Sequence record: PP400780
Source of the DNA: Escherichia phage FL18
DNA: 64,000 bases
Strand: one strand, 5' to 3'
Part shown: one piece after another, positions 1 to 64,000 of the stretch
Layout of the letters: each line of letters opens with the position of its first letter
How positions within the stretch are numbered: the stretch's first letter is position 1
Notes under the pieces: generated by a model
The model's database searches: none
What the model was told of the DNA's origin: nothing
The model's input: the letters and a program-made list of their open reading frames with translations, nothing else
Translations under genes and position numbers: made by a program

Positions 1-128
1 CCAAAACAAATGGAGAACAAAATGAAACTTTTGCTTATTGCTTATGTTATAGTACAATACAATTATCCAATGTTTACGTATAACATGGTAAATGGTGTAA
101 TGAATCTTATTGAAGCGAGTATGGTAAA

Positions 129-308
129 ATGACACGTGAACAAGCTAATAAATTGATGGACCTTATCCGTGACTTACGTGAAGCCGATTCAGATTTGAAT
201 GATGTAGCTTATCATGCGGTAAATGATAACGGAGACTTTTATGAAAATCAGGTTGATGCTTGTCAGAATGATTTGGTGAATTTTGTTGAAACTTTAATTG
301 GTGAATAA
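129..308 (+). CDS. hypothetical small protein (59 aa)
   Basis: ATG at 129, TAA at 306-308, immediately upstream of next gene; below ORF-track size cutoff, found by manual translation. Confidence 0.3.
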   Translation: MTREQANKLMDLIRDLREADSDLNDVAYHAVNDNGDFYENQVDACQNDLVNFVETLIGE

Positions 309-309
309 T

Positions 310-840
310 ATGAAAACTGTAATTGAAACGACTGAGTTGTTTGGTGATTTATGTATCGAAAAACGTGGTTATGCTTACGTTCTGACACAAGAAGATGATG
401 CGGTTACTATTCTTCCTATGGAACTGGACAAGATTTTGAAACTCAATCCATCAGGCCATGCATCTGTAATTAACATTGGTGAAGACCTTCAAGTTCGTTT
501 TTATCACGGACTTTATAGTGGGGTTAATATCGAAACCGAAGATGAATGTTTTTCTATTAATAATTGGAAAACATTTGTCACTAAGGTGAAAGAATTCATG
601 GAATCTGAAACAGCCAAAAAGGCCAAACTTCAATGGGCTAAATGCCGTAATGCTTTTATTACAAATCAGGACCGCCCTGACTATACAACAGTCCTAGGCG
701 TTAATCCTTCTTATGAAGATGGTGATGTCATAGTTATTCGCCAAATTGATGACCTTCGTCAACATATCATTACATTAGACAAAGATGAGGCAGTTGCTCT
801 TAAAGCTTATCTCGATTCTATTATCCCGACTTTGAAATAA
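310..840 (+). CDS. hypothetical protein
   Basis: ORF track 298..840; first ATG at 310 (MKTVIETTELF...) taken as start. Confidence 0.55.
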   Translation: MKTVIETTELFGDLCIEKRGYAYVLTQEDDAVTILPMELDKILKLNPSGHASVINIGEDLQVRFYHGLYSGVNIETEDECFSINNWKTFVTKVKEFMESETAKKAKLQWAKCRNAFITNQDRPDYTTVLGVNPSYEDGDVIVIRQIDDLRQHIITLDKDEAVALKAYLDSIIPTLK

Positions 841-849
841 GGAATTATT

Positions 850-1323
850 ATGATTATCAATGAAAACTCTTGGCACTTTAAAATTTATACCGCGTTTAAT
901 AGTACATGGAATCGTCCGAAAACGTTGTGTGCTTATTTTTGGAAAACGTTAATCCCAGTATTGGCTGCTTCAATTATTGGATTTGCGATTTTAGCAGCAG
1001 TCACAATCATTGGCCAGGAAATTTTAACTAAATTCTTTGTTTTTAGCAGTCTATGGACATTAGTTCCGGCTTCAATTGGTGTAGGCATTTTAATGGTAGC
1101 AGTCATGGCTTTTATTGCTACCGGGTTGGTAATTGGTCCGTCTTGGTTGTTAGACAAATATAACGACAGAAAATATTATAAAGAAATTGAGCTCATTGCG
1201 CAAAACCAAGAACGAATTAAAAATGGACTTGAGCCTATTGAACGTAAGAAATCATTAATAGGTGAATACCTTAAAGCTCGTAAAGAAAAAGTCTGTCCTA
1301 CTCTTGAATATAAGGCTAAATGA
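850..1323 (+). CDS. predicted membrane protein
   Basis: long hydrophobic segments (LIPVLAASIIGFAILAAVTIIG; LVPASIGVGILMVAVMAFIATGLVIGP); stop overlaps next start. Confidence 0.55.
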   Translation: MIINENSWHFKIYTAFNSTWNRPKTLCAYFWKTLIPVLAASIIGFAILAAVTIIGQEILTKFFVFSSLWTLVPASIGVGILMVAVMAFIATGLVIGPSWLLDKYNDRKYYKEIELIAQNQERIKNGLEPIERKKSLIGEYLKARKEKVCPTLEYKAK

Positions 1324-2309
1324 TGAAAACGATTGTTAAGTCTTACTTTGGTAGCCACCTTTATGGAACGTCTACTCCTGAATCTGACGTCGATTTTAAA
1401 GAAATTTATGTCCCTCATGCTCGTGATATCTTGACCGGTAACGTTAAAGAACATATGAGCAAGAACACGAATAACACATCTTCTAAGAACACAAAAGACG
1501 ATGTGGATCATGAGTTGTATAGTCTCAAATATTTCTTTAAACTAGCTGCGGATGGTGAAACCGTCGCATTAGATATGCTTCACACTCCACCAAGTCTAGT
1601 AGTTAAATCTGATTTGCCTGATGTATGGAAGTATATTCAAGATAACAGGTCTCGTTTCTATACTACTAACATGAAATCTTATTTAGGGTATGTCCGTAAG
1701 CAAGCTTCTAAATACGGTGTCAAGGGTTCTCGACTGGCTGTTCTTCGTCAAGCCCTTAAACGTTCTAATGAATGGGGACAATACTTTGATAATGGTGCAG
1801 TAATTCGTTTATCACATATGAAGAATGTTCTGCCTGTAGGTGAATTTGCTTCGTGGGTTGAAACCGAAAACGAGAAAACAGGTAAGCAAACATTCTATAA
1901 TCTGTTAGACCGTAAATTCCAAGATACGTTAACCAATAAAGAGTTCAATGCCATCCTGGTTAAACTGGAAGAGAACTATGGCGAACGTGCTCGTAAGGCA
2001 GAAGCCAACGAAGGTATTGACTGGAAAGCATTGAGTCATGCATGTCGTGGTGGACTTCAATTATTGGAAATTTACAAAACCGGCGACCTGGTTTACCCAC
2101 TTCAGGATGCTCCATTTATTCTCGATGTTAAGCTTGGTAAACATACGTTTAAAACTGTACAAGAATTCCTAGAAGATATCGTTGACCAAGTTGAACATGC
2201 GTCAGAACAAGCCGCTAAGAACGGTATGCAACAAAAAGTAGATATGAGTTTCTGGGATGACTTCCTTGAACAAGTCTACTTAGAAAACCACAATTCGTAC
2301 TATAAATGA
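1320..2309 (+). CDS. predicted nucleotidyltransferase (Pol-beta superfamily minimal NTase fold)
   Basis: N-terminal motif GSHLYGTSTPESDVDF (G-S ... D-x-D) typical of minimal nucleotidyltransferase fold; function otherwise unknown. Confidence 0.5.
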   Translation: MMKTIVKSYFGSHLYGTSTPESDVDFKEIYVPHARDILTGNVKEHMSKNTNNTSSKNTKDDVDHELYSLKYFFKLAADGETVALDMLHTPPSLVVKSDLPDVWKYIQDNRSRFYTTNMKSYLGYVRKQASKYGVKGSRLAVLRQALKRSNEWGQYFDNGAVIRLSHMKNVLPVGEFASWVETENEKTGKQTFYNLLDRKFQDTLTNKEFNAILVKLEENYGERARKAEANEGIDWKALSHACRGGLQLLEIYKTGDLVYPLQDAPFILDVKLGKHTFKTVQEFLEDIVDQVEHASEQAAKNGMQQKVDMSFWDDFLEQVYLENHNSYYK

Positions 2310-2311
2310 TA

Positions 2312-2330
2312 AGGGCCTTCGGGCCCTTTA
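2312..2330 (+). terminator. stem-loop (GGGCC-TTCG-GGCCC) after nucleotidyltransferase gene
   Basis: GC-rich inverted repeat with TTCG tetraloop directly after stop codon; weak U-tract. Confidence 0.45.
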
Positions 2331-2351
2331 GGGGGTCAAAATATTTTTAAA

Positions 2352-2392
2352 AAGTAGTGTACACGCTTTTAGGATATGTTATTATAGACCTA
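2352..2392 (+). promoter_or_regulatory. T4-type early promoter (GTGTACA ... TATTATAG) with conserved leader ATGTTATTATAGACCTATCAAAACAAGAGGAG
   Basis: -35-like GTGTACA, AT-rich -10, conserved leader shared with 5 other sites in window. Confidence 0.5.
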
Positions 2393-2415
2393 TCAAAACA
2401 AGAGGAGAAAACAAA

Positions 2416-2634
2416 ATGAAAACCAAAATGTTAGAAATGATTCGTGAAGCAGGTGATAAAGGTCTTATGGTTAACACTCGTGATGCAGACCAACGTCAAG
2501 CATTCGGTGAACTGAAAGCTAAAGGTCTAGTTAAAGCATCCTTAGGAATTGGTAATGCATTACGAGTCACCTTAACCCCAGCCGGTAAAGCAGTGTTCTT
2601 TCAACCTCTTACCAAAAAATCTCGTCGCAAATAA
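2416..2634 (+). CDS. hypothetical protein (72 aa)
   Basis: ORF with GAGGAG SD 8 nt upstream of ATG. Confidence 0.55.
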   Translation: MKTKMLEMIREAGDKGLMVNTRDADQRQAFGELKAKGLVKASLGIGNALRVTLTPAGKAVFFQPLTKKSRRK

Positions 2635-2672
2635 TTGTTTACTTTTGCTTTAAACATGTTATTATAGACCTA
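2634..2672 (+). promoter_or_regulatory. early/middle promoter (TTGTTTAC plus TGCTTTA MotA-box-like, conserved leader)
   Basis: ttgtttacttttgctttaaacatgttattatagacctatc upstream of 2683 ORF. Confidence 0.45.
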
Positions 2673-2682
2673 TCGAAACGAA

Positions 2683-3684
2683 ATGAGTAAATTGGAGAAT
2701 AAAATGTTCAACGTTCAAATCAAAAAAGGTATCTATCGTAATAACGAAATCTCTGGTTCTTATGTTGCCACAAAGACCTGGTTCCCGGCAAAGCTTAATC
2801 CTGAATGTTCCCACTTAGGTGATGGTAAAATTTTCGTTATGATTGATGGTTCTGAACGTGGAGTATGGGTCTTCAAATCAGACATCATAATGGAAGGAGT
2901 TGAGACATCGCCAGTTGCAGTTGTTGAAAGCACTGAAGATATGAAAACTCGTATCAACAAACGCTTTAAAGTAATGAACATGATGACGAATGGCATTATC
3001 GATGGCAAAATTCGTTCACTCATTATTTCAGGTGCAGCTGGTATTGGTAAGACGTATTCTCTGGATAAAGCACTTAATAATGCTAATGATAACGGTTTCA
3101 TCAAATACAAAAGCATTAATGGTAAAATCTCTGGTATTGGCCTTTACGAACAACTTTGGCCCAACCGTGATGCAGACAGCGTTCTCTTAATCGACGACGT
3201 TGACGTATTCTCAGATATGGACATCTTGAACCTTCTTAAAGCAGCATTAGATACCGGAGATAAACGCAAAGTTTGTTGGAGCACTGCGTCATCTTATCTC
3301 GACGATAAGGGTATTGATAAAGAATTTGAGTTTGAAGGTACTATCGTTTTCATTACAAACGTTGATATCGATAAAGAGTTAGAACGCGGTTCTAAACTTG
3401 CTCCACACCTTCAAGCTTTAGTATCTCGTTCAGTGTATCTCGACCTTGGAGTACACTCTAATGAAGAGATTATGGTTCGAGTTGAAGATGTAATATTATC
3501 TACTGACATGATGCAGAAACGTGGTCTGACGGATGCAGAAACGTATAAAGCATTGTCCTGGATGAAGGCTAACGTATCTCGTCTTCGCAATGTATCATTA
3601 CGTACGGCTCTTTATGTAGCAGATTTTATTTCAACTGATAAAGATGGTTGGGAAGAAATCTCGGAAGTTACTTTACTGAAATAA
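2683..3684 (+). CDS. P-loop NTPase (AAA-like ATPase)
   Basis: Walker A GAAGIGKT and Walker B-like LLIDDVD in translation. Confidence 0.55.
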   Translation: MSKLENKMFNVQIKKGIYRNNEISGSYVATKTWFPAKLNPECSHLGDGKIFVMIDGSERGVWVFKSDIIMEGVETSPVAVVESTEDMKTRINKRFKVMNMMTNGIIDGKIRSLIISGAAGIGKTYSLDKALNNANDNGFIKYKSINGKISGIGLYEQLWPNRDADSVLLIDDVDVFSDMDILNLLKAALDTGDKRKVCWSTASSYLDDKGIDKEFEFEGTIVFITNVDIDKELERGSKLAPHLQALVSRSVYLDLGVHSNEEIMVRVEDVILSTDMMQKRGLTDAETYKALSWMKANVSRLRNVSLRTALYVADFISTDKDGWEEISEVTLLK

Positions 3685-3822
3685 GCTTATAGGAAGTTCT
3701 GAGGTAACAAAAGCCATAAAGATGAATAATCATATGGCTTACCTCAAAGAAGGACACCAGGAACCTACTGAGGGCATAGAAATATTTAAAAATAATGATG
3801 TACAAATCAAAGAGGATATGTT

Positions 3823-4110
3823 ATGGATTTTATGCAAAAAATTAAAGCCGCAGTCGAACTCTATGCTCATCGTATGGTTAGTTCTACAATGCAATATAGC
3901 GAGGAGGTTCGCCAGGACTCTTCCTTGAAAGGAAAAACTAAAGCCTTAATTACCTTAGATCGTTTGCAAAAGAATGCTATAGAGATGCTCCAGTACGACA
4001 AGGGTGTATATAAGAAAGAGCAGGAAGAGAAACTTAAATCTGAAAAATTACAAAAAATCCCGAAGTCTGTTTGGTTCAGTGGAAAAAATACCGAAAAAAG
4101 TTTCTTTTAG
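3823..4110 (+). CDS. hypothetical protein (95 aa)
   Basis: ORF with GAGGA SD 6 nt upstream of ATG. Confidence 0.45.
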   Translation: MDFMQKIKAAVELYAHRMVSSTMQYSEEVRQDSSLKGKTKALITLDRLQKNAIEMLQYDKGVYKKEQEEKLKSEKLQKIPKSVWFSGKNTEKSFF

Positions 4111-4150
4111 TTGTTTACAAGGTCTATGGTTATGTTATTATAGACCTATC
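4111..4150 (+). promoter_or_regulatory. T4-type early promoter with stem-loop-embedded -10 (GGTCTA ... TAGACC)
   Basis: ttgtttacaaggtctatggttatgttattatagacctatc; inverted repeat GGTCTA/TAGACC flanks the -10. Confidence 0.5.
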
Positions 4151-4168
4151 AACTACTGGAGGTAAAAC

Positions 4169-4696
4169 ATGAACGCTAAAGATATTTTCAACCTGGTAAA
4201 TTATAACGACGGTAAATTTAAATCTGAAGCACAAAGTAAGTTCTTTAATGACATTGCTTATGGTAATGAGATTACCGTGGACGGAGGTCAGATTTTCAAA
4301 TCTCGCTGGAATTGGATTGTTATCATAGATTCAGTTGGAATTGTTGAAGTCTACAAAAACACTAACAAAAAACGTACATTATTCTGGTCTCGTGAAACTA
4401 ACGAGCAGTACAAAAAGGATAAAGCATCTCGTTTATCCAAAGTAACCCAGGAAGATATCGAGTTTATCAAGAAAGATATCGAGATGTACGAAAATTTAAT
4501 TGCTGAAGACCAGGCAGTACTCGATAAGTTTGATGAAATTAAAGCTTCTCGTGAAATCCCTGACTTCATGAAAGAAACAGTAAACGAACGATACGCTCTC
4601 ACTTCAGAACGTATTGCAAACTATACAAAACAGAAAGCAGAACGTATTAGTACTCTTCGGAAATTTGAAGAACGTTTAAAGACGGTTCACGCATAA
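4169..4696 (+). CDS. hypothetical protein (175 aa)
   Basis: ORF with GGAGG SD upstream. Confidence 0.5.
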   Translation: MNAKDIFNLVNYNDGKFKSEAQSKFFNDIAYGNEITVDGGQIFKSRWNWIVIIDSVGIVEVYKNTNKKRTLFWSRETNEQYKKDKASRLSKVTQEDIEFIKKDIEMYENLIAEDQAVLDKFDEIKASREIPDFMKETVNERYALTSERIANYTKQKAERISTLRKFEERLKTVHA

Positions 4697-4758
4697 ACGC
4701 TTTACCCAAGGACGGGTTATAATGGTTTTGAGTTCCAATTCAATCTGAGGAAATAGTT

Positions 4759-5754
4759 ATGAGCATTACATCTTATGCGGTAAAACATGAAATTAACGGT
4801 TTATGTGCTTCACAGATTAAAGTGTGGTTTAAAGACCATAATGATCGCAGAGCACTTAATTATGAACAAATTGCTATCCAAGTTCATCAATTACTGGTTA
4901 GTAAATTTGATTTTCATATGCCGTCTGAAATCTATACTAATCTACCGCGAGCGCTTATTAAAGCGTGTAAAGGTTATGGAAAATCAATGGCTGATGGAAT
5001 CTTCAGCGCGCTGAATAAACTTAACGTTCTGTCGATGATTAACTCTAACAATATCCTGCGTAATTTAGGACGTACTGATTTGTTCGGTCGTGAACAGGGT
5101 AAAATGCCTTTGAAATGGATTGTTGCTCATCTTAACGAGAACCAAACACGTTTTCTGGCTGTATCAGCACGTTTACAAATGGGCCTAGATCGTCAGATGA
5201 ACTTTAAAACTCATCCACGTTATTCAGGTTCAACAGACTTTTATAAATGTGAGCTTCAAAAGGTCGGTGGCAAAACTGTCTTAGTAGTTCGTGTAACTTT
5301 TGAAGGACGACGTCAAGGATATTTTAACCTAATTGGCTCTGGTCTTAAACATTGCGGATTTATCGACGAAGTTGATATCAAGCGAGACGGCATTGGATAT
5401 CGTATTGGATATGTTTGTACTCTTAAAGAAGAGATTTTAGGCCCGATCCCAGGACTAAAAGACGTTAGATATAAAGACGAGCTCGTTGAAGAAATAAAAG
5501 AAGTTGAATATGATATCAACCAAGAAGATGCTCTTAAAGACCTTATTGATGAACTAAACCAAGACGTTATTCCGGTTCAGAAATTTGAATCAAAACATGC
5601 TGAGCAAATCAAATACTTTGAAGCTTTGATTAACGAACTTAATGTAACTATTCAACAGACTGACGATGAAATCTCACGATTAGCAGGCTTAAACGGTAAA
5701 AATAAAACAGAACGAGCTAATCTTATTCAAGTAGTAAAACTTCTTAAGGAATGA
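4759..5754 (+). CDS. hypothetical protein with C-terminal coiled-coil-like region
   Basis: 331-aa ORF preceded by promoter-like TTTACCC...TATAAT at 4698-4723. Confidence 0.5.
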   Translation: MSITSYAVKHEINGLCASQIKVWFKDHNDRRALNYEQIAIQVHQLLVSKFDFHMPSEIYTNLPRALIKACKGYGKSMADGIFSALNKLNVLSMINSNNILRNLGRTDLFGREQGKMPLKWIVAHLNENQTRFLAVSARLQMGLDRQMNFKTHPRYSGSTDFYKCELQKVGGKTVLVVRVTFEGRRQGYFNLIGSGLKHCGFIDEVDIKRDGIGYRIGYVCTLKEEILGPIPGLKDVRYKDELVEEIKEVEYDINQEDALKDLIDELNQDVIPVQKFESKHAEQIKYFEALINELNVTIQQTDDEISRLAGLNGKNKTERANLIQVVKLLKE

Positions 5755-5811
5755 TGTACAACCAAGGATGGTTGGAGTATAATGAATCTATCTTAACGAG
5801 AGGAAAATATT

Positions 5812-6765
5812 ATGACACGTTCACATTACATTGATTATTTTGCAGGTCTTATCGCTAACGTTCATGCCCAACGTGCTTCTGGTTCATTAGGATTTGATGT
5901 TCCACACCGAGTTGTAGTAAGTGGTATTCTTCGCGATTTTGGTACATACACAGGCCAAGAAAATCATATCTGTAAAGATACTCAGAATGCGTATTCTCAT
6001 TCATTAGGGACACTGCTTCAATGGTTCAAACGTTCTCGTTTATTATCTTCGACTGTAGCTCGCGATAACATTAAAAACTTTATGAAGCCGAGCTTTATTA
6101 AATCTGCGACATCTAAAACCGATTTGGTTGAATTCACTATTGTTAATGATGTTAAAAAGACTCATTTGGCTGATTGGTTATCTACCATTCCTGAAACTAA
6201 ATTTGCTGATAAATTTGCTTGTGAATTCAATAACCAAGTGAATATGCTTTTTAAACATTCTCGTAAATTATTTACAGGTGGCGATGGTCGTACAAATAAA
6301 GTTCATGCTAAAGATTGGGTTACTGCAGTATTCAAACCAACCGGTAATGGTAACGCATCATTGTCAATTGATATCCAGGTTCCTTATTACTACTCACGTA
6401 ATCTCGGTACCATGAAAGCCGAAGAAATTAATAAGCGCAACAAAACCGTTCGTTCGCTGTCTTATAAACTTTGTACGATGTTACAGATTATGGATGTTGT
6501 TGAAATGTTCGACGAAACCGAAGATAACGGTTCAATGTTATTCAGTTCTAATATTCGAATTAAGCTGAAGAACCCTAATACATATAAACCTAAGCCTATT
6601 AAAGAACCTAAAGTAGAAAAAGTTGATAACTTAAGAGAAGAACGCGAATATCTCAAATCTCGTCTGAAAGAAGTCGAAGCCCAGATTGCAGAACAGACTA
6701 AATCGTTAAAAGCTCTGAATGCGAAAGCGGATGGTTTACGAAATGCCATTGAGGTATTGAAATGA
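5812..6765 (+). CDS. hypothetical protein with C-terminal coiled-coil-like region
   Basis: 317-aa ORF with GAGG SD; preceded by GTACAACCAAGGATGGTTGGAGTATAAT promoter cassette. Confidence 0.5.
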   Translation: MTRSHYIDYFAGLIANVHAQRASGSLGFDVPHRVVVSGILRDFGTYTGQENHICKDTQNAYSHSLGTLLQWFKRSRLLSSTVARDNIKNFMKPSFIKSATSKTDLVEFTIVNDVKKTHLADWLSTIPETKFADKFACEFNNQVNMLFKHSRKLFTGGDGRTNKVHAKDWVTAVFKPTGNGNASLSIDIQVPYYYSRNLGTMKAEEINKRNKTVRSLSYKLCTMLQIMDVVEMFDETEDNGSMLFSSNIRIKLKNPNTYKPKPIKEPKVEKVDNLREEREYLKSRLKEVEAQIAEQTKSLKALNAKADGLRNAIEVLK

Positions 6766-7076
6766 AAAAGCGTCTATTAGAAGACATTGCAGCTTCAAGT
6801 AATTCCAGTTTAATTAAAATTATTATGGCCGGTGAAGAAGACGATCTGGAAATGCGCGGAAAGATTCATGGTTGTGATGATTATAGCAGCCCTATTAATT
6901 GGAATTCTGTAATGGTCATGGTTGAACGCCGCGAACGTGCTTCTAAAAACGTTCCTAATTGCCCTGAATGTGGAACTGAACAGGTGCAATTGGTCCATTG
7001 GCAGACTAATAATCTTCGTTATAAATGTCGCCATTGTAAACACCGATTTGACCGAGAAGAAAATGACCAAGCGTAA
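6762..7076 (+). CDS. zinc-ribbon protein
   Basis: CPECG ... CRHC paired Cys motifs near C-terminus. Confidence 0.5.
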
Positions 7077-7221
7077 AGAATATATGGAGACTGCTGAAAA
7101 GGCAGTCCGTGAATTAGCAATAGCTTATTATAATGAACATGGTAAATTTCCTGATAGATACAGCGTGCTTAAATCAGCTTTAACTCGTTCATATAAAAAA
7201 TATGCTATCAGAAGTAAGTGA
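7063..7221 (+). CDS. hypothetical small protein (52 aa)
   Basis: in-frame ATG inside ORF-track entry 6922..7221; the upstream part of that entry overlaps the previous gene. Confidence 0.3.
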
Positions 7222-7307
7222 TATTATATACAAACATAAAGAACAAACGGGCCAAAGTCTTGATTACGACGAGACTTTTAAACAAGTACTAGGAATTAAG
7301 GAATAAT

Positions 7308-7571
7308 ATGTTTAAAGTATATGGTTATGATAGCAACATCCATAAATGTGTGTATTGCGATAATGCAAAACGTCTTTTGACCGTGAAGAAACAGCCATTT
7401 GAATTTATCAATATTATGCCGGAAAAAGGTGTTTTTGATGATGAGAAAATTGCTGAGCTTCTGACTAAACTAGGTCGTGATACTCAAATCGGCTTGACAA
7501 TGCCTCAGGTATTTGCTCCTGATGGAAGTCATATTGGTGGATTTGACCAACTGCGAGAATATTTTAAATGA
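7308..7571 (+). CDS. nrdC: glutaredoxin/thioredoxin (T4 NrdC-like)
   Basis: 87 aa, CVYC active-site motif, near-identical to recalled T4 NrdC sequence. Confidence 0.85.
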   Translation: MFKVYGYDSNIHKCVYCDNAKRLLTVKKQPFEFINIMPEKGVFDDEKIAELLTKLGRDTQIGLTMPQVFAPDGSHIGGFDQLREYFK

Positions 7572-7903
7572 ACGATATTGATTTTGCCAAAGCATATAAA
7601 TTTGTAGCAACTCTTCTCGGCCCTGACGCTCCTACTAAGCTTGAAGTTTTAAATTCGATTCCGACTTCATTGGTTCGAGATGCTGAAATATGGACATGGG
7701 ACGACCCAGCTGTTTGTGAAGACCTGTACATTCTGATGAATGACATGATGGTTAAAAAGCCTGAAACAATGGTTACTATTACTGTTGAAGAATATAATCG
7801 CCTACAAGCCATCGAAGAGCTTCTGTGGAATGTTGAATCTGATTTGCCATCTGGGCTAGAATCCTGGGTTGATTATGAAGAGCTCAATAAGCTCCGCGGT
7901 TAA
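7568..7903 (+). CDS. hypothetical protein (111 aa)
   Basis: ORF translationally coupled to nrdC (ATGA overlap). Confidence 0.45.
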   Translation: MNDIDFAKAYKFVATLLGPDAPTKLEVLNSIPTSLVRDAEIWTWDDPAVCEDLYILMNDMMVKKPETMVTITVEEYNRLQAIEELLWNVESDLPSGLESWVDYEELNKLRG

Positions 7904-8004
7904 ACCGTGGTATTCGGCTCGACTGTCTCCCATCGAGCCAGACGTCGAAACAGTTTACAACGACGAAGAAACATGTTATGATGAGCCTTCAATAAATGAA
8001 TTAA

Positions 8005-8202
8005 TTGATATGGAAATGGGAAGAGATTATTATGCAAGTTAAATTATTGTACCGTTTATTAAAAAATGGCAAGCATGATTGGTATTTGCTTATTAAAACC
8101 GATCAGAATTTTTTCTCCGGACACCCATTTACAGTTCGTCCTACTAAACGTCAGCTTCGCAAAGCTAAACGTTCTCATCGTAACTTTTATAACGTTTACT
8201 AA
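8005..8202 (+). CDS. hypothetical small basic protein
   Basis: C-terminal motif VRPTKRQLRKAKRSH resembles C-terminus of ORF 35942..36154 (VRPTKRQIRQEKRKF). Confidence 0.35.
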   Translation: MIWKWEEIIMQVKLLYRLLKNGKHDWYLLIKTDQNFFSGHPFTVRPTKRQLRKAKRSHRNFYNVY

Positions 8203-8204
8203 AT

Positions 8205-8241
8205 TATAAATACCCTTATCTATTTAAGGTAAGGGTTTATC
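8205..8241 (+). promoter_or_regulatory. late promoter TATAAATA plus RBS-sequestering hairpin upstream of gene 49
   Basis: TATAAATA at 8205-8212; inverted repeat ACCCTTA (8212-8218) / TAAGGGT (8230-8236) includes SD AAGGG; ATG at 8242. Confidence 0.5.
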
Positions 8242-8715
8242 ATGTTATTATCAGGCGCAAAATATAAAGAAGAAAAACAAAAATTTTATGATGCACAGAA
8301 TGGTAAGTGTCCTATTTGCCACCGTGAATTAGACCCTGATGTTCAAGGTAACCATCTTGACCACGACCACGAATTAAACGGGCCAAAAGCCGGTAGAGTT
8401 CGTGGATTACTCTGTAATCTGTGCAACGCAGCAGAAGGTCAAATGAAGCATAAGTTCAACCGTTCCGGTCTTAAAGGACGTGGTGTCGACTACCTCGAAT
8501 GGCTTGAAGCTCTTCTTGTTTATTTGAAACAAGATTATTCTGATAATAATATCCATCCTAATTTTGTTCCAGACAAAACTAAAGAGTTCTCAAGACTAGG
8601 TAAAGAGGAAATGATGGCTGAGATGCTTCAAAGAGGATTTGAATATAATGAATCTGACACCAAAACACAGTTAATAACTTCATTTAAGAAGCAGCTTAGA
8701 AAGAGTTTAAAATGA
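8242..8715 (+). CDS. 49: endonuclease VII (Holliday junction resolvase)
   Basis: 157 aa, near-identical to recalled T4 gp49 (MLL.GK.YKEEKQKFYDAQNGKC ... HLDHDHELNGPKAG). Confidence 0.9.
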   Translation: MLLSGAKYKEEKQKFYDAQNGKCPICHRELDPDVQGNHLDHDHELNGPKAGRVRGLLCNLCNAAEGQMKHKFNRSGLKGRGVDYLEWLEALLVYLKQDYSDNNIHPNFVPDKTKEFSRLGKEEMMAEMLQRGFEYNESDTKTQLITSFKKQLRKSLK

Positions 8716-9380
8716 ATGTAGTATATAAACTATCATTTATTAGTAGAATTAATGCTAAAACCCCGCCATATTATTATATTGGAAGTAAAACCAATTGCAC
8801 TTTTGACGGAACGAATATTATTGATAAAAATGGTAAATTTTATTATTCGTCTTCGTCATCTTCCGAATTTCAAAAAGCTTTGTTGAAAGAAACACCGAAA
8901 GTTGAAATATTATATTTTCAATTAGTCGGAGATGAACAAATAACTAGCATTGAAGCTGAATTTCAAAAGAATATAGAAAAAGATATATGGAATAAAGAGT
9001 ATTTTAATTTAGCATATGCTAATGGTCAATTTACAACGTACGGTGTTTCTCCTTCTAAAGAAACTAGAGAAAAGCAATCAATAACCATGATTAAAAGAAA
9101 TCGTAATAAAGGTAAAAATCATGGATTTTATGGAAAGCATCATACTAATTTAGCCAGAAAGAAAATATCAGAAGCTTCTAAAAAATACTGGAAAGAAAAT
9201 CCACATCATGGATTTTCGCACACAAAGGAAGCTAAAATTAAAATTGGAATTTCATCTTCTATCAGGCATAAAGGAAGTGGAAATCCGATGTACGGCGTAA
9301 AACCTTGGAAAACTCCTAGCGTTGTTCCATGGAATTTAGGTAAAATGAAAGAAATGGTAAAACGAGTAAAACATGCATAG
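8712..9380 (+). CDS. Seg-like homing endonuclease (GIY-YIG-like N-terminus, NUMOD-like repeats)
   Basis: VYKLSF ... YYYIGSK motif; repeated K/R-rich helix motifs; GNPMYG; paralogous to ORF 18918..19451. Confidence 0.55.
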   Translation: MNVVYKLSFISRINAKTPPYYYIGSKTNCTFDGTNIIDKNGKFYYSSSSSSEFQKALLKETPKVEILYFQLVGDEQITSIEAEFQKNIEKDIWNKEYFNLAYANGQFTTYGVSPSKETREKQSITMIKRNRNKGKNHGFYGKHHTNLARKKISEASKKYWKENPHHGFSHTKEAKIKIGISSSIRHKGSGNPMYGVKPWKTPSVVPWNLGKMKEMVKRVKHA

Positions 9381-10203
9381 GTATTATATAATTTATAAAA
9401 TAACAAATATAATTAATTCAAAGGAATATATCGGTGCGCATAGCACCGATAACATAAATGATGGTTATATGGGATCAGGAACATTGATTCGTGCCGCTTT
9501 ATTAAAATATGGTAGAAAAAATTTTAATAAAGAAATTTTACATGTTTTTGATAATGAAAAACAAATGTATGATAAAGAAGCTGAACTCGTAACCGAAGAG
9601 TATTGTCTAAAAGAAAATACATATAATATTAAACCTGGTGGAAAAGGTGGAACTGCCTATGAACAGACACTTGAACATCGCCGCAAAAATAGTTTAGCAA
9701 ATAAAGGTAAAAAGAGAACAGAAGAAACTAAAATAGCTATTTCACGTGCTTTAAAGAAATATAAACGTACGCCAGAGCATCAAGCAAATTTAAATAAAGC
9801 CGTAAGCATAGCTATGAAGCGAAAAGATGTTAGAAGTAAATTAGCTGGAGAGCGGTCTGAGAAAGATAAATTACCTATATCAAACGGTGTTAAAAAATAT
9901 TACAATTCTTTGAGTGAAGAAGAACGCGAACTTCATCGCAAGCGAATTATTGAAGGTAAAAAGAATTCTCCCATGTCATTGGAATCTAGACAAAAGCTTT
10001 CAAAAGCTTTAAAAGGACTTCAAGTTGGTTCAAAAAATCCAATGTATGGAAAAATTTCTCCAACTAGCAAAACCGTTTCAGTTGACGGTATTAAATATGA
10101 TTCAATTAAAAAGTGCTCAAATGCCATAAAAGTTTCTAGACATCTTATACTAAAACGCTGTAATTCTACTGATGAAGCTTGGAAAAATTGGATATTATTA
10201 TGA
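9373..10203 (+). CDS. GIY-YIG homing endonuclease (Seg-like)
   Basis: YYIIYKITNIINSKEYIGAHST (GIY ... YIG), downstream N/E residues, NUMOD3-like repeats (TEETKIAISRALK; SLESRQKLSKALKG; NPMYGK). Confidence 0.75.
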   Translation: MHRYYIIYKITNIINSKEYIGAHSTDNINDGYMGSGTLIRAALLKYGRKNFNKEILHVFDNEKQMYDKEAELVTEEYCLKENTYNIKPGGKGGTAYEQTLEHRRKNSLANKGKKRTEETKIAISRALKKYKRTPEHQANLNKAVSIAMKRKDVRSKLAGERSEKDKLPISNGVKKYYNSLSEEERELHRKRIIEGKKNSPMSLESRQKLSKALKGLQVGSKNPMYGKISPTSKTVSVDGIKYDSIKKCSNAIKVSRHLILKRCNSTDEAWKNWILL

Positions 10204-10670
10204 ATTATGACAGAATATACCCGTGTTGCTTTGTGAATGGCCCTGGATGCAGGGTCGTTCTTTTCGTTACAGGTTGTTTGCATAAATGCGAAGGGTGTTA
10301 TAATAAATCAACATGGAATGCTAGAAATGGTGTTCCATTCACTGGTGAAACACTAGAACAATTAATTGAATGTTTGAATAATGATTATATAGAAGGATTG
10401 ACTATAACCGGAGGTGACCCTCTTTATCCTGATAACAGAGACGTGATTCACTCTGTGGTTCAAACTATTAAAAATCTTTATCCCAATAAAAGCATTTGGT
10501 TGTGGACAGGATATAAGTTTGAAGATATTAAACAACTAGAAATGCTTAAATATGTTGATGTTATTATTGATGGGAAGTATGAGAAAAATCTTCCGACTAA
10601 AAAGCTGTGGCGAGGATCAGATAATCAGCGACTTTGGTCAAATACCGATGTGGTGTGGAAACATGATTAA
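10200..10670 (+). CDS. nrdG: anaerobic ribonucleotide reductase activating protein (radical SAM)
   Basis: 156 aa from ATG at 10200 (MNYDRIYPCCFVNGPGCRVVLFVTGCLHKCEGCYN); matches recalled T4 NrdG. Confidence 0.85.
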   Translation: MNYDRIYPCCFVNGPGCRVVLFVTGCLHKCEGCYNKSTWNARNGVPFTGETLEQLIECLNNDYIEGLTITGGDPLYPDNRDVIHSVVQTIKNLYPNKSIWLWTGYKFEDIKQLEMLKYVDVIIDGKYEKNLPTKKLWRGSDNQRLWSNTDVVWKHD

Positions 10671-10785
10671 ATTGAATTATATTATGGATACTATAAATGA
10701 TATGATTTTTCATTTTGGTCCAGAATTTTATTCGCAGTATAGTTTAGTGCTTATCAATGCTTGGTTAATCAATTAAGGGTAAAAT

Positions 10786-11001
10786 ATGTATAAATTTCGT
10801 AAAGGTTTAGCTGATTTTCTTACAACTGTAACATTCTTTCTGTTTATGGCAGTTGGAGCTATTTTCCTTATTCCTTTTATTGCTATATTTTTCGTGATTA
10901 GTTTGATTTCTCCAGAAAAAGGACTATCTTCTAGTGAGTTCAATGAGCGTCTGGATAAAATTACTAACAAGCTGAATGCGGTTCTTGATAAAAAGGATTA
11001 A
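10786..11001 (+). CDS. small membrane protein (71 aa)
   Basis: hydrophobic core LTTVTFFLFMAVGAIFLIPFIAIFFVISLI. Confidence 0.45.
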   Translation: MYKFRKGLADFLTTVTFFLFMAVGAIFLIPFIAIFFVISLISPEKGLSSSEFNERLDKITNKLNAVLDKKD

Positions 11002-11003
11002 TT

Positions 11004-11315
11004 ATGATTAGTTTTGAGCGGTATGTAGTAGAGAGTTGGAATGGTTTTGATATGTTCGGTAATGACTATTATTTCTATGAATGTAGTCTGAACCCAAGCT
11101 TCTGGGCTGGACGTGAACAAGACCTCGAAGAAATCAACGCTCGTGCCGATTTGTTAGGTGAACTGCCTACGGTTTATTTTACCTTTGATGAATCCGGCTT
11201 CGTTATCCAGGTTTATTTTCCTGAAGAAAACTCTGGTGAGGATTCTGTTAATCCTCCTTATTGGGCTTACCAAGGAATTATTTCTCGTGGAACAAAACTC
11301 GAACTTAAAGAATAA
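11004..11315 (+). CDS. hypothetical protein (103 aa)
   Basis: ORF-track entry, early-operon orientation. Confidence 0.45.
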   Translation: MISFERYVVESWNGFDMFGNDYYFYECSLNPSFWAGREQDLEEINARADLLGELPTVYFTFDESGFVIQVYFPEENSGEDSVNPPYWAYQGIISRGTKLELKE

Positions 11316-11316
11316 G

Positions 11317-11610
11317 ATTGAAGTCTATGGAATTCCAGATGAAGTAGGTCGTTGTCCTGGATGTCAATCAGTTACAAAACTTCTAAAGGAGCTCAATGCT
11401 CCTTTTACTTTCTATAAAGTTCTTACAAATAATGGTAAGATTGAGTATGATCGTCCACTGATTGTATCTCTTGCTAAACGCGCTGGATTCACATCTCTTA
11501 ACATTCGTTATCCAGTCATTTTCATTAATGATTCTAGACAAAAGAATATTAAACACTTCAAAGAAACTCTCATTTCACTTGGATATGATAGAGATATCAT
11601 AGAAGATTAA
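11317..11610 (+). CDS. glutaredoxin-like protein (NrdH-like, CPGC motif); start codon uncertain
   Basis: IEVYGIPDEVGRCPGCQS redox motif; no in-frame ATG/GTG after upstream gene stop, possible ATT start at 11317; syntenic with T4 nrdH. Confidence 0.45.
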   Translation: MEVYGIPDEVGRCPGCQSVTKLLKELNAPFTFYKVLTNNGKIEYDRPLIVSLAKRAGFTSLNIRYPVIFINDSRQKNIKHFKETLISLGYDRDIIED

Positions 11611-11613
11611 GAC

Positions 11614-11634
11614 GGGCCCTCTGGGCCTTTCTTT
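11614..11634 (+). terminator. stem-loop GGGCCC-TCT-GGGCC followed by T-rich tract
   Basis: inverted repeat immediately after stop at 11610. Confidence 0.5.
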
Positions 11635-11704
11635 CTCACATTCTGTATATTACCATTCTAAGCTATCGTTCCTTTCTTATCATTCCCTAAAATATTTTTC
11701 ACAA

Positions 11705-11742
11705 AGTTGTTTACAACGAGCTCAAACCGTGGTATTATTAAC
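11705..11742 (+). promoter_or_regulatory. T4-type early promoter (GTTTACAA ... TATTATTA)
   Basis: aaagttgtttacaacgagctcaaaccgtggtattatta. Confidence 0.5.
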
Positions 11743-11768
11743 ATATGAATTGCCTTTGAGGATTTGAT

Positions 11769-11951
11769 ATGGTTGTGGTTGATAAAGAAATTAAAAAGGG
11801 ACAGTATTATCTTATTAATGGTAATGCTGTTCGCGTTACCTACGTAAATGGTTATGATGTTTATTATCTTATACTTAAGTTACATAAACACATGATTTGT
11901 GACCGTGCTGTATTTAGTTCAGTTGCTAAGGAAATTAAACTCCATGGGTAA
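11769..11951 (+). CDS. hypothetical protein (60 aa)
   Basis: ORF-track entry following promoter. Confidence 0.4.
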   Translation: MVVVDKEIKKGQYYLINGNAVRVTYVNGYDVYYLILKLHKHMICDRAVFSSVAKEIKLHG

Positions 11952-12237
11952 AACGTATCGTCGTAAAGACTTAAAAGTGCGTGATTATGACTATTTCGGA
12001 AAGCGTAAAGCTCCTGACGGTGTAAGTCATAAAGATATGGTTGAAAACATTTTTCGCTCAGATAAATGGCGTAGAATGAAAGGTATTGATTCAGAAGTTA
12101 AAGATGAGTTAAATCGTCAATTACGCGGTGAAGTAAGAAAGTTGAAAAAATCAGTTTACATTGACGATGATTTTGATTATAATACTTCTCAACGAGTTGC
12201 TAAACGTAAATCAAACGAGTGTTATCGTTACAGCTGA
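11944..12237 (+). CDS. hypothetical basic protein (97 aa)
   Basis: in-frame ATG (MGKTYRRKDLK...) within ORF-track entry 11899..12237. Confidence 0.45.
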   Translation: MGKTYRRKDLKVRDYDYFGKRKAPDGVSHKDMVENIFRSDKWRRMKGIDSEVKDELNRQLRGEVRKLKKSVYIDDDFDYNTSQRVAKRKSNECYRYS

Positions 12238-12376
12238 GGAAAATATGAATATCAAACGCATGCTTTTTAAGCAAGGGCTATATACTTTAAATGTTACTCC
12301 AAAAGGCGATACAACTAAGTGGTCAGTAAATGACTGGATTAAATTTATTGATGAAAACGGTAATTGGGAAATTTAA

Positions 12377-12577
12377 ATGAATCCTGAATCTAAATTATCG
12401 CAGCGAATTGCTGAAGAACGCGCCAAATTTTTCCAGAACATGAAACACAATGGTATTGAGGATGAAGTTTTTCTAAATTGGTTCTGGAATAATAAGTATG
12501 CAGCATGTGAAGGAGCTTTGTCATTGTCAGTCGCAATGATGTACGAAGGCTGGAAGGGTGCCAAAAAGTTTAGCTAA
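12377..12577 (+). CDS. hypothetical protein (66 aa)
   Basis: ORF-track entry; followed by terminator. Confidence 0.45.
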   Translation: MNPESKLSQRIAEERAKFFQNMKHNGIEDEVFLNWFWNNKYAACEGALSLSVAMMYEGWKGAKKFS

Positions 12578-12595
12578 GGGCTTCGGCCCTTTTTG
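12576..12595 (+). terminator. rho-independent terminator (AAGGGC-TTCG-GCCCTT-TTTT)
   Basis: perfect 6-bp GC stem, TTCG loop, T-tract. Confidence 0.6.
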
Positions 12596-12630
12596 GATAA
12601 TAAAATTTTTAACGTAATTGAGGATAATGT

Positions 12631-12957
12631 ATGACTATTCAAATTAAAAACGCCATCAATTCTTACGCATATGATAAAGTAGTTTCTTTGCTAGAAAAAG
12701 GCGATATTGTAACTCCTCAAATTTTGGATAAATGGGAAAAAGAGCTTCATCAAATGATGAAACAGAATGATCAGAAGATTGGACGCAACACTGTACGTGA
12801 ATTGTTGGTTCAATATATCTTGTCAGAATTTGATGTTAAAGCTTTTGGTGTAGAATCTAAAGCTTATCAAAAGCATGAAATTTCCGATAAAACTATTCGT
12901 CGCATGAAAAATCAACGCAAGAAAAAAATTGCAGACCTGAAAATTACTAAGGTATAA
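12631..12957 (+). CDS. hypothetical protein (108 aa)
   Basis: ORF with GAGGA SD upstream. Confidence 0.45.
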   Translation: MTIQIKNAINSYAYDKVVSLLEKGDIVTPQILDKWEKELHQMMKQNDQKIGRNTVRELLVQYILSEFDVKAFGVESKAYQKHEISDKTIRRMKNQRKKKIADLKITKV

Positions 12958-12959
12958 TT

Positions 12960-13175
12960 ATGAACGAAGCTCTTATTAACGATTTGCGTCTTGCTGGATA
13001 TGAAGTAAATACAAATGGCATTGGTTTAACTCAAATTGAAGGAAACGGATTCATCCTTGAGTATGAATTTAGCCAATGGTGGTTATATGCCAATTACGGC
13101 GAATTGATTGAATATGTTGACCAATTTGATTCACTAGATGCAGCTCTTGAAGCGGCTAAGTTGATGAATGTATGA
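12960..13175 (+). CDS. hypothetical protein (71 aa)
   Basis: tightly packed ORF. Confidence 0.45.
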   Translation: MNEALINDLRLAGYEVNTNGIGLTQIEGNGFILEYEFSQWWLYANYGELIEYVDQFDSLDAALEAAKLMNV

Positions 13176-13441
13176 AATTTATTAATATTTCTATTACTAT
13201 TGAAAATTATGGCATTTTCTATGTTGACCAATACATGAAAATTTCATTTTTCCCAAATAAGACTGGTGTTGGATATTGGGAAAGTCATGTTTCTGAATTA
13301 AATGAAAGTGAATATGTTAGCACACATGAAAAGTTTTTAGACTTTTTATATCATGCAGATTTAACTAGTCATTATATAGATATTCATGAATTTAAAAAGA
13401 TGATGGAGAAAGTGTTCCAAGCATACTGTTTACTTAGATAA
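13172..13441 (+). CDS. hypothetical protein (89 aa)
   Basis: ATGA-overlapping ORF. Confidence 0.45.
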   Translation: MKFINISITIENYGIFYVDQYMKISFFPNKTGVGYWESHVSELNESEYVSTHEKFLDFLYHADLTSHYIDIHEFKKMMEKVFQAYCLLR

Positions 13442-13454
13442 CTGATATCCTCTA

Positions 13455-13492
13455 TGCTTTAAGATAGATCTTCAAATATTATGATATAATAG
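13455..13492 (+). promoter_or_regulatory. promoter-like region upstream of gene 55 (TATAAT at 13485-13490 flanked by ATAGATCT repeats)
   Basis: aagatagatcttcaaatattatgatataatagatctatg. Confidence 0.4.
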
Positions 13493-13519
13493 ATCTATGA
13501 ATTGAGCTAAGAGGTGAAA

Positions 13520-14077
13520 ATGTCAGAAACTAAGCCTAAATATAATTACGTAAACAATAAAGAGCTTTTACAAGCTATTATTGATTGGAAAACAGAATTA
13601 GCAAATAATAAAGACCCAAATAAAGTAGTTCGTCAGAATGATACTATCGGATTAGCCATTATGCTTATTGCAGAAGGCTTATCTAAACGTTTCAACTTTT
13701 CAGGATACACCCAGTCTTGGAAACAAGAGATGATTGCAGATGGGATTGAAGCCTCTATTAAGGGACTTCATAATTTCGACGAAACTAAGTACAATAACCC
13801 GCATGCATACATAACTCGAGCTTGTTTTAATGCTTTTGTCCAACGTATCAAAAAAGAACGTAAGGAAGTTGCAAAGAAATATAGTTACTTCGTTCATAAT
13901 GTCTACGACAGTCATGACGATGATATGGTAGCGTTGGTAGATGAAACGTTTATTCAAGACATCTACGATAAAATGACGCATTATGAAGAATCCGCTTATA
14001 AAGCTCCTGGGGCTGAAAAGAAGGAAGTTGTTAGCGATTCGCCTAGTTTGGATTTTTTATATGAGGACGACAATTGA
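13520..14077 (+). CDS. 55: late-transcription sigma factor gp55
   Basis: [33 protein letters not shown] ... near-identical to recalled T4 gp55; ATG at 13520 with GAGG SD (ORF-track start 13514 is an upstream GTG). Confidence 0.9.
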
Positions 14078-14276
14078 CATCTCTAACTACTTAGAAGAAC
14101 CTTTTGACGAAGCAATCCCTTATTTGGTAAAACTGTTGGGTCGAGAATTTAAAATTAATTTTGACATCGACCCTTTGAACCCACATGACGTGTCATTTTC
14201 GATAAATGGGACTCCAGTTGAGTACGAGTTCCGTATTGAAGAGGACGGACGTTTTTATTTTAATTTAATGAGATAA
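14061..14276 (+). CDS. hypothetical protein (in T4 alpha-gt interval)
   Basis: ORF-track entry 13983..14276 trimmed to in-frame ATG at 14061. Confidence 0.3.
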
Positions 14277-14277
14277 T

Positions 14278-14601
14278 ATGACTACCGAGATTATTGAAAA
14301 TAAAGAAGCAGAAGATGCAGTAGCTAAAATGCTACAAGAAATCCAAAAGAAAAATGAAGCTGAAGCACGTAAAAAATCCGAAAAGATTCTTAAAAAGAAT
14401 CGTTTTGAACTAAACCGTCTTTATGCTCATGCTCAAGAAGCAGCAATTCAAAACAACTTCGAAGCTTACGAATATGCTATTAAGAAATCTCGGGATATTC
14501 TACGACAACCATATAATGACAAGTTAATTAAAATCCAGTGGGTTACTACTCGTCAGGCTATTGAGGACATCATTAATGGCGCTAGTTCAAACAAAGTTTA
14601 A
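14278..14601 (+). CDS. hypothetical protein (107 aa, charged/helical)
   Basis: ORF-track entry. Confidence 0.45.
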   Translation: MTTEIIENKEAEDAVAKMLQEIQKKNEAEARKKSEKILKKNRFELNRLYAHAQEAAIQNNFEAYEYAIKKSRDILRQPYNDKLIKIQWVTTRQAIEDIINGASSNKV

Positions 14602-14782
14602 ACGTCTGAAGCTGAACGCAGGGTTCACCCTTAAATTGGGAGGTCCTCTTTGTGTTAAAATTTCTGAAAAGGAATATCACGACGGTTCTATTACAGAAAT
14701 TTGTCCGCCTATTGTAAAGGCACACCCAAAACAACTCGTGTGGGTTGATTCATTTCAAGTTAAGAAATGGTGGAAACGATGA
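14576..14782 (+). CDS. hypothetical protein (68 aa)
   Basis: in-frame ATG within ORF-track entry 14561..14782. Confidence 0.35.
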   Translation: MALVQTKFKRLKLNAGFTLKLGGPLCVKISEKEYHDGSITEICPPIVKAHPKQLVWVDSFQVKKWWKR

Positions 14783-14821
14783 GAGAAATTGATTTAGGCA
14801 TTTTCTGAGAGGTGCTTATGC

Positions 14822-14995
14822 ATGACGAACATCCCGACTTCTGAAAATTTCGATAAAATCCGTAAAGGCAAAGCAGAAAGAATGAGACGTTTTAAAGAGT
14901 CTTATGATAAAGCTAAAGCCGAAGGAACTATTACATACAAGCCCATTCGATTTAAAAGTTCAAATGAGCCTCTGTACGGTGTACTATGTGGATAG
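14822..14995 (+). CDS. hypothetical small protein (57 aa)
   Basis: manual translation MTNIPTSENFDKIRKGKAERMRRFKESYDKAKAEG...; ends at terminator. Confidence 0.3.
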   Translation: MTNIPTSENFDKIRKGKAERMRRFKESYDKAKAEGTITYKPIRFKSSNEPLYGVLCG

Positions 14996-15019
14996 GAACT
15001 CTTCGGAGTTCCTTTTTTG
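14995..15019 (+). terminator. rho-independent terminator (GGAACTC-TTCG-GAGTTCC-TTTTTT)
   Basis: 7-bp stem, TTCG loop, T6 tract. Confidence 0.65.
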
Positions 15020-15064
15020 CTTTATAAACGGATGATAGAATGAATTAACTAATGAGGAAATAAT

Positions 15065-16084
15065 ATGAAAATTTTGCACTTAGGCGACTTCCATATCGGA
15101 GTCAAACAAGACGACCCATGGGTTCAAGATATTCAACGTGATGGTATTCGACAAGCAATTGAATACTCTAAGAAACACGGGATTAAAACTTGGATTCAGT
15201 ACGGTGATTGGTTTGACGTCCGTAAAGCAATAACACATCGTACAATGGAATTCAATCGTGAAATCGTTGATATGATTTCTAAAGCAGGCATTCACGTTCA
15301 TGTCACGATAGGAAACCATGACATGGCGTTTAAGAATACAATAACACCTAACACTGTTTCTGAATTGTTAACTCAATTTGAAAACTTTACTATTTACGAG
15401 CATCCGACTACTGTAGATTTTGACGGATGTCTGATTGATATCGTTCCATGGATGTGTGAAGAAAATACAGGTGAAATCTTAGAGCACATCAAGACTTCTT
15501 CTGCCGCATATTGTGTTGGGCACTGGGAACTGAATGGCTTTTATTTCTATAAAGGGATGAAGTCTCATGGGCTTGAACCTGATTTCTTAAAGACCTATAA
15601 ACAAGTCTGGTCTGGCCACTTCCATACAATCTCTGAAGCTGCTAACGTCAAATATATTGGGACACCATGGACCCTTACTGCAGGTGATGAGAACGACCCT
15701 CGCGGATTCTGGGTATTTGACACTGATGTTGAACGTATGGAATTTATTCCTAATGAAACAACATGGCATCGACGAATCACTTATCCATTTAAAGGCAAAA
15801 TCAATTATTCTGATTATACTAATCTAGCCGTACGTGTTATAGTATCAGAAATTGATTCAGAGTTGACTAAGTTTGAATCTGAACTTGAAAAAGTAGTTCA
15901 CTCTCTTCGTATGGTTTCTAAAGTTGATAACAGTGTTGAATCTGATGACGACCAGGAAATCGAGATTAAATCACTTCAAGATATCATTAAAGAATATATT
16001 GACGCGATTCCAGATATCTCAGACGAAGACAGAGAAGCGCTGGTCAAATATTCCAACGAACTTTATATTGAGGCGACACAATGA
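15065..16084 (+). CDS. 47: recombination endonuclease subunit gp47 (Mre11/SbcD-like)
   Basis: 339 aa; phosphoesterase motifs (LHLGDFH, GNHD); synteny with gp46. Confidence 0.9.
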   Translation: MKILHLGDFHIGVKQDDPWVQDIQRDGIRQAIEYSKKHGIKTWIQYGDWFDVRKAITHRTMEFNREIVDMISKAGIHVHVTIGNHDMAFKNTITPNTVSELLTQFENFTIYEHPTTVDFDGCLIDIVPWMCEENTGEILEHIKTSSAAYCVGHWELNGFYFYKGMKSHGLEPDFLKTYKQVWSGHFHTISEAANVKYIGTPWTLTAGDENDPRGFWVFDTDVERMEFIPNETTWHRRITYPFKGKINYSDYTNLAVRVIVSEIDSELTKFESELEKVVHSLRMVSKVDNSVESDDDQEIEIKSLQDIIKEYIDAIPDISDEDREALVKYSNELYIEATQ

Positions 16085-16338
16085 CTTTAGATGAATTTAA
16101 TAATGCTGGTCTTGGGCTTGAAGTTGAAATAGACGTTAAAGATGATGATGGATTCGAGAACACTATCAAGTATTGGATTGAACCATTACGTGTTGAAGGC
16201 AATGAAGTTAAAGCAGTTCATGTCTGCACCGACTGGGCTATTGAATTTAGCTTTAATATAATGGACAACGATACTCCCGGCTCTATTCTTAAAATGGCTG
16301 AAGCGTGTATTGAGGATGCGTATAATGACGAAGACTGA
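16081..16338 (+). CDS. hypothetical protein (85 aa, acidic)
   Basis: ORF between 47 and 46. Confidence 0.5.
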   Translation: MTLDEFNNAGLGLEVEIDVKDDDGFENTIKYWIEPLRVEGNEVKAVHVCTDWAIEFSFNIMDNDTPGSILKMAEACIEDAYNDED

Positions 16339-16564
16339 TTATGAAATCCATCGTCATGAATTTAGTATTGGTGACGGTTATATTGGTATCGTTGAATGGA
16401 CTGAGAATTACGAGGAATCAACTCCTCGTTTCTTTGGAACAATGTATGTTACCTGTGAGTACGCACCAGGTGTTGTTATGTATGCAGAACTAGATGAATA
16501 TTTTGCTGATAGGGATGACATGTTAAAATATGTAGAGGACTTCATTCGAAGAGAATACATATGA
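16310..16564 (+). CDS. hypothetical protein (84 aa)
   Basis: ORF between 47 and 46. Confidence 0.5.
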   Translation: MRMRIMTKTDYEIHRHEFSIGDGYIGIVEWTENYEESTPRFFGTMYVTCEYAPGVVMYAELDEYFADRDDMLKYVEDFIRREYI

Positions 16565-18249
16565 AATCATTTAAATTAAATCGTGTTCGTTATCAAAACA
16601 TCATGTCGGTAGGTGGGAATCCTATTGATATCCAATTAGATAAAGTCCAAAAGACATTAATCACCGGTAAAAATGGCGGCGGTAAATCTACGATGTTAGA
16701 AGCCGTTACTTTCGGACTTTTCGGTAAACCATTTCGTGATGTTAAGAAAGGACAAATCATTAATAGCACGAACAAGAAAGAGCTCTTAGTTGAGCTTTGG
16801 ATGGAATTCGATGATAAAAAATACTTCATTAAACGTGGCCAAAAGCCCAATATTTTCGAAATCTCCGTTGACGGTGTTCGTCTCGATGAATCTGCCAGCA
16901 GTCGTGACTTCCAAGAAGAATTTGAACGTAGCATCGGAATGTCATACGCGTCTTTTAAACAGATCGTTGTGCTTGGGACGGCAGGGTATACCCCTTTCAT
17001 GGCTCTTAGCACCCCTGCTCGTAGAAAACTTGTCGAAGACCTTTTAGAAGTCGGCACACTCGCTGAAATGGATAAAATCAATAAGTCTCAAGTTCGCGAA
17101 CTTAATTCTCAGGGACAAGTTCTTGATGCCAAGAAAGATGGTGTTATCCAACAAATTAAGATTTATAACGAGAATATCGAACGTCAAAAGAAATTATCTG
17201 GTGATAATGTAGCGCGTCTACAGAATATGTATGACGACCTAGCCAAAGAAGCTCGTTCATTAAAAGCAGAAATCGAAGAAGCTAATGAGCGACTACTTAA
17301 TATCGTTCTTGATGAAGACCCTACTGAGGCATTCAACAAGATAGGACAAGAAGCATTCTTGATTAAATCTAAAATCGACTCATACAACAAAGTTATTAAG
17401 ATGTATCATGACGGTGGCACATGTCCTACTTGTGCATCACAATTGCACCAGGGTGACCCTATTGTCTCTAAGATTACCGATAAGCTTCATGAATGTAATC
17501 ACTCATTCGAGCAACTTACCTGTCACAGAGATAATCTGAGTGTCCTAGTTGATGAATATAGAGCTAATGTTAAGACTAAGCAGGACCTTGCATCTGATAT
17601 TCGTACCAAGAAACAAGCAATGATTGCCACTATTGATAAAGCTAAGAAAGTTAAAGCTGCAATAGAACAAGCCTCGGCGGAATTTATCGACCATGCTGAT
17701 GAGGTAGCTTTGCTTCAAAAAGAACTTGATAAAATCATTAAAACAAAATCAGATATCGTTCTTGAAAAATATCATCGTGGTATTATCACAGATATGTTAA
17801 AAGATTCTGGTATTAAAGGTGCTATCATTAAAAAATATGTGCCTCTGTTTAATAAGCAGATTAACCATTATCTTAAAATCATGGAAGCCGATTACGTGTT
17901 TTCTATTGACGAAGAATTCAATGAATCTATAAAATCACGTGGCCGTGAAGAGTTCAGTTATGCTTCATTTAGTCAAGGTGAAAAGGCACGTATCGATATC
18001 GCATTGTTGTTTACATGGCGAGATATTGCTGAAAAGGTTTCTGGTGTTAAAATCAACACTCTAATTCTTGATGAGGTTTTTGATGGTGCTGTCGATTCTG
18101 AGGCTGTTAAGGCTATAGATACCATCCTTGGTAGTTTACAAAATACTAACGTGTTCATTATCTCTCATCGAGACCATGACCCTCAACGTTATGGACAACA
18201 TCTTCAAATGAGCAAAGTTGGACGATTTACTGTGATGACTGTCTCATAA
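16561..18249 (+). CDS. 46: recombination endonuclease subunit gp46 (Rad50/SbcC-like ATPase)
   Basis: 562 aa; Walker A GKNGGGKST, zinc hook CPTC, near-identical to recalled T4 gp46. Confidence 0.95.
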   Translation: MKSFKLNRVRYQNIMSVGGNPIDIQLDKVQKTLITGKNGGGKSTMLEAVTFGLFGKPFRDVKKGQIINSTNKKELLVELWMEFDDKKYFIKRGQKPNIFEISVDGVRLDESASSRDFQEEFERSIGMSYASFKQIVVLGTAGYTPFMALSTPARRKLVEDLLEVGTLAEMDKINKSQVRELNSQGQVLDAKKDGVIQQIKIYNENIERQKKLSGDNVARLQNMYDDLAKEARSLKAEIEEANERLLNIVLDEDPTEAFNKIGQEAFLIKSKIDSYNKVIKMYHDGGTCPTCASQLHQGDPIVSKITDKLHECNHSFEQLTCHRDNLSVLVDEYRANVKTKQDLASDIRTKKQAMIATIDKAKKVKAAIEQASAEFIDHADEVALLQKELDKIIKTKSDIVLEKYHRGIITDMLKDSGIKGAIIKKYVPLFNKQINHYLKIMEADYVFSIDEEFNESIKSRGREEFSYASFSQGEKARIDIALLFTWRDIAEKVSGVKINTLILDEVFDGAVDSEAVKAIDTILGSLQNTNVFIISHRDHDPQRYGQHLQMSKVGRFTVMTVS

Positions 18250-18285
18250 ACGCTTTAACATGATGTGGTTATAATGACCACATCA
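18250..18285 (+). promoter_or_regulatory. promoter with -10 TATAAT inside inverted repeat GATGTGG / CCACATC; MotA-box-like CGCTTTA upstream
   Basis: cgctttaacatgatgtggttataatgaccacatc. Confidence 0.45.
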
Positions 18286-18291
18286 AATTAA

Positions 18292-18492
18292 ATGGAGAAC
18301 AACATGGAGTATTCAACCGGTCAACATCTTCTTGTTGTCCCTGAAATTAAAAAATATGTTTTGACCAATACGTTTTCAGGTGAAGAACATATTGTTACTG
18401 AACAAATGCTCAAATCTGCTTTTAAAGATGAGTATAATAAAATAATGTCTAATCGCAATTCCGCATGGACAGTTACCGACTTCTACGAATAA
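18292..18492 (+). CDS. hypothetical protein (66 aa)
   Basis: ORF-track entry. Confidence 0.45.
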   Translation: MENNMEYSTGQHLLVVPEIKKYVLTNTFSGEEHIVTEQMLKSAFKDEYNKIMSNRNSAWTVTDFYE

Positions 18493-18504
18493 GAGAGAAA
18501 TAAT

Positions 18505-18921
18505 ATGTTTACTACTGTTAAAGGTTTCACTGCTGCTGATCTGAAAGTTACTTCTATCCGTACTGACGCTAACCCACATAACCATAATCGTGTTCGTAAA
18601 GCATGGGTCCTGCATTGTGATGAAGCAAGTGCTAAAAAACTCCAATCTTTGCCACAAGAAACTCGTTTTATGATTTATGGTTTTATTGATAACGATGTAT
18701 CTGATATGTGGATTCATCTGATGCGTAAGCACTATAAAGATTCTATCGAAGCAGGTGCTAAAATCGTTCTTGATAAAGACGGTTCTGAGCGTCTGGAAGA
18801 TTTCTACTGTGTTGATGCCGACGAACAACTAATTGCAGCTGGCGAAATTGTTGCTTCTAAAATTCCAGAATATATTGAATCACTGCCTGAAGCTATTAAA
18901 AAGCAGATGGTTGCTGCTTGA
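18505..18921 (+). CDS. hypothetical protein (138 aa); candidate RpbA-like by synteny
   Basis: sits where T4 has rpbA between 46 and 45; no sequence confirmation. Confidence 0.4.
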   Translation: MFTTVKGFTAADLKVTSIRTDANPHNHNRVRKAWVLHCDEASAKKLQSLPQETRFMIYGFIDNDVSDMWIHLMRKHYKDSIEAGAKIVLDKDGSERLEDFYCVDADEQLIAAGEIVASKIPEYIESLPEAIKKQMVAA

Positions 18922-19451
18922 TAATTATGAATTTAATATATCTTATAACCTTTTATAATCGTGAGATTAAAAATGAATACCCGTGTTATTATATAGGTTC
19001 TAAAGTTTCGTGTCATTTTAATGGAAAGGATATTATTGAAGATTCTACCGGTAAAATATATACCGGTAGTGTTAATTCCTCGTATTCTCCTTTATATAAC
19101 AGATTAATAGACCAAGGCGAATATTCTGTAAAAATTTTAGGCGAAACCACATTAGACCCTAGAAGAATAGAAAGACTATTCCAACTCAATGTTAAAGCCG
19201 TTTCAAATGAAAAATATTTTAATAAGGCTTATGCTAACGAGAAGTCTAGAATATCAGCTAAAGGATATGCACCGTATAAAAATTTAAAAACAGGCAAAAT
19301 AGTAAAACTTTCTAAAAACGAAATAAACGAAGATTACGTCGGTGTTAGAAAAAATTGCAAATTGTCGGAGAATCATTTAAACGCAATTAGAGAATTTCAA
19401 AAAAACATATTGGACCAAAGAACGAAGAGAGAAAGTTTCTATTCGTTCTAA
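18918..19451 (+). CDS. Seg-like homing endonuclease N-terminal module (paralog of 8712..9380)
   Basis: IYLITFYNREIKNEYPCYYIGSK ... KYFNKAYANEK parallels VYKLSFISRINAKTPPYYYIGSK ... EYFNLAYANG. Confidence 0.5.
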   Translation: MIIMNLIYLITFYNREIKNEYPCYYIGSKVSCHFNGKDIIEDSTGKIYTGSVNSSYSPLYNRLIDQGEYSVKILGETTLDPRRIERLFQLNVKAVSNEKYFNKAYANEKSRISAKGYAPYKNLKTGKIVKLSKNEINEDYVGVRKNCKLSENHLNAIREFQKNILDQRTKRESFYSF

Positions 19452-19455
19452 AAAA

Positions 19456-19818
19456 ATGTTTAACGATAGAGATTTTGCTTTAAAATTTAAAGATATAATG
19501 AATTCTCCTAATGTTAAAGATAAAATAAAAATATCTAAAACATTGTATTGGTCTAAACCTGAAAATAGAGCAAAGGCCTCTATCGCAGCTTCGAAAAGAA
19601 ATGCAACCAAAGAATTTAAGGATAAATTCAGAAAATCTAAAGCTAGAGGTACATGGATATTTCATGAACAAAAATTAAAGGAATTGTGGATTGCTTTAGG
19701 AAAACCAAGTTATATTACATTTAGAAAACATGCAATTCAGCATGGTTTTAATGATGAATCATACCAAGGTGCTATCCGGTCTTGGACAAATTATTATGCT
19801 AATAGGAAACCTAAATGA
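19456..19818 (+). CDS. basic DNA-binding-like protein; possible C-terminal part of split homing endonuclease
   Basis: starts 4 nt after the stop of 18918..19451 in a different frame; K/R-rich. Confidence 0.4.
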   Translation: MFNDRDFALKFKDIMNSPNVKDKIKISKTLYWSKPENRAKASIAASKRNATKEFKDKFRKSKARGTWIFHEQKLKELWIALGKPSYITFRKHAIQHGFNDESYQGAIRSWTNYYANRKPK

Positions 19819-20501
19819 AACTTAGCCGTGAAACCGTAAATATTCTGAAAAACTTCGCTTCTATTAACTCTGGCATTCTGCTGAGTCAAGGTAAATTTAT
19901 TATGACTCGTGCAGTTAATGGCACCACTTATGCGGAAGCAAATATCTCTGATGAAATTGATTTTGACGTAGCACTTTATGATTTGAATAGCTTCTTAAGC
20001 ATTTTGAGTCTAGTGTCTGATGATGCTGAAATTTCAATGCACACTGATGGCAATATTAAAATTGCAGATACACGTTCCACAGTTTATTGGCCTGCCGCTG
20101 ACAAGAGCACCATTGTTTTTCCTAATAAGCCAATTCAATTCCCAGTGGCTTCTGTGATTACTGAAATTAAAGCTGAAGACCTTCAACAATTGCTTCGAGT
20201 TTCACGTGGACTTCAGATTGATACAATTGCTATTACAAATAAAGATGGTAAAATTGTTATCAATGGCTATAATAAAGTTGAAGATTCCGGACTAACTCGT
20301 CCTAAGTATTCTTTGACTCTTACTGATTATGACGGTTCTAATAACTTTAACTTCGTAATCAATATGGCTAATATGAAAATCCAGCCAGGTAACTATAAAG
20401 TAATGTTGTGGGGAGCTGGTGATAAAGTTGCAGCTAAGTTTGAAAGCTCTCAAGTAAGTTATGTTATTGCGATGGAAGCCGATTCTACTCACGACTTCTA
20501 A
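19815..20501 (+). CDS. 45: sliding clamp gp45
   Basis: 228 aa, near-identical to recalled T4 gp45 (MKLS..T...LKNFA.INSGI ... EADSTHDF). Confidence 0.95.
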   Translation: MKLSRETVNILKNFASINSGILLSQGKFIMTRAVNGTTYAEANISDEIDFDVALYDLNSFLSILSLVSDDAEISMHTDGNIKIADTRSTVYWPAADKSTIVFPNKPIQFPVASVITEIKAEDLQQLLRVSRGLQIDTIAITNKDGKIVINGYNKVEDSGLTRPKYSLTLTDYDGSNNFNFVINMANMKIQPGNYKVMLWGAGDKVAAKFESSQVSYVIAMEADSTHDF

Positions 20502-20534
20502 GTCAAAGCTTTACGTTTATTGTGATACGATTAT

Positions 20535-20582
20535 GGAGGAGAAATCCTCCAGTTTAATGATAATGAGGAAAATTACATGATT
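20535..20582 (+). promoter_or_regulatory. intercistronic hairpin (GGAGGA-GAAA-TCCTCC) and putative RegA operator at gene 44 start
   Basis: hairpin 20535-20550; sequence AAAATTACATGATTACT around the gene 44 ATG resembles the T4 gene 44 RegA target. Confidence 0.35.
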
Positions 20583-21539
20583 ACTATCAATTCCAAAGAA
20601 CACATTCTAGAACAGAAATATCGTCCTTCTTCCATTGACGAATGTATTCTGCCTGCGTATGACCATGAAACATTCAAGTCTTTAGTATCTAAAGGAAAAC
20701 TTCCTCATATTATTTTGCACTCTCCATCTCCTGGTACCGGTAAAACAACCGTAGCAAAAGCATTATGTAATGATATCAATGCCGAAATGATGTTCGTCAA
20801 CGGTTCTGATTGTAAGATTGATTTTGTGCGTGGTCCATTAACTGCATTCGCTCGTTCAGTCTCAATGGAAGGCAAGCCTAAAGTTATTGTTATTGATGAA
20901 TTTGACCGTAGTGGCCTCGCCGAATCACAACGGCACCTTCGTACATTCATGGAAGAATTCTCTAGTAACTGTTCTATTATTATTACTGCCAACAACATCG
21001 ATGGAATTATTGAACCATTACGTAGTCGTTGTCGAGTTATCGAATTCGGACGTCCAACCGAAGAAGATAAAATCTCAATGATGAAGAAAATGATTCATCG
21101 TATGGTTGAAATCTGTAAGAACGAAAATATCGAAATCGCTGATATGAAAGTTGTTGCAGCTCTGGTTAAAAAGAACTTCCCAGACTTTCGTCGTACAATT
21201 GGTCAATTAGACCAGTACTCGTCTAAAGGTGTTCTTGATGCGGGTATTTTGTCTATCGTAACTAATGACCGTGGCACAGTCTCTGATGTTATCGAAGCAA
21301 TGAAGAACAAAGATATCAAACAGCTTCGTGCATTAGCTCCAAAATATGCCGCTGATTATTCATGGTTCATCGATAAATTAGTTTCAGAATGTTATGACCA
21401 AGTTGCGCCTGGTAAAAGTATTATTTCGCTTTACGAAATTGCAGGTGAAAATAATAAGTTTCATGGACTAGCTAGTAATATTGAATTACATGTTATGTAT
21501 ATGCTTCTTCAACTGACTTGTGAATTGACTTGGAAATAA
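20577..21539 (+). CDS. 44: clamp loader large subunit gp44 (AAA+)
   Basis: 320 aa; Walker [11 protein letters not shown]; near-identical to recalled T4 gp44. Confidence 0.95.
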
Positions 21540-21540
21540 T

Positions 21541-22104
21541 ATGAACTTATTTGATGATGACGTCCAGCTTAACGAGCACCAAATTGCATGGAAGTCTAAC
21601 GACGCTGATGCGATTCAAAAATGTGCTGACATGTTTAAAGAAAAACCTGAGAATGAATTCTTTAAAATCATTAATGCTATTAATGAAAAGAAATCTATGT
21701 CAATTGCTCAGGTCGACTACTCAAAATTTATGGTTGAGAACTCATTATCCCAGTTCCCAGAATGTATGCCAGCCGTTTACATGATGAACTTAGTCGGTTC
21801 TGAATTAAGTGATGAAGCGCACTTCAACTATATGATGGCGGCAATTCCACGTGGCCGACGATTCTCTAAATGGGCTAAACTAGTCGAAGACACTTCAGAG
21901 TTACTAGTTATCAAACTGTTGATGAAACATTACACAATCAACATGAATGATGCTACCGAGTATAAGCGGCTCCTTGAAAAAAATAACAAGTTGCCAATAG
22001 TCCTTAAAGAACTGAAGGCCATGGTCACTGATGAGTTTCTCAAAGAAGTTACAAAAAATGTGAAAGAACAAAAACAATTTAAAAAATTAGCATTGGAATG
22101 GTAA
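21541..22104 (+). CDS. 62: clamp loader small subunit gp62
   Basis: 187 aa, position between 44 and regA. Confidence 0.85.
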
Positions 22105-22106
22105 AA

Positions 22107-22475
22107 ATGATCGAAATTAAATTGAAGAACCCCGAAGATTTTCTGAAAGTCAAAGAGACTCTGACCCGTATGGGCATCGCTAATAACAAGGATAAAGTTC
22201 TTTATCAGTCCTGTCATATCCTCCAAAAGCAAGGTAAATATTACATCGTCCACTTTAAAGAAATGCTGCGTATGGACGGACGTCAGGTTGATATTGATGG
22301 TGAAGACTATCAGCGACGTGATTCGATTGCTCAGTTGCTTGAAGACTGGGGCTTGATTGTTATTGAAGACTCTGCTCGTGAAGATCTGTTTGGCCTGACT
22401 AATAACTTCCGTGTTATCTCTTTTAAACAGAAAGATGACTGGACTTTGAAAGCAAAATATACAATTGGTAATTAA
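22107..22475 (+). CDS. regA: translational repressor RegA
   Basis: 122 aa from ATG at 22107 (MIEIKLKNPEDFLKVKETLTRMGIANNKDKVLYQSCHILQK...), matches recalled T4 RegA. Confidence 0.9.
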   Translation: MIEIKLKNPEDFLKVKETLTRMGIANNKDKVLYQSCHILQKQGKYYIVHFKEMLRMDGRQVDIDGEDYQRRDSIAQLLEDWGLIVIEDSAREDLFGLTNNFRVISFKQKDDWTLKAKYTIGN

Positions 22476-22480
22476 AGCAA

Positions 22481-22499
22481 TGGGACTTCGGTCCCATTT
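22481..22499 (+). terminator. stem-loop TGGGAC-TTCG-GTCCCA followed by TTTGG
   Basis: inverted repeat after regA stop. Confidence 0.5.
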
Positions 22500-22528
22500 G
22501 GAGTATAATAAGTTCATCAACAAACAAA

Positions 22529-22556
22529 AGACAATAACTCGTCTAAAGGAAATTAA
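22529..22556 (+). promoter_or_regulatory. putative gp43 translational operator hairpin plus SD
   Basis: AGAC-AATAACTC-GTCT hairpin (8-nt loop) followed by AAGGA SD and ATG at 22557; resembles the T4/RB69 gene 43 autoregulatory operator. Confidence 0.45.
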
Positions 22557-25268
22557 ATGAAAGAATTTTACTTAACGGTTGAACAGATTGGTGATTCAAT
22601 TTTTGAACGTTACATCGATTCTAATGGCCGTGAACGTACTCGTGAAGTAGAATATAAACCATCACTGTTTGCTCATTGTCCAGAAAGTCAGGCTACGAAA
22701 TATTTCGATATCTACGGTAAGCCGTGTACTCGTAAGTTGTTCGCTAATATGCGTGATGCCTCCCAATGGATTAAACGCATGGAAGATATCGGACTTGAAG
22801 CACTTGGCATGGACGATTTCAAATTGGCGTATTTGTCTGACACTTATAACTATGAAATCAAATACGACCATACAAAAATTCGTGTGGCTAACTTCGACAT
22901 CGAAGTAACATCTCCGGATGGGTTCCCTGAGCCATCACAAGCAAAACATCCGATTGATGCTATCACCCATTATGACTCAATTGACGACAGGTTCTACGTA
23001 TTTGATCTATTGAATTCTCCATATGGTAATGTAGAAGAATGGTCTATTGAAATCGCTGCTAAGCTTCAAGAACAAGGCGGTGATGAAGTTCCATCTGAAA
23101 TTATCGATAAAATCATTTATATGCCGTTCGATAACGAAAAAGAATTGTTGATGGAATATCTCAACTTCTGGCAACAGAAAACTCCTGTCATTTTGACTGG
23201 ATGGAACGTTGAGTCATTCGATATTCCATATGTGTATAACCGAATCAAGAATATTTTTGGCGAATCTACTGCGAAACGTTTATCACCGCATCGTAAAACT
23301 CGTGTTAAAGTTATCGAAAACATGTATGGTTCTCGTGAAATCATTACATTGTTCGGTATCTCTGTTCTTGATTACATTGACCTTTACAAAAAATTCTCTT
23401 TTACCAATCAACCGTCGTATTCTCTGGATTACATTTCAGAATTTGAATTGAACGTTGGTAAACTGAAATATGATGGCCCTATTTCTAAGCTTCGTGAAAG
23501 CAATCACCAACGATATATAAGCTATAACATCATCGACGTGTATCGTGTATTGCAAATTGATGCTAAGCGTCAGTTCATCAACTTGAGTTTGGACATGGGT
23601 TATTATGCTAAGATACAGATTCAATCTGTGTTTAGCCCAATTAAAACATGGGATGCTATTATTTTTAATAGCCTTAAAGAGCAGAACAAGGTGATTCCAC
23701 AAGGTCGTTCTCACCCGGTTCAACCTTATCCCGGCGCTTTTGTTAAGGAACCTATTCCAAATCGATACAAATATGTAATGAGTTTCGACCTTACATCTCT
23801 GTATCCAAGTATTATTCGCCAAGTGAATATTAGCCCGGAAACAATAGCAGGAACGTTTAAAGTAGCTCCATTGCATGATTATATTAACGCAATCGCTGAA
23901 CGTCCTTCAGATGTGTACAGTTGCTCTCCTAACGGCATGATGTATTATAAAGACCGTGATGGTGTAGTTCCAACTGAAATCACTAAGGTCTTTAATCAAC
24001 GTAAAGAACATAAAGGTTACATGCTTGCAGCTCAACGTAATGGTGAAATAATTAAAGAGGCATTGCATAATCCTAATCTTTCTGTTGACGAACCATTAGA
24101 TGTTGATTATCGTTTCGACTTCAGCGATGAGATTAAAGAAAAGATTAAAAAGTTGTCTGCTAAATCTCTTAATGAAATGTTGTTTAGAGCTCAACGTACT
24201 GAAGTTGCAGGTATGACTGCACAAATTAACCGTAAATTGCTTATCAACTCGCTTTATGGTGCACTTGGAAACGTTTGGTTCCGTTATTACGATTTGCGTA
24301 ATGCAACTGCAATCACAACATTCGGGCAAATGGCTTTACAGTGGATTGAACGTAAAGTTAATGAATATCTGAATGAAGTTTGTGGTACAGAAGGTGAAGC
24401 TTTCGTTCTATATGGTGATACAGACTCCATTTATGTATCTGCAGATAAAATTATTGATAAGGTTGGTGAATCTAAATTCCGTGATACCAACCATTGGGTA
24501 GACTTCTTAGATAAGTTTGCACGTGAACGTATGGAACCTGCTATTGATAGAGGTTTCCGTGAAATGTGCGAATACATGAACAATAAACAACACTTAATGT
24601 TCATGGACCGAGAAGCTATCGCTGGGCCTCCGCTTGGTTCTAAAGGTATTGGCGGATTTTGGACTGGTAAGAAACGTTATGCATTAAACGTGTGGGATAT
24701 GGAAGGTACTCGTTACGCTGAGCCTAAACTCAAAATCATGGGTCTAGAAACTCAGAAATCTTCGACCCCTAAAGCAGTACAGAAAGCTCTTAAAGAATGT
24801 ATTCGTCGTATGCTTCAAGAAGGTGAAGAATCATTACAAGAATATTTTAAAGAGTTTGAAAAAGAATTCCGTCAATTGAATTATATTAGCATCGCGTCGG
24901 TATCTTCTGCGAATAACATTGCTAAATATGACGTAGGTGGATTCCCTGGTCCTAAATGCCCGTTCCATATTCGTGGAATTCTGACATATAACCGAGCTAT
25001 CAAAGGTAATATCGATGCACCACAAGTTGTAGAAGGTGAAAAAGTATATGTTCTGCCTTTACGTGAAGGAAACCCATTCGGTGATAAATGTATCGCATGG
25101 CCTTCTGGTACTGAAATCACAGATTTAATTAAAGACGATGTACTTCATTGGATGGACTACACTGTTCTCCTTGAGAAGACATTTATTAAACCACTTGAAG
25201 GATTCACATCAGCAGCGAAACTCGATTATGAGAAGAAAGCATCTCTGTTCGATATGTTCGATTTTTGA
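22557..25268 (+). CDS. 43: DNA polymerase gp43 (family B, RB69-type)
   Basis: 903 aa; exonuclease motif FDIEV, polymerase motifs DLTSLYPSII and YGDTDS; N-terminus matches recalled RB69 gp43. Confidence 0.97.
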   Translation: MKEFYLTVEQIGDSIFERYIDSNGRERTREVEYKPSLFAHCPESQATKYFDIYGKPCTRKLFANMRDASQWIKRMEDIGLEALGMDDFKLAYLSDTYNYEIKYDHTKIRVANFDIEVTSPDGFPEPSQAKHPIDAITHYDSIDDRFYVFDLLNSPYGNVEEWSIEIAAKLQEQGGDEVPSEIIDKIIYMPFDNEKELLMEYLNFWQQKTPVILTGWNVESFDIPYVYNRIKNIFGESTAKRLSPHRKTRVKVIENMYGSREIITLFGISVLDYIDLYKKFSFTNQPSYSLDYISEFELNVGKLKYDGPISKLRESNHQRYISYNIIDVYRVLQIDAKRQFINLSLDMGYYAKIQIQSVFSPIKTWDAIIFNSLKEQNKVIPQGRSHPVQPYPGAFVKEPIPNRYKYVMSFDLTSLYPSIIRQVNISPETIAGTFKVAPLHDYINAIAERPSDVYSCSPNGMMYYKDRDGVVPTEITKVFNQRKEHKGYMLAAQRNGEIIKEALHNPNLSVDEPLDVDYRFDFSDEIKEKIKKLSAKSLNEMLFRAQRTEVAGMTAQINRKLLINSLYGALGNVWFRYYDLRNATAITTFGQMALQWIERKVNEYLNEVCGTEGEAFVLYGDTDSIYVSADKIIDKVGESKFRDTNHWVDFLDKFARERMEPAIDRGFREMCEYMNNKQHLMFMDREAIAGPPLGSKGIGGFWTGKKRYALNVWDMEGTRYAEPKLKIMGLETQKSSTPKAVQKALKECIRRMLQEGEESLQEYFKEFEKEFRQLNYISIASVSSANNIAKYDVGGFPGPKCPFHIRGILTYNRAIKGNIDAPQVVEGEKVYVLPLREGNPFGDKCIAWPSGTEITDLIKDDVLHWMDYTVLLEKTFIKPLEGFTSAAKLDYEKKASLFDMFDF

Positions 25269-25308
25269 TATAATGTCATGGACGGTAAACTAATTAAATG
25301 AGAGAAAT

Positions 25309-25944
25309 ATGAAAACTACTCCTATTACTATCGCTATTGACGCAATCATAAAACAAGCTTCTTCTTTGGCCGCTATGGCCAAAGTAATTAGTCAAAACCC
25401 TGCTCGTTATAATGCTATTCTAGAAACTCTTCGACGCCCTGGACTTAGTAATTATGAAAGCCGGGTAATTATTACAGGTGTTGGTAAGAATGCTAATATC
25501 GCAACTAAAGCTTCCGAGACATTTGCTTCACTAGGTATTCCTAGCATGTATTTGAACACTGGGCATTATTCTCACGGTGATGCAGGATTCATTGCGCCTA
25601 ATGATGTGTTGATTCATATTAGTCGTTCTGGTAAGACTGAAGAAATGATAGGTGTTGCTAAACATCTTCGTATGATTCGTCCTCAGGTTAAACAGATTCT
25701 GTTACATTGTAACCCAGACATTCCACAAGAATACGAAGCTCTTTTTGATTATACGTTCTGTACTGGCATCGCGGTAGAGGTTGATGAGAATTCTCTGGCT
25801 CCGACTATGTCCACTACATTGTTGTTAGCGCTTATCGATACGTTTGCTATCAACCTTTCGTCTGAACGTGGATTTACCTCTAATGATTTCCTTAAGTTCC
25901 ATCCAGGCGGTGCACTAGGTGCCATGTTACGAGGCGAACAATGA
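25309..25944 (+). CDS. SIS-domain sugar-phosphate isomerase (arabinose-5-phosphate isomerase KdsD/GutQ-like, no CBS domains)
   Basis: ITGVGKNANIATK ... HGDAGFIAPNDVLIHISRSGKTEE ... APTMSTTLLLALID ... FHPGGALG align with recalled KdsD SIS-domain motifs. Confidence 0.7.
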   Translation: MKTTPITIAIDAIIKQASSLAAMAKVISQNPARYNAILETLRRPGLSNYESRVIITGVGKNANIATKASETFASLGIPSMYLNTGHYSHGDAGFIAPNDVLIHISRSGKTEEMIGVAKHLRMIRPQVKQILLHCNPDIPQEYEALFDYTFCTGIAVEVDENSLAPTMSTTLLLALIDTFAINLSSERGFTSNDFLKFHPGGALGAMLRGEQ

Positions 25945-26084
25945 AAGCAATAACAATAGGACTTTTACTATTGATGCTTGTCATGACTATCTACTGGAGC
26001 TTAACGGCTCCGGTAATGATTCCAACACTTGTAATTGGATGGATTATGATTGGACTACAAGCAAAGTATGAATGCTTTAACTAG
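25941..26084 (+). CDS. small membrane protein (47 aa)
   Basis: manual translation MKAITIGLLLLMLVMTIYWSLTAPVMIPTLVIGWIMIGLQAKYECFN; ATGA overlap with SIS gene stop; below ORF-track cutoff. Confidence 0.4.
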   Translation: MKAITIGLLLLMLVMTIYWSLTAPVMIPTLVIGWIMIGLQAKYECFN

Positions 26085-26097
26085 AATAGTGTACAAT
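26070..26097 (+). promoter_or_regulatory. putative MotA-dependent middle promoter (MotA box AATGCTTTA, -10 TACAAT 12 nt downstream)
   Basis: aatgctttaactagaatagtgtacaat upstream of nucleotidyltransferase-kinase gene. Confidence 0.4.
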
Positions 26098-26125
26098 ACT
26101 CCTACTTACCAATGAGGACTTTAAC

Positions 26126-27811
26126 ATGAAAAAAGCTGTTATTCTTGGTGCTGGACTGGCAACTCGTTTGTATCCAATAACGCATCATATTCCTAAGGTG
26201 CTTGTTAACTATAAACAAGATACTATTCTGAGCAATTTGTATACAATTTATTCTGACCTTGGCGCAGATGAAATTATTGTAGTAGTTCATTCAAAATTTG
26301 CTGAAACTGTTCGAGCTTATTGTGAACAAGAAGGGTTCAATGTGACTATTCGTACAGTTGATGAAGCGTATGGTTCTGCTTATGCTCTTGCTAAATTACA
26401 CAAAGATTTAGACGGCCATAATGTAATTGTTAACTGGTGTGATATTATTCCTGATTTTGGTTCATGGTCTTGGAATGTTAACGCAATCTATGTTAAGGGT
26501 GACGAATGTCGATATAATTTCGACGGTGAAAATATCACTAACGTAGGTTCAACAGGTGGTAATGTTGTAGGAATTTATCAGTTCAAAGACTGGGAATTCT
26601 ATATGGGTTCTACTGATGAGGAAATTCATGAATACTGCAAAGGACGTGATTTCGTAGAATTCCTTTACGGCAGCGCATTCAATAAATCAGAGCTTATGAA
26701 TCTAATTGATTTAGGTGATATGCCTAAACTTGAAAAAGCTCATGAAGTTCGTGAACTTAATCGTAGTTTTAATGCAGTTGAAATTGGTGAAGAAACTGTA
26801 ACTAAATTCGCATTAACCGAACAGGGTCGAGCTCTTCAGAAAGATGAGATTTCGTGGTATCTTAAAGTGAAATCAGATTCAGTTCCTCAGTTAGTTTCTG
26901 TTAATGAAAATAACTTTGAAATGGAACGCATTAAAGGTAAGCCTGCATTTGAATATATTAAATCCAAATCAAGTCTTGCTCGTCCACAAATTGTTGATGC
27001 AATTTTAGATGCACTGAAATTCAGCACAGACACTTATTTTGTAAGTCCTGAAACTGTTCGTCGTGATTTCACTAAAGAATTCTATACGAAAGTTATTGAT
27101 CGTTGTGAAAGCATTCAACCATTGATTGATTCATTTGGTAAAATCACACATGTGAACTACACTAAGATTGGACGTCTGAAGCCAATGCTGAAACAAGCTT
27201 TAGAACACCTCATTCGTTATCATAACCGTTCTCAGGGACAGTACTCTGTTATTCACGGTGACCCGAACTTCAGTAATACTATGATTACTGATAATGGCGA
27301 AGTCAAGTTTATCGACCCTCGTGGATATTTTGGTGAAACCAAGATTTACGGGCCAAAATTGTACGATGAAGCTAAAGTGCTTTATGCTGTTTCAGGTTAT
27401 GATGAATTCAATGCTAATCCGACCTGGGGGCAGTTTACTATTGATGAAACAACTTGTAATGTGACTATTAACATCAATCCATTAGTTTACAAATATAGAA
27501 AGATGAGTTCGTTTAACGAGTATCATCATTTGGCAGTGGCAATTATCTGGATTGCATTAGGCGGTTATTTCAAGAATAATCCACTTAAAGCGGTAGCCGC
27601 ATATTATAAAGGTATGGAACTTCTGACTAAGCAATTACGTAACATGGGCCGTGTACTTCAGGACGGCTCTATTAGTTATGACGTAGCAGAACCTGTAACG
27701 GCTACTCTGATTACAAAAAATCCTGGTAAATGGGTACTAACTGATAAAGAAACTGGTGTTTCCTATCGTCCAATCGGTGGCGATATCACTCATCAATGGG
27801 AACGAATCTAA
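26126..27811 (+). CDS. bifunctional sugar-1-phosphate nucleotidyltransferase / kinase-like fusion protein
   Basis: N-terminus MKKAVILGAGLATRLYPITHHIPKVLV (sugar nucleotidyltransferase G-rich loop); C-terminal region has protein-kinase-like HGDPNFSNTMI (catalytic loop) and FIDPRGYFG (DFG-like) as in APH/choline-kinase-type small-molecule kinases. Confidence 0.65.
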   Translation: MKKAVILGAGLATRLYPITHHIPKVLVNYKQDTILSNLYTIYSDLGADEIIVVVHSKFAETVRAYCEQEGFNVTIRTVDEAYGSAYALAKLHKDLDGHNVIVNWCDIIPDFGSWSWNVNAIYVKGDECRYNFDGENITNVGSTGGNVVGIYQFKDWEFYMGSTDEEIHEYCKGRDFVEFLYGSAFNKSELMNLIDLGDMPKLEKAHEVRELNRSFNAVEIGEETVTKFALTEQGRALQKDEISWYLKVKSDSVPQLVSVNENNFEMERIKGKPAFEYIKSKSSLARPQIVDAILDALKFSTDTYFVSPETVRRDFTKEFYTKVIDRCESIQPLIDSFGKITHVNYTKIGRLKPMLKQALEHLIRYHNRSQGQYSVIHGDPNFSNTMITDNGEVKFIDPRGYFGETKIYGPKLYDEAKVLYAVSGYDEFNANPTWGQFTIDETTCNVTININPLVYKYRKMSSFNEYHHLAVAIIWIALGGYFKNNPLKAVAAYYKGMELLTKQLRNMGRVLQDGSISYDVAEPVTATLITKNPGKWVLTDKETGVSYRPIGGDITHQWERI

Positions 27812-28197
27812 TGCACCGTGTAGAAAACATGCTTAATCTTTGTTTTGATGTCGATGATTGTATAACAGAGTGGAATAACAATCGTGATTACGTGAACTTC
27901 AAACCTGACGTCGAAATGGTGTCTGCCATTAATGCCCTGTATGATGCAGGGCATACCATAACGCTTTACACTGCTCGCGGTATGAAGTCAGTAGGTCCTG
28001 GACGTATAGCAATTGACATTCTCCCAAGTCTGATTCAGAACTTGGAAAACATTGGTTTGAAGTACCATAATTTGCTAACACATAAACCAGTATATGATTG
28101 GATTATCGACGACAAAGCTATGCGTCCTGACGAATTCAAAGCTCTTATGAATAAAGGCGAATTCGAAACATTTAAATCGTATAAACCGAATCTATAA
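27811..28197 (+). CDS. HAD-superfamily phosphatase-like protein (start uncertain: 27796, 27811 or 27829)
   Basis: N-terminal LCFDVDDCIT (motif I-like DxD), TITLYTARG (motif II-like), WIIDDK (motif IV-like). Confidence 0.5.
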   Translation: MHRVENMLNLCFDVDDCITEWNNNRDYVNFKPDVEMVSAINALYDAGHTITLYTARGMKSVGPGRIAIDILPSLIQNLENIGLKYHNLLTHKPVYDWIIDDKAMRPDEFKALMNKGEFETFKSYKPNL

Positions 28198-28253
28198 TAA
28201 TTTAAGTAAGACCTGCAAAAACCATCGCGTCAATTAACGTGAGATGCAAAAAA

Positions 28254-29414
28254 ATGAATACTTTTAAAATTGGAACGAATTTTGATTTAGCTCTTCTTGA
28301 TAAAATCGTAGAGCTCAATAAAACTTATCCTAATAGCTTGATAAACGAAGTATACGGCTCTACAAGAGAAATGGCTTTTGTAGCAGCCAGACCTGATTTT
28401 AGGCTTCCTGACGTTGACAAAAAGATGTTAGAAGATTACGTTAAACGTTGTAACGAATTAGGTATTTGCTTTAACTATACACTCAACACGATAAATCCTG
28501 GTTCAAAAAGAGAACTAGTTGAGTGGAAGAAGAAAGCTATTCAGGATTATGTTCAGTATCTTTGGTCAATAGGTGTATGGCGTATTACTATCGCTAACCC
28601 TGTTGTTATGGAAATTGTTCGTGAAGTCAATAAAGACATTGAGATTGAAGTTTCAACAATTCTACATGTCGATGCTGTAACTCAAATCAAATACTTGCAT
28701 GACCAGTATAATATCAAAAAGGTCTGCTGTGGAATTCATAAGAACCGTTCAGTTTCTTTCCTGAAGCGTGCAGCAGAGTTTTGCAATAAGAACAATATAA
28801 TATTTGAAGTTCTTGTAAATGAGTTCTGTTCTAATGCTGGTAAAGGGTATACAACACATTGTAGCTATCGTGACTCTTGCTATATTTTCCATAGTACTGA
28901 TGTTACAGCTGATGATGCTAAATCCTTAAACGGATATCCTATGCAGCACTGTATTAAAGCTCGTGATACAGACCCATTTAACTGGTTGAGAACTCGTTTT
29001 GTTCGTCCTCAAGATTTGAAACTTTATAATGATATTGGTATCACTCAATTCAAAGTTTCAGGACGTACAGGTAGCACAGACTACATTTTGAAAGTTCTTG
29101 AAGCATACGCTTCTGAAAAGTTTGAAGGTAATTTGTTAGAACTGTGGAAGCCTTTAGAGACTATTTTCACTCTTGAAAACGAAACTGAGTTTTCACATAC
29201 AGTAAATATTGAAACCTCTTTGTTAGATGGCTTTTTAGAAAAAAGGTGGTTCAGACATCCAGATTTCGATTGTGCTAATGAAATCTGCGGGACGACGTGT
29301 ACATATTGTGAAAGATATTATAAACGTCAATTATCTAAAAACGGGTTAGCAGAAAACTCTATATCTATTATTGATATAACTAACTCTGATGACGCTTTGA
29401 GGTACCCGGAATGA
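28254..29414 (+). CDS. Cys-rich protein of unknown function (candidate metallo/Fe-S enzyme)
   Basis: 386 aa from ATG at 28254; Cys clusters CCGIH, FCSNAGKGYTTHCSYRDSC and C-terminal CANEICGTTCTYC (contains CX3CX2C). Confidence 0.5.
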   Translation: MNTFKIGTNFDLALLDKIVELNKTYPNSLINEVYGSTREMAFVAARPDFRLPDVDKKMLEDYVKRCNELGICFNYTLNTINPGSKRELVEWKKKAIQDYVQYLWSIGVWRITIANPVVMEIVREVNKDIEIEVSTILHVDAVTQIKYLHDQYNIKKVCCGIHKNRSVSFLKRAAEFCNKNNIIFEVLVNEFCSNAGKGYTTHCSYRDSCYIFHSTDVTADDAKSLNGYPMQHCIKARDTDPFNWLRTRFVRPQDLKLYNDIGITQFKVSGRTGSTDYILKVLEAYASEKFEGNLLELWKPLETIFTLENETEFSHTVNIETSLLDGFLEKRWFRHPDFDCANEICGTTCTYCERYYKRQLSKNGLAENSISIIDITNSDDALRYPE

Positions 29415-29650
29415 TTTCTAGAAAAACTTTTAATCACCAACTTAATGAAGAGATTTTGACTACGAAACTGAACACTAACGAACAAATTCTTAAAAAGGCC
29501 CTTATGGGCCTGTTTGAAACCAAAGCGGCTAAAGTGATTAAAGGACCTGTTCAATTAGAATATTACGCTGATACATTTCTTCATAGTGTTCTTGGAAGTA
29601 TCGATGCTGAAGCTTTACGTTATATCAACATTGCCAAGAAATTCAAATAA
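29411..29650 (+). CDS. hypothetical protein (79 aa)
   Basis: ATGA-overlapping ORF at end of sugar cassette. Confidence 0.45.
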   Translation: MISRKTFNHQLNEEILTTKLNTNEQILKKALMGLFETKAAKVIKGPVQLEYYADTFLHSVLGSIDAEALRYINIAKKFK

Positions 29651-29692
29651 GCTTTACGAATTGAGTATATAATAAATTGTATTGAGGTAAAC

Positions 29693-30409
29693 ATGGGGAA
29701 ACATAACACAATGAAATATATCAAAGCCGCAGATTTTCAAACCGCATTTAAAGCAGTCAATCGTGAAATTTTAGAAAACCCGGAATTCGTAACTGATTCT
29801 CGTATTGGACGTTGTAATGAAATTGGGTCTATGACAGTAGTTGTTGACACTCCATCATCATTCAAAATGACTGACCCACGTATTAACCGCATCTCTTATG
29901 AATATGCCGAAGACTTCTGGAAGTTTATGATTTCTGGTGGTACCAACGCAGAAGAAGCGTTTAAGGCATATCCTAATGTCGCTAAATTTATTTCTAAACC
30001 AAAATCAGATGTTTTGCCGGCGAACTTCAATACTTTCTATGGTCCTCGCATTGCGGCCCAATTACCAGCTCTTCTAAAAGAACTTAAAGAGAAGCCTAAC
30101 TCTCGAAGAGTTGTGTTCCAAATTCTAGAAAGTTCTGATCAGGCTTTGCTTGATTCGGATGAAACGCTTGAATATCCATGTACTGACTCAGTGACTTATT
30201 ATATTCGTGATGGTAAGCTTTATACCCACTGTCATATGCGTTCTCAGAACTGTGCTGTTGTTATGCAGTTGGATTTTTATCTCCAAGGAAAATTACTTCA
30301 TTATATCGCTAACGAATGCGGTGTAGAAGTTGGTGATTATACTCATACCATGGTAAGTGCCCATGTGTTTGAACGTGATTTTGATTATGTTAAAGGATTC
30401 CTTGACTAA
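29693..30409 (+). CDS. 42: deoxynucleotide hydroxymethylase, thymidylate-synthase family (T4 gp42 dCMP hydroxymethylase-like)
   Basis: YPCTDSVTYYIRDGKLYTHCHMRSQNCAVVMQLDFY matches the TS/dCH catalytic core (PC nucleophile, MRS motif); synteny downstream of 43. Confidence 0.75.
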   Translation: MGKHNTMKYIKAADFQTAFKAVNREILENPEFVTDSRIGRCNEIGSMTVVVDTPSSFKMTDPRINRISYEYAEDFWKFMISGGTNAEEAFKAYPNVAKFISKPKSDVLPANFNTFYGPRIAAQLPALLKELKEKPNSRRVVFQILESSDQALLDSDETLEYPCTDSVTYYIRDGKLYTHCHMRSQNCAVVMQLDFYLQGKLLHYIANECGVEVGDYTHTMVSAHVFERDFDYVKGFLD

Positions 30410-31308
30410 TGGCTATTTTCCGCGTACCAATCTTGAGTATGCGGTCTTATGAAACTGGACAGTATGCTATCCTTAAGGATGGCAACTTCCAACTTCATTT
30501 GCACCGTGCTAATCCGGGTGATGTGATTACATATCCACGTAATGCATCTGATATTAAAGAATGCGAACGTCTTTTCCCAGAATTTAAGTTTGTTCCATTA
30601 TGGTATAAAGATAACGCTTATAACACTCGTAAATATTTCTGGTCTGAAAATGAATTTGTGGTTGATTCATTAATTGCTTATTATGATTGCGATTTTCTAA
30701 TCACAGATATAACTGGATATGACGGCGCTTTTGATGTAGAATTCAATTTCAATATCACTGCAGACCCTAATAAACCACGTTTTTATATTGACGAATTCTT
30801 AAAAACCGACATGTTGTCGGTTAATCGTTCAATCCAAACAACTGTGTTGAATGAACGTCAAAAAGAAGTGCTGGTTAACGCAGGTGCAGATGGTAATAAG
30901 ATTATCGTAACGCAGAAAGTTATACGTCCTTCCATCATGCAGCGTCTTGTAGGTGATTTGGCTCCTATTTATCTAGATGGTATTTTTCATCCATTTCGAA
31001 TTAGTGACCCGTGCTATCGTTTTGAACAAGTGGTTGAATGTGCAATTCAATTAGGTCAACCGCTTTATATAACCGATCCAAATAATAGCTTTGACAGAAA
31101 TAAGTATCCTGAAGAAGCGTTGATTCGAATTTTTAAACCAACTAAAACTGAGTACTATCAAATTCTTAAAGGACGTCCGAAGATTCAATATTTCGAAAAT
31201 CCTGAAGAGGTATTTCATCCAGGTCTTGGTGAGTTCATCTACTTTAATGCTTTAATTTCTTCACCGTATAATATACCTAAATATGAAGATGTCGTAATCG
31301 AGGAATAA
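30409..31308 (+). CDS. hypothetical protein occupying the T4 beta-glucosyltransferase locus (candidate DNA sugar transferase)
   Basis: 299 aa ORF between gene 42 and uvsX; no similarity to recalled T4 beta-GT. Confidence 0.45.
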   Translation: MAIFRVPILSMRSYETGQYAILKDGNFQLHLHRANPGDVITYPRNASDIKECERLFPEFKFVPLWYKDNAYNTRKYFWSENEFVVDSLIAYYDCDFLITDITGYDGAFDVEFNFNITADPNKPRFYIDEFLKTDMLSVNRSIQTTVLNERQKEVLVNAGADGNKIIVTQKVIRPSIMQRLVGDLAPIYLDGIFHPFRISDPCYRFEQVVECAIQLGQPLYITDPNNSFDRNKYPEEALIRIFKPTKTEYYQILKGRPKIQYFENPEEVFHPGLGEFIYFNALISSPYNIPKYEDVVIEE

Positions 31309-31309
31309 A

Positions 31310-31858
31310 ATGGCTAAAATTATTTTAGTAGATGGCCCGGATAATGCTGGTAAAACAACTTTCATTAATGACATAATGGAAATTAGTGAAAGATATGTAA
31401 AAATTGATTTCCCTAAACGAACAGTTGATGGACGTTTCGATGTTAAGTCTCGAAATGAAGTTGGCTGTTTTGAAACGATGTTGAATTATTTAGACCCTAC
31501 TAAGATTTATCTGTTAGACCGTGGATATATTAGTAACTGGGTTTACGGACGTATTCGACAAGATGCGGACTCGGTTCTTGACGTTTATGAACAGGATTAT
31601 ATTCGTCTTTGCCAAAACCATGATGTGTTCACAATTATTTTAACACGTAACGAAATGACTGAAAGTTTTGAAGACGACCTTATTACTTTGTCTTCATTCG
31701 GTTTTAATACAGTCATTTCACATTTTGAAGAGTTTGCAATTCATAACAAAATCCAAACGTATCAATTACTTAATCATGATGGTGCTAACAAAGTTATAGG
31801 ATTTAATGCAAGCGAACGTAATGGTTTGATTACAGAAATCATCAAATGGGCTCGTTAA
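31310..31858 (+). CDS. P-loop nucleoside/nucleotide kinase-like protein
   Basis: Walker A GPDNAGKTT near N-terminus; LLDRGYISNWVYG resembles the DR(Y) motif of TMK/dNK-type kinases. Confidence 0.5.
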   Translation: MAKIILVDGPDNAGKTTFINDIMEISERYVKIDFPKRTVDGRFDVKSRNEVGCFETMLNYLDPTKIYLLDRGYISNWVYGRIRQDADSVLDVYEQDYIRLCQNHDVFTIILTRNEMTESFEDDLITLSSFGFNTVISHFEEFAIHNKIQTYQLLNHDGANKVIGFNASERNGLITEIIKWAR

Positions 31859-31957
31859 GAGCCATTTAAAGTTTTAAATGCTGTATAACCCTTAGTATAT
31901 AATCATCTTATCTTTTAAACATGAGTAAAATATAATGATGCCTATGGAAAAAATACA

Positions 31958-33130
31958 ATGTCTGATTTAAAATCTCGTCTGATTAAAGCTTCTACTTCTA
32001 AAATGACTGCAGACTTGACTAAGTCTAAGCTGTTTAATAATCGTGATGAAGTCCCTACTCGTATTCCGATGTTGAATATTGCACTAGGTGGTGCTCTGAA
32101 TGCAGGATTGCAATCAGGCTTGACTATTTTTGCTGCACCTTCTAAACACTTTAAAACGTTGTTTGGACTGACCATGGTTGCAGCATATATGAAGAAATAT
32201 AAAGATGCAATCTGTTTGTTTTATGACTCAGAATTCGGTGCTTCAGAATCTTATTTTCGTTCAATGGGTGTTGATTTAGACCGTGTAGTTCATACACCAA
32301 TTCAGTCAGTCGAACAACTTAAAGTTGATATGACTAATCAGCTTGACGCTATTGAACGCGGTGATAAAGTTATTATCTTTATCGATTCAATCGGTAATAC
32401 TGCATCTAAGAAAGAAACCGAAGATGCATTGAACGAGAAAGTTGTAGGTGATATGTCTCGTGCTAAGGCACTTAAATCTCTTTTCCGTATTGTGACTCCT
32501 TATCTGACTATTAAAGATATTCCATGTGTTGCAATCAACCATACCGCAATGGAAATTGGTGGATTGTACCCTAAAGAGATTATGGGCGGCGGTACAGGTA
32601 TTCTTTACTCGGCTAACACTGTATTCTTTATCTCTAAACGTCAGGTTAAGGATGGCACTGAATTGACCGGTTATGACTTCACGTTGAAAGCAGAAAAATC
32701 TCGTACAGTTAAAGAGAAATCTACTTTCCCAATCACAGTTAATTTTGATGGTGGTATCGACCCATTCAGTGGCTTGTTAGAAATGGCAACTGAAATCGGT
32801 TTTGTAGTTAAGCCTAAAGCTGGTTGGTATGCTCGTGAATTCCTTGACGAAGAAACAGGTGAAATGATTCGTGAAGAGAAATCATGGCGTGCTAAAGCTA
32901 CTGATTGTGTAGAATTCTGGGGTCCTTTGTTTAAACACAAACCTTTCCGAGATGCAATTGAAACTAAATATAAACTAGGTGCTATCTCTTCTATTAAAGA
33001 AGTTGATGACGCTGTTAATGACCTTATTAATTGCAAAGCAACAACTAAAGTTCCGGTTAAAACTTCTGATGCTCCGTCTGCAGCAGATATAGAAAACGAC
33101 CTTGACGAAATGGAAGATTTCGATGAATAA
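31958..33130 (+). CDS. uvsX: recombinase UvsX (RecA/Rad51 family)
   Basis: 390 aa; MSDLKSRLIKASTSK ... near-identical to recalled T4 UvsX. Confidence 0.95.
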   Translation: MSDLKSRLIKASTSKMTADLTKSKLFNNRDEVPTRIPMLNIALGGALNAGLQSGLTIFAAPSKHFKTLFGLTMVAAYMKKYKDAICLFYDSEFGASESYFRSMGVDLDRVVHTPIQSVEQLKVDMTNQLDAIERGDKVIIFIDSIGNTASKKETEDALNEKVVGDMSRAKALKSLFRIVTPYLTIKDIPCVAINHTAMEIGGLYPKEIMGGGTGILYSANTVFFISKRQVKDGTELTGYDFTLKAEKSRTVKEKSTFPITVNFDGGIDPFSGLLEMATEIGFVVKPKAGWYAREFLDEETGEMIREEKSWRAKATDCVEFWGPLFKHKPFRDAIETKYKLGAISSIKEVDDAVNDLINCKATTKVPVKTSDAPSAADIENDLDEMEDFDE

Positions 33131-33464
33131 TCTCGATGATTTAAATCTAGAAATCATTGATGAATCCCCTTCTTCGGAAGGGGAGGACATTCGCAAAGAA
33201 CGAGTGTTTAATGAATCTCTTAAAATTATCCGTTCAGCAATGGAAAATGTCATTCAAGAGATTCTGATTACACTTGAAGACGGTTCCCATCATATAGTCT
33301 ATATTACAAAACTAGACTGGGTTGATGGTAAAATCGTAATGGACTTTGCAGTTCTTGACCAGGACAGAAAAGCAGAACTTGCACCACATGTTGAAAAATG
33401 TGTTACAATGCAAGTACAACAAGCTTTTAATGAACGAACCAAGAAAAAATTTAAATTCTTTTAA
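33123..33464 (+). CDS. hypothetical protein (113 aa) at the T4 gene 40 position
   Basis: in-frame ATG within ORF-track entry 33102..33464; synteny only. Confidence 0.45.
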   Translation: MNNLDDLNLEIIDESPSSEGEDIRKERVFNESLKIIRSAMENVIQEILITLEDGSHHIVYITKLDWVDGKIVMDFAVLDQDRKAELAPHVEKCVTMQVQQAFNERTKKKFKFF

Positions 33465-33473
33465 GGAGTTATC

Positions 33474-34916
33474 GTGGTAGAAATTATTTTGTCTCATCTC
33501 GTATATGACCAGGCTTATTTTTCTAAGGTCTGGCCTTATATGGATTCTGAGTATTTTGAGCGTGGACCAGCAAAAAATGTCTTTAAAATTATAAAGAGCC
33601 ACGTTAACGAATATAATGCAATGCCATCTATCAATGCGTTAAAGGTGGCTTTAGATAACAGTTCTTTAACTGAAGCCGAATATAAAGGAACTTCAGACCT
33701 AATTGAAAAATTGGCTGATACTCCTGAAGACCATGAATGGTTGGTTAAAGAAACTGAGAAATATGTCCAGCAAAAAGCGATGTATAATGCTACATCCAAA
33801 ATCATTGAGATTCAGTCTAATGCTGAACTACCTCCAGAACAACGTAACAAGAAAATGCCTGACGTAGGAGCTATTCCTGATATTATGCGTCAAGCACTTT
33901 CAATTTCGTTCGATAGTTATGTTGGACATGACTGGATGGAAGACTACGAAGCACGCTGGCTTTCTTATCTAAATAAAGCGCGTAAGGTCCCGTTCAAATT
34001 AAACATTTTGAATAAAATCACTAAAGGTGGTGCTGAAACAGGTACACTAAACGTTTTAATGGCCGGTGTTAACGTTGGTAAATCTTTAGGCCTTTGTTCA
34101 CTTGCTGCAGATTATCTTCAAACAGGTCATAATGTTCTTTATATTTCCATGGAAATGGCTGAAGAAGTTTGTGCTAAGCGTATAGATGCAAACATGCTTG
34201 ACGTATCACTCGATGATATCGATGATGGTAACGTATCTTATGCTGAATATAAAGCCAAGATGGAAAAATGGCGTTCAAAAACAACATTAGGACGTTTAGT
34301 AGTTAAACAGTATCCTACTGGCGGAGCTAATGCTAATACATTCCGTGCATTGCTTAATGAGTTAAAACTTAAGAAGAACTTTGTGCCATCTGTAATCATG
34401 GTTGATTACTTAGGTATTTGTGGGTCTTGTCGTATCAGAGTTTACACTGAAAATAGCTACACATTAGTTAAAGCTATCGCAGAAGAACTTCGTGCATTAG
34501 CAGTAGAATCTGAAACAGTTCTATGGACTGCAGCTCAAGTAGGACGTGCAGCATGGGATGCTTCAGACATGAACATGAGTGATATCGCAGAATCAGCAGG
34601 TTTACCAGCAACGGCAGATTTCATGTTGGCTGTAATTGAAACCGAAGAACTTGCACAAGCCGAACAACAACTTATCAAACAAATCAAATCACGATATGGT
34701 GATAAGAATAAGTGGAATAAATTCCTGATGGGTGTACGTAAAGGCAATCAGAAATGGGTTGAGATTGAGCAAGAAGGCATGAACACACCTAACACAGTAA
34801 ATGAAAACGCAGGTGCTCAGATGCGTCAGGCAGAGGTGAATCGTACGGAACGCGTAGGTAAAGCCAAAGCAACACGTGCTGACCTAGATAGCTTAGCCAA
34901 TGAGTTAAAATTTTAA
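33474..34916 (+). CDS. 41: replicative DNA helicase gp41 (DnaB-like)
   Basis: 480 aa, GTG start with AAGGAG SD; Walker A GVNVGKS; synteny. Confidence 0.9.
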   Translation: MVEIILSHLVYDQAYFSKVWPYMDSEYFERGPAKNVFKIIKSHVNEYNAMPSINALKVALDNSSLTEAEYKGTSDLIEKLADTPEDHEWLVKETEKYVQQKAMYNATSKIIEIQSNAELPPEQRNKKMPDVGAIPDIMRQALSISFDSYVGHDWMEDYEARWLSYLNKARKVPFKLNILNKITKGGAETGTLNVLMAGVNVGKSLGLCSLAADYLQTGHNVLYISMEMAEEVCAKRIDANMLDVSLDDIDDGNVSYAEYKAKMEKWRSKTTLGRLVVKQYPTGGANANTFRALLNELKLKKNFVPSVIMVDYLGICGSCRIRVYTENSYTLVKAIAEELRALAVESETVLWTAAQVGRAAWDASDMNMSDIAESAGLPATADFMLAVIETEELAQAEQQLIKQIKSRYGDKNKWNKFLMGVRKGNQKWVEIEQEGMNTPNTVNENAGAQMRQAEVNRTERVGKAKATRADLDSLANELKF

Positions 34917-34920
34917 TAAA

Positions 34921-34943
34921 AAGGAGACTTCGGTCTCCTTTCG
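34921..34943 (+). terminator. stem-loop GGAGAC-TTCG-GTCTCC followed by T-rich tract
   Basis: inverted repeat after gene 41 stop. Confidence 0.55.
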
Positions 34944-35004
34944 GGGTTTACATCTTCCTCTAGGCATGATATGATGTACTTACACAAACCAAGAGGAAAA
35001 CATT

Positions 35005-35379
35005 ATGAATATGTCTCAAGCAATTTTTACTGCAATCACCGAAAACACAACTGTTGAAGTAGTTTCTCCGCTGGCAACCTACGTTATTCTTGCTCCTAAA
35101 ACTATTGTATCTCGTATGGAAAACATGGGCAAACGTATCGTACAAATTGTTGGAGCTGGAAATCAAAAACTTGATTATCTACGAACCATCAAAGCTTATG
35201 AACATTTCCAACTCGAAAAAGGTTCTCCTATCCAGGTAGAACTCGTAAATGGTGATATCGTTCGAGCAATGTTCCATCATTTCTATGCATTGAATGACCC
35301 ATCTAAAGCGGTTCGTTTAATTGCATATGACGCAAACCAAAACGAAATCAACGCAGATGTATCTAAATTACGTTTTTAA
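35005..35379 (+). CDS. hypothetical protein (124 aa)
   Basis: ORF with GAGGA SD. Confidence 0.5.
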   Translation: MNMSQAIFTAITENTTVEVVSPLATYVILAPKTIVSRMENMGKRIVQIVGAGNQKLDYLRTIKAYEHFQLEKGSPIQVELVNGDIVRAMFHHFYALNDPSKAVRLIAYDANQNEINADVSKLRF

Positions 35380-35380
35380 G

Positions 35381-35426
35381 TTTACTTCTCCGGTAGTTGT
35401 GTTATTATAGATCTATCAACTACTGG
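35381..35426 (+). promoter_or_regulatory. T4-type early promoter with -10 between long inverted repeat (CCGGTAGTTG / CAACTACTGG)
   Basis: gtttacttctccggtagttgtgttattatagatctatcaactactgg. Confidence 0.5.
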
Positions 35427-35434
35427 AGAACAAA

Positions 35435-35752
35435 ATGAAAACCATCGATTGTAAAGCAGAATTTAAGATTTTTTATCATGGTTCAAGTAGTTCAGCTAAC
35501 ATCGAAAACATGCTTTGTCCTCCTGAAGAAACAGGAGTTCTGTCTGAAACTGGACGTAAGAAAAACTTGGATCGTGTATTCTTTACTGAAGATATCGGTT
35601 TAGCAAAGATTTATGCAGGACGAGCAGCACGCTCTTATGGAGGTGAACCACGTCTCTATCGAGTAATTTCTCCGGTAGATGTAGTTCAAATGAATGATAC
35701 TAAAGGTGCTACAGTTTATCACGCTGAATGGGCATTTTGCGAGGAAATATGA
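35435..35752 (+). CDS. hypothetical protein (105 aa)
   Basis: ORF-track entry. Confidence 0.5.
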   Translation: MKTIDCKAEFKIFYHGSSSSANIENMLCPPEETGVLSETGRKKNLDRVFFTEDIGLAKIYAGRAARSYGGEPRLYRVISPVDVVQMNDTKGATVYHAEWAFCEEI

Positions 35753-35940
35753 GCAAATTAACTAAAGTTACTTTTATCGGTTGGTTTAAAAGCGGTGAGA
35801 TGTTCACTAAAGATATCATGTTATCAGGTGATCGCGAAGAAATCGAGTGGGTTACGGTACAACTTGCTGAAGTGAACAATGCATTAGTTAAAGCATTTAT
35901 TAATGACGAGAAAGTTTTTGAAGCTGATTTCAGAGGATAA
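35749..35940 (+). CDS. hypothetical protein (63 aa)
   Basis: in-frame ATG within ORF-track entry 35728..35940. Confidence 0.4.
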   Translation: MSKLTKVTFIGWFKSGEMFTKDIMLSGDREEIEWVTVQLAEVNNALVKAFINDEKVFEADFRG

Positions 35941-35941
35941 T

Positions 35942-36154
35942 ATGTATTCAACTGTGTTTAAACCATCAGCATACGAATTTGCATCAACTACACAATGGAA
36001 AGCTCTTATTCTGGAAGGATGGGAACTAATGATGGACTGTGAAGCATCTGAAAAGTTTCCACACGGCAAAGTGGACTTCGTTAAATTTGCTGTGCGTCCG
36101 ACTAAACGACAGATTCGTCAAGAAAAACGCAAATTTCGAAAAAGTTTAAAATAG
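35942..36154 (+). CDS. hypothetical small basic protein (70 aa)
   Basis: in-frame ATG within ORF-track entry 35903..36154; C-terminal VRPTKRQIRQEKRKF motif shared with 8005..8202. Confidence 0.4.
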   Translation: MYSTVFKPSAYEFASTTQWKALILEGWELMMDCEASEKFPHGKVDFVKFAVRPTKRQIRQEKRKFRKSLK

Positions 36155-36190
36155 CTGTTTACAAGCACCACATACTGTGTTACTATATTT
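36154..36190 (+). promoter_or_regulatory. T4-type early promoter (GTTTACAA ... TACTAT)
   Basis: ctgtttacaagcaccacatactgtgttactatatttctatc. Confidence 0.45.
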
Positions 36191-36214
36191 CTATCAACTA
36201 CAGAGGAAATTGAA

Positions 36215-36583
36215 ATGAAAAAATTAATCGCTTTAGCAATGGTGTTCGGATTAACTGGATGTGGTGCTCATGGCTTTATCCCTAATAACGTTGGCCAACT
36301 GATTTACAATCCGAATGTTAAACAGTACAACCAACCTAAAGTTGAAGTGGAAGACCCGGTTACTGTAGGTAATCGAATGATTCAAGCTGATGCCCATGCT
36401 CAACGTTATCGTGATTCTGATACCGTAGCGTTGTCAAAAGAACAACGCGTTAAAGAACATTGCTTACAGGCTACTGAAATCGCATTCATTCGCTATGTTG
36501 AAACAACTGGTAAAGAGCCTACCCAGAAACAAATCGCGAATAACTACGTCCAGTGTATTGAACGTTTAAACAAATTTAATTAA
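36215..36583 (+). CDS. predicted lipoprotein (signal peptide with lipobox LTGC)
   Basis: MKKLIALAMVFGLTGCGAHG N-terminus. Confidence 0.55.
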   Translation: MKKLIALAMVFGLTGCGAHGFIPNNVGQLIYNPNVKQYNQPKVEVEDPVTVGNRMIQADAHAQRYRDSDTVALSKEQRVKEHCLQATEIAFIRYVETTGKEPTQKQIANNYVQCIERLNKFN

Positions 36584-36644
36584 TTGGTTTACGCAAAAGT
36601 TAAAACAAGATACTATAAACATAACAAATCAAGAGGAAATTAAC

Positions 36645-36893
36645 ATGGAATTATTCGTAGCTAGTTCAGTAGCAGTTTTAATCGCAGGTATTGGTTCAAT
36701 CATCATTTACATGTTGCCTTGGGTAATCGCACTTATTCGTGGCACAAAAAGCACAACAGCAATCTTCTTTGTATCTTTACTCTTTAACTGGACGATGATT
36801 GGTTGGATTGGAACTTTAATTTGGTCTATCGTTGCCGAAAAGAAATCTGCTCAGCAGCCTCAACAAGTAATTATTATTCGCGAAAAAGAATAA
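36645..36893 (+). CDS. imm: small membrane protein, superinfection-immunity (Imm)-like
   Basis: 82 aa, two TM segments, NWTMIGWIGTLIWSIV motif resembling the T4 Imm family; assignment from memory. Confidence 0.45.
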   Translation: MELFVASSVAVLIAGIGSIIIYMLPWVIALIRGTKSTTAIFFVSLLFNWTMIGWIGTLIWSIVAEKKSAQQPQQVIIIREKE

Positions 36894-36894
36894 A

Positions 36895-36936
36895 CTTGTT
36901 TACATTATAGATGGACTATGGTATAGTAGTCCTATC
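36895..36936 (+). promoter_or_regulatory. T4-type early promoter with -10 in stem-loop (GGACTA TGGTATAG TAGTCC)
   Basis: cttgtttacattatagatggactatggtatagtagtcctatc. Confidence 0.5.
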
Positions 36937-36956
36937 AAATCAACTAAGGAGTTAAA

Positions 36957-37250
36957 ATGAAAAAGTTATCATTGGCAGCAATCTTACTTGCAGTATCATG
37001 TGCACCGGCTCCAGTTACGGCAGGTTATGATAAAGACCTCTGTGAGTGGTCAATGACTGCAAATCAAGAAGATGTTGAACAACAAATCTTCTCTGATATC
37101 ATGAACATCACTAAACGAGACCGTCCTAATATGGTTAATAAAGTTGTTGAACAACTTAAGTCTGGCGGTATCATGCAGTACAACTATGTTTTGTATTGTG
37201 ACCCTAATTTCGATAACAAAGATATCGTAACCGAAATCACAGGTGAATAA
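36957..37250 (+). CDS. sp: periplasmic protein Spackle-like (superinfection exclusion)
   Basis: 97 aa, signal peptide, GYDKDLCEWSMTA ... GGIMQYNYVLYCD matches recalled T4 Sp (gene 61.3). Confidence 0.6.
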   Translation: MKKLSLAAILLAVSCAPAPVTAGYDKDLCEWSMTANQEDVEQQIFSDIMNITKRDRPNMVNKVVEQLKSGGIMQYNYVLYCDPNFDNKDIVTEITGE

Positions 37251-37251
37251 T

Positions 37252-37902
37252 ATGATTTATTACATGCACAAAAACGCACCATTTAAATATGGTAAATTTC
37301 CTAATGCACAATGTTATAATATAACGCCGAATGAAAATAATAACGGATACCATATTGGTGTAATTTTTGTAATTGTTAAAGATAACGAAATCGTTGCCTG
37401 GGCAGATTTTAAAGGTACAACATATGATGTTAATCCTGTGCCTTTCACATATTACAATATAATGGATTTGGCATATGATTATAATTGGTTTACTCATGAC
37501 ACGTTGGCTCATATTGAAGGTGTAGGATTTGACATCTCTTATTCTAGCTATTCATTATGTCCTATGAGCCGAGCTCACGGTAAAGATGTATCATATCTTT
37601 CAATTCGGAAACGTGTAAACTTCAAACGTAGTACAGAGTATGTTGGTGGACTCTTTGTTAAAGATAATAAAATAACCCGTATTAGTTATCCTTTAAGTGT
37701 AGGTCAAAAAGATGTTGATGTTGATTTAGACTTAACTGAAAGTAACATTAATCGTATTGCTTCTGTATATTTTGATATCGATGAAAAAATTGTAGTGTGT
37801 GGATACGAATTACCACCTGAAGAAAAGGCTGAAACAATTGAAGTCGAATTAGAAATTTCTGTTGATGACCAAATATTTAACGCATTTATGAATCGAGGTT
37901 AA
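37252..37902 (+). CDS. hypothetical protein (216 aa)
   Basis: in-frame ATG within ORF-track entry 37243..37902. Confidence 0.5.
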   Translation: MIYYMHKNAPFKYGKFPNAQCYNITPNENNNGYHIGVIFVIVKDNEIVAWADFKGTTYDVNPVPFTYYNIMDLAYDYNWFTHDTLAHIEGVGFDISYSSYSLCPMSRAHGKDVSYLSIRKRVNFKRSTEYVGGLFVKDNKITRISYPLSVGQKDVDVDLDLTESNINRIASVYFDIDEKIVVCGYELPPEEKAETIEVELEISVDDQIFNAFMNRG

Positions 37903-37903
37903 A

Positions 37904-38101
37904 ATGACTACTGCAATTTGCACTGGTTCTAAAATTAGTGTTTTTACAAGTTTTGAAGATTATGAAGTTGTTTCAAAACACCAATGCCATATTAGCGTAA
38001 AAGCTAATGATGGTGTAATTTGGAATATTCCACACTATGAAGACACTACATATGAAGTCACAGATGCGAACGGTGATAAAGCGATCTTTGTGATTGATTA
38101 A
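37904..38101 (+). CDS. hypothetical protein (65 aa)
   Basis: ORF-track entry. Confidence 0.45.
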   Translation: MTTAICTGSKISVFTSFEDYEVVSKHQCHISVKANDGVIWNIPHYEDTTYEVTDANGDKAIFVID

Positions 38102-38120
38102 ATATACTCAGGAGGTACCT

Positions 38121-38588
38121 ATGGGTATTATTAACACTGCAATAGATTCTGTTTATGCATATAAGTTTATTCGACTAATGCAAAAACCTTTTACTGAATG
38201 GAAAGCATACGAAGCCAAAATCATCGATGAACGTGGAAGTGTTCTTAAACGTCCTTCTACTCCAGAAGAGAAAGCGGCTTATACACCTTTTCATGCTTCA
38301 GTTCGTTCAATGAAGCGAATGATGAGCACTGTTCCAGGTCTTAATGGAATGGCCTCAATGATGTCTGCCTGGAGTGCTGTAGCTTCACGCTATAACATTA
38401 CAGAAGAACAACAGAAAGAAATATTTAAAGAACTCCCTTTATTTGAGGATATGGTTGCTGGTGATTCAGGTGGCAGCCCTCAAGCTATTGCATCAGGAAC
38501 AACTACAGGTGCAGTCGTAAATAAAGGCCCCGAACAAATTCCTTCCAAGAAAAGAAAGCGAATTAAAGTAAATATTAATAAGTTGTGA
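38121..38588 (+). CDS. hypothetical protein (155 aa)
   Basis: ATG at 38121 preceded by AGGAGG SD; within ORF-track entry 38094..38588. Confidence 0.5.
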   Translation: MGIINTAIDSVYAYKFIRLMQKPFTEWKAYEAKIIDERGSVLKRPSTPEEKAAYTPFHASVRSMKRMMSTVPGLNGMASMMSAWSAVASRYNITEEQQKEIFKELPLFEDMVAGDSGGSPQAIASGTTTGAVVNKGPEQIPSKKRKRIKVNINKL

Positions 38589-38627
38589 TAAGATGGCCTT
38601 ATTAATTTAAGGCCTCTGGAGAATACT

Positions 38628-39650
38628 ATGGCTGAATGGATAGATAATGAATTTGCTTATCGTGCGTTTTCTCACCTACCTCGTTTTAGACAAATCAATA
38701 ATTCAAGCACATTTAAATTAACATTTCGATGTCCAGTTTGTGGCGACTCCCAGACAGATGCAATGAAAGCTCGCGGATGGTATTACGGTGGTACTCCTGG
38801 TAATGTACATTGCTATAACTGTCAATACCACAATACAATTTCCGGATACTTAAAAGAGTACGATGAAGAGCTTTATCGCGAATATCTAATGGAAGTTCGT
38901 AAAGAAAAAGCTAGAATGGAACCAAAGATTGAAAAGGTTCCTGAAGCTAAGCCGGAGCCAGAGAAAAAGACTATAAATTCTTTGCCGTCTTGTTCTCGTC
39001 TGGACAAGTTGCCTGAAGAGCATCCTATTGTGAAATATGTTAAGTCTCGGTGTATTCCTAAAGAATCATGGAACAGATTATGGTTCACATTAGAATGGCC
39101 CAAATTGGTCAACAAGATTCAACCTGGTACGTATAAGAAAGAGATTCCCGAACCACGTTTAGTGATTCCTATTTTTAATAAAGACGGGAAGGCCGAGTCA
39201 TTCCAAGGACGTGCACTTCGTAAAGATGCTCCTCAGAAATATATCACTATTAAAGCATTTGAGTCTGCAACAAAAATTTATGGTGTTGAACGTGTTAAGG
39301 AAGGAGACGTCTGGGTAATGGAAGGCCCTATTGATAGTTTATTCATACCCAATGCAATCGCTATTACAGGCGGCTCAATAGATTTAGATGTGGTACCATT
39401 TAAAGAACGTCGGGTATGGGTAATGGATAATGAACCTAGGCATCCGGATACTATAGCTCGCATGAAGCGATTAGTTGATGCAGGCGAACGTGTCATGTTC
39501 TGGGACCGAGCTCCATGGAGTTCAAAGGATGTGAATGATATGGTAATGAAAGAAAATGCAACACCACAAGAAATTTTAGAATATATGAAACAGAATATTT
39601 CAAGTGGGTTGCATGCTAAAATGAGATTATCTCGTTATTCGAAGATTTAA
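38628..39650 (+). CDS. 61: DNA primase gp61
   Basis: 340 aa; zinc-binding CPVCGDS ... CYNC and Toprim region; near-identical to recalled T4 gp61. Confidence 0.95.
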   Translation: MAEWIDNEFAYRAFSHLPRFRQINNSSTFKLTFRCPVCGDSQTDAMKARGWYYGGTPGNVHCYNCQYHNTISGYLKEYDEELYREYLMEVRKEKARMEPKIEKVPEAKPEPEKKTINSLPSCSRLDKLPEEHPIVKYVKSRCIPKESWNRLWFTLEWPKLVNKIQPGTYKKEIPEPRLVIPIFNKDGKAESFQGRALRKDAPQKYITIKAFESATKIYGVERVKEGDVWVMEGPIDSLFIPNAIAITGGSIDLDVVPFKERRVWVMDNEPRHPDTIARMKRLVDAGERVMFWDRAPWSSKDVNDMVMKENATPQEILEYMKQNISSGLHAKMRLSRYSKI

Positions 39651-39844
39651 ACCAGACCTATAATAGCAAAGGCCAAATCAACTACAGTATCCAATGGAAC
39701 AGAAGGAACTATAATACCATGGGCAACTAACAATGGTGCAATCCCGAAGTTCCATGAAATAATGCCACCTACAACTATTGCAGCGATAGCAGTTTTCTTT
39801 TTATTGCCTTTAATAGCGTTGATTAACGATGGAAGTTTAAACAT
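39647..39844 (-). CDS. small membrane protein (65 aa), encoded on the minus strand
   Basis: reverse complement of 39844..39836 is ATGTTTAAA (MFK); AAGGAG SD upstream on minus strand; ORF track lists it as + but the + strand at 39647 reads TTA. Confidence 0.5.
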   Translation of the reverse strand: MFKLPSLINAIKGNKKKTAIAAIVVGGIISWNFGIAPLLVAHGIIVPSVPLDTVVDLAFAIIGLV

Positions 39845-39933
39845 AATATCTCCTTAGTTACCTTATTATTTATTACGCTTTATAAAATTAATGTTAGAAT
39901 TAACTCTCTTATACTGAATTGAAAGGAAAAATA

Positions 39934-40455
39934 ATGGCACACTTTAACGAATGTTCACAACTTATTTCTGGTGTTGATAAAGCAGAAGAAGCTTATTTTA
40001 ATGCTCTGATTCACGAAGATAAAGACCCACTGCAGGTAATGCTTGATATGCAGAAATCTTTACAGGTTCTTCTGGCAAATGACAAGCCTGAACATAACAA
40101 ACATCCTGATGAATTGGCTACTGCTGGTGATGTTGTTGATTGGCTGCGTAATCAGAAAGATTATATTGATGATGAATTTCGTGAACTGCTGACTTCACTT
40201 GGCGGTATGAGCAATGGTGAAAAAGCTGCCAGCAGTGTATGGAAGCCGTGGAAGGCACAACACGCTGAATATCGAAATCGTCGTATCGATGAACTGTCTC
40301 CTGAAGACCAGCTTGAAATTAAATTTGAAATGATTGATATTCTGCATTTCGTTCTAAATATGTTCCAAGGTCTAGGACTTTCTGCTGAAGAAATCTTCAA
40401 ACTGTATTATCTGAAAAACCAACACAACTTTGAACGTCAGGATAATGGTTACTAA
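39934..40455 (+). CDS. 56: dCTP pyrophosphatase gp56 (MazG-like dCTPase/dUTPase)
   Basis: MAHFNECSQLISGVDKAEE ... matches recalled T4 gp56; ATG at 39934 preferred over upstream TTG. Confidence 0.8.
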   Translation: MAHFNECSQLISGVDKAEEAYFNALIHEDKDPLQVMLDMQKSLQVLLANDKPEHNKHPDELATAGDVVDWLRNQKDYIDDEFRELLTSLGGMSNGEKAASSVWKPWKAQHAEYRNRRIDELSPEDQLEIKFEMIDILHFVLNMFQGLGLSAEEIFKLYYLKNQHNFERQDNGY

Positions 40456-40461
40456 TTAAGT

Positions 40462-40469
40462 TATAAATA
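40462..40469 (+). promoter_or_regulatory. late promoter TATAAATA upstream of soc
   Basis: exact TATAAATA; AAGGAG SD at 40489-40494; ATG at 40501. Confidence 0.55.
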
Positions 40470-40500
40470 CACCTGTAATTAAACAACAAAGGAGTTAATT

Positions 40501-40737
40501 ATGGGTGGTTATGTAAACATCAAAACCTTTACGCATCCTGCTGGTGAAGGTAAAGAAGTTAAAGGTATGGAAGTTTCTGTACCGTTTGAGATTTATTCAA
40601 ACGAACATCGGATTGCAGATTCTCATTACCAAATCTTTCCATCAGAAAAGGCAGCTTATTCTACTGTAGTTTCTGATGCAGCTGACTGGAAAACTAAGAA
40701 CGCTGCAATGTTTACCCCTACACCAGTAAGCGGTTAA
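40501..40737 (+). CDS. soc: small outer capsid protein Soc
   Basis: 78 aa; GYVNIKTF ... HYQIFPSEKAAYSTV matches recalled T4 Soc. Confidence 0.8.
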   Translation: MGGYVNIKTFTHPAGEGKEVKGMEVSVPFEIYSNEHRIADSHYQIFPSEKAAYSTVVSDAADWKTKNAAMFTPTPVSG

Positions 40738-40746
40738 ATAATTTAA

Positions 40747-40775
40747 GGAATCCTTCGGGATTCCTTTTTTTTTTT
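40747..40775 (+). terminator. rho-independent terminator (GGAATCC-TTCG-GGATTCC-T11)
   Basis: 7-bp stem, TTCG loop, 11-nt T tract. Confidence 0.7.
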
Positions 40776-40782
40776 GTTTCTA

Positions 40783-40815
40783 CAGTTTACAACCACTAAA
40801 AACTGTGTTAAGATA
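40783..40815 (+). promoter_or_regulatory. T4-type early promoter (GTTTACAACC ...)
   Basis: tacagtttacaaccactaaaaactgtgttaagat. Confidence 0.4.
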
Positions 40816-40842
40816 TTTTTACTTACTCAAGAGGAGAACAAT

Positions 40843-41070
40843 ATGTTAAATCGTTGGATTAAACCTAATAACACATTAGGTGCTTTGATTGCTCAAGAAG
40901 TTTCGTTGAAATACGGTCTTGGATATTACGATGATGTGGTCGTACACTCATTCATGATGGATGGTGAAGACGTCAAATTTAATGCCGAAATCCGTTGGGA
41001 TGATGGTGGTGTTCGTTTTGTTCGAGGAACAATTAATGCTTACGATACTGAAGAAGTTGTTTGCTGTTAA
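40843..41070 (+). CDS. hypothetical protein (75 aa)
   Basis: ATG at 40843 after GAGGAG SD; within ORF-track entry 40774..41070. Confidence 0.5.
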   Translation: MLNRWIKPNNTLGALIAQEVSLKYGLGYYDDVVVHSFMMDGEDVKFNAEIRWDDGGVRFVRGTINAYDTEEVVCC

Positions 41071-41083
41071 ACCAGGCGAAGGT

Positions 41084-41272
41084 ATGATGCCTATTCCTGA
41101 TACACACGAAAAAAGTTGTGAATATATCGGTGACGGAATGATGGAAGAAGTTGTTCGTCCTAAGTCTGCTTCAAGCTCTTCAAGTTATAATCATTCATAC
41201 GTATCGTCTTGGCCTGGTGATTCTGGGTCAAGTTATTCTGATTGTGGTTCAAGCTCAGGGAGCTGCGAATGA
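41084..41272 (+). CDS. hypothetical Ser-rich small protein (62 aa)
   Basis: in-frame ATG within ORF-track entry 40961..41272. Confidence 0.4.
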   Translation: MMPIPDTHEKSCEYIGDGMMEEVVRPKSASSSSSYNHSYVSSWPGDSGSSYSDCGSSSGSCE

Positions 41273-41448
41273 ACAAGATAGTTAAATGGTTTAAAAGCTG
41301 GGACGATGGTGTCGGTCCAGAAGATTGGCTGGATGTTCTTGAAGAGAATATGGTTAAAGAATTCCAGAAACACGAAGAGAAGATCATCGAAGATGAAGGC
41401 GAACGTATTGTAAAACTTTATATGGGTGAACCATCGAGGAAATTATAA
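41269..41448 (+). CDS. hypothetical protein (59 aa)
   Basis: in-frame ATG within ORF-track entry 41242..41448; ATGA overlap. Confidence 0.4.
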   Translation: MNKIVKWFKSWDDGVGPEDWLDVLEENMVKEFQKHEEKIIEDEGERIVKLYMGEPSRKL

Positions 41449-41912
41449 TGGATGCTATGTTATTTAAAATGTATTTGCTTGAAGCCAAGTCGTTTAAACA
41501 TATACCAGTAGAAGATAAGACTCCACTAGAAATAGCTATTCTCATTAACAAAAGTCTAAATAATCCGCAATATATCGTAGAAGAATTCTGCAAATTGCAG
41601 ATTCCTAAAGGTTACAAAATTCGTGTAGATCGAGTTGGAGCTATTACTCATTCTAAAAATTCTCCGTTTAGTCTTGAAGAAGGCATAAAGGACTTAGGTT
41701 ATGAATCTACGGAAAATGCCGTTTATGTGAATCCTGAAAAGCGTTTAGACTTGTTTGAAAAGCGAGACCATAAGTATTTTGCCAAAAAATACTTTATTAC
41801 ATCATTAGCAGATTTAATCCATTTGCAACGAGCTATTTGGAAATTTTTTAAGACAAAAGGTGTAGCACTAGAAACATTCTCTGAACCTGCTAGTTTTTAT
41901 TTAGGTGAATAA
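41448..41912 (+). CDS. hypothetical protein (154 aa)
   Basis: ORF-track entry. Confidence 0.5.
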   Translation: MDAMLFKMYLLEAKSFKHIPVEDKTPLEIAILINKSLNNPQYIVEEFCKLQIPKGYKIRVDRVGAITHSKNSPFSLEEGIKDLGYESTENAVYVNPEKRLDLFEKRDHKYFAKKYFITSLADLIHLQRAIWKFFKTKGVALETFSEPASFYLGE

Positions 41913-41913
41913 T

Positions 41914-42102
41914 ATGGACTTGATGAGTATGTTTGATGAGCCTGAAGTTGAGTCTCCTAAAGTGCATCGTAGTGAACTTGTTGATGAACTAGATAGTATT
42001 ATACAACGTCATGGCTTTAGTTTACCTGTTGAAGCCCTGAAAGACCTTGCCTCTTATTATGACGACCCTCCACCATGGAGTCCTTGGAGTCCTTGGAAAT
42101 GA
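41914..42102 (+). CDS. hypothetical protein (62 aa) with C-terminal PWSPWSPW repeat
   Basis: in-frame ATG within ORF-track entry 41905..42102; DNA tandem repeat GGAGTCCTT x2. Confidence 0.4.
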   Translation: MDLMSMFDEPEVESPKVHRSELVDELDSIIQRHGFSLPVEALKDLASYYDDPPPWSPWSPWK

Positions 42103-42263
42103 AAGAGAAATTGAAAGAGAAATTCTTACTAGAAATCAAGGAAAAAGACTTTGAGACATGGTATCGAATGGTGAAAGGGTTGACATTGCTTTTTAAAACA
42201 TCCTTATTCATGTTAGAACAACCTGGCCCTGATGGACCTTTAGTAGGAAAGCTTAAAAAGTAG
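42099..42263 (+). CDS. hypothetical protein (54 aa)
   Basis: in-frame ATG within ORF-track entry 42075..42263. Confidence 0.35.
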   Translation: MKEKLKEKFLLEIKEKDFETWYRMVKGLTLLFKTSLFMLEQPGPDGPLVGKLKK

Positions 42264-42318
42264 TTTACATTCCCTCCTCTCGTGTTATGATAGGCTTATC
42301 TTTAAATGGAGGACTATC

Positions 42319-42900
42319 ATGACATGTCAATCTGAACTTCAAGAACGCGAATACCTAACAAATCTGATTGATAGCAAATTCACCCGCCAAGAACAAAACA
42401 TTCTCTGGGCTTGCACCGATTCTAAGGAAGACCCGGATTTCCACTATGAATTAGACCATCTTGTTCGTAAGCATATGACTTCTACAGTACCAATAGAACT
42501 CTACCGTGGTGTAACTCCTGAAGAAGTAGAACGTCTTTCCCTTCTTTCTGTTGGATGTCATTGGTCTCCTGGACGAGTAACATCGTTCACAACTGATTTC
42601 AGTACAGCTCGTCAATTCTCTGGGAGTTGGGAATATCAGACGTACACTATTCTTAGTCTCAGGAATGCTCCATTCATTTTTGATTACTACCAAAACATGA
42701 TTAACATTGTACTTGCCGGAAAGAACCCTAAGCATGTTATGGAAGAAAAGCGTGTTGACGTCCTAGATATGATTGAATCTGAACAAGAGTATATGGTCTC
42801 AGGTATCTCTAGATTTGAGATTGTGGAAATTGAAGACTTAGAATATGACCCTTTATCTCGATTATACAAAATCATTCATTTGAAAATGTTGAATTTTTAG
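42319..42900 (+). CDS. Mod-like ADP-ribosyltransferase (R-S-E type)
   Basis: YRG ... TSFTTDFSTA ... ESEQEYM (Arg, S-x-S, E-x-E elements); synteny with T4 modA/modB between soc and dda. Confidence 0.55.
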   Translation: MTCQSELQEREYLTNLIDSKFTRQEQNILWACTDSKEDPDFHYELDHLVRKHMTSTVPIELYRGVTPEEVERLSLLSVGCHWSPGRVTSFTTDFSTARQFSGSWEYQTYTILSLRNAPFIFDYYQNMINIVLAGKNPKHVMEEKRVDVLDMIESEQEYMVSGISRFEIVEIEDLEYDPLSRLYKIIHLKMLNF

Positions 42901-42932
42901 TGTACAAACTCTACCGACGATGATACTATACT
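42899..42932 (+). promoter_or_regulatory. T4-type early promoter (GTGTACAAA ... TACTATAC)
   Basis: gtgtacaaactctaccgacgatgatactatac. Confidence 0.4.
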
Positions 42933-42957
42933 TTTATCAACCAGAGGAGAAACCTAA

Positions 42958-43566
42958 ATGTTTATGCCATATAACGAGTGTGAAATTGAAGAAATGGTTC
43001 GTCGTGCTCAAAACCCCGAATATCAAGATGTATTGCAGTACGAAATTGATAGTCAATTCAGCGACATTGAACAAAGTGTACTGTGGCAGTGTATGGAAAA
43101 CAAGCCAGACAGCATCCAACAAGATTTAAGTGCAATTGTTCGTAGAAATTGGTCGTCTTCTGTTCCTGAGACAATGTATCGTGGAATCTCTAAGAAAACT
43201 ATGGCCACACTCGATGATAAAGGCATTGGTAGTATTATTAAATTTGACAGAGTAATGAGCTTCAGCCCAGTGTTCGGTGTAGCACGTAACTTTGCTTCGT
43301 ATAATTTTTACGGAACATTTAATATGTTCTGCATCAAAGATGCACCATTTGCTTTCAACTTCCGTGAACATATGCTTAACATGATTCTGGCTGCGCCATC
43401 TTGTGAGTTCAATGGAGCTTTCCCTGAAGCGACAAGACGGTCTAATGCTAGACTTATATCTGACGAATGTGAATTTATGCTCCCTATAGGGACTACACTG
43501 CGTGTAGATTCTATTATTCAAGATGGACGTTATACAATCTGGAATCTGTCTATTGTCAGTTACTGA
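42958..43566 (+). CDS. Mod-like ADP-ribosyltransferase (R-S-E type), paralog of previous
   Basis: YRG ... SFSPVFGVA ... DECEFML; shared WQC/WAC motif near N-terminus with 42319 ORF. Confidence 0.55.
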   Translation: MFMPYNECEIEEMVRRAQNPEYQDVLQYEIDSQFSDIEQSVLWQCMENKPDSIQQDLSAIVRRNWSSSVPETMYRGISKKTMATLDDKGIGSIIKFDRVMSFSPVFGVARNFASYNFYGTFNMFCIKDAPFAFNFREHMLNMILAAPSCEFNGAFPEATRRSNARLISDECEFMLPIGTTLRVDSIIQDGRYTIWNLSIVSY

Positions 43567-43639
43567 CTGAATTGGAATAACCGGATGGAACTCAGAACCA
43601 TTATAACACATAAAAAATTAAAGCATTTTATGAAAAAAG

Positions 43640-43672
43640 AGTGTACACTACCTGAGGGCATGATATTATAAA
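43640..43672 (+). promoter_or_regulatory. T4-type early promoter (GTGTACAC ... TATTATA)
   Basis: gtgtacactacctgagggcatgatattataaag. Confidence 0.4.
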
Positions 43673-43719
43673 GCTTATCAGCTAAATGACCTAACGTCCG
43701 TAAGACAGAGGAAAATATT

Positions 43720-44466
43720 ATGTTATCAAATAATAAAATTAACAAAATCAATCGTCGTCTTGACCACACCAGAGCTTCTGCGAAGAGACGCTCTAAGGAT
43801 TTTAACTTAGACTTTAATTACCTTAAAAACATTCTTGATCAAAAGGTCTGCGCTTACTCAGGTGAATCTTTTAATAACTCTGTTGAAGGTGAGAAATTAT
43901 CCTTAGAACGTTTTAATAATGATATAGGCTACATTAAAGGTAATGTTATTCCGGTTAAGAAAAAATATAACACGGCTCGTTCTGATTTAACATTAGAAGA
44001 ACTTATTGAGAAACGTGATGCCATTGCAAGACGTATCGCTAATCCTTCTGTCCGTAAAGTAGAGAAACTTAATCTCGACGAGAAGAAATGGGCCCAAATT
44101 AAAAAGGTTTATGATACTATTTTAAAAATCCGGGCAAAACGTGAAAATCGTGTTAAGCATATGGCGAACATGATGAAAAATCAACCTTTATCTAACGAAT
44201 CTAAACTTAGAATTGTTGCTTTGAAAGCACGCATTAATGGCTCACATCAAGCAGAAGGCCATGAACTTACTAAACTCAACGTTCTTCTTAAAGGCTCTGA
44301 CTGGAAAACTAAAACTAAATTAACTGACGCTGAATCGCTTTTCGATACATATGATAAAGTTATCCAAGGTCTGCAACGTTTTGAAAAGATTAGTTTCATT
44401 GGTAAATTAAAATTGAAACGTGGCTTACCACTTAGCGCATCATTATTCCAACTGATTAAAGGTTAA
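43720..44466 (+). CDS. hypothetical basic protein (248 aa); Srd-like by position
   Basis: sits where T4 has srd upstream of dda; no sequence confirmation. Confidence 0.35.
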   Translation: MLSNNKINKINRRLDHTRASAKRRSKDFNLDFNYLKNILDQKVCAYSGESFNNSVEGEKLSLERFNNDIGYIKGNVIPVKKKYNTARSDLTLEELIEKRDAIARRIANPSVRKVEKLNLDEKKWAQIKKVYDTILKIRAKRENRVKHMANMMKNQPLSNESKLRIVALKARINGSHQAEGHELTKLNVLLKGSDWKTKTKLTDAESLFDTYDKVIQGLQRFEKISFIGKLKLKRGLPLSASLFQLIKG

Positions 44467-44468
44467 TT

Positions 44469-44780
44469 ATGGTTTATGTATATGCAATAGTTTATCGAGA
44501 TATGGAAGGATTTACTGTCCCGGTTCCACTTGATGAGCATCGTCCTGCAGTATTTTTTAGAAAGGATATTGCAGATAAAGTTTTCGATACTTTGAAAACA
44601 CAGTATAAAACAGATTTAAAAATGGGAGTTCTAAGAATGGTCGAAACTCCGCGTAAGTTCTGGTTTAATAAGCTTGAAATGAAACACGTTAAACTAGATG
44701 CGGAGACGCAAAGATTGTATCAACGAATCCTGGACACAGGCCGTATTGTTAGTATTCCAATTGCAGGGACTTTACGATGA
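44469..44780 (+). CDS. hypothetical protein (103 aa)
   Basis: ORF-track entry, overlaps dda start. Confidence 0.5.
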   Translation: MVYVYAIVYRDMEGFTVPVPLDEHRPAVFFRKDIADKVFDTLKTQYKTDLKMGVLRMVETPRKFWFNKLEMKHVKLDAETQRLYQRILDTGRIVSIPIAGTLR

Positions 44781-46090
44781 CATTTGATGATTTGACTGAA
44801 GGCCAGAAAAACGCCTTCAACGTTGTTATGAACGCTATTAAAGAAAAGAAACATCACGTAACTATTAATGGGCCTGCTGGTACAGGTAAAACAACCCTTA
44901 CTAGATTCATCGTTGAAGCCCTTATTTCTTCTGGAGAATCAGGTATTATTTTAGCGGCCCCTACACATGCTGCTAAAAAGGTTCTAAGCAAACTTGCTGG
45001 TCAAGAAGCATCGACTATTCATAGCATTCTTAAAATCAACCCAACTACATACGAAGAAAATGTATTGTTTGAACAGAAAAAGGTTCCCGACTTAGCCTTG
45101 TGTCGTGTACTGTTATTTGATGAAGCGTCAATGTGCGACCGTTCTCTGTTTAAAATAATGTTAGCTAGTATCCCTAAATGGTGCACAGTAATTGGAATCG
45201 GCGACCGATGCCAGATTCGTCCGGTAGACCCAGGCGAATCAACTGCGTATCTAAGTCCTTTCTTCACTCACAAAGACTTCGTGCAATGCAACCTTACAGA
45301 AGTTAAACGTAGCAATGCACCAATTATTGATGTTGCGACTGACATTCGTAATGGCAAATGGATTTACGATAAAGTAGTTGACGGGCATGGTGTTCATGGA
45401 TATACAGACCTTAAATCGTATATGACGAACTATTTTAACGTCGTTAAAACTCCTGAAGACCTTTTTGAAAATCGAATGATGGCATTCACAAATAAGTCGG
45501 TGGACAAGTTAAATTCAATTATTCGCCGAAAACTTCTTGAAACAGAAAAACCATTTATTAAAGACGAAGTCATTGTTCTACAAGAGCCATTTACTAAGAC
45601 ATATAAGCTAGATGGTAAAAATATGACCGAAATGCTTTTCAATAACGGGCAATTCGTTCGTATTCGAGATGCTGTAGAAACGTCTACATTCGTTAAAGCA
45701 CGTGGTGTTTCAGGCGAATATATGATACGATACTGGAATCTTACAGTAGAAACATATGGGGATGATGAAGAATACATCCGCGAAGATATAAAGGTTATTT
45801 CTTCTGAAGAAGAGCTTTATAAATTCAATTTGTTTTTGGCTAAGACCGCAGAAACATACAAATTTTGGAATAAAGGTGGTAAAGCTCCGTGGAGCGAATT
45901 CTGGGATGCTAAACGTATGTTCACTAAGGTGAAGGCACTACCGGTATCAACCTTCCATAAGGCCCAGGGTATGTCTGTTGACACGGCCTTTGTTTATACA
46001 CCGTGTATCCATTATGCTGATTCAGAATTAGCTAAACAGTTATTGTATGTCGGCACAACTCGTGGTCGTTTTGACGTCCATTTTATTTGA
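44777..46090 (+). CDS. dda: DNA helicase Dda (SF1B)
   Basis: 437 aa; Walker A GPAGTGKT, Walker B LFDEASM; synteny. Confidence 0.9.
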   Translation: MTFDDLTEGQKNAFNVVMNAIKEKKHHVTINGPAGTGKTTLTRFIVEALISSGESGIILAAPTHAAKKVLSKLAGQEASTIHSILKINPTTYEENVLFEQKKVPDLALCRVLLFDEASMCDRSLFKIMLASIPKWCTVIGIGDRCQIRPVDPGESTAYLSPFFTHKDFVQCNLTEVKRSNAPIIDVATDIRNGKWIYDKVVDGHGVHGYTDLKSYMTNYFNVVKTPEDLFENRMMAFTNKSVDKLNSIIRRKLLETEKPFIKDEVIVLQEPFTKTYKLDGKNMTEMLFNNGQFVRIRDAVETSTFVKARGVSGEYMIRYWNLTVETYGDDEEYIREDIKVISSEEELYKFNLFLAKTAETYKFWNKGGKAPWSEFWDAKRMFTKVKALPVSTFHKAQGMSVDTAFVYTPCIHYADSELAKQLLYVGTTRGRFDVHFI

Positions 46091-46099
46091 GAGAAAATT

Positions 46100-46777
46100 A
46101 TGAGCACTGATGTTATTATAGATTTTGAAACATTCGGCAATACATCAAAAGCGGCTGTTATTGACCTTGCGGTTATTGCATATAATTCAGACCCTGAAGT
46201 TGTTGAATCATTTGAAGAACTTGTTCAACGAGGTAAGCGAATTAAATTTAATTTAGCTTCTCAAAAAGGGAAGCGAGTTTTCGCTAAATCCACTATGAAA
46301 TGGTGGAAAGAACAATCAGCAGAAGCACGTAAAAACCTGGCCCCGTCTGAAGACGATGTCACTACGCTTGAAGGCATTAAAATCTTTTTAGACTATTGCC
46401 GAGCTAATAAAGTTGACCAATGGAAATCACAGATGTGGTGCCGTGGTATGAGCTTTGACTTCCCGATCTTGGTCGATTTGATTCGTGACCTCTATCGTGA
46501 TGAAGGTGTTCTTGAACCAGATATTGATACTGATAAATTAGAACCTGTTAAATTCTGGGCTCAACGTGATATTCGTACGGCAATCGAAGCTTACTCGTTG
46601 ACACGAGGAGTAAGTATGTGTCCATTACCGATGGGTACGCTAAAAGGATTCGTTGCCCATGATAGTATTCATGATTGTGCTAAAGATATTTTGATGTTAA
46701 AATATGCTCAGCGTTATGCGCTTGGCCTTGAAGATGTCCCTGAGAATCCTGACCCGTTAAGTGTAAAACAGCGATAA
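46100..46777 (+). CDS. dexA: exonuclease A (DexA-like 3'-5' exonuclease)
   Basis: 225 aa; N-terminal IIDFETFG (DEDD-type motif) ; synteny after dda. Confidence 0.7.
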   Translation: MSTDVIIDFETFGNTSKAAVIDLAVIAYNSDPEVVESFEELVQRGKRIKFNLASQKGKRVFAKSTMKWWKEQSAEARKNLAPSEDDVTTLEGIKIFLDYCRANKVDQWKSQMWCRGMSFDFPILVDLIRDLYRDEGVLEPDIDTDKLEPVKFWAQRDIRTAIEAYSLTRGVSMCPLPMGTLKGFVAHDSIHDCAKDILMLKYAQRYALGLEDVPENPDPLSVKQR

Positions 46778-46781
46778 AATC

Positions 46782-46813
46782 AGTTTACAACCAAGGACGG
46801 TTGGAGTATAATC
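46782..46813 (+). promoter_or_regulatory. T4-type early promoter cassette GTTTACAACCAAGGACGGTTGGAGTATAAT
   Basis: near-identical copies at 5755-5783 and 47339-47371. Confidence 0.55.
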
Positions 46814-46843
46814 TTTCTATCTTAACCAAACAGGAAAAACATT

Positions 46844-47338
46844 ATGAATATCAATACTACGGCTACTTACATCCTGAAAGACGAAAAACAAATTAACTGG
46901 TATGGTGCTTCAGTGCGAGCTTATGAAAAGTTTTGTGAAATTTTAGGTGCCACTCAAGGTAATAGTTTCACTATTGTTAACTTCATCAAACAAGCTGAAG
47001 GCCCTTGGTTATTCTTAGAAATTAAAAATTCATATGGTACAATTTCTACTACCGCCCTTCCAAGCACCGACTTTGAACTGTTGATTGAAGAAGTAGAACC
47101 CGTTAAAGATATCTGTATTGATATGGATATCGCTTGTATGTACGGTACTCTGATTAAGCCTATTGAGCCTACTGATTTGTTGTGTAAAGCTGTTTCAATT
47201 CGACGTCCGTTCGCAGGTCCAGTAAATGGATGGGTGACTGATCAGTGGATTGAAGACGGTGTTGAACTTCTGAACGTTGTTCATGCAGGTGATTTTAGTG
47301 TAGTTCCACGTAGTGCTGTGGTTAATATCCTTAATTAA
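46844..47338 (+). CDS. hypothetical protein, member 1 of tandem paralog family
   Basis: C-terminus DQWIEDGVELLNVVHAGDFSVVP shared with two downstream ORFs. Confidence 0.55.
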   Translation: MNINTTATYILKDEKQINWYGASVRAYEKFCEILGATQGNSFTIVNFIKQAEGPWLFLEIKNSYGTISTTALPSTDFELLIEEVEPVKDICIDMDIACMYGTLIKPIEPTDLLCKAVSIRRPFAGPVNGWVTDQWIEDGVELLNVVHAGDFSVVPRSAVVNILN

Positions 47339-47372
47339 TGTTGTACATCCAAGGATGGATGGAGTATAATGA
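47338..47372 (+). promoter_or_regulatory. T4-type early promoter cassette GTTGTACATCCAAGGATGGATGGAGTATAAT
   Basis: copy of the 46782 cassette. Confidence 0.5.
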
Positions 47373-47400
47373 ATTCAACTTAAACAAAGAGAGAAAAATT

Positions 47401-47865
47401 ATGATTACTATTGGTGAAATTAAGCGTGTATCAACTGCATCCCGTTCTAAAGCCGCAGGTCGTCTGGTTGAAGTTGTCGGACTTCGCACAAATGGCATGG
47501 GACGTATTAAAGAAGTTAAAGTTCGAATCATTCCTAGTTTTGGACGTCAGGATACTCAGTACGCTTACGTAAGTCCTAAATTCTTGGAAACTCGTGTAAG
47601 TGCCCACTTTGCTTCAAGCGATATCGTTGAGCCTACTACACAGTTCAAATGGGCCCTTTGCAAAGGTGTTGAATTCCAGACTGATAAAGAATTTGACTTC
47701 ATCGATGAATACGGTTATCCAAGCAAAACTGATACTATGTGTGGCTTTATTAGTGACCAATGGGTTGAAGATGGTGAAAAGTTATACAATATCGTATTCT
47801 TAGGTGACTTCCGAGTTGTTAAAGAATCTGAAATCACTCGCTATGTGTCTCCTCGTAAAGCTTAA
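47401..47865 (+). CDS. hypothetical protein, member 2 of tandem paralog family
   Basis: ATG at 47401; C-terminus DQWVEDGEKLYNIVFLGDFRVV. Confidence 0.55.
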   Translation: MITIGEIKRVSTASRSKAAGRLVEVVGLRTNGMGRIKEVKVRIIPSFGRQDTQYAYVSPKFLETRVSAHFASSDIVEPTTQFKWALCKGVEFQTDKEFDFIDEYGYPSKTDTMCGFISDQWVEDGEKLYNIVFLGDFRVVKESEITRYVSPRKA

Positions 47866-47874
47866 GGAATTATT

Positions 47875-48294
47875 ATGAATATTGTAAATCTCTCTACAGG
47901 TGATTACGTATATGTATCTGTTGCTTCTCGCTCTAAAGTTGCCGGGAAGTTGGTTGAAGTTCTTTCTGTGAGTGATCCGGTTTTTGGACGTAACGAAGTT
48001 AAAGTTCGTGATGCTGATGGTAACATTGGTTACGTTAAAAGCCAATTCATTGAACCAGAAGAAAAAGCGTTCAAATGGGGACTATGCAGATCAGTTTCTG
48101 TTGAAAAAGACCATGAATTCACTATTGCTGCGGCAACTGATGGAACACCGTGGAAAACTAAGCAAATCGCCGGATTTATTAGCGACCGTTGGGTAGAAGA
48201 TGGTGTTAAGCTTTATAACATCGTTTTCGCTGGTCAGTTCATGGTAGTTCCTGAATTCCAAATTAAAAAATATAGCCCAGCTGCTTTCGCATAA
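47875..48294 (+). CDS. hypothetical protein, member 3 of tandem paralog family
   Basis: C-terminus DRWVEDGVKLYNIVFAGQFMVVP; N-terminal VSVASRSKVAGKLVEV similar to member 2. Confidence 0.55.
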   Translation: MNIVNLSTGDYVYVSVASRSKVAGKLVEVLSVSDPVFGRNEVKVRDADGNIGYVKSQFIEPEEKAFKWGLCRSVSVEKDHEFTIAAATDGTPWKTKQIAGFISDRWVEDGVKLYNIVFAGQFMVVPEFQIKKYSPAAFA

Positions 48295-48296
48295 AA

Positions 48297-48348
48297 TTGT
48301 TTACTTCTCCTCTGGTTTTGATATTATAACCATATCAACCAGAGGAGA
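48297..48348 (+). promoter_or_regulatory. T4-type early promoter with -10 flanked by perfect 11-bp inverted repeat (CTCCTCTGGTT / AACCAGAGGAG)
   Basis: ttgtttacttctcctctggttttgatattataaccatatcaaccagaggag; 3' arm contains the SD. Confidence 0.55.
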
Positions 48349-48353
48349 ATAAT

Positions 48354-48878
48354 ATGTTAGTTTACCGCGTAGAACGTAGTTTTTGTACTCAACGTGAATC
48401 ATTACCAGGAATTGCTATCGAAGACGGTAAAGCCGTCAGAATTTGGGAAACCTCTTGGAATAAAGAACCTCGCTCGCCATACGGTTGGTCGGGTGCCGAC
48501 AACTCTGAAGAAACATGGGAGTTCCTTGATAAACATGGAATAATCTCAGGTAACTTCTACCATCACGGCGACAACTATAATGTCCCTAATCGTCCTACAG
48601 TAAATGAAGACAAACTCCTTGAACAAAATATCTTAAGATACTATAGAATTGAGCACGCATTTGAATTGAGTGAAGATTGGGCTCAAGGGTTCTATTTTGG
48701 ATTTGAAAGTGTTGACGCGGTTTATGCATGGTTTGATGACCAGGTGGATGTTGAACTCTTGAAAGCTAAAGGATACTACATCGCGGTCTATGAAGCACCT
48801 GATTTCATCCTCGGAAGTTGTCAATTAATGTTTAGACGTTCATTGGCAGAACAAGTTGATTTTATTTTGCTAAAATGA
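48354..48878 (+). CDS. hypothetical protein (174 aa)
   Basis: ORF-track entry. Confidence 0.5.
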   Translation: MLVYRVERSFCTQRESLPGIAIEDGKAVRIWETSWNKEPRSPYGWSGADNSEETWEFLDKHGIISGNFYHHGDNYNVPNRPTVNEDKLLEQNILRYYRIEHAFELSEDWAQGFYFGFESVDAVYAWFDDQVDVELLKAKGYYIAVYEAPDFILGSCQLMFRRSLAEQVDFILLK

Positions 48879-48879
48879 T

Positions 48880-48929
48880 GTACAACAACTATGGTCTATG
48901 ATACTATAGACCTATCAAAACAAGAGGAG
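48880..48929 (+). promoter_or_regulatory. T4-type early promoter with stem-loop (GGTCTA / TAGACC) and conserved leader
   Basis: tgatgtacaacaactatggtctatgatactatagacctatcaaaacaagaggag. Confidence 0.5.
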
Positions 48930-48935
48930 AATATT

Positions 48936-49163
48936 ATGAAACGTCAAATCATTAAAAACGTAACTACTGATTCAAACATCGATGAGTTTGAAGATGTTCT
49001 GTTTAATCCTGATTTAGTTGTTGTACAGAAAAACTGGACCGAATTTTTATGCTACACCGAAGTGGTTTACGTTTACGAAAAACTCGGCGATGAAATGCCT
49101 ATCTATGGTATCTTCCGTGAAATCACTGAAAATGGTACAACTTATTGGAAGGAAACTTACTAA
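48936..49163 (+). CDS. hypothetical protein (75 aa)
   Basis: ATG at 48936 after GAGGAG SD; ORF-track start 48891 lies in the promoter. Confidence 0.5.
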
Positions 49164-49573
49164 TGGCTAATAAATTCCGCGTTAACTCATGGTACCAATT
49201 TATAGATAAACGTGCCCAAGAAGAGTTTATTAAAGACCACACTGATAATGGGATTTATTCACGACGTCTTGGCATGGAACCATTTAAAGTATTAGATGTT
49301 GACCATCTTGGACGTCCTACTAAAATTGTGACATCTACTGGCACGGTTGGATATGCATCAGGCGGTGATATCCTTGATGAAAACTTTATCTGGCTTTCCA
49401 CGAATGAAGCAGAGTTCTTTGACGAAGTTGAAAATCCGTATCAAGCGTCCGAAGAGCAAGATTCTGGTGAACTTGATGAATTGTCTGAATTTCCGGCGAT
49501 GACGATTACTATCGAAAATAACGACCAGGCATGGTCTTTGTATCAAATGTTGAAAGCACATTTTAAGGAATAA
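49163..49573 (+). CDS. hypothetical acidic protein (136 aa)
   Basis: ATG at 49163 (TAATG overlap) within ORF-track entry 49145..49573. Confidence 0.5.
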
Positions 49574-49575
49574 TA

Positions 49576-49755
49576 ATGCCGTTATACGACTATAAATGCC
49601 AATCTGAAGATTGTGGACATGAATATGAAAAAATTAAAAGGATTTCTGAACGAGAAAACGATGTTTGCCCTGAATGTCATCGTCTGTCTACTCGTCGGGT
49701 TTCTGCTCCTAAACATGTGAACGGTGGTTTTTACGACTTACTTAAGAAGGGTTAA
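49576..49755 (+). CDS. zinc-ribbon protein (FmdB-like, 59 aa)
   Basis: manual translation MPLYDYKCQSEDCGHEYEKIKRISERENDVCPECHR...; two CxxC pairs; below ORF-track cutoff. Confidence 0.5.
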   Translation: MPLYDYKCQSEDCGHEYEKIKRISERENDVCPECHRLSTRRVSAPKHVNGGFYDLLKKG

Positions 49756-49757
49756 TT

Positions 49758-50183
49758 ATGGCTTTTAAAGGTTTTGAAGTTGGTAAGAAATATCGTATTA
49801 TCAAAGGACAGGAAGATAATTTCTTGAGAATTCTTAATACGACTGGTAAACGTCTTAATACTAATCTGCATACTACTTTATTGTCCAAAGATTTTATTGT
49901 GGAAGAGATGATTGGTTACGGTGTTTCGGTTATTGCTGTAGAAGCCGTAGGCGATTATGGCCGAACTATTCATAGTATGCAAGGTGATATTCTGCTTTAT
50001 GGTGCAGAATTTAAATTCTTTGAAGAAGTTCCGGAACCAGATACAGCTGTCGATTTCAAAAAAGGCTCTATAGAATTTGTTGATGGTTCGGTGATCGTAT
50101 CAGGCGATGTGGTCATTACAGTTAAAAGTGAACAAGGGCGTTTGGCTGCAATCGATACACTTCAGAAAATTAAATTTAAATAA
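49758..50183 (+). CDS. hypothetical protein (141 aa)
   Basis: ORF-track entry; followed by terminator. Confidence 0.5.
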   Translation: MAFKGFEVGKKYRIIKGQEDNFLRILNTTGKRLNTNLHTTLLSKDFIVEEMIGYGVSVIAVEAVGDYGRTIHSMQGDILLYGAEFKFFEEVPEPDTAVDFKKGSIEFVDGSVIVSGDVVITVKSEQGRLAAIDTLQKIKFK

Positions 50184-50200
50184 GGGCTTCGGCCCTTTTT
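50182..50200 (+). terminator. rho-independent terminator (AAGGGC-TTCG-GCCCTT-TTT), same motif as at 12576
   Basis: identical stem-loop sequence to the 12576 terminator. Confidence 0.6.
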
Positions 50201-50246
50201 GCTTTAGATTTCGGATGATAGAATACCTTCATAACGAGGAGACAAC

Positions 50247-52064
50247 ATGATTAAAAATGAAATTAAGGTATTGACAGATGTAGAACATATTAAGAAACGT
50301 AGTGGTATGTATATTGGTTCTTCGGCTAAAGAAGCACATGAGCGTTTTTTGTTTGGTAAATATCAACAAGTTGAATATGTTCCTGGTCTGGTTAAATTAA
50401 TCGATGAGATTATTGACAACTCGGTTGATGAAGCTATTCGTACATCATTTAAGTTTGCAAATAAAATTGATGTGCAAATTAAAAATAATCAAGTTTCGGT
50501 GGAAGATAACGGACGTGGTATTCCTCAAGGTTTAGTTACTGACCAAACAGGTGAACAAATTCCTGGTCCTGTAGCGGCCTGGACTATTCCAAAGGCTGGT
50601 GGTAACTTTGGTGATGATTCTGAACGCAAGACTGGTGGTATGAACGGCGTCGGGAGTAGTTTAACTAATATCTTCTCTACGTTGTTTACAGGCATCACGT
50701 CAGATGGCGAAAACGAAATCACTGTTAACTGTTCAAACGGAATGGAAAACAAATCATGGTCTTCTAAGAAATCTAAAGGTAAAGGCACTAAAGTAATCTT
50801 CACTCCTGATTTCTCTTCATTTGAAGAACATAATTTATCTCAAATTTATTTAGATATTACTTTAGACCGACTTCAAACATTGGCAGTCGTTTATCCTGAT
50901 ATCAAGTTCACATTTAATGGTAAAAAGGTTGATGGTAATTTTAAACGATTTGCTAAACAATTTGGTGAAGATAACATCATTCAAGAAAATGATAAAGTCT
51001 CTATAGCATTCACAACATCACCAGATGGCTTCCGTCATTTAACTTATGTGAATAACATCCATACTAAAAATGGTGGCCATCATGTTGAATGCGTAATGGA
51101 TGATATCTGCGAACATCTTTTGCCGGGTATTAAAAAGAAATATAAGGGTATTGAAGTCACTAAAGCTCGTGTTAAAGAATGCCTCACAATGTTGATGTTT
51201 ATTAGAGACATGAGCAACATGCGTTTTGATTCTCAGACTAAAGAACGTTTAACGTCAACGTATGGTGATATTCGTAATCATATCCAATTAGATGCTAAGA
51301 AAATTGCTCAGGCACTTCTTAAAAACGAAGCCTTGATTATGCCTATTGTTGAAGCAGCATTAGCTCGTAAATTGGCAGCAGAAAAGGCTGCAGAAACTAA
51401 AGCAGCTAAAAAGGCAACTAAAGCTAAGGTTCATAAGCATATTAAAGCTAACCAATGTGGTAAAGATGCAGATACGACATTGTTTTTAACAGAAGGTGAT
51501 TCGGCAATTGGTTATCTCATTGATGTTCGTGACCGTGAACTACACGGCGGATTCCCATTACGTGGTAAGGTGATGAATAGCTGGGGTATGTCATATGCTG
51601 ATATGATGAAGAACAAAGAGCTCTTTGATATCTGTGCTATCACAGGTCTTATTCTTGGTGAAAAGGCAGAGAATACGAACTATCGTAATATTGCAATTAT
51701 GACCGATGCCGATCACGACGGTCTTGGAAGTATTTATCCTGCTTTGCTTGCTTTCTTTAGTAATTGGCCCGAATTGTTTGAACAAGGACGTATTCGCTTT
51801 GTTAAAACACCTGTAATTATTGCACAAATTGGCAAAACTCAAAAATGGTTTTATACTGTAGCTGAGTATGAAGAAGTTAAAGATACACTGCCTAAGCATA
51901 GTATTCGATACATCAAGGGATTAGGCTCCCTTGAAAAGTCAGAGTATCGTGAAATGATTCAGAACCCTGTGTACGACGTAGTTAAACTTCCTGAAAATTG
52001 GAAAGAACTCTTTGAAATGTTGTTGGGTGATGATTCAGAACTTCGTAAAGAATGGATGTCCTAA
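50247..52064 (+). CDS. 39: DNA topoisomerase II large subunit (fused gene 39 + gene 60 equivalent; GyrB-like ATPase + Toprim)
   Basis: 605 aa single ORF; GHKL motifs (EIIDNSVDE, EDNGRGIP) and C-terminal MTDADHDGLGSIYPALLAFFSNWPELFEQGRIRF matching recalled T4 gp60; no interruption. Confidence 0.9.
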   Translation: MIKNEIKVLTDVEHIKKRSGMYIGSSAKEAHERFLFGKYQQVEYVPGLVKLIDEIIDNSVDEAIRTSFKFANKIDVQIKNNQVSVEDNGRGIPQGLVTDQTGEQIPGPVAAWTIPKAGGNFGDDSERKTGGMNGVGSSLTNIFSTLFTGITSDGENEITVNCSNGMENKSWSSKKSKGKGTKVIFTPDFSSFEEHNLSQIYLDITLDRLQTLAVVYPDIKFTFNGKKVDGNFKRFAKQFGEDNIIQENDKVSIAFTTSPDGFRHLTYVNNIHTKNGGHHVECVMDDICEHLLPGIKKKYKGIEVTKARVKECLTMLMFIRDMSNMRFDSQTKERLTSTYGDIRNHIQLDAKKIAQALLKNEALIMPIVEAALARKLAAEKAAETKAAKKATKAKVHKHIKANQCGKDADTTLFLTEGDSAIGYLIDVRDRELHGGFPLRGKVMNSWGMSYADMMKNKELFDICAITGLILGEKAENTNYRNIAIMTDADHDGLGSIYPALLAFFSNWPELFEQGRIRFVKTPVIIAQIGKTQKWFYTVAEYEEVKDTLPKHSIRYIKGLGSLEKSEYREMIQNPVYDVVKLPENWKELFEMLLGDDSELRKEWMS

Positions 52065-52090
52065 GCTCCTTCGGGAGCTTCATTTTAATT
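52063..52090 (+). terminator. stem-loop AAGCTCC-TTCG-GGAGCTT followed by T-rich tract
   Basis: inverted repeat overlapping gene 39 stop. Confidence 0.5.
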
Positions 52091-52106
52091 TTAATAAGGC
52101 TTAATT

Positions 52107-53207
52107 ATGAAAGTTATGTTTATCCCATCTCGCGCAGTCCCATTTAACCCAGAACGTGTACAAGGTGGTCTTGAAGCAGTACATTTAAATGTGTTGAAAT
52201 ATCTTGTGTCCATCGGTGCTGATATTGATTATATCGGCTTTGATAATGACACGTTTGGTGACTGGAAGGTTAATCATCATCCTGTTGGTCATCTGACTAA
52301 ATTCAGTCTAGGTATGAGTTATACTATGGCTCGTAAGATTGTTGAACTAGCCGGCATTAATGAGTACGATTTCGTTGTTACAATGGAACCGACCAAACTA
52401 ACCGTTCAGGCAATTAAAGACGCAGGTCTCTCTAAAGTTCATAAGAATTTTATGGCAACACCATTTGAACCAGTATCTCGTGGCATTGTTCAAATTTGGG
52501 ACCAGACTATTCAAATTCATAAGAACGGTGGTAAGAGTTATGCTCCTACTAAAGCCTTCCGTGAATTTGAACGCAAATATTGTTATATGACTTCAGGTCT
52601 GACTGACAAAATTGATTATGATTATTGGCGAGCAAATCCGTTGTTTGAAGCCGAAGATTATCCGGTTATTTGTTTGAATGATAAACCTGAAGTTCTTCCG
52701 GCGACGGATCTGATTATTAGTGCACAACGTTATGACACTAAAATGCGTCGTACTGATGTTGCTCTTGAAGCGATTAAAGCACTAGGCGAAAATGGTGCAG
52801 GATACTGTCCAAGCAAATGGGCGCCACCGGCTAAATATCCTGTTATTATTGATGCTCCACACAGTGAAATTATGGAACGTCTTAAAACAGCTAAAGCACT
52901 TATTAATACGTGTCCTGACACAGGTACGGTAGAGAATAGTTCTATTGAAGCCATCTCTAAAGGTGTCCCTGTAATCCAGTTAGTTTTTAAGGATTATCCT
53001 CATGCGACATTTGAATACGACCCAGATACTGTGCGTGTAGAAATTGATTCCTCTACTCCTAAGAAAGAAGTAGTTGCGCTTTACACAAAAGCTGTATTAG
53101 AATTCACTGACACATACGAAGCTCGAGTTAAACGTGCTGAAGCTGTATGGAAGAAGTATAACCGAGATGCAGTTGTTGCGATGTGGGATAAAATCTTCAC
53201 AGCGTAA
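52107..53207 (+). CDS. putative glycosyltransferase (GT-B fold, GT4-like)
   Basis: N-terminus MKVMFIPSRAVPFNPERVQGGLEAVHLNVLKYL and C-terminal ENSSIEAISKGVPVIQ resemble GT4 N-terminal and EX7E-region motifs; judged by eye. Confidence 0.45.
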   Translation: MKVMFIPSRAVPFNPERVQGGLEAVHLNVLKYLVSIGADIDYIGFDNDTFGDWKVNHHPVGHLTKFSLGMSYTMARKIVELAGINEYDFVVTMEPTKLTVQAIKDAGLSKVHKNFMATPFEPVSRGIVQIWDQTIQIHKNGGKSYAPTKAFREFERKYCYMTSGLTDKIDYDYWRANPLFEAEDYPVICLNDKPEVLPATDLIISAQRYDTKMRRTDVALEAIKALGENGAGYCPSKWAPPAKYPVIIDAPHSEIMERLKTAKALINTCPDTGTVENSSIEAISKGVPVIQLVFKDYPHATFEYDPDTVRVEIDSSTPKKEVVALYTKAVLEFTDTYEARVKRAEAVWKKYNRDAVVAMWDKIFTA

Positions 53208-53299
53208 ATCCTGAATAGCCTGAGGCACTATTACACATAAGATGATAGATTATATGGTCTTTAGTAATAGTGCCCTAGGAATCTACTGAAGAGAATATT

Positions 53300-53500
53300 A
53301 TGAGAACATATAACGTGGACTTGGAACTTTTTGATAAAGCAGTGCTCCGGGAATTCCGGCTTATCCAAAGATTTTTTGATATCGAGTCAGCAGAGTCCTT
53401 TAAAGAACGCTTTAAAGAAATTCGATATAAAATACAAACCGATACAGCTACTAAAGAAGAACTTCTCGAAGTGGCAGAAATTTTTAAACGTAACTTGTGA
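53300..53500 (+). CDS. hypothetical protein (66 aa)
   Basis: ORF-track entry. Confidence 0.45.
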   Translation: MRTYNVDLELFDKAVLREFRLIQRFFDIESAESFKERFKEIRYKIQTDTATKEELLEVAEIFKRNL

Positions 53501-53512
53501 TGAGAGAAAAAT

Positions 53513-54325
53513 ATGATTATTGAAACGGCTAAAGAAACGATTATTGGTTCTGGTGGTAAAAGCACAGCATTTACTATTCAAGGCAATAGCAAAGTTTATA
53601 AGATTTTGTCTAATGACCTTTATACAAACAAAGAATTGGCTTGTGTACGTGAATTAATCACAAACTGTATCGATGGACAAATTCTTAATGGTTGCACTGA
53701 TAAGTTTATTGTTCAGGCTCCAGGTCGTTTAGACCCACGTTTTGTAGTTCGAGACTTTGGTCCTGGTATGAGTGATTTCACCATTCGAGGTAATGACGAA
53801 GAGCCAGGAATCTATAACTCATATTTTGCTTCAACTAAAACATCGAGTAACGATTTCATTGGTGGATTCGGACTCGGCTCTAAAGCTCCACTAGCATATA
53901 CCGATACGTTTAACATTACTTCTTATCATAATGGTGAAGTTCGTGGTTATGTAATTTATCAAGATGACAGTGGTCCACAGATTAAGCCAACCTTCGTAGA
54001 TAAGATGGGTCCTGATGACCGGACCGGCGTTGAAGTAGTTGTGCCTGTTAACCCAGAAGATTTTGAAAAGTTCGCATCCGAAATTGCATATGTTATGCGT
54101 CCTCTAGGTGATATTGCAGAAGTTCGCGGTGTTAAAGATATCAAATACTTTCCTGAATTCGATGATGTTTATTTAGCCAAGGAAGCTCCATGGGGTGAAC
54201 GTGGTAATATCATGGCTGTTTATGGTGGTATTGTATATCCAATCGGAAGTGTTATTAAAGAACAAACCTGGATGATGACGCGATGCACACTACGGCTGGT
54301 TAGAATGCAACGAAGTTGTTATTGA
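53513..54325 (+). CDS. rIIA: rIIA-like protein, N-terminal GHKL ATPase domain (apparently truncated/frameshifted)
   Basis: GHKL N-box ELITNCID, G1 box DFGPGM, G2 box GGFGLGSK; only 270 aa before stop versus about 725 aa in T4 rIIA. Confidence 0.6.
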
Positions 54326-54467
54326 AATCCCACCGGTAGATGCAGAATATCTTGAAGAAGGAGACCGCATTTATTTTGGCGAACTACACATCAGAGGTAT
54401 CTATGGTAAAGACGAACTTGGGGCTGTTGAGGCTGAAGAGTCTTCCGACATTTATCCTGTCGAATGA
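54279..54467 (+). other. open frame-0 segment plausibly continuing rIIA after a +1 frame change
   Basis: translation [40 protein letters not shown]... resembles recalled T4 rIIA region ...NWLSIRNEVNYIKFP... Confidence 0.35.
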
Positions 54468-54960
54468 GTTTTTGACTAGCGAAATGAAGGTTAAGATCGC
54501 TGATACTGCTCGGTACTCGTTGAAACAAGATCCAGACCAAAACAAAGAAGATGTAGTTCGACGTTGTAAGGTTGCGGTCTTTGCAGAGTATGTAGTAGCA
54601 AATTGGCTAGACGGATATGTTAATAAAGGTATTGAAGACGTAGAAGACCCGTACACGTATGCATGGGACGTGTTAGCCCATCCCAAGTATTGTGGAATTC
54701 GTGTAGAAGTCAAGACACACCAGATAGATTCTAAATGGATTTCGGTTACCACAGGATACAGTGGTGATTATCCGGGTGGTAATGGAATCAATATAGGGCC
54801 CTTCCTTAATCATCGAGTCGCAGATTGCATTATTATATTAGATGTCAAAGAAACCTCACCTGACGTCTTCTCTTATTCTATAAAGTTCGTGGGAGACCAT
54901 GAAGACCTAAAGAAAATCGTCCGTAAGAGCAACTACAACGGGTGGTATCTTCATCTTTAA
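54340..54960 (+). CDS. hypothetical protein in a third frame (possible rIIA C-terminal remnant or separate gene; weak PD-(D/E)xK-like signature)
   Basis: AWDVLAHPKYCGIRVEVKT contains D ... E-x-K pattern; first ATG downstream of the frame-0 stop is at 54481. Confidence 0.4.
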   Translation: MQNILKKETAFILANYTSEVSMVKTNLGLLRLKSLPTFILSNEFLTSEMKVKIADTARYSLKQDPDQNKEDVVRRCKVAVFAEYVVANWLDGYVNKGIEDVEDPYTYAWDVLAHPKYCGIRVEVKTHQIDSKWISVTTGYSGDYPGGNGINIGPFLNHRVADCIIILDVKETSPDVFSYSIKFVGDHEDLKKIVRKSNYNGWYLHL

Positions 54961-54970
54961 TTTCATAAAA

Positions 54971-55010
54971 ATGTTTACAACTAAGTAGGACTATGATATA
55001 GTAGTCCTAT
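54971..55010 (+). promoter_or_regulatory. T4-type early promoter with -10 in stem-loop (AGGACTA TGATATAG TAGTCCT)
   Basis: atgtttacaactaagtaggactatgatatagtagtcctatc. Confidence 0.5.
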
Positions 55011-55028
55011 CTAAAAGAGGATAACATC

Positions 55029-55292
55029 ATGAAATTTAAATTTTTCTACGCAAAACATAAAGTGACCGGTGAGTTTGTTTCAATGTACAACACTGTAGAT
55101 GACGAAGGGATGATTTATACTCATTTAAGTCTATCTCATTGGGACTCAGACGTGCCTTATATGTCATCTGAAGCCGAAATAACTCGTTTAGTTAATGGAC
55201 ATATGAACGACCATTTTGGTGTTATTCTTTCTAAAGACCTTAAAGAGGTTATCAACAAAGGATATATGGAACTCGCGGAAGTTGAGATATGA
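55029..55292 (+). CDS. hypothetical protein (87 aa)
   Basis: ORF-track entry with GAGGA SD. Confidence 0.5.
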   Translation: MKFKFFYAKHKVTGEFVSMYNTVDDEGMIYTHLSLSHWDSDVPYMSSEAEITRLVNGHMNDHFGVILSKDLKEVINKGYMELAEVEI

Positions 55293-55482
55293 GCTCTAAA
55301 ATGTGGATAGGAATATGGTTGCTTAGTATCCCAATGATTTGTATAATATTTTCAATTGTGTTGAGGTACTTATGAAAAATGCACTTCTTATTGTACTAAG
55401 AACAATTTGTGATGCGTGGTTTTACATTGCATGTTCGTTCACTGGAACATGGTTGGCTTTAACATATTTTAATGTAATTTAA

Positions 55483-55525
55483 TTGTTTACATCAAGGTAG
55501 GATTATGGTATAGTAGTCCTATCAA
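55483..55525 (+). promoter_or_regulatory. T4-type early promoter with -10 in stem-loop (same cassette family as 36895 and 54971)
   Basis: ttgtttacatcaaggtaggattatggtatagtagtcctatc. Confidence 0.5.
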
Positions 55526-55542
55526 ATCAAGAGGAAAACAAA

Positions 55543-55743
55543 ATGGCTAAGCTTTTTAAAGATGTTGAAATTGGTGAAAAATTTGTCCTGAATAATGGTC
55601 AGCAGCTTATTCGTGTAGCTTCTATAGCCGGACAAACTCATAACTGTATCGCCCCAACGTGTTGGGCCCGATTCTTTATTGAGGATGACACCGAATGTTT
55701 AACTGTTGAAGAGCTTTTTGAACGTTCTGATATGGCCGAATAA
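55543..55743 (+). CDS. hypothetical protein (66 aa)
   Basis: ORF-track entry. Confidence 0.5.
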   Translation: MAKLFKDVEIGEKFVLNNGQQLIRVASIAGQTHNCIAPTCWARFFIEDDTECLTVEELFERSDMAE

Positions 55744-55745
55744 AA

Positions 55746-55781
55746 TTGTACAAACTCTTGAGAGCAGAGTATAATGCTCTC
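55746..55781 (+). promoter_or_regulatory. T4-type early promoter with -10 TATAAT between inverted repeat GAGAGC / GCTCTC
   Basis: ttgtacaaactcttgagagcagagtataatgctctc. Confidence 0.5.
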
Positions 55782-55819
55782 ATGGATTACAAAAACATTA
55801 ATCAATTGAGGAAATTAGC

Positions 55820-56266
55820 ATGACCAAATATTTAACTCGTAAAGACCTTCTGGCAGTTGGCGGTGAAGTTGTTGCAGTAGTTCGTAATGGCGAATACGGT
55901 TCTGAAGTTTCTAAAGAGTTTCGTTCTCGTGAAGGTTTTTACTTCTTCGTTAAAGGTTCATCTGATTGGCGACAAGTAGCAGCACGATTCTTTGTAGGAC
56001 GTCAACGTTCTAAACAAGGGTTGGATGCAATTCTTTCTCATATTCGTCAAGGCCGTTCGCAACTAGCCCGTACCATGGGCACTAACAATATTGAATATGA
56101 TGTAATCTTTGTTTCAGCTAAGAACATGAAACCTCTGACTACTGGTTATGGTAAAGGTCAATTGGCTCTGGCGTTCACTCGCAATCATTCATCAGAATAT
56201 CAAACACTCACTGAAATGAACCGTCTTCTGGCAGATAATTTCAAATTCATTCTGCAGAGTTACTAA
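55820..56266 (+). CDS. ndd: nucleoid disruption protein Ndd-like
   Basis: 148 aa; GFYFFVKG ... [30 protein letters not shown] ... [38 protein letters not shown] resembles recalled T4 Ndd; synteny upstream of 52. Confidence 0.5.
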
Positions 56267-56273
56267 TTTATAT

Positions 56274-56305
56274 AGGCCTATTAAGTTGGGCCTTTAATTT
56301 ATTTT
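56274..56305 (+). terminator. stem-loop AGGCC ... GGCCT followed by T-rich tract
   Basis: inverted repeat after ndd-like stop. Confidence 0.4.
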
Positions 56306-56318
56306 TGAGGTAATTAAA

Positions 56319-56465
56319 ATGATAGCATGGATTATTGCATTGCTGTGTTGGTCGTTTTTATTCGTTAACACTTTAGTTACAGGCGAAACAACAGTATTTC
56401 AACAGGCGGTATCACAAGGTACCTTAGCGGTCTTAGCTCTTCTTAACGTATTAAAAGGCGAGTAA
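56319..56465 (+). CDS. small membrane protein (48 aa)
   Basis: manual translation MIAWIIALLCWSFLFVNTLVTGETTVFQQAVSQGTLAVLALLNVLKGE. Confidence 0.35.
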   Translation: MIAWIIALLCWSFLFVNTLVTGETTVFQQAVSQGTLAVLALLNVLKGE

Positions 56466-56605
56466 TGATTAAGAAAATCTTAGCAGGAGCCTTCGGGCTC
56501 TTGTTGTTGCTTACGGTTCTGTACTACGGTGTGATGTTTGGGCTAATCCAAGTAGTGCTTTTCATTTCAGATGTTATAATGGTTATTCGTTCATTAATAT
56601 GGTGA
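56465..56605 (+). CDS. small membrane protein (46 aa)
   Basis: manual translation MIKKILAGAFGLLLLLTVLYYGVMFGLIQVVLFISDVIMVIRSLIW; ATGA-type overlap. Confidence 0.35.
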   Translation: MIKKILAGAFGLLLLLTVLYYGVMFGLIQVVLFISDVIMVIRSLIW

Positions 56606-56609
56606 AAAT

Positions 56610-57935
56610 ATGCAATTGAATTCTCGTAATCTAAAAAGTATTATTGATAACGAAGCCTTAGCATATGCGATGTACACCGTTGAAAACCGTGCAATCCCAA
56701 ACATGATTGATGGATTTAAGCCGGTTCAACGTTTTGTGGTTCATCGTGCGTTAGATTTGGCTCGTGGTAATAAAGAAAAATTTCATAAACTTGCGTCAAT
56801 TGCAGGCGGTGTTGCAGATTTAGGTTATCACCATGGTGAATCTTCTGCACAAGATGCAGGTGCATTGATGGCTAACACATGGAACAACAACTATCCACTG
56901 TTAGATGGCCAAGGCAACTTTGGTTCTCGAACAGTCCAAAAAGCTGCAGCATCTCGTTATATTTTTGCTCGTGTAAGTAAAAATTTCTATAACGTATATA
57001 AAGATACTGAATATGCTCCAGCTCATGAAGATAAAGAACACATTCCACCAAAATTCTATCTTCCTATTATTCCGACAGTTCTTTTGAATGGTGTCTCTGG
57101 TATTGCAACCGGTTACGCAACAAATATTCTGCCTCATAGTTTTAAATCAGTCAAAAAGGCTGTATTACAAGCTCTTCAAGGTAAAAATGTCACTAAGCCA
57201 AAAGTTGAATTCCCGGAATTCCGTGGTGAAGTACATGAAGTTGATGGGCGTTATGAGATTCACGGAACATATAAGTTCACATCTCGCACTCAAATGCAGA
57301 TAACTGAAATCCCATATAAATTCGACCGTGAAACGTATGTGAGTAAGGTTCTTGACCCGTTGGAAGACAAAGGTCTAATCTCATGGGAAGATGATTGTGG
57401 TGAACACGGCTTTGGGTTTAAGGTGAAGTTCCGTAAAGAGTACTCGCTTCCTGATGATGAAGAGCTACGTCATGAAAAAATCATGAAAGATTTTAGTCTC
57501 ATCGAACGTCGTTCACAAAACATCACAGTGATTAATGAAAAGGGTAAATTAGCTGTCTACGATAACGTAGTGGACTTAATCAAAGATTTTGTTGAAGTCC
57601 GTAAGACTTACGTTCAGAAACGTATTGACAACAAAATCCTTGAATCTGAAAAAGCATTTAAACTGGCTTTTGCTAAGGCACACTTCATCAAAAAAGTTAT
57701 CAACGGTGAAATTGTGATTCAGGGCAAGACTCGTAAAGCTTTGACTGAAGAGCTAGCACAAATCGAAATGTATAAAGAACATGTCGATAAACTGGTAGGT
57801 CTTAACATCTTCCATATCACTTCTGACGAAGCACGTAAACTAGCAGAAGAAGCTAAAGCTAAGAAAGAAGAAAATGAGTATTGGAAGTCTACTGATGTTG
57901 TGACAGAGTATACTAAAGACTTGGAGGCACTTTGA
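56610..57935 (+). CDS. 52: DNA topoisomerase II medium subunit gp52 (GyrA-like)
   Basis: 441 aa; AMYTVENRAIPNMIDGFKPVQR and active-site region matching type IIA topoisomerase A subunit; recalled T4 gp52. Confidence 0.9.
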   Translation: MQLNSRNLKSIIDNEALAYAMYTVENRAIPNMIDGFKPVQRFVVHRALDLARGNKEKFHKLASIAGGVADLGYHHGESSAQDAGALMANTWNNNYPLLDGQGNFGSRTVQKAAASRYIFARVSKNFYNVYKDTEYAPAHEDKEHIPPKFYLPIIPTVLLNGVSGIATGYATNILPHSFKSVKKAVLQALQGKNVTKPKVEFPEFRGEVHEVDGRYEIHGTYKFTSRTQMQITEIPYKFDRETYVSKVLDPLEDKGLISWEDDCGEHGFGFKVKFRKEYSLPDDEELRHEKIMKDFSLIERRSQNITVINEKGKLAVYDNVVDLIKDFVEVRKTYVQKRIDNKILESEKAFKLAFAKAHFIKKVINGEIVIQGKTRKALTEELAQIEMYKEHVDKLVGLNIFHITSDEARKLAEEAKAKKEENEYWKSTDVVTEYTKDLEAL

Positions 57936-58011
57936 GTGCCCTAGCCTTAGGATTTCTCAGTGCAATAGCTGCACTAGTGATTTGGCTATATTGGTTGGAC
58001 AAACATGATTA

Positions 58012-58030
58012 GGGAGCTTCGGCTCCCTTT
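58012..58030 (+). terminator. rho-independent terminator (GGGAGC-TTCG-GCTCCC-TTT)
   Basis: 6-bp GC stem, TTCG loop, T-rich tail. Confidence 0.55.
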
Positions 58031-58050
58031 GTGCATTTTCCTCACAAAAC

Positions 58051-58096
58051 AGTTTACACGTGCTTCAAACATGATATTATAGACCTATCAAAACAA
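58051..58096 (+). promoter_or_regulatory. early/middle promoter upstream of motA (GTTTACA, TGCTTCA MotA-box-like, conserved leader)
   Basis: agtttacacgtgcttcaaacatgatattatagacctatcaaaacaa. Confidence 0.5.
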
Positions 58097-58119
58097 AACA
58101 ACCAAATTGGAGAAATAAA

Positions 58120-58752
58120 ATGTCTAAAGTTACTTACATCATCAAAGCTTCTGAAAACGTTCTGAATGAAAAAACTGCTGCAATAATGGTTTATATCATT
58201 AAGAACAACTTCACAACTGCTGCCAATGTCCGTGAAGCTCTGGAAGCAGAATACAATGCATCAGTTGTTAACTCTAACATTGGTGTATTGATTAAGAAAG
58301 GTTTAGTCGAAAAATCTGGTGATGGACTTGTAGCAACAGGCGAAGCAATGGATATTATCCAAAAAGCTGCAGACCTATTTGCTCAAGAAAATGCTCCAGA
58401 ACTTCTTCAGAAACGTAACACCAGAAAAGCACGTGGAGTTACTCCTGAAATGCATGAACTAGCAAACTTTGTTTTTGAAAATATTAAAGATAAAGTTGAA
58501 GTTAAAGAAATTGGTGAAAACCGTAGTAACTTGGAAGTTCGATTTGCAAAACGAGTTCTAGGTATTCGTCAGATCGAAATTCGTCGAGATGGCGCTCTTA
58601 GAATCTTTGCATACAACATGTCAGAAACTGAATCAAAGCTGTTTACTTCTCTTGAAAATGATGTTAAGATTAAGATCGGTGGTAAATATACCTACATTGA
58701 CTTCCCTAATGTGTCCAAAGAAATCATTACCCTTGTAACTAACGTACTGTGA
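58120..58752 (+). CDS. motA: middle-transcription activator MotA
   Basis: 210 aa; MSKVTYIIKAS ... VVNSNIGVLIKKGLVEKSGDGL matches recalled T4 MotA. Confidence 0.85.
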   Translation: MSKVTYIIKASENVLNEKTAAIMVYIIKNNFTTAANVREALEAEYNASVVNSNIGVLIKKGLVEKSGDGLVATGEAMDIIQKAADLFAQENAPELLQKRNTRKARGVTPEMHELANFVFENIKDKVEVKEIGENRSNLEVRFAKRVLGIRQIEIRRDGALRIFAYNMSETESKLFTSLENDVKIKIGGKYTYIDFPNVSKEIITLVTNVL

Positions 58753-58762
58753 GGAATACATA

Positions 58763-59092
58763 ATGAATAAGCTGAATATTATTAACGAACTTCGTAAATG
58801 TGCAGAACCTACTCAGGAAGGATGGGATATTTGGTACCACGGGGCTTATTTAGGGACAATTGTAAAGATTAAAGCAGGCCAATATACGGTTATTCGTGAA
58901 AATAATGACGCGCCATTTGGCCTTCGTAAAAACTACATGGCAGCGATCAGTTCATTTGTTGATGCAGCTTACGAAATCTATAAAGAAGATTATAAAGAAT
59001 ATCAGCAGTCACAACCGGTTATTCGTTCGATTGGTGTAAATAAACAAGCACAAAAATCTATTTGGCAACGTATTAAGGAATGGTTTAAATGA
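58763..59092 (+). CDS. hypothetical protein (109 aa)
   Basis: ORF-track entry. Confidence 0.5.
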
Positions 59093-59550
59093 AAACTTTT
59101 AAAGAACGTTTAGCTCTGTTAGATAAAGCTTTGTCGCGTGAGACTCCGGAAAGTCTGGCTGCTAAATTAGCTTCTTACGGTGGTGAATATACAGAACAAA
59201 ATGTTTTAGACGAAGTTCCTGAAATCTGTTGGCAGACTGTGTATTGGGATGAAAACCAAAAGTATCAACGACGAATTGTCTGTGCAGCCAACCGTTTTAA
59301 ATTAAAAGATGGACGAACTCTTGTTATTCCAGGTGCTCGTCATTATTCTAAAGATATGGCAGAAGTTTTAGATGTAGTTAAACCTCAATTAGTTACTCAG
59401 CAAGTTTGTGATGATGACCAAGGGTTTATTGATCAATATAGTAATTATTGGACACGTGAAGAAGCAATGATTATTGCAACTTACGCTGGACAAGTACGTA
59501 TTGAACGTGGTGGTAATGAAAAAGAACTTTACTCTGAGGACCTTTACTAA
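59089..59550 (+). CDS. hypothetical protein (153 aa)
   Basis: ORF-track entry. Confidence 0.5.
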
Positions 59551-59846
59551 TGAATATTAAAAAGTTTCAAATTGATGGAATTACGAATCAAATTAAGGCA
59601 TTGGAATATGCTAACAAAATGATGTCAACTAATTGGGGAATTTATACCAATGAGCCGGGATTTAAGTTCTGCGATATGGAATTCGCCAAAAAGCTTGTAG
59701 GAAAAGATTATGTATGTCCATTTAGTTCTCCAGTAAATGGAATGCTAAAACCTGCTTTACGCGATCTTTATATTGCGATGAACGAAGAAATGATAAAAGA
59801 GTTAAAACGTCAACTGAAGGTGATTCAATTTGGCCAGGGAAATTAA
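59550..59846 (+). CDS. hypothetical protein (98 aa)
   Basis: ORF-track entry. Confidence 0.5.
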   Translation: MNIKKFQIDGITNQIKALEYANKMMSTNWGIYTNEPGFKFCDMEFAKKLVGKDYVCPFSSPVNGMLKPALRDLYIAMNEEMIKELKRQLKVIQFGQGN

Positions 59847-60048
59847 TTCAAAATCTGATTATTTTAATTCTCTCAATGATAAAGATAAAAATCTAATAAG
59901 GCATTTTATTGTTGAGATGGGATATACGGATACACACGATTTAAGAGAACATATATTTGAATGTGGTGTAGCTAAAAAGTTTTCATTCACATGCAAATGT
60001 TTGAGAGAGGTAATTCAGCACTATGAACAATTTAGTCGCAAAACATAA
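59830..60048 (+). CDS. hypothetical protein (72 aa)
   Basis: ORF-track entry. Confidence 0.4.
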   Translation: MAREINSKSDYFNSLNDKDKNLIRHFIVEMGYTDTHDLREHIFECGVAKKFSFTCKCLREVIQHYEQFSRKT

Positions 60049-60131
60049 TTTTAATAAAGCTTCTGTTCATAAAGATAAGAAGAAAGCGTTTAAAGAATCT
60101 AATCGCAAACAGAAACATAAGGGGAAGGTCT

Positions 60132-60410
60132 ATGATTATTGATTCTCAGTCCGTGGTTCAATACACAATCAAAATTGATATTCTAGAAAAGCTATATAAG
60201 TTTCTACCAAATTTATACCACTCAATTGTCAGTGAATTAGTTGAAGAACTGCATCTTGAGAATAATGATTTCTTGATTGGAACTTATAAAGACCTCTCAA
60301 AAGCAGGATATTTTTACGTAATTCCAGCTCCAGGAAAAAGTATCGATGATGTATTAAAAACTATAATGATTTATGTCCATGATTACGAAATTGAAGATTA
60401 TTTCGAATGA
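60132..60410 (+). CDS. hypothetical protein (92 aa)
   Basis: ORF-track entry. Confidence 0.45.
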   Translation: MIIDSQSVVQYTIKIDILEKLYKFLPNLYHSIVSELVEELHLENNDFLIGTYKDLSKAGYFYVIPAPGKSIDDVLKTIMIYVHDYEIEDYFE

Positions 60411-60559
60411 GTCATAATCTTGAAAAGGTAATCGAGCATAATGTAGCTCAGGAACGTGAGTCGTTCAAAGAATTCGTAGAAAAAATTTTTGAAGAAAATA
60501 ACACAGACCAGTTTACAAATCAAGCGTCTGATGATATTATAACAAAGTCAACTAATTGA
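60407..60559 (+). CDS. hypothetical small protein (50 aa)
   Basis: manual translation; overlaps the asiA promoter, so may not be expressed independently. Confidence 0.25.
   Translation: MSHNLEKVIEHNVAQERESFKEFVEKIFEENNTDQFTNQASDDIITKSTN
60509..60545 (+). promoter_or_regulatory. T4-type early promoter upstream of asiA (GTTTACAAAT ... TATTATAA)
   Basis: cagtttacaaatcaagcgtctgatgatattataac. Confidence 0.5.
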
Positions 60560-60571
60560 GTGGTATAGTTA

Positions 60572-60844
60572 ATGAATAAAAATATTGATACAGTTCGTGA
60601 AATTATTACTGTTGCGTCTATTTTGATTAAATTTTCCAGAGAAGATATTGTTGAAAATCGTGCTAATTTTATTGCATTTCTGAATGAGATTGGAGTAACG
60701 CATGAAGGTAGAAAATTAAATCAGAATTCATTCCGTAAAATTGTTTCTGAATTAACTCAAGAAGATAAGAAAACCCTCATCGACGAATTCAACGAGGGTT
60801 TTGAGGGTGTATATCGATATCTAGAGATGTATACGAACAAATAA
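60572..60844 (+). CDS. asiA: anti-sigma70 factor AsiA
   Basis: 90 aa; MNKNIDTVREIITVASILIKFSREDIVENRANFIAFLNEIGV ... matches recalled T4 AsiA. Confidence 0.9.
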   Translation: MNKNIDTVREIITVASILIKFSREDIVENRANFIAFLNEIGVTHEGRKLNQNSFRKIVSELTQEDKKTLIDEFNEGFEGVYRYLEMYTNK

Positions 60845-61501
60845 TTATTTAGCCCTTCCTAATATTCTGGCCGCCTGAGCACATATTGATTCAAGGCGGT
60901 CATTACTTATATGATCATTTCTATACCAGTACATGGTTATCGTTCCAGCATAGATATTATCCAAATTAAAATATGGACAACTGTACATGTAGTTTATTTC
61001 GGGAGTAGGCTTTTTAGTTGGTAAAAAAGCAAATTTTGAGTTGGAATAATAATGACGTCCATTTAAATGAACTGTATATTCATCCATAGTTTTATCAACA
61101 GGATATCCTCCAAGTGATTTTTCACTTATTGTTGAAGGTAATTTTCCTTCGTATGCTATAATATCAACAAAATAGTTTAAGTTTTTAGGGCGGAAAGAAT
61201 ACACCGCACTAAAGTCTGCCTCAGATGATATATGAACTATCTGGAGTTGTTCCAGGGCGACAGATTCAAAGCGTGCAGTTCTTTCCTTTTCAATAATTTC
61301 ACGGTATGTTTCATACTTTGATTGCTTATAGTACTCAAAGAAACTATCTCCCCTATACCAAACAATCGCCATTATAAACAAAAGAATTACGACAGCTACC
61401 CGGGAAGCAAGAACTTTCCCGGTAGCGTTATCTTTGAACAAGCGATCTAGAACACCAAATAGAATATCAGAGGGCGAAAATGATATTCTAGGTGCTGCCA
61501 T
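60845..61501 (-). CDS. t: holin T
   Basis: 218 aa; MAAPRISFSPSDILFGVLDRLFKDNATGKVLASR ... single TM then large periplasmic domain; matches recalled T4 gp t; AAGGAGGG SD. Confidence 0.9.
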   Translation of the reverse strand: MAAPRISFSPSDILFGVLDRLFKDNATGKVLASRVAVVILLFIMAIVWYRGDSFFEYYKQSKYETYREIIEKERTARFESVALEQLQIVHISSEADFSAVYSFRPKNLNYFVDIIAYEGKLPSTISEKSLGGYPVDKTMDEYTVHLNGRHYYSNSKFAFLPTKKPTPEINYMYSCPYFNLDNIYAGTITMYWYRNDHISNDRLESICAQAARILGRAK

Positions 61502-61532
61502 AGACCCTCCTTTTAAGGATATTTATTCAAAA

Positions 61533-62306
61533 TTATACTCTTGAACCGTATATTGTACCAACCTTAGTCCATGTTGGGGCATTTCCGGTAACAGCTTTAC
61601 CTGCTGCGCCGCCGTTATATTCTGTACCGTTACCTTGAGTATTACATCTTCCTCCAGCAGCACCAACGTTACCGCCCGCACCGCCTGTATATGCACTAAG
61701 AGACCCCTCACCAACAGATCCTTTACCAGGAGCGGAAATAGTACCAGCAGTTGCACCGGAACTCATATGAGAGGAAGACCCACCAGCACCGAATGGGCAC
61801 CCACCGCCACCGCCAAATATTAGTTTACCCCTGTTACCGCCGCCACCGCCGCCGCCGCCGCCTGCAATAGCTCCGCCATTATTAATTCTTAGTCTCCCAC
61901 CAATATCGTTTTGAATACAATGACCCCCAGCTGAGCCAGGACTATTGCTACCACCATTACCTCCACGACCATACATTGTTACGCCATGTATATTTAACTG
62001 AACATATTCATTTGGTGTATCTCCGTACATGAAGAATAAAGGAACATCTTTAGAATATGATACTAAATCTCCAGTGATATTAAACACTATAGGTGCACTA
62101 CCTGCCTCAAAACATCTATCTCGGAACCATTGACCATTGAAGTTATGGTCTGCTCCAAGTGTGTGAATTACTTCAACAGATCGACCTATCATATTACTCA
62201 TCCAAAACGGAATTCCCATTCTCAATCTCTGTGCGGCACCACCCATCCAAGGATCTCCAGTCTGTACCCTCGCAGACCATCCTACCCACGGTCCTTCAAC
62301 TGCCAT
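61533..62306 (-). CDS. 38: long tail fibre adhesin gp38 (T2-type, glycine-rich motifs)
   Basis: multiple poly-Gly stretches (GGGGGGGGG, GGGGG) separated by short variable segments; ATG at 62306 with GGAG SD preferred over ORF-track GTG at 62312. Confidence 0.7.
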
Positions 62307-62314
62307 ATACACCT

Positions 62315-62336
62315 CCGAGGGGCTGAAGCCCCTCTT
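62315..62336 (-). other. intercistronic hairpin between gene 37 and gene 38 (GAGGGGC-TTCA-GCCCCTC on the minus strand)
   Basis: perfect 7-bp GC-rich inverted repeat between the 37 stop and the 38 SD. Confidence 0.4.
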
Positions 62337-62337
62337 A

Positions 62338-64000
62338 TTATTTTAACAATGATTTAACTAATTTTTTAAGCTCTTCAATCTCTGACTTAAGTTCTGCAAT
62401 TTCTGCAGTATGTTCATTGATTGCAGCTGTATTTAAACCAATTACACCGTTATAGTTCAAACGAAGTAAAGCTTCGCCATCAGGGTCACCTTCAACTAAT
62501 TCAGGCAAAATAGCTTGAACTTCTTGAGCTATCAAACCGGCGTTTGGTTCCCATTTCTGATTACCATCTTCGTCAGTTCCACGTTTCTGCATATATGTGT
62601 AACCATTAATTTTGGAAAGCTTCTCAGAAGCATTTTCAAATTTAATTAAATCCTTTTTAACACGAATATCAGAACGAACATAAACATCGCGGACATATGT
62701 AGAATAGGCATCGCTCTGTTGGACTAAATGACCATGAGAAACGATAGCTCTTCCGGTTTCTGTCCAAAAAGCACCAGTTGTATCCCAAAGCCCAGGATGA
62801 GATTGATAGCCTGCTCCCCAGTTTGCAATATGTATACCATTGGCAACCATATTGATTCGGCCGTCACCACCATGAACTAATCCTGTATCATTATCACCAA
62901 TAACAAGACATGGTCCAGTCCACACTGGGTCGCCACCGCCAGCCGATAATCTTGCTCCGGTTTTAACCATGTTAGGAACATACATAACTCCATTGTGGTG
63001 AAATTCATAGATGGCTTGTGGGCCGGAACCATTTTCCTGATTACCTACACGAATAATACCTTGTGCCCATATATTAGGGGCACGGCGCATACCAAAATCT
63101 ACGCCGGAAAAATATCCTTCATTCGTAATACCAGATCTTCCTTTAATAATAGGATAATAACAGTCATTACTGACACTACCAAAATCCACAAATACAGGAG
63201 CTTCTAAGCCCCATTGGTCACCCCATGCACCGGATTGATGGGCCGACCATTGTGCAGCCTTTATATAAAGGCGGTCCCTATTAAAATAAAAAGTATCCGA
63301 CCCTTGAGGAGCTAAACTAATTTCCCCGCTATTATGAATATTAACACCCGAATTAGTTTGGAAACTATAAAACGATAGGGCGTTATGAGCGCCGCCATTG
63401 CCCACATACCAGTTATTAACGCCTGCTTTTTGTCCTTTCACATAACCAGATTCAGTTGCCGCACTGTTAATAACAATAGCATCCGAGTTTGTATTCAGAG
63501 TTAAACGGCCGGTCATCGTGTCGCCTTCTTTAGAAACACGGGTAGCAATAGCGTCACGGATATTTGTAGTGTCTCCTGCTGAAGTAAACGATTTCCAAAT
63601 ATCCGAGAAAATATTACCATTTCTAGCAATAGTAGCTTCACCGCCGCCGACCTGAACGTTATCTGGGAAGTTAACAGTACCGTCTTGATTAAAACGAGAC
63701 GTATGGCCTTGTGATCCATCTTCTTTGATATGGTGTAAAACAAATGTACCCGAATTAATTTCAGTACCTAAAGACCAAACGCATTTACCGTTTAAAAACT
63801 TCTGTTTAACAATAGGATAATATTTGCTTACAGCATCATCGATTTCCTGGAAAATAGGAGCCGCTTGAGCATATTGAATGTCATAACCGCCAGCTCCCGC
63901 ACCGTGACCAGTAAATTTAATATAGCCGTTTGCTGCGAACGTATTGTAACTTGATTGTAAATCTGGAATAGTAACTTTACCAGTATCTAAAGCCATACTA
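62338..64000 (-). CDS. 37: long tail fibre distal subunit gp37, C-terminal part (5' end lies beyond the window)
   Basis: C-terminal intramolecular-chaperone-like domain ([31 protein letters not shown] ... [14 protein letters not shown]); open to window edge. Confidence 0.75.

Follow-up and report, generated by a model that had tools for sequence, protein, structure and literature searches.

Repeated promoter/leader blocks in an RB69-like Escherichia phage fit T4-type early promoters and the published PeSL cassette

What are the short, nearly identical blocks that recur ahead of unrelated genes in Escherichia phage FL18, and why are they so alike? We analysed one stretch of 64,000 nucleotides from its sequence record (PP400780), which we call the window. 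The first 12 kb of the window matches hundreds of records of T-even phages, with Escherichia phages JM17, AV112, moha and ST0 as the best matches (95-97%). In local alignments RB69 (Mosigvirus) is 92-98% identical to nearly the full window, and T4 is 68-86% identical save for one patch at 97%. Judged by these alignments, the source of the window is an RB69-like (Mosigvirus) T-even phage. The plus strand carries early and middle genes in the order nrdC.11, nrdC.10, nrdC.8, nrdC.3, 49, nrdG, 55, 47, 46, 45, 44, 62, 43, uvsX, 41, imm, sp, 61, 56, mrh.2, modB, modA, srd, dda, dexA, motB, cef, 39, rIIA, denB, ndd, 52, motA and asiA. The late genes t, 38 and 37 lie on the minus strand from 60.8 kb on.

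A sequence-only reading of the window had described these blocks as near-identical promoter/leader cassettes and sorted them into at least three families, whose copies we number A1-A6, B1-B3 and C1-C4. The copies do exist where that reading placed them (off by 1-3 nt at most), far above chance, and their likeness survives exact alignment, with cores that are exact or differ by one or two mismatches. The 16-mer TTATTATAGACCTATC of family A is found exactly at 2379, 2659 and 4135, with one mismatch at 35402 and 58074 and with two at 48901. When up to three mismatches are allowed, it has 8 matches in the whole window against 1.27 expected, a number reached in 0 of 100 shuffles. Family B has two exact copies of the 24-mer GGTATAGTAGTCCTATCAAATCAA, at 36920 and 55507 (0.00 expected), and its third copy at 54996-55011 has the 16 nt ATATAGTAGTCCTATC in common with them. 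A 26-mer of family C is found without mismatches at 5758 and 46787 and with two at 47345 (0.00 expected); the loose copy at 4698-4723 has only the hairpin loop and TATAAT in common with the other C copies. An unbiased direct-repeat search of the whole window also ranks the cassettes as its top families, D1-D9, with alignments of 59-77 nt at 60-88% identity.

To describe the anatomy of the blocks we scanned the window for T[TG][TG]AC-N16-18-TAnnnT and kept those sites that are intergenic and followed by a Shine-Dalgarno sequence (SD) and a start codon. This extended scan gives 23 intergenic sites on the plus strand, each with an SD and a start codon downstream; on the minus strand of the window we were not able to find any convincing site. 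All 23 lie 20-44 nt ahead of the start codons of T4/RB69 early-gene orthologs. Aligned on the -10 element, they give the consensus aaAa..(G)TTTACA..aTGn-TATtAT-A.acCTATCaAa..AgaGGAg. The -35 element, usually preceded by G, is TTTAC[ATG] in 16 sites and TGTACA in the other 7, and the spacer measures 16 or 17 nt in every one. TGn is present in 18 of the 23 and is lacking in three C copies and in the promoters of ndd and imm. An UP region, assessed qualitatively, shows aaAa at about -41 to -38 and is A/T-rich farther upstream. Out of 22 sites scored, 16 have T-A-T at the predicted positions -1/+1/+2, the A falling 7 nt after the -10, and the leaders are 20-25 nt long in most sites and 32-44 nt in four. 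Conservation among the copies is strongest in the -35, TGn, -10 and +1. Note that the identification depends on the extended consensus, since a plain scan for sigma-70 hexamers over positions 1-8000 found 25 sites against 26.1 expected, that is, no enrichment in this A/T-rich DNA.

On this anatomy we read the cassettes as T4-type early promoters, each joined to the short 5' leader of the gene it would drive, a reading to which we give a probability of roughly 0.88. The unmodified sigma-70 RNA polymerase of the host would recognise the UP region, the -35, the spacer of 16-17 nt, TGn and the -10 TAtTAT. The predicted transcription start, 7 nt past the -10, is the A of the conserved CTATC, for example at 2392, 4148, 36934 and 58087; it would give leaders of 20-25 nt, or 32-44 nt in a few cases. 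Both the start positions and the early timing are predictions from orthology and consensus. The polymerase would thus be the shared trans-acting factor that the sequence-only reading had proposed, as far as the promoter is concerned; for the leaders with GGAG the factor is most likely RegB/S1, to which we return below. The context of NAD-capping promoters has a purine-rich consensus, and the C-C-T at -3 to -1 of the cassettes does not fit it. In RB69, early promoters carry GTTTAC at -36 to -31 and favour C at -3 to -1 (PMC1524935).

RB69 also provides a reference for the individual sites, in the form of a published list of 58 predicted early promoters (Nolan et al. 2006, PMC1524935, Additional file 3; numbers with the prefix Pe below). 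Of the 13 copies, 12 map to sites on this list, the exception being C4. A1-A6, B1-B3, C2 and C3 each have a positional ortholog on it, and C1 matches two of its sites. The name promoter/leader cassette is thus borne out for all copies but C4: each has a -35, a spacer of 16-17 nt, a -10 of the form TAnnAT, an SD with ATG and an RB69 ortholog on the published early list.

All features are on the plus strand. In family A, A1 (2358-2415; Pe:55296) comprises the predicted promoter and leader of a 72-aa ORF, a homolog of RB69ORF102c (ATG 2416). Its -35 TGTACA (2358-2363) is followed by TGn, the -10 TATTAT (2380-2385) and a predicted +1 at 2392, and a UUCG terminator hairpin lies upstream at 2311-2328. 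A2 (2638-2703; Pe:55018), with -35 TTTACT and -10 TATTAT at 2660-2665, stands with a 32-nt leader before nrdC.10 (ATG 2704), and A3 (4114-4168; Pe:53683) stands before nrdC.8 (ATG 4169). A4 (35381-35434; Pe:20537) precedes a homolog of RB69ORF040c (ATG 35435), A5 (48879-48935; Pe:6863; -10 TACTAT) precedes cef (ATG 48936), and A6 (58053-58119; Pe:162713), which has a leader of 33 nt and a UUCG terminator hairpin upstream at 58011-58028, precedes motA (ATG 58120). The B copies belong to sp (spackle, ATG 36957; B1, 36899-36956, Pe:19020, -10 TATAGT at 36922-36927), to a homolog of RB69ORF270c (ATG 55029; B2, 54974-55028, Pe:165795, -10 TATAGT) and to ndd.1 (ATG 55543; B3, 55486-55542, Pe:165283). 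Among the C copies, C1 (5755-5811; Pe:52042/51019; -10 TATAAT at 5778-5783) is a hybrid joint before nrdC.3 (ATG 5812), C2 (46784-46843; Pe:8947) belongs to a gene of the motB.1 region (ATG 46844) and C3 (47342-47400; Pe:8387) to motB itself (ATG 47401). C4 (4698-4758), upstream of nrdC.6 (ATG 4759), is degraded and absent from the RB69 early-promoter list: its hairpin ACCC-AAGGAC-GGGT is followed by TATAAT at 4718-4723, and the TTTACC before that lies only 11 nt from the -10, so that there is no correctly spaced -35.

The extended scan also finds candidate promoters that had not been listed before. They precede ndd (55747-55819, Pe:165022, of a 'D' type, -10 TATAAT at 55770-55775), motB.2 (48300-48353, Pe:7443), a homolog of RB69ORF041c (34947-35004, Pe:20971, with a UUCG terminator before it at 34922-34939), imm.1 (36158-36214, Pe:19761, repeat family D3), imm (36588-36644, Pe:19331), mrh.2 (40786-40842, Pe:14950), modB (42264-42318, Pe:13466), modA (42901-42957, Pe:12829), srd (43642-43719, Pe:12088, with a leader of 44 nt) and asiA (60512-60571, ortholog region Pe:160217). 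The imm.1 leader CTATCAACTACAGAGG is similar to those of A3 and A4. A further site, upstream of a 55.6-like ORF (11710-11768), lies in the patch that is 97% identical to T4 and is nearly identical to the T4 site 41705.

About half of the cassettes are overlaid by a hairpin on the sense strand. The sequence-only reading did not include these overlapping hairpins. A stem-loop adjoins or overlaps the promoter in B1-B3, C1-C4, A3, A4, A5, ndd and motB.2. In the C type both arms lie within the spacer; in A3, A5, the B copies and ndd they flank the -10, and in A4 and motB.2 one arm is in the spacer and the other at the SD. For example, the motB.2 spacer TCTCCTCTGGTT pairs with the SD leader AACCAGAGGAGA (MFE -23.9, z -6.5), and the A4 spacer TTCTCCGGTAGTTG with the leader CAACTACTGGAGAA, which includes the SD (MFE -20.1, z -5.3). 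Significant z values are also found for B3 (-4.6; TAGGATTA/TAGTCCTA, with a U.G wobble on the sense strand), ndd (-3.4; GAGAGC/GCTCTC bracketing the -10), A3 (-2.1, MFE -13.6; GGTCTAT at 4121-4127 and ATAGACC at 4140-4146, bracketing the -10) and B2 (-2.1; TAGGACTA/TAGTCCTA around the -10). The -10 of B1 is likewise bracketed by a hairpin (MFE -11.9), and A5 has the arms GGTCTAT/ATAGACC. There is no internal hairpin in A1, A2 and A6 (MFE z -0.3 to +0.9); A1 and A6 have only the separate UUCG terminator upstream, and A2 has none. In a swap test the complementarity between spacer and downstream region proved specific to the promoter, pairing being better within a promoter than across promoters (2 of 20000 permutations for the window, 0 of 20000 for T4).

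The short C hairpins, CAACC-AAGGAT-GGTTG in the spacer of C1, CAACC-AAGGAC-GGTTG in C2 and CATCC-AAGGAT-GGATG in C3, the last compensatory with respect to C1 and C2, have individual MFE z values of -0.1 to -1.3, which are not significant. Their reality therefore rests on covariation across phages and not on energy. We collected C-type hairpins, whose stem overlaps the -35, from T-even contigs with a search anchored on the loop. The loop AAGGAY is invariant over six different, fully compensated stems in T4-like and RB69-like phages, namely CAACC/GGTTG, CATCC/GGATG, CTTCC/GGAGG, (A/G)CCAC/GTGGT, ACCC/GGGT and AGCC/GGCT. In this alignment 96.9% of cells are paired, four of the five pairs show compensatory changes and the covariation score was reached in 0 of 500 shuffles, while unrelated sequences that fit the search pattern almost never pair. 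The ndd/motB-type hairpin has its arms on the two sides of the -10; pairing holds in 99.1% of its cells and compensatory changes occur in 6 of its 7 pairs, again with a score reached in 0 of 500 shuffles. Here we count 14 G.U cells against one C.A cell, which argues that the hairpin acts on the sense strand, most simply as RNA. The covariation count argues for action of the embedded hairpins on the sense strand, probably as RNA. The covariation of the arms could in part reflect templated correction of quasi-palindromes rather than selection.

Because the arms lie upstream of or across the predicted start of the cassette, only transcripts begun farther upstream would be able to form the hairpins. 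The arms would occupy those promoter positions that tolerate change, and in the read-through RNA the hairpins would probably either attenuate the upstream message, make it more stable or hide the SD downstream. A scan of the whole window against Rfam gave no match at the gathering score. Could the hairpins instead be rho-independent terminators of the upstream genes that merely abut the promoters? True terminators with a UUCG tetraloop do precede A1, A6 and the promoter at 34947, and PMC2839356 describes a PeSL stem-loop of RB49 tested in a lacZ reporter and calls PeSL stem-loops effective terminators. On the other hand, no U-tract follows the hairpins of the B, C, ndd and A4 types, so that they are not classical intrinsic terminators, and their stems are short (5-8 bp) and A/T-rich. 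Furthermore, the SD forms the end of the hairpins in A4 and motB.2, and this suggests that they mask translation, like those at T4 e, soc, 49 and I-TevI (PMC3014915). We consider it unlikely that these hairpins are plain terminators, while keeping the idea in mind.

The leaders carry a possible second signal. All A copies and B1 have the SD GGAG. The RegB/S1 target is described as GG*AGRAYARAA, in the SD regions of early genes (Durand et al. 2006, via PMC3014915). The full string GGAGRAYARAA is present in the leaders of A2 (GGAGAATAAAA at 2694-2704) and A4 (35425-35435), and the window holds 3 such sites against 0.4 expected. A1, A3, A5, A6 and B1 have GGAG without the full consensus, and B2, B3 and the C copies have none. 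The gene regB sits outside the window; in RB69 it is reported to be divergent (PMC3014915). For part of the leaders, the factor that acts on them is probably the RegB/S1 endoribonuclease, and in several of them the GGAG/GAGG Shine-Dalgarno would double as a putative cleavage site.

The AAGGAY loop resembles an SD and includes GGA, which is recognised by RegB. In the hairpins that bracket the -10, the mismatches tolerated are G.U on the sense strand. That the promoter-embedded hairpins are functional RNA elements with a specific partner, beyond generic structure, seems to us quite unlikely. If it were true, and the loops were RegB/S1, ribosome-binding or processing sites in read-through RNA, a single stretch of 40 nt would serve both as a promoter in DNA and as a processing signal in RNA, and the choice of promoter would be tied to the fate of the upstream message.

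Next to the question of what the cassettes are stands the question of why they are so alike. When the columns of the 23 aligned promoters are shuffled, the consensus is retained and any sub-families are destroyed. Over 29 aligned columns, 10 pairs of promoters are at least 80% identical, against 0.24 expected from such shuffling (at most 4 in 2000 shuffles), and the sub-families are therefore real. They are not separate families, as had been proposed: in single linkage at 75% A and B join through intermediates such as the promoters of imm.1 and imm, and C alone stays separate. Several copies are mosaics. For example, A1 and A5 have the leader CAAAACAAGAGGAG in common, and A3 and A4 the sequence CAACTACTGGAG. 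In summary, three families simplify what is a partial continuum, one promoter class with sub-lineages and at least 23 intergenic sites.

Within a genome, paralogous promoters are 77-84% identical; orthologs are only 55-71% identical. Since paralogs are more alike than orthologs, this points to concerted evolution. The same scan applied to T4 finds promoters of the same design, which have sub-families of their own; the T4 records NC_000866 and AF158101 contain no annotated promoters that we could find. The promoters of motA, nrdC.10 and nrdC.8 form one sub-family here (TATTATAGACCTATC) and another in T4 (TACTATACAACTATCAACT). Among the positions specific to sub-families, -6 to -2 read AGACC here and ACAAC in T4. 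The cassette at T4 motB is the same as that of the window's ndd promoter, with the arms GGGACC/GGTCCC, and the T4 regB promoter has the layout of A4 and motB.2, in which the 3' arm of the hairpin contains the SD.

Products of exchange between cassettes can be seen directly. Upstream of C1 the flanking sequence is that of RB69 Pe:52042, a site between nrdC.6 and nrdC.5, at 100% identity; downstream it matches the flank of Pe:51019, which lies between nrdC.5 and nrdC.3. The change from one to the other falls within the shared core of 26 bp, and nrdC.5 is missing from the window. By this comparison C1 is a hybrid in which two cassettes of RB69 have become one, with the loss of the intervening gene. 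The contiguous form of C1 is common to 20 records; among the matches listed, most others break at window position 5757. The second case concerns A1 and A2, which contain an exact direct repeat of 19 bp, 280 bp apart, on either side of the 72-aa ORF. KMB38, LF82-3 and HY126 have instead a single cassette, made of the upstream half of A1 and the leader of A2, without the ORF, which T4 lacks as well. A second segment that matches RB69 doubly, at 8137-8191, turned out to be a repeat in coding sequence and not a cassette joint.

Recombination in T4 occurs at very short homologies (PMC9391042). With dozens of copies that offer 20-80 nt of near identity, the efficient homologous recombination of the phage would use the cassettes as crossover points. 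Such crossovers would homogenise the paralogs of a genome into what look like families, and between two copies they would delete or insert the small early genes that lie between. The cassettes are one route of rearrangement among several and not the main one, since only 1 of about 12 breakpoints between the window and RB69 falls in a cassette; those outside are, among others, at pin, nrdD and rII and at an insertion between rpbA and gene 45. Of the recent duplication or recombination that had been suggested for the copies, exchange is thus found in the C1 and A1 x A2 hybrids. The copies are not recent duplicates, because they stand at conserved orthologous positions in RB69.

These conserved positions, together with the functional elements in all copies and the strongest conservation in -35, TGn, -10 and +1, could also mean that each copy was optimised alone for the same polymerase, without common descent or exchange. 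We regard such pure convergence as improbable. It does not account for the excess of similar pairs over the shuffled sets, which keep the consensus, nor for identity that runs through spacer and leader positions free to vary elsewhere (A2 and A6 are 78% identical across 77 nt). It is also at odds with the different sub-families of the orthologous motA, nrdC.10 and nrdC.8 promoters in T4 and here, and with the existence of hybrid cassettes.

Still less probable, in our view, is that the inverted repeats and the conserved block at -6 to +5 form an operator for a phage DNA-binding protein that shuts off the early promoters. The idea has some appeal, as the -10 of the B, A3, A5 and ndd cassettes stands between the arms of such a repeat, and the shut-off mechanism of T4 early promoters has been stated to be unresolved, AsiA and ModA being dispensable (PMC3014915; PMC2988021). 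However, the arms differ wholly between cassettes and covary, so that it is the pairing that is conserved and not a recognition sequence. An operator in duplex DNA would not favour G.T mismatches on the sense strand only (14 against 1), and A1, A2 and A6 have no repeat at all.

That the cassettes are MotA/AsiA-dependent middle promoters is barely conceivable: motA and asiA are encoded in the window, A2 contains the perfect MotA-box string TTTGCTTTA and the -10 TAnnnT is common to both classes (PMC1524935), but a MotA box, (a/t)(a/t)(a/t)TGCTTtA centred at -30, takes the place of the -35 at 11-13 nt from the -10 (PMC1524935) whereas the A2 string ends 7 nt before it, a TTTAC/TGTAC -35 at 16-17 nt is present in all copies but C4 whereas middle promoters have no -35 (PMC2988021), none of the 32 predicted middle promoters of RB69 coincides with a cassette ortholog, and motA and asiA would themselves be driven by cassettes. 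The A2 string is ruled out as a MotA box by its spacing and by the list of RB69 middle promoters.

The finding is real and the kind of element is already known, namely the T4-type early promoter or PeSL, with the same sites predicted in 2006 in the close relative RB69. What we add is a clean extra example with two natural crossover products, which leaves the current understanding unchallenged. A small residue of novelty lies in the formal covariation, the bias to the sense strand and the invariant AAGGAY loop, which suggest a specific role at the RNA level. For annotation, the blocks mark the starts of early transcription units (motA, asiA, modA/B, ndd, sp, imm) and the joints where small accessory genes come and go. 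Such joints help to explain the differences in gene content among otherwise near-identical therapeutic and environmental T-even isolates.

How do the cassettes compare with known systems? The early promoters of T4 have been described as 'uber' promoters with UP, -35, TGn and -10 elements plus extra consensus regions (PMC2988021). They (Liebig & Ruger 1989, J Mol Biol 208:517; reviewed by Hinton 2010, PMC2988021) have in common with the cassettes the A/T-rich UP region, the -35 GTTTAC(A/T), the spacer of 16-17 nt, TGn and the -10. Additional consensus near +1 and through the ribosome-binding site is shared as well, and so is the location on the early strand ahead of motA, asiA, modA/B, ndd, sp, imm and srd. 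They differ in the consensus after the -10, which is TATTAT-AGACCTATCAA here and TACTAT-ACAACTATCAACT in T4, and in that TGTACA replaces TTTACA in about a third of the copies here. Compared with the RegB/S1 target, most leaders here match just GGAG or GAGG. At T4 e, soc, 49 and I-TevI, hairpins mask the translation initiation regions in read-through transcripts (PMC3014915). A4 and motB.2 are alike in having the 5' arm upstream of their own predicted start and the 3' arm with the SD, so that only transcripts from upstream promoters are predicted to be masked. In the T4 genes, unlike here, the internal promoter is late.

The closest likeness is to the PeSL, or 'promoter-early stem-loop', which as published has a stem-loop between -35 and -10, over either box or upstream (Arbiol 2010, PMC2839356). 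The stem-loops are called effective terminators there, and the ORFs that they flank are reported to be excised as circles; the experiments that show this are confined to RB49/phi1. The accessible portions of the Arbiol 2010 and Comeau 2014 accounts of PeSLs mention neither the covariation, nor the bias of G.U cells to the sense strand, nor the constant loop AAGGAY. PeSLs (PMC2839356; PMC4122927) differ from the cassettes in their stems, which are short and A/T-rich here as against G(n)...C(n), and in that three A copies here have no internal stem-loop. Since A1, A2 and A6 have none, the label does not fit every copy; with this proviso, the composite as judged from its anatomy fits the published PeSL cassette. 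C4 corresponds to what PMC4122927 calls a 'half PeSL', and the T4/PST PeSL promoter consensus is given there as TTTACW-N17-TAYWAT. According to both papers (PMC2839356; PMC4122927), PeSLs, like the cassettes, consist of a strong early promoter of sigma-70 type, a stem-loop whose register varies, an SD and a start codon. PeSLs are also sited between small non-essential genes and are crossover points for their deletion or insertion, and the junctions of the C1 hybrid here and of the A1 x A2 hybrid in KMB38, LF82-3 and HY126 have a PeSL-like position.

In two of the cassettes, each of them a T4-type early promoter followed by a short leader with a Shine-Dalgarno (SD) sequence, we see that the spacer of the promoter can base-pair with the SD leader of its own gene. 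These are the A4 cassette ahead of the RB69ORF040c homolog (35386-35432) and the motB.2 cassette (48305-48349). The pairing extends over 12-14 bp, with z values of -5.3 and -6.5, respectively. The predicted hairpin would mask the SD in transcripts that read through from upstream, and the SD would stay free in transcripts started at the cassette's own promoter. The same layout is found at the T4 regB promoter.

Five G+C-rich hairpins with a UUCG tetraloop and a following T run (2311-2328, 12576-12591, 34922-34939, 50182-50197 and 58011-58028) are classic T4 intercistronic terminators. Three of them stand just ahead of an early promoter: the first lies before promoter A1, the third before the 34947 promoter of the RB69ORF041c homolog and the fifth before A6, the motA promoter.

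Several segments depart from the RB69-like backbone. T4 is 97% identical to the window over 11311-13186 (nrdH to the 55.x genes) and 68-86% identical over the remainder, whereas RB69 reaches just 76-89% in this patch; judging by these identities, it looks like a Tequatrovirus-derived segment within a Mosigvirus backbone. Within 8712-10203, all that is left of nrdD is a 222-aa ORF; the next ORF (276 aa) encodes a SegH-type homing endonuclease. Since 9304-10300 shares 99% identity with segH-nrdG in RB3, a T4-like phage, the alignment suggests a homing-associated exchange between genera.

Other differences from RB69 concern gene content. Both pin and RB69ORF087c are missing; the junction falls inside a 55-bp repeat (8137-8191) formed by the alike 3' ends of two coding sequences, with no promoter cassette there. 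About 917 bp between rpbA and gene 45 (18925-19840), carrying ORFs of 177 and 120 aa, are without an RB69 counterpart. In the rII region (53513-54325), the window lacks rIIB, and its rIIA is cut off after ~258 codons. The junction at about 54280-54288 joins RB69 positions 1439 and 166474, a deletion of ~2.5 kb relative to RB69, and among 159 matching phage records it is common to AV116 (OR352946) only.

The first bases of the window (2-24) fall within the leader CAAAACAAATGGAGAACAAAATG of another B-type cassette; its promoter, orthologous to the predicted RB69 early promoter Pe:57689, is lost beyond the window edge. Upstream of T4 nrdC.3 (T4 record 49860-49913), the C-type hairpin AGCC-AAGGAT-GGCT is retained, followed by GGAGTATAAATC, but the site is without a -35; it is a degraded cassette that resembles C4, the degraded C-type copy upstream of nrdC.6 (4698-4758).

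Follow-up and report, generated by a model that had tools for sequence, protein, structure and literature searches.

The leader of gene 49 in Escherichia phage FL18 is very probably a T4-type timing switch, in which a late promoter is embedded in a hairpin that covers the ribosome binding site, orthologous to the one of phage T4. The mechanism is already known from T4 and the leader is its orthologue. A textbook mechanism of 1988 is found intact in FL18 and opens no new biological question. What our analysis adds is depth: the architecture is conserved, with covariation, in very distant T4-like phages, i.e. far deeper than reported for gene e. The covariation support is unusually clean and could seed an RNA family. 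All coordinates given below refer to the analysed stretch of 64,000 nucleotides of the FL18 sequence (record PP400780), which we call the window.

Gene 49 (8242..8715, + strand) encodes recombination endonuclease VII, a protein of 157 aa matching PF02945 (Endonuclease_7, 1.2e-19), PF09124 (Endonuc-dimeris, 9.2e-32) and phrog_423 (2.4e-60). FL18 is T4-like, and its nearest record is that of Escherichia phage JM17 (Mosigvirus), with 98.7-99.6% identity around the gene 49 locus. The initial annotation of this DNA had placed an exact TATAAATA at positions 8205-8212, and these coordinates are correct when checked against the + strand. The motif is an exact match to the T4-type late promoter box, whose reader would be the gp55-RNA polymerase. 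In T4 the late box spans -13 to -6 (PMC1524935), and T4-type late promoters consist of this 8-bp box, which accepts an A at -13 and precedes the start by about one helical turn (PMC1524935, PMC2988020). A late box at -13 to -6 puts the predicted transcription start at A8218 (+ strand), 6 nt past the box, which falls inside the range of 8218-8222 proposed earlier for the late start. The base at the predicted +1 is an A in 40 of the 44 distinct gp49 leaders described below, and columns 14-15 of alignment A1 (A, T), which are invariant, coincide with the predicted +1 and +2. Right after the box comes CCCTTATCTATTT, that is CCC and then an A/T-rich stretch; this CCC, which the T4 gene 49 promoter shares, departs from the A/T-richness that late promoters usually show just past the box (PMC2988020). 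A mapped T4 start near coordinate 46879 had no occurrence in one supplement file of a T4 NAD-cap/dRNA-seq preprint. We infer from these sequence features that the gene 49 late promoter is active in FL18 and that its +1 is A8218.

Exact copies of TATAAATA are depleted in the window, which has two of them against 7.8 +/- 3.0 expected, as it should be if selection acts against stray late promoters among early genes. Both copies precede late genes, 49 and soc, that are embedded in the early region. Taken alone, the 8-mer is not significant; its weight before gene 49 comes from its position and its conservation. Trans-acting components of the system are also encoded in the window: a homologue of gene 55 (13514..14077, + strand; phrog_234 'late sigma transcription factor', 3.3e-68), the late sigma factor recognising TATAAATA, and a homologue of gene 45 (19815..20501, + strand; phrog_223, 1e-84), the sliding clamp that activates late transcription (PMC2988020).

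The box leads directly into a hairpin. It had been described as an inverted repeat, ACCCTTA/TAAGGGT, at 8212-8236, and the coordinates of the two halves stand (8212-8218 and 8230-8236), but a stem of 7 bp closing a loop of 11 nt is only the outer part of the structure. The gene 49 helix has 10 bp, pairing 8212-8221 with 8227-8236, includes one U-G pair, closes a loop of 5 nt and has a predicted energy of -12.9 kcal/mol. Its 5' arm, ACCCUUAUCU (ACCCTTATCT in DNA; 8212..8221, + strand), begins on the last base of the box, and most of it precedes the predicted +1. Folding then places a loop AUUUA (ATTTA in DNA) at 8222..8226 (+ strand) and the 3' arm, AGGUAAGGGU (AGGTAAGGGT in DNA), at 8227..8236 (+ strand). 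As had been claimed, this 3' arm carries the Shine-Dalgarno (SD) sequence of the ATG at 8242-8244: UAAGGG occupies 8230..8235 (+ strand), its core ends 6-7 nt ahead of the AUG, and every base of the SD zone is paired in the MFE structure (SD paired fraction of 1.0). The AUG itself is unpaired in the predicted fold of FL18. The 41-nt element is more stable than its shuffled versions (z = -3.5; 0/200 shuffles as stable), and its hairpin remains the centroid structure in contexts of 55-141 nt (z = -1.9 to -2.6).

The two kinds of transcripts should thus differ in structure, because the 5' arm, being mostly upstream of +1, would be found only on read-through RNA. An RNA starting at 8205 or farther upstream is predicted to form the full helix with 100% of the SD paired, in agreement with the proposal that long transcripts mask the ribosome binding site. 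For the late RNA, the initial annotation proposed that the 5' arm would be missing. The predicted folds support this: 6 of the 10 pairs are lost and only -1.5 kcal/mol is left, although 4 pairs could still form. The RNA from 8218 is nevertheless predicted to be essentially unstructured, leaving the SD without stable structure.

The T4 genome (NC_000866) carries gene 49 at 46382-46855 of the complement, with the leader AATAAATACCCTTATCTATTTAAGGTAAGGGTTTATTATG. The suggested match with the translational control of this gene is well founded, as stem, loop and spacing are identical in T4 and reviews list gene 49 in the same class. The 10-bp stem and the AUUUA loop are the same base for base, the last A of the box is 29 nt from the AUG in both phages, and the predicted +1 is the same. 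Between box and AUG, FL18 differs from T4 at just two positions, 8205 and 8241. The former makes the box the exact consensus TATAAATA in FL18 whereas T4 has the A(-13) variant AATAAATA; the latter places a C at -1 in FL18 and a U in T4. Because of these changes at -13 and -1, the outer helix of T4, which reaches the AUG, is missing in FL18, and the FL18 structure is weaker by 3.4 kcal/mol (-12.9 vs -16.3 kcal/mol). Barth, Powell, Trupin and Mosig reportedly described in 1988 (Genetics 120:329) early long transcripts, a late promoter in the hairpin and two nested products for the T4 gene. The A(-13) variant is found in 9 of 50 T4 late promoters listed in PMC2988020. According to PMC3014915, gene 49 belongs with e, soc and I-TevI among T4 mRNAs having the SD and/or the AUG sequestered in a helix. 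A review of such sequestration cites Barth et al. 1988 and prints "39", though the cited paper concerns gene 49 (PMC2988022). With the same gene and a homologous leader, the FL18 element qualifies, at the level of sequence, as the orthologue of the T4 gene 49 leader.

The gene upstream differs, a 49.1-like ORF in FL18 and pin in T4. In T4 and many relatives the protease-inhibitor gene pin lies directly upstream of gene 49, and it is absent in both the FL18 window and JM17. The DUF7279 ORF at 8032-8202 adjoins the gene 49 leader in its place and the leader is intact from the box on (region compared: window 8203-8241 vs T4 46856-46896).

To place this leader among its relatives, we used two scans of viral contigs, which gave 79 distinct loci with gp49 relatives and 44 distinct T4-like leaders, with gp49 identity in the T4-like set going down to about 37%. 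The identified carriers are T4-like coliphages, the Citrobacter phages CF1 and Moon, Klebsiella phages, Serratia phage PS2, Proteus phage phiP4-3, Morganella phage MP1 and the Aeromonas phages Aeh1 and PX29. Other distant leaders presumably come from the lineages of RB43, 44RR, Acj9 and Acinetobacter phage 133. All 44 distinct leaders have a TAAATA box, with its last A 17-33 nt before the start codon, and in all 44 a hairpin covering the SD follows or flanks this box. The 8-mer reads A, G, T or C before ATAAATA, or CTAAATA in some distant lineages such as Aeh1, and boxes of the latter type fit the late consensus reported for those lineages (PMC1524935). The loss of structure in the late RNA is also general: over 51 gp49 leaders the median predicted energy of the hairpin goes from -14.1 to -1.4 kcal/mol in the late leader, and among the 44 distinct leaders the median loss in the late RNA is 9 of 13 pairs. 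The sequence of the stem, on the other hand, is highly variable, as these 44 leaders have 26 different heptamers right after the box (e.g. CCCTTAT, GGTTCAT, GAGTCAT, ATGACAC, CCTCTAT and TATCAAA). We left out one locus with an uncertain start codon (L051) and the most distant endonuclease VII-domain matches (L066, L069, L075, L077-L082), which are without a TAAATA box or a comparable hairpin and look like non-T4-like contexts. One locus, L060 (1440-1494), has an alternative geometry with the same logic: the TATAAATA box is in the hairpin loop, the 5' arm TTCCTCCAATA is upstream of the box, and the late RNA loses all 15 pairs of the stem.

We tested covariation on the 9 pairs of the core helix in 28 distinct leaders. 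In a MAFFT alignment, 89.6% of the cells are paired against 69.2% in shuffled data, a value reached by 0/500 shuffles, and controls in which the helix was slid have 39-52% paired cells. Compensatory double changes affect 6 of the 9 pairs in this alignment, with 55 such cells against 16.8 in shuffled data. Four divergent leaders (L035, L036, L037 and L044) are out of register with their own stems in the MAFFT alignment, making the pair counts slightly conservative. A CM-fitted alignment mends this partly; it gives 91.2% paired cells against 69.9% (again reached by 0/500 shuffles) and compensatory changes in 7 of the 9 pairs, figures to be read knowing that such an alignment leans towards structure. 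Covariation across phages this distant points to selection on the helix and not on its sequence.

The architecture is also specific to gene 49. We defined it by a TAAATA box, a fold of at most -9 kcal/mol over -45 to +6 and pairing of at least half of the SD zone. This combination is found in 48 of 51 gp49 leaders, the three failures being marginal, and in none of the other gene starts (0/219 in the same loci and 0/82 in the window, i.e. 0/301 in total). The covariance model R1 matches the window only at 8205-8247, with 44.8 bits; it found no second copy of the gene 49 element in the window, the next match having 15.8 bits (E = 1.4). An Rfam scan of 7900-8600 returned sub-threshold noise only, with scores of up to 23 bits where the gathering scores are 90-140. 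Hence, the gene 49 switch is in no Rfam family and, so far as the literature examined shows, it is uncatalogued as a family.

These comparisons also bear on other ways of reading the leader. The hairpin could mainly serve the early operon upstream, as an intrinsic (rho-independent) terminator or by stabilising its 3' end, and would then overlap the SD only incidentally. Like an intrinsic terminator, it is a G+C-containing stem-loop in an intergenic spacer. The same hairpin is annotated as a TransTermHP terminator, overlapping the start of gene 49, in Escherichia phage vB_EcoM_SA21RB (OL960580.1; L047:713-749), and in the T4 clade a moderately U-rich stretch follows the stem (UUUAUCAU / UUUAUUAU). 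Yet, our terminator scan did not call the gene 49 hairpin, and the U-tract is not conserved, with just one of the 44 distinct leaders having at least 5 U within 8 nt past the stem. What is conserved is the overlap between box and stem and the inclusion of the SD, which a terminator does not need. Unlike an intrinsic terminator, the gene 49 hairpin overlaps a promoter box and the SD and runs into the start codon, and in most clades the stem abuts the AUG directly. Furthermore, in T4 and many relatives nrdD, which is missing from the FL18 window, directly follows gene 49 on the same strand with an overlapping start, and in those phages this speaks against the leader being a strong terminator. 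Lacking a conserved U-tract and a call in the scan, termination was rejected as the main function, and we regard this reading as quite improbable. The label given to this hairpin in SA21RB is probably a mis-annotation, and the gene 49 hairpin should not be labelled a terminator in genome annotations.

One might also speculate that the helix is not a self-sufficient mask of the ribosome binding site but the operator of a translational repressor protein, or a site processed by an endoribonuclease. At other T4 genes, translation is indeed repressed by proteins and mRNAs are processed (PMC3014915), and the A-U that is invariant close to the stem apex could in principle serve recognition. But these invariant A-T positions are also where the late transcript is predicted to begin (+1 and +2), and the sequence of the stem is almost freely replaceable, with 26 variants and compensatory changes, which fits poorly with sequence-specific recognition by a protein. 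The reviews examined name no repressor or RNase factor for gene 49 (PMC3014915, PMC2988022). We find this reading less probable still than a terminator. Finally, an A/T-rich 8-mer and a short inverted repeat might co-occur by chance in an A/T-rich spacer. Given 7.8 expected copies, one TATAAATA in an A/T-rich sequence of 64 kb would indeed be unsurprising. This is at odds with the depletion of the motif in the window and with the position of both copies before late genes. It is also at odds with the presence of the architecture in 44/44 distinct leaders against 0/301 control gene starts, with the covariation and with the failure of all 200 shuffles to fold as well. The comparative data effectively refute the chance reading, whose probability we consider negligible.

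The promoter-in-hairpin switch requires early transcripts that run into gene 49. From 5812 to 8202 the + strand carries an unbroken series of ORFs, and a consensus scan found no terminator-like sites on the + strand between 6532 and 10235; together, these observations make read-through into gene 49 plausible. Middle-promoter-like motifs are found upstream of gene 49 and are pattern matches only, not evidence. In the early and middle periods, polymerases reading through from nrdC to the 49.1-like ORFs would produce long RNAs with both arms. In such RNAs the 10-bp hairpin would bury the SD of gene 49, leading to poor binding of the 30S subunit and to little endonuclease VII. Repression might be incomplete at this stage. 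The upstream neighbour, a 49.1-like ORF encoding DUF7279 (8032..8202, same + strand), has its stop at 8200-8202, 9 nt before the 5' arm. Ribosomes terminating there would extend as far as the foot of the stem and could melt it, and early repression may thus be leaky. After the onset of replication, the polymerase modified by gp55, gp33 and gp45 would initiate at TATAAATA, whose last base is also the first of the 5' arm. Beginning at about A8218, the late RNA would lack 6 of the 10 pairs, and with its SD open it would be translated. As a result, an enzyme that cleaves DNA junctions would be restricted to the packaging period. Branched DNA is the substrate of endonuclease VII, and late-only translation might be adaptive because the enzyme is presumably harmful while the genome replicates through recombination intermediates. 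Both the read-through RNA and the extent of translational control are predictions for FL18.

Other T4 genes carry comparable devices. Gene soc encodes a protein of 78 aa in the window (40462-40737 with its leader, + strand; Soc, Pfam PF16855, 1.3e-19), with a box at 40462-40469, 31 nt before the ATG at 40501. Like gene 49, soc is a late gene in an early unit and its late RNA is without the 5' arm (Macdonald, Kutter & Mosig 1984); in the window its long leader folds at -13.3 kcal/mol against -2.5 kcal/mol for the late leader, according to prediction. Unlike that of gene 49, the soc helix covers the AUG and has the SD in the loop, and the stem sequences are unrelated. The lysozyme gene e (McPheeters et al. 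1986) shares with gene 49 a helix sequestering the SD on early read-through RNA, with late promoters lying within it, and differs in having two late promoters. A 100-fold effect is reported for the gene e leader in PMC3014915, where the structure is given as restricted to close T-even relatives and absent in Aeh1, 44RR, 25 and 31. The architecture of gene 49, in contrast, reaches Aeh1, PX29 and other distant contigs. The hairpins of I-TevI, I-TevII, I-TevIII, segB and the Aeh1 mobE follow the same promoter-in-hairpin logic as that of gene 49 (PMC2988022), and those of I-TevI and mobE were tested by mutation (PMC2988022, PMC3014915). Yet, these homing endonucleases are selfish nucleases whereas gene 49 is a core recombination and packaging gene, and the control of I-TevI is tied to intron splicing, unlike that of gene 49.

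The start of the protein itself may distinguish FL18 from T4. The T4 RefSeq record annotates a second, nested product of gene 49 from the GTG at codon 53. In FL18 this codon (window 8398-8400) is GTT, as it is in most relatives, and GTG is found only in T4 and a few loci. The T4 lineage may thus be alone in making the nested 12-kDa product. Nearly all loci have an ATG at codon 68 of gene 49, preceded by GAAGG, but this sequence is under coding constraint. Taken together, the consensus box, the absence of the outer helix and the lack of an internal GTG start raise the idea that gp49 of FL18 might be purely late and full-length. We put forward tentatively, and with slightly more doubt than confidence, that the gene 49 promoter-in-hairpin is the most deeply conserved cis-regulatory RNA switch of its kind in T4-like phages and that gp49 in FL18 is perhaps purely late and full-length.

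Downstream of gene 49, nrdD is missing. A tblastx comparison of the T4 nrdD region with the whole window gave no match to nrdD, and no phage record covers at least 80% of 8700-10700. The window matches JM17 at 99.6% up to position 9319 (codon 205 in a homing-endonuclease gene of the GIY-YIG/NUMOD3 type), and from about 9305 it matches the arrangement 'nrdD 3' end, segD-like endonuclease, nrdG' of RB3/EC128-type phages. The region 8712-10203 (+ strand) looks like a deletion of the C-terminus of the endonuclease and of nearly all nrdD, judging from these alignments. The activase gene nrdG is kept, at 10179-10670.

Elsewhere in the window, promoters and hairpins are combined in other ways. The holin gene t (60845-61501, - strand; Phage_holin_T, 4.5e-118) has a AATAAATA at 61520-61527 (- strand), 18 nt before its start. 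This is an ordinary late promoter with a small predicted stem only (-4.5 kcal/mol). At the gene starts 35435, 36957, 42319 and 48354 (+ strand), early-type -10 boxes (such as TGTTATTATAGAT and TGATATTATAAC) lie between the arms of hairpins with predicted energies of -10.6 to -16.9 kcal/mol, and the 3' arm of each of these hairpins holds the SD of the next gene. The predicted folds suggest that early promoters may share the rule by which only the promoter-proximal transcript is translated.

Follow-up and report, generated by a model that had tools for sequence, protein, structure and literature searches.

An apparent microhomology-associated deletion of nrdD leaves a truncated homing endonuclease gene fused to the nrdD 3′ end in Escherichia phage FL18

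The window analysed here, a 64,000-nucleotide stretch of the genome of Escherichia phage FL18 (PP400780), has a Mosigvirus backbone that is about 99% identical to that of phage JM17 and collinear with it except for small indels. Between gene 49 and nrdG lie two open reading frames, ORF1 and ORF2, which together with these genes form a chain whose neighbours overlap by 4-8 nt (Table 1). A first-pass annotation of this DNA had described the order of gene 49, two GIY-YIG-type ORFs, and nrdG, and all of its coordinates hold. Gene 49 is recognized by the Pfam Endonuclease_7 profile (70.5 bits) and the T4 endonuclease VII dimerisation domain (109.4 bits), and its TGA overlaps the ATG of ORF1 within an ATGA. 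ORF2 overlaps by 8 nt with the nrdD stop that closes ORF1 (9378-9380) and by 4 nt with the nrdG ATG (10200). GC content dips to 27-30% across ORF1 and ORF2, an AT-rich interval compared with 33-43% in the flanks.

Table 1. Features of the gene 49-nrdG-gene 55 region, with positions in the 64,000-nucleotide window
Feature	Position	Strand	Basis
Gene 49 (endonuclease VII), intact, 157 aa	8242..8715	+	Pfam PF02945, PF09124; sequence
ORF1 fusion, 222 aa, HEG1 1-202 + NrdD 586-605	8712..9380	+	Breakpoint alignments
Probable deletion junction, sole kept copy of the 9-bp direct repeat AACTCCTAG	9311..9319	+	Breakpoint alignments
Tequatrovirus-like 4.4-kb tract in JM17-like Mosigvirus backbone	9311..13726	.	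250-bp identity scan against JM17 and SHFML-26
nrdD remnant, last 20 codons and stop, segH-linked variant type (SVVPWNLGKMKEMVKRVKHA and stop)	9320..9380	+	Sequence comparison
segH (ORF2), 276 aa, intact	9373..10203	+	RB3 SegH identity; sequence
nrdG, intact, 156 aa	10200..10670	+	TIGR02491; SHFML-26 NrdG identity
Right-hand crossover of the tract, within gene 55 (13514-14077)	13726..13744	+	Informative sites

ORF1 encodes a SegG-like GIY-YIG endonuclease, HEG1, which is cut after residue 202 of 273 and continues in frame into NrdD residues 586-605, ending at the native nrdD TAG. Its residues 1-202 are identical to JM17 HEG1, and it matches NUMOD3 (30.3 bits; cutoff 20.4) and PHROG 7504, 'homing endonuclease' (E=1.7e-28). 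The N-terminal domain of HEG1 shares 40% identity over 128 aa with T4-type SegG (E=5e-27) and can be assigned to the GIY-YIG fold; in a 19-sequence family alignment, Y5, Y22-I-G24, E81, and F98-N99 show little or no variation, whereas no canonical Arg is evident after YIG, where Q or K occurs, and R12 is conserved instead. Pfam returned no GIY-YIG match for HEG1, nor for SegG itself, and the missing match is therefore no evidence against membership. A homologue of the same 222-aa length, P0002, was considered as the fusion and rejected, as it is a different, N-terminally short protein.

ORF1 is nevertheless incomplete: it has 20 NrdD residues in place of HEG1 residues 203-273, which include a conserved GWNPxLDxEFQK module, while these C-terminal 71 residues are present in about 49 HEG1 orthologues. 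HEG1 occurs at an identity of at least 90% in about 49 phage records, adjoining gene 49 or nrdD in every listed record with annotated neighbours. In I-TevI-type GIY-YIG enzymes, target recognition is conferred by the C-terminal region, so that site-specific binding is probably lost in the truncated HEG1. The annotation of ORF1 should accordingly read truncated endonuclease/nrdD-remnant fusion rather than homing endonuclease. The earlier description of two free-standing homing endonuclease genes thus fits ORF2, which is intact, and fails for ORF1, which is C-terminally truncated and fused to nrdD codons 586-605.

ORF2, as judged from sequence, is the intact free-standing homing endonuclease gene segH, located between the nrdD 3′ end and nrdG. 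Its product is identical to RB3 SegH (AY262138) at 275 of 276 aa, the exception being an S168P substitution that is not found in RB3, Pu-Krd-SF6, or moha; at the DNA level, identity is 99.6% to RB3, RB6, and RB10, and 98.6-99.6% to T6 and RB3. ORF2 matches NUMOD3 (33.8 bits) and PHROG 314 (E=1.8e-60), with sub-cutoff scores for PF01541 (9.6 bits; cutoff 22.6), SegE_GIY-YIG (18.6 bits; cutoff 25), and TIGR01453, 'group I intron endonuclease' (50.3 bits; cutoff 56.05; E=3e-13; residues 7-188). The motifs IYKI…EYIGAH, R in LIRAALLKYG, E in KEAELV, and N in YNIKPGG can be recognized by eye.

The first-pass annotation had reported no nrdD in the window, and a tblastn search of the whole window with a relative's 605-aa NrdD bears this out: the only significant match is a 22-aa segment of the C-terminal tail (9312-9377), 100% identical to the C-terminus of Pu-Krd-SF6 NrdD. 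The window thus retains NrdD residues 584-605 only, with G580, the Cys-rich site, and everything upstream deleted, and contains no NrdD with the RxCGY motif and C-terminal Zn site that mark a class III system. The nrdG gene was correctly described as orphaned, being itself intact while its substrate protein has been lost from the locus. Its product scores 197.6 bits against the TIGR02491 equivalog (cutoff 126.1) and 166.7 bits against Fer4_12, is identical to SHFML-26 NrdG at 154 of 156 aa, and keeps the CxxxCxxC cluster of a radical-SAM activase as CLHKCEGC.

Comparison of the locus across related phages, as the first-pass annotation had proposed, identified the intact order 49–HEG1–nrdD–(segH)–nrdG and thereby exposed a deletion. 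HEG1 and segH show presence/absence polymorphism at fixed intergenic sites, and all four states are found among close relatives: neither gene in AugustSocin, HEG1 alone in JM17, segH alone in moha and SHFML-26, and both in Pu-Krd-SF6 and OES_C-3. The loss of nrdD had earlier been linked, as one possibility, to endonuclease insertion. Displacement by insertion does not account for it, because JM17, moha, Pu-Krd-SF6, and OES_C-3 carry one or both endonuclease genes beside an intact nrdD, and a separate 1,961-bp deletion must therefore have done the damage; the association with endonuclease genes survives in that the endpoints of this deletion are tied to HEG1 and segH.

We consider it very probable that the present locus is a deletion allele of the 49–HEG1–nrdD–segH–nrdG arrangement. 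Relative to the intact arrangement, the 1,961 bp are missing between two copies of the 9-bp repeat AACTCCTAG, one at HEG1 codons 200-203 and the other at nrdD codons 583-586, four codons past the glycyl-radical glycine. Window positions 7300-9319 align with JM17 (49–HEG1(273 aa)–nrdD(605 aa)–nrdG) at 99.2% identity and positions 9311-11700 with Pu-Krd-SF6 (49–HEG1–nrdD–segH–nrdG) at 96.2%, the two alignments sharing just the 9 bp of the repeat. The loss comprises the 71 C-terminal residues of HEG1 and NrdD residues 1-583, with one endpoint within HEG1 and the other 54 bp 5′ of the segH ATG. Since the fusion terminates at nrdD's own stop, the overlapping chain from 49 through the fusion and segH to nrdG is preserved. 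The exact 9-bp match is confined to the combination of a JM17-type HEG1 with a segH-type nrdD tail. The junction, known from one sequence, is contiguous in none of 50,697 phage records, and its exact sequence does not occur in three contig collections (viral, genome, and metagenome); exact-sequence database look-ups of the fusion protein and of the present SegH allele likewise gave no match.

These breakpoint alignments refute the reading in which two complete free-standing endonuclease genes constitute an ancestral or functional replacement of nrdD, to which we assign a next to negligible probability. Both ORFs are indeed open and coupled in translation, and they share the AT-richness of mobile endonuclease genes; however, ORF1 carries 20 NrdD residues in place of the 71 C-terminal residues of about 49 orthologues, and nrdD is intact in every examined HEG1- or segH-bearing relative except CJY920. 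The first-pass annotation had also allowed that nrdD might lie outside the window, which covers about 38% of an approximately 168-kb genome. An intact nrdD relocated beyond the 64 kb is very unlikely indeed, given that the last 20 nrdD codons and the stop remain in their native place upstream of segH, that the window is collinear with JM17, and that phages hardly ever have more than one NrdD copy (2,928 places across 2,914 records, with a single place in JM17).

The left edge of a Tequatrovirus-like tract coincides with the deletion junction. This tract contains the nrdD tail, segH, nrdG, the 55.x ORFs, nrdH, and the 5′ part of gene 55, and the best matches of positions 10204-13500 are Tequatroviruses (97-98%). 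Within gene 55, 67 consecutive SHFML-26-type sites are followed by 73 consecutive JM17-type sites, with the switch lying between 13726 and 13729, in a stretch of parental identity no longer than 17 bp. A two-genus mosaic whose junction is unique over all collections searched could in principle be a chimeric contig, assembled from a sample that contained both a Mosigvirus and a Tequatrovirus and falsely joined across nrdD. We regard such an artefact as improbable: the 9 bp shared at the left join fall far short of the k-mer or overlap lengths that assemblers use, and this join is precise, in frame, and closed by nrdD's own stop; at the right join, the informative sites switch once and cleanly; and a similar natural deletion exists in CJY920.

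In CJY920 (PQ349265.1, an UNVERIFIED record), the only one of 876 T-even records in which 49 and nrdG are brought close, an independent in-frame deletion at an 8-bp microhomology, GAAGGATT, has removed about 2.8 kb, comprising nrdD from codon 10, the whole of segH, and nrdG codons 1-63. The two phages are alike in having lost nrdD at the same place by an in-frame microhomology deletion; CJY920 differs in its Tequatrovirus backbone, in lacking HEG1, and in the removal of segH itself.

The position of the right endpoint bears on the trigger of the deletion. The nrdD tail GTPSVVPWNLGKMKEMVKRVKHA is common to all four segH-positive phages examined, and GNPNERGFNLGKNKEIMHRVKHQ to both segH-negative ones; 80 records contain the variant tail and 72 contain segH. 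The variant tract starts exactly at the 9-bp repeat, linkage being already broken just upstream, and the right end of the deletion coincides exactly with the left edge of this segH-linked nrdD tail. The coincidence suggests, without proving, a SegH-induced break followed by microhomology repair. Placement of the SegH cut at the cassette edge is likewise suggested by linkage; GenBank AY262138 carries no annotated cleavage-site feature. A double-strand break made by SegH at the left border of its own cassette and repaired via microhomology may thus have begun the deletion, a proposal that we advance tentatively at somewhat less than even probability. SegH would cut at this edge, the left end would be resected by about 2 kb to expose the matching 9-mer in HEG1, and the right-hand 3′ end, terminating in the 9-nt repeat, would anneal to it. 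This could have occurred in one step, as segH homed from a donor Tequatrovirus into a Mosigvirus resembling JM17, or in two, with SegH later cutting its own genome; both histories predict the same present-day sequence, and the putative intermediate, combining JM17-type HEG1, nrdD, and segH with the same imported tract, was found in no database phage. Recombination between ORF1 and ORF2 as paralogues was also considered and rejected, as the two resemble each other only weakly, in NUMOD3-type sequence (best BLASTP E=0.017), and the right breakpoint falls in nrdD, not in segH.

The same structure could have arisen from another trigger, namely a spontaneous short-repeat deletion by slippage or illegitimate recombination between the 9-bp repeats, with no endonuclease cut, the allele having reached fixation because aerobic propagation does not require nrdD. 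Such an origin is a serious contender, if somewhat short of an even chance. Short-direct-repeat deletions are reportedly classical in T4 (Singer and Westlye, 1988), and suitable repeats are plentiful: the reconstructed 4.4-kb region contains about 165 pairs of repeated 9-mers, and the repeat used is not the longest on offer (repeats of 10-12 bp are also present). CJY920, moreover, lost nrdD with endpoints that do not match the segH-cassette edge. Auxiliary nucleotide-metabolism genes are classed as 'Quasicore', that is, dispensable in some backgrounds (PMC2993671). Against a spontaneous origin stands the coincidence of the right endpoint with the initial 9 bp of the segH-linked tract: among candidate deletions at repeats of at least 9 bp that hit nrdD and spare gene 49, 1 of 81-83 (about 1.2%, a post hoc figure) ends within 15 bp of the cassette edge.

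A more specific form of the SegH-break proposal, in which one aberrant homing event between genera left the deletion as its scar, appears doubtful to us. Under it, SegH from a co-infecting Tequatrovirus would have cleaved nrdD at its glycyl-radical end in a JM17-like Mosigvirus. Repair from the donor would have proceeded on the right by an allelic crossover at the short identity in gene 55, and on the left, after resection of about 2 kb, by a join primed by the 9-nt microhomology. The recipient would have gained segH and 3.5 kb of donor DNA while losing nrdD and the tail of its resident endonuclease gene together. If true, this history would provide natural evidence of collateral gene loss caused by homing endonucleases, which would be able to disable one another. 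More generally, a breakpoint at the segH-cassette edge and inside a second endonuclease gene offers a testable case for homing-endonuclease breaks occasionally deleting neighbouring genes via microhomology, with the prediction that SegH cuts at or beside nrdD codons 583-586.

From established knowledge of these enzymes, the phage would be unable to make its own class III ribonucleotide reductase, and nrdG would be a recent relic, an orphan able to persist shortly after the loss of its partner. Growth in air should be normal via class I NrdAB, encoded outside the window, and a handicap should appear under anaerobic conditions. The locus would amount to a knockout, arisen in nature or in culture, of the anaerobic ribonucleotide reductase of a gut-associated T-even phage, which could serve as a ready-made strain for asking how far phage NrdD aids growth without oxygen.

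In relation to known systems, the genes at this locus are known already, and the deletion allele is new. SegH of phages RB3, T6, and LZ2 (GenBank AY262137-9) was reportedly described by Sandegren, Nord and Sjöberg in 2005; ORF2 resembles it in lying directly upstream of nrdG, in its 8-nt overlap with the nrdD stop, and in the variant nrdD tail, but differs in that the upstream nrdD is reduced to 20 codons and in S168P. Unlike Tequatrovirus-borne SegH, it resides in a Mosigvirus genome, although the Mosigvirus moha also has segH. SegG (T4 gene 32.1) is reportedly a characterised free-standing GIY-YIG homing endonuclease (Liu et al., 2003). The HEG1 catalytic domain shares with SegG the VY-x-PPYYYIGSK, E, and FN signature, whereas SegG lies at 59/32 and HEG1 at 49/nrdD, their C-terminal regions differ, and HEG1 is known from sequence alone. 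The T4-type class III operon, 49–nrdD–(mobC)–nrdG, has the same order and flanks (nrdC … 49 … nrdG, nrdH … 55), but the present locus is without the catalytic glycyl-radical subunit NrdD. Phages with nrdD but without nrdG have been reported as common in a survey that does not mention the reverse state (PMC3653736). A precedent for endonuclease-linked rearrangement is phage T6, in which a SegB-dependent rearrangement at microhomology involves a C-terminal truncation of SegB (PMC13096335). In both cases, a free-standing GIY-YIG locus was rearranged at microhomology and a truncated endonuclease ORF was left behind; the T6 event, however, amplified a segment under selection by a defence system, and the need for SegB was shown experimentally, whereas the present one is a deletion read from sequence.

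Gene 49 and nrdG, which encodes the radical-SAM activase of class III (anaerobic) ribonucleotide reductase, are separated in the window by two ORFs, and the ORF map indicates that the T-even gene order is kept across the locus, minus nrdD, the gene for the catalytic subunit of that enzyme. When the 605-aa NrdD of a relative was searched against all 64 kb by tblastn, the sole match comprised 22 C-terminal residues, 100% identical, at 9312-9377. The first-pass annotation, which had reported the order gene 49, two endonuclease-like ORFs and nrdG, along with the absence of nrdD from the window, is borne out on both counts, by the ORF map with its Pfam, TIGR, and PHROG matches and by the tblastn result, respectively. 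ORF1 and ORF2 occupy a stretch rich in AT, where GC drops to 27-30%; the ATGA at which gene 49 runs into ORF1 is preserved, and so is the ATGA shared by ORF2 and nrdG. Upstream, the Lon-protease inhibitor gene pin sits between nrdC and gene 49 in the compared phages moha, Pu-Krd-SF6, and SHFML-26; it gave no tblastn match in the window at E<=1e-3 (nrdC-49 interval, 7568-8241) and is not in the annotation of the backbone relative JM17 either.

Features at the gene 49-nrdG locus and its surroundings (window positions)
Feature	Position	Strand	Matches or placement
nrdC	7308-7571		upstream of gene 49, with small ORFs
gene 49	8242-8715	+	Endonuclease_7 and T4 endonuclease VII dimerisation domain matches
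ORF1 (222 aa)	8712-9380	+	NUMOD3 above Pfam threshold; PHROG 'homing endonuclease' E=1.7e-28
ORF2 (276 aa)	9373-10203	+	NUMOD3 above Pfam threshold; PHROG 'homing endonuclease' E=1.8e-60
nrdG (156 aa)	10200-10670	+	Fer4_12 166.7 bits; NrdG equivalog TIGR02491 197.6 bits (cutoff 126.1)
nrdH	ends 11610		downstream of nrdG
gene 55	13514-14077		downstream of nrdG

In relatives, nrdD may be accompanied by HEG1, a SegG-like endonuclease gene between 49 and nrdD, and by HEG2, which is segH. The order is 49–HEG1 (273 aa)–nrdD (605 aa)–nrdG in JM17 (Mosigvirus), 49–HEG1–nrdD–HEG2–nrdG in Pu-Krd-SF6 and OES_C-3 (Tequatrovirus), and 49–nrdD–HEG2–nrdG in moha (Mosigvirus) and SHFML-26 (Tequatrovirus), and AugustSocin is without either endonuclease gene. 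By pairwise BLAST, window 7300-9319 aligns with JM17 at 99.2% identity and 9311-11700 with Pu-Krd-SF6 at 96.2%, the two alignments sharing nine bases, AACTCCTAG, at 9311-9319. In the intact arrangement this 9-mer occurs at HEG1 codons 200-203 and again, 1,961 bp further on, at nrdD codons 583-586; one copy is left in the window and all DNA between the copies is gone, and with it HEG1 residues 203-273 as well as NrdD residues 1-583, among them the glycyl-radical G580 of RRTCGYLG. At the sequence level, these alignments demonstrate a deletion between 9-bp direct repeats. The join is in frame because HEG1 and nrdD occupy different frames and 1,961 ≡ 2 (mod 3), so that ORF1 is a HEG1(1-202)::NrdD(586-605) fusion, ending at nrdD's own TAG (9378-9380), which the ORF2 ATG at 9373 overlaps in the same way as in intact phages.

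The earlier interpretation is thus partly supported. Of its two homing endonuclease genes, ORF2 stands as SegH, but ORF1 is what remains of a truncated one, joined to the nrdD tail; of the alternatives 'displaced or deleted', it is the second that holds, nrdD having been deleted in place. That nrdD was relocated beyond the 64-kb window, as had also been considered, is very unlikely because of the nrdD remnant in situ, the collinearity of the window with JM17 except for small indels, and the essentially single-copy nature of NrdD in phages (2,928 places in 2,914 records; one place in JM17). Among the differences from JM17, a 724-bp segment is absent at window 27807-27833; in JM17 it codes for a 'putative GIY-YIG family homing endonuclease' (L004 30196-30957), which resembles nothing in the window but SegH (39% identity), representing another endonuclease presence/absence polymorphism between near-identical phages. 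A 297-bp JM17 segment with a small hypothetical ORF (L004 3169-3465) is missing at window ~2303-2307, and 203 bp are extra at 35930-36134.

The junction also separates sequence of two genera. The window is JM17-like at 99-100% over 5001-9319 and again from ~13750 onward, while 9311-13726 is closest to Tequatroviruses (97-98% to SHFML-26, wV7, and SG1) and identity to JM17 collapses. This 4.4-kb Tequatrovirus-like tract holds the nrdD tail, segH, nrdG, 55.x ORFs, nrdH, and the 5' part of gene 55, where 67 consecutive informative sites of SHFML-26 type are followed by 73 of JM17 type; the switch falls between 13726 and 13729, inside no more than 17 bp over which the parents agree, in a neighborhood where they are ~80% identical. 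The segH-carrying donor tract thus has the deletion junction as its left limit, and it ends on the right in an allelic crossover within short identity. The same mosaic was not found in any database phage.

Megablast with 7300-11700 as query brought up 892 T-even records. None was collinear with the window, and the best of them covered the query in three pieces with ~2.5 kb of extra DNA. The contiguous junction occurred in 0 of 50,697 phage genome records, its 45-mer and 30-mer were not found in viral, genome, and metagenome contig collections, and no ORF1 fusion protein is on record. An assembly artefact is nevertheless unlikely, because 9 bp of shared sequence would not suffice to mislead an assembler. 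With a synthetic query of gene 49 joined to nrdG–nrdH, for which a one-piece match requires 49 and nrdG within ~1.56 kb, a single such match was obtained among 876 T-even records: CJY920 (PQ349265.1, flagged UNVERIFIED), the sole other of these records without nrdD at this locus. Its independent ~2.8-kb deletion (at L007 3500-3580) starts at nrdD codon 10 and reaches into nrdG, to codon 64, at microhomology GAAGGATT, fusing NrdD(1-9) to NrdG(64-156) and removing segH. The two nrdD deletions known so far both keep the reading frame, which could reflect selection against polarity in a chain of overlapping ORFs, although two cases prove nothing (chance 1/9).

The identification of ORF2 as SegH follows from its similarity to known copies: 275/276 aa are identical to RB3 SegH (GenBank AY262138), and DNA identity to T6, RB3, RB6, and RB10 is 98.6-99.6%. 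Its profile scores are just under threshold (TIGR01453, 50.3 vs 56.05 bits; SegE_GIY-YIG, 18.6 vs 25), and GIY-YIG, Arg, Glu, and Asn motifs can be seen in its sequence. T4-type SegG (RB10 segG, L008 601-1233), an experimentally characterised GIY-YIG endonuclease, has 0 Pfam matches with the cutoff relaxed to E<=10, so this Seg subfamily is under-detected by profile libraries. The HEG1 N-terminal domain shares 40% identity with the SegG of T4-type phages (E=5e-27), and HEG1 is present at >=90% identity in ~49 phage records, adjoining gene 49 or nrdD in every listed record with annotated neighbours. Its family alignment conserves Y5, Y22-I-G24, E81, and F98-N99, but not the canonical Arg after YIG. 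Since target recognition in I-TevI-type enzymes comes from the C-terminal part, the truncated HEG1 protein, which has lost the conserved module GWNPxLDxEFQK from that part, probably does not function as a homing endonuclease. Homologous recombination between the two endonuclease genes was rejected as a deletion route, as they are not close paralogues (best BLASTP E=0.017).

Two sharply different forms of the last 22 nrdD codons (window 9311-9372) occur, and which of them a phage carries follows segH presence or absence across genera. In a comparison of the window and loci L001, L003, L005, and L006 with L002 and L009, the tail GTPSVVPWNLGKMKEMVKRVKHA was common to 4/4 segH+ phages examined, irrespective of genus, and GNPNERGFNLGKNKEIMHRVKHQ to 2/2 segH- phages. 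The variant tail is present in 80 records, against 72 with segH; ~8 may therefore carry it without recognisable segH. The variant tract starts with AACTCCTAG, exactly the 9-bp repeat, and segH linkage ends there, since Pu-Krd-SF6 already carries the segH- haplotype directly upstream. Because homing always co-converts the DNA lying between the cut and the endonuclease gene, this sharp left edge of strict linkage, four codons past the glycyl-radical glycine, is a reasonable guide to where SegH cuts. The right endpoint of the deletion coincides with the same edge; in a post hoc test, 1 (1.2%) of 81-83 possible deletions (repeats >=9 bp, hitting nrdD, sparing gene 49) ends <=15 bp from it.

A SegH break at the linkage edge would place the 9-mer at the very 3' end of the right-hand side, and this end could prime on the identical HEG1 9-mer once exposed by ~2 kb of resection. 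Break and join may have occurred in one step, during homing into a JM17-like recipient, or later, through SegH cutting its own genome, as it reportedly does according to a 2005 study. We regard initiation by a SegH break as a serious candidate, a little short of an even chance. Against the link to SegH stand the abundance of 9-bp repeats (~165 pairs in the reconstructed region) and the CJY920 deletion, which did not use the cassette edge; to a spontaneous short-repeat deletion we assign a probability of about the same size.

The nrdG gene is intact (154/156 residues identical to SHFML-26 NrdG), which, together with the identity of HEG1 residues 1-202 to JM17, suggests that the deletion is recent. 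NrdG G151V (10650-10652; absent from four relatives compared) and SegH S168P (9874-9876; absent from RB3, Pu-Krd-SF6, and moha) are compatible with relaxed constraint after nrdD loss, but too few to test it. With NrdD absent, the phage would be without its own class III reductase, and normal aerobic growth with a reduced anaerobic burst would be expected. Auxiliary nucleotide-metabolism genes count as 'Quasicore', a class that phages can do without in some backgrounds (PMC2993671), and a survey of phage reductases describes many phages with nrdD only, the reverse state not being mentioned there (PMC3653736).

With its breakpoint at the segH cassette edge, the allele allows a connection between breaks made by homing endonucleases and the collateral loss of genes to be put to the test. 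A related precedent comes from T6, in which a SegB-dependent rearrangement occurs at microhomology, with SegB truncated (PMC13096335). The genes themselves are known already, SegH being characterised and HEG1 annotated in dozens of genomes, and the event is of a classical kind, a short-repeat deletion of a dispensable gene, of which the FL18 allele is a new and rare instance.

Follow-up and report, generated by a model that had tools for sequence, protein, structure and literature searches.

What lies between rpbA and gene 45 in Escherichia phage FL18? In the stretch of this genome that was analyzed (64,000 nucleotides of record PP400780; hereafter, the window), two open reading frames, ORF1 and ORF2, occupy this interval, and the ORF list gives them the coordinates and the 4-nt spacing (19452-19455) that the initial annotation had reported (Table 1). 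ORF2 had been described there as a basic ORF in a different frame, which it is: its frame is offset by +1 from that of ORF1 and its product has a pI of 10.2, with 28 Lys + Arg residues against 11 Asp + Glu. Such a pair could be what a frameshift has left of a Seg-like homing endonuclease gene, or a naturally two-part gene. Our analysis favors the former: the two ORFs are very probably the pieces of a single gene for a free-standing homing endonuclease (SegG type, a variant of the GIY-YIG class), which was inserted between rpbA and gene 45 and broken by an extra A.

Where does this gene begin and end? As listed, ORF1 starts with a TTG that overlaps the rpbA stop codon; the homologs begin with MNL(I/V)Y and therefore the true start is the ATG at 18927, which yields a 174-aa ORF1. 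Inspection of the upstream sequence found no Shine-Dalgarno element ahead of this ATG, so translation is probably coupled to that of rpbA. The T4 late-promoter consensus, TATAAATA, does not occur within 18300-20000, and σ70-like promoter matches around the locus are fewer than expected from shuffled sequences. At the other end, the TGA stop of ORF2 overlaps the gene 45 start codon (ATGA).

Table 1. Features of the rpbA/gene 45 interval and the paralogous locus; positions are those of the window.
Feature	Position	Strand	Description
rpbA	18505-18921		Upstream neighbor of the endonuclease gene
Left junction of the insert	18915..18926	+	End codons and stop of rpbA, 5 nt, endonuclease ATG; compared with the empty site of PhAPEC2
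ORF1, as listed	18918-19451	+	177 aa from TTG (program-made ORF list)
SegG-like free-standing homing endonuclease gene, most likely a pseudogene	18927..19818	+	892 nt in the window; 891 nt (296 aa) in intact relatives
ORF1, from the real start	18927..19451	+	Residues 1-159 and an out-of-frame 15-aa tail, NILDQRTKRESFYSF; TAA stop
A7 homopolymer, proposed frameshift site	19399..19405	+	A6 in each of the eight carriers that fall outside the window/JM17 lineage
Second A7 run	19450..19456	+	AV115, four additional As (A11 allele); G2285, one A fewer, independently
ORF2	19456-19818	+	120 aa; endonuclease residues 177-296; ATG is internal Met177
A5 run	19527..19531	+	AV111, one A fewer
Gene 45 (sliding clamp, essential)	19815-20501		Downstream neighbor of the endonuclease gene
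Recoded gene 45 5' end (right junction)	19815..19850	+	MKLSRETVNILK; MKLSKDTIAILK in Mosigvirus genomes that lack the endonuclease gene
Paralogous SegG-like gene beside gene 49	8712..9380	+	222 aa here; 273-aa version in JM17 and AV116

The N-terminal part of the encoded protein resembles SegG of phage T4, a verified free-standing GIY-YIG homing endonuclease whose gene sits in the 59/32 interval and whose target is gene 32 (PMC2988022). The N-terminal 137 residues match PHROG 7504, "homing endonuclease" (E 2.6e-16); BLASTP aligns T4 SegG with this region at 38% identity over 138 aa (E 4e-16); a tblastn search of 50,697 phage records, with the N-terminal domain as the query, finds the annotated segG genes of T4, RB3, RB6, and PST; and the matches among viral structure predictions in BFVD include some labeled SegG or Gp32.1, the best at E 6e-11. 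The N-terminal ~100 residues conform to the α/β fold of GIY-YIG nucleases, and both tyrosine motifs are present, as L-I-Y5 and Y21-Y22-I-G24-S-K. Nine residues (Y5, Y22, G24, S25, K26, Y45, S48, E82, and N99) are invariant across a 26-sequence alignment and fit the GIY…YIG…E…N catalytic pattern; judging by their order and spacing, E82 (within RRIERLF) and N99 (within YFN) would be the counterparts of I-TevI E75 and N90. At the position of I-TevI R27, the 26 sequences have no invariant Arg; all of them have K26, and at least 90% have R12.

If the protein is a GIY-YIG nuclease, why do domain profiles miss it? Neither the intact protein nor ORF1 nor ORF2 has a match in Pfam (PF01541/PF19835) or NCBIfam. 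T4 SegG likewise has no Pfam match, and since SegG is a validated enzyme, the blank result marks a blind spot of the profiles and does not exclude membership. Profile-sequence comparisons (hhalign) with I-TevI and with the GIY-YIG gene at 9373-10203 of the window aligned a NUMOD3-like linker alone and not the catalytic domain; a PDB-sequence profile search gave a single weak match, to the I-TevI DNA-binding domain (E 0.011). ORF1 spans the GIY-YIG catalytic domain, a β linker, and the first helix, and the remaining C-terminal half is predicted to form basic helical repeats followed by a terminal three-helix, HTH-like module; by analogy with I-TevI and the Seg proteins, this half is presumed to bind DNA.

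That the two ORFs are parts of one gene is seen from the relatives in which this gene is whole. A single 891-nt ORF (296 aa) occupies the same place in AV116, AV109, AV114, AV118, and FL31, and on three metagenome contigs, too, the rpbA/gene 45 interval codes for the intact protein, so that eight of the 13 Mosigvirus-type copies carry the uninterrupted ORF. Three-frame translation of the window places the shift of the homologous frame, from 0 to +1, exactly at the A7 run, and a multiple alignment of 10 copies finds the extra A in the window and in phage JM17 only. The change from A6 to A7 is the sole frame-breaking difference: in silico removal of one A from the run restores a 296-aa protein. 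These results bear out the main reading of the initial annotation, a Seg-like homing endonuclease gene with a frameshift, and move the break, which had been suspected in the 4-nt gap or nearby (19440-19460), ~50 nt upstream. They also dismiss the possibility, raised at the same time, that the two ORFs are separately conserved in relatives: the other broken copies are broken elsewhere, and the ORF2 start codon is an internal Met codon of the intact gene.

The likely course of events can be outlined. Replication slippage would have added one A to the A6 run. The frame of ORF1 now runs through 159 native residues and then 15 missense ones before it closes at 19451, and the C-terminal 120 residues persist only as a separate ORF that starts from Met177, with residues 160-176 absent from both products. 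With its nuclease and DNA-binding halves uncoupled, the frameshifted gene is most likely a non-functional pseudogene. Because the ORF2 start codon lies 4 nt past the ORF1 stop, termination-reinitiation could yield both fragments, and the split protein may keep residual activity.

How did the gene come to be at this place? The ~850-bp insert is present in nine of the 198 related phage records; the other 189 have only a 42-nt spacer between rpbA and gene 45. A scan of IMG/VR for further copies found none; in exact-product look-ups, ORF1 was in no other public assembly and ORF2 was in AV115 only. At the nucleotide level, 1.7 kb around the locus is 100% identical to Escherichia phage JM17 (Mosigvirus, Tevenvirinae; megablast); the window is itself from a Mosigvirus, a T4-like coliphage close to JM17 but distinct from it. 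Among carriers, the insert differs by 0-4 substitutions in 890 bp, less than its flanks (rpbA and genes 46, 45, and 44), which have diverged by 1-3%, and its GC content is 29%, compared with 37% in the flanks, as for a young insert of foreign base composition. Full-length orthologs that are 57-62% identical occupy the same junction in about 28 Tequatrovirus and Gaprivervirus genomes; nearly all of the orthologs in other genera, about 26, are plain single ORFs, and several database records already call them homing endonucleases. Between lineages, dN/dS is 0.13-0.23, which indicates that the intact protein has been under long-term purifying selection.

The insert is accompanied by a change in its neighbor. 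In the Mosigvirus carriers, gene 45 has 13 differences from non-carriers at nt 9-26, including a TCT-to-AGC switch between Ser codons, and is nearly unchanged over the following 370 nt; this recoded allele is confined to the nine carrier records. Tequatrovirus offers a parallel: between SHBML-50-1, which has the endonuclease gene, and T4, which lacks it, gene 45 shows 13 changes at nt 7-33 and few beyond. The recoded patch is probably either a cleavage-resistant version of the target site or donor DNA that was transferred along with the gene. Taken together, the distribution and the patch bear the signatures of a homing endonuclease with a predicted target at the rpbA/gene 45 junction, most likely within the first ~30 nt of gene 45.

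T4 SegG, which cuts within the neighboring gene 32 and thereby brings about marker exclusion and co-conversion (PMC2988022), suggests how such an element would spread. In the intact 296-aa protein, an N-terminal GIY-YIG nuclease would be tethered to the basic helical DNA-binding C-terminus. During a mixed infection, the enzyme would cut genomes that lack its gene at or near the rpbA/gene 45 junction; repair off the endonuclease-positive genome would carry a copy of the gene, along with neighboring DNA, over to the genome that was cut, and the recoded 5' end of gene 45 would shield the carriers from their own enzyme.

If the insertion has been maintained across genera, why is it broken in FL18? 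The lesion in the window has company. Differing homopolymer frameshifts in three other carriers, AV115, G2285, and AV111 (Table 1), imply that the gene broke repeatedly; the indels fall in its longest runs. Tequatrovirus copies have also been hit: in ESh24, a T6 run has grown to T7, and EC121 has a damaged 5' end. The Mosigvirus copies differ by four nonsynonymous and two synonymous substitutions, which is near the neutral expectation, but these are too few to test. We infer that homopolymer frameshifts have arisen independently at least four times in this young insertion, the lesion in the window among them, in line with the degeneration phase in the life cycle of a homing endonuclease. T-even replication is classically frameshift-prone in A-runs, as in the rII hot spots and the slippage model of Streisinger; such slippage, under selection that relaxed once the gene had invaded, accounts for the decay.

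Before this history is accepted, one has to ask whether the extra A exists. A one-nucleotide change in homopolymer length is the classic type of sequencing or assembly error, all four disrupted Mosigvirus alleles differ in the lengths of A-runs alone, and the exact ORF1 product is absent from all other public assemblies; if the true run were A6, the gene would encode the intact 296-aa protein, and A7 would be a homopolymer miscall or the consensus of a mixed population. The genomes themselves make such an error unlikely. The genomes of the JM, FL, and AV phages come from Illumina MiSeq reads (2x250) and CLC assemblies (PMC12032242, PMC10844046); on this platform, used for JM17, errors in A6/A7 runs are rare, and A7 is common to two non-identical genomes, those of JM17 and the window, while FL31, from the same study as JM17, has A6. 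Over the 64 kb, the window and JM17 form a mosaic, which includes a gapless 14.3-kb block with 130 mismatches, found in patches; this block holds 17 runs of at least six identical bases and not one indel. The essential genes that flank the insert have 0 homopolymer indels in 3.8 kb across 10 genomes. The A7 frameshift is thus probably real. The window and JM17 also share a 3.3-kb tract that is 100% identical, which could be taken as a sign of homing after the frameshift; this idea was rejected, as identical blocks of 1-3.3 kb recur along the two genomes and shared ancestry is enough to account for the tract.

A real frameshift need not be a dead end. The A-runs of the gene (A6, A6, A7, and A5 in ~180 nt) could be contingency tracts, in which replication slippage toggles the nuclease; from the A7-A11 alleles, slippage by RNA polymerase could provide a trickle of the full-length enzyme. 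The four independent tract changes in 13 near-identical copies would then reflect a selected, reversible switch that balances the gain from homing against the cost of a toxic nuclease or of disturbed gene 45 expression, and not a one-way decay. As a whole, this scheme has, in our judgment, only a slim chance of being correct.

A related proposal keeps the frameshift as it is and lets expression bypass it: a low level of full-length endonuclease would be made from A7 by RNA polymerase slippage (A7 read as A6 or A9) or by +1/-2 ribosomal frameshifting, throttling a toxic nuclease. The break does lie inside a slippery A7 run, and a hairpin (19419-19448) starts 14 nt downstream, in a 116-nt segment with z = -1.96; however, the spacing and stability of this hairpin are unremarkable. 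The repeated A-run changes, including the A11 allele of AV115, would favor transcriptional slippage, but efficient slippage is known for runs of about nine or more, and A7 is below this length. Tight down-regulation of phage homing endonuclease genes is well documented (PMC2988022), yet the arrangement seen in the window is shared with JM17 only and is otherwise unconserved, the majority of the Mosigvirus copies and nearly all orthologs being plain single ORFs. We consider such recoding very unlikely. Programmed -1 frameshifting on A_AAA_AAC, also considered, leads to the wrong frame; a +1 or -2 shift is required.

The last alternative, raised in the initial annotation, is that ORF1 and ORF2 form a naturally two-part gene whose nuclease and DNA-binding proteins act in trans, and it is scarcely credible: a start codon 4 nt past the ORF1 stop is compatible with translational coupling, and the gene is likewise split in two in AV115 and G2285, where ORF2 has the identical start, but residues 160-176 are lost, ORF2 has no upstream Shine-Dalgarno sequence, the specificity of I-TevI depends on covalent tethering of its two domains, and the break points vary among phages (A-runs at 19399, 19450, and, in AV111, 19527) and intact single ORFs, which are under purifying selection across genera, predominate.

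With one broken homing endonuclease gene as the preferred reading, how does it compare with known systems? The closest is T4 SegG (formerly gp32.1): the N-terminal ~135 aa are homologous and share the VY, YYIGSK, C.F.NG, ER, and YFN.YA motifs, both proteins are of the PHROG 7504 type and lack a Pfam match, and both genes are small, AT-rich cassettes directly upstream of an essential replication gene on the same strand. They differ in locus (59/32 for segG, rpbA/45 here), in size (210 versus 296 aa), and in the C-terminal half, which in SegG is unrelated to the basic helical repeats and HTH-like end found here; furthermore, the copy in the window is frameshifted. T4 SegG cuts its neighbor, gene 32; here, the neighbor, gene 45, has a recoded patch, and the target is deduced from the polymorphism pattern. 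I-TevI, from the T4 td intron, is more distant. It is intron-encoded and not free-standing, and the catalytic domains have no detectable sequence similarity; an equivalent of its R27 is not conserved in the present family, which has a β-hairpin insertion after the YIG motif. I-TevIII of T4 is reportedly defunct, an example of a degenerate homing endonuclease gene in a phage. As in genes of that type, the reading frame has been lost and the insertion site is still occupied; what sets the present case apart is a 1-nt homopolymer slip as the lesion, with several parallel, independent events in near-identical copies.

The gene is thus an ordinary member of a well-understood kind, the decaying mobile genes of T4-like phages, although a new and uncharacterized one, and it leaves the current understanding of homing endonucleases unchanged. 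What it adds is a site and a series. A search of the literature gave no specific account of an endonuclease at rpbA/gene 45, and the seg and mob loci listed for T4 do not include this junction (PMC2988022). Within the searched literature, then, the junction is an undescribed, putative homing site, at which diverged orthologs reside in three Tevenvirinae genera and whose likely target lies inside an essential sliding-clamp gene. The eight intact and five broken copies, with four different homopolymer slips, form a natural series, a snapshot of how fast decay proceeds after invasion, and supply matched alleles, predicted to be active and inactive, for work on marker exclusion. For annotation, the pairs of "hypothetical proteins" in JM17-like genomes, AV115, and G2285 should each be merged into one SegG-like homing endonuclease pseudogene.

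The window has a second gene of this type. As the initial annotation had it, ORF1 is paralogous to the N-terminal half of the 8712-9380 product: the two share YYIGSK, C.F.G, and (K/E)(E/K)YFN.AYAN, are 33% identical over 141 aa (BLASTP, E = 5e-13), and both match PHROG 7504. The suggestion that the two loci could recombine fared less well: their longest common DNA word is 12 nt, which leaves homologous recombination between the paralogs unsupported. The paralog, both here and in its 273-aa form, resembles the gene at rpbA/45 in its SegG-type N-terminal domain and in being an optional insertion beside a DNA-metabolism gene, but it has a NUMOD3-containing linker, resides at another locus (gene 49), and has negligible DNA similarity.

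The 222-aa product in the window has 97% identity with the first 92% of the 273-aa protein of JM17 and AV116, which runs on into an HTH-like C-terminus; compared with these phages, the 8712-9380 gene itself appears to be truncated at its C-terminal end. In the window, a classical GIY-YIG/NUMOD3 endonuclease gene (9373-10203) takes the place of the 3' end of this gene and of the entire nrdD, and it directly abuts nrdG. Further homing endonuclease genes are likewise present in some of these phages and absent from others.

Where did the homing endonuclease gene (HEG) between rpbA and gene 45, a frameshifted SegG-like pseudogene in the window, come from? In phages that carry an HEG at this site, the 5' end of gene 45 is recoded, and this recoded end (window 19815-19880) shares 82-84% identity over 62-66 nt with gene 45 of T4-like phages of Serratia, Erwinia, and Yersinia; it is less close, at about 76%, to the allele of Mosigvirus phages that lack the HEG. 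This points, tentatively, to another genus as the source of both the endonuclease cassette and the DNA at its junction.

The pseudogene lies within a 3.3-kb block (17705-21010) that is 100% identical to JM17, a close relative, while the adjoining segments differ by 1-2%. Further identical blocks of 1-2.4 kb are interspersed with divergent patches, an alternation showing fine-scale mosaic recombination among Mosigvirus genomes. Mismatches are very dense at the 3' end of gene 46 (window 18050-18190; about 55 in 140 nt) when the window and JM17 are compared with the group of AV116, AV109, FL31, and G2285; it might represent a further target-site or co-conversion tract.

Endonuclease genes also differ elsewhere (see table). 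JM17 has an extra gene of about 725 nt, annotated as a "putative GIY-YIG family homing endonuclease" (48195-48956 of its record), with no counterpart in the window at ~27807-27833; this is a further presence/absence difference in an HEG between otherwise 99%-identical genomes. In JM17 and AV116, gene 49 is followed by a 273-aa SegG-like gene, nrdD (1.8 kb), and nrdG, whereas in the window (8712-10670) it is followed by the SegG-like paralog, a GIY-YIG/NUMOD3 endonuclease gene, and, immediately after, nrdG. From these gene orders, the second endonuclease gene appears to stand in place of the 3' end of the first and all of nrdD; on the evidence of the window, the large subunit of the anaerobic ribonucleotide reductase may be missing from this phage.

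Endonuclease genes in the window and related loci
Feature	Size	Coordinates	Strand	Location
SegG-like paralog	222 aa	window 8712-9380	+	after gene 49
Classical GIY-YIG/NUMOD3 endonuclease gene		window 9373-10203		between SegG-like paralog and nrdG
Homing endonuclease gene	717 nt	608-1324 of FL31 and G2285 loci	minus	between gene 46 and 45.2

Two potential hairpins lie inside the pseudogene. A terminator scan picked up a perfect 9-bp inverted repeat at 19045-19069 (CTACCGGTA, a 7-nt loop, and TACCGGTAG), which covers the segment encoding the conserved STGKIYTGS and is followed by no T-run. The other, GAACGAAGAGAGAAAGUUUCUAUUCGUUC (19419-19448), is located exactly between the two A7 runs hit by indels; a 116-nt segment containing it folds at -18.1 kcal/mol (z = -1.96). 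This hairpin might promote replication slippage, or its position might be a coincidence.
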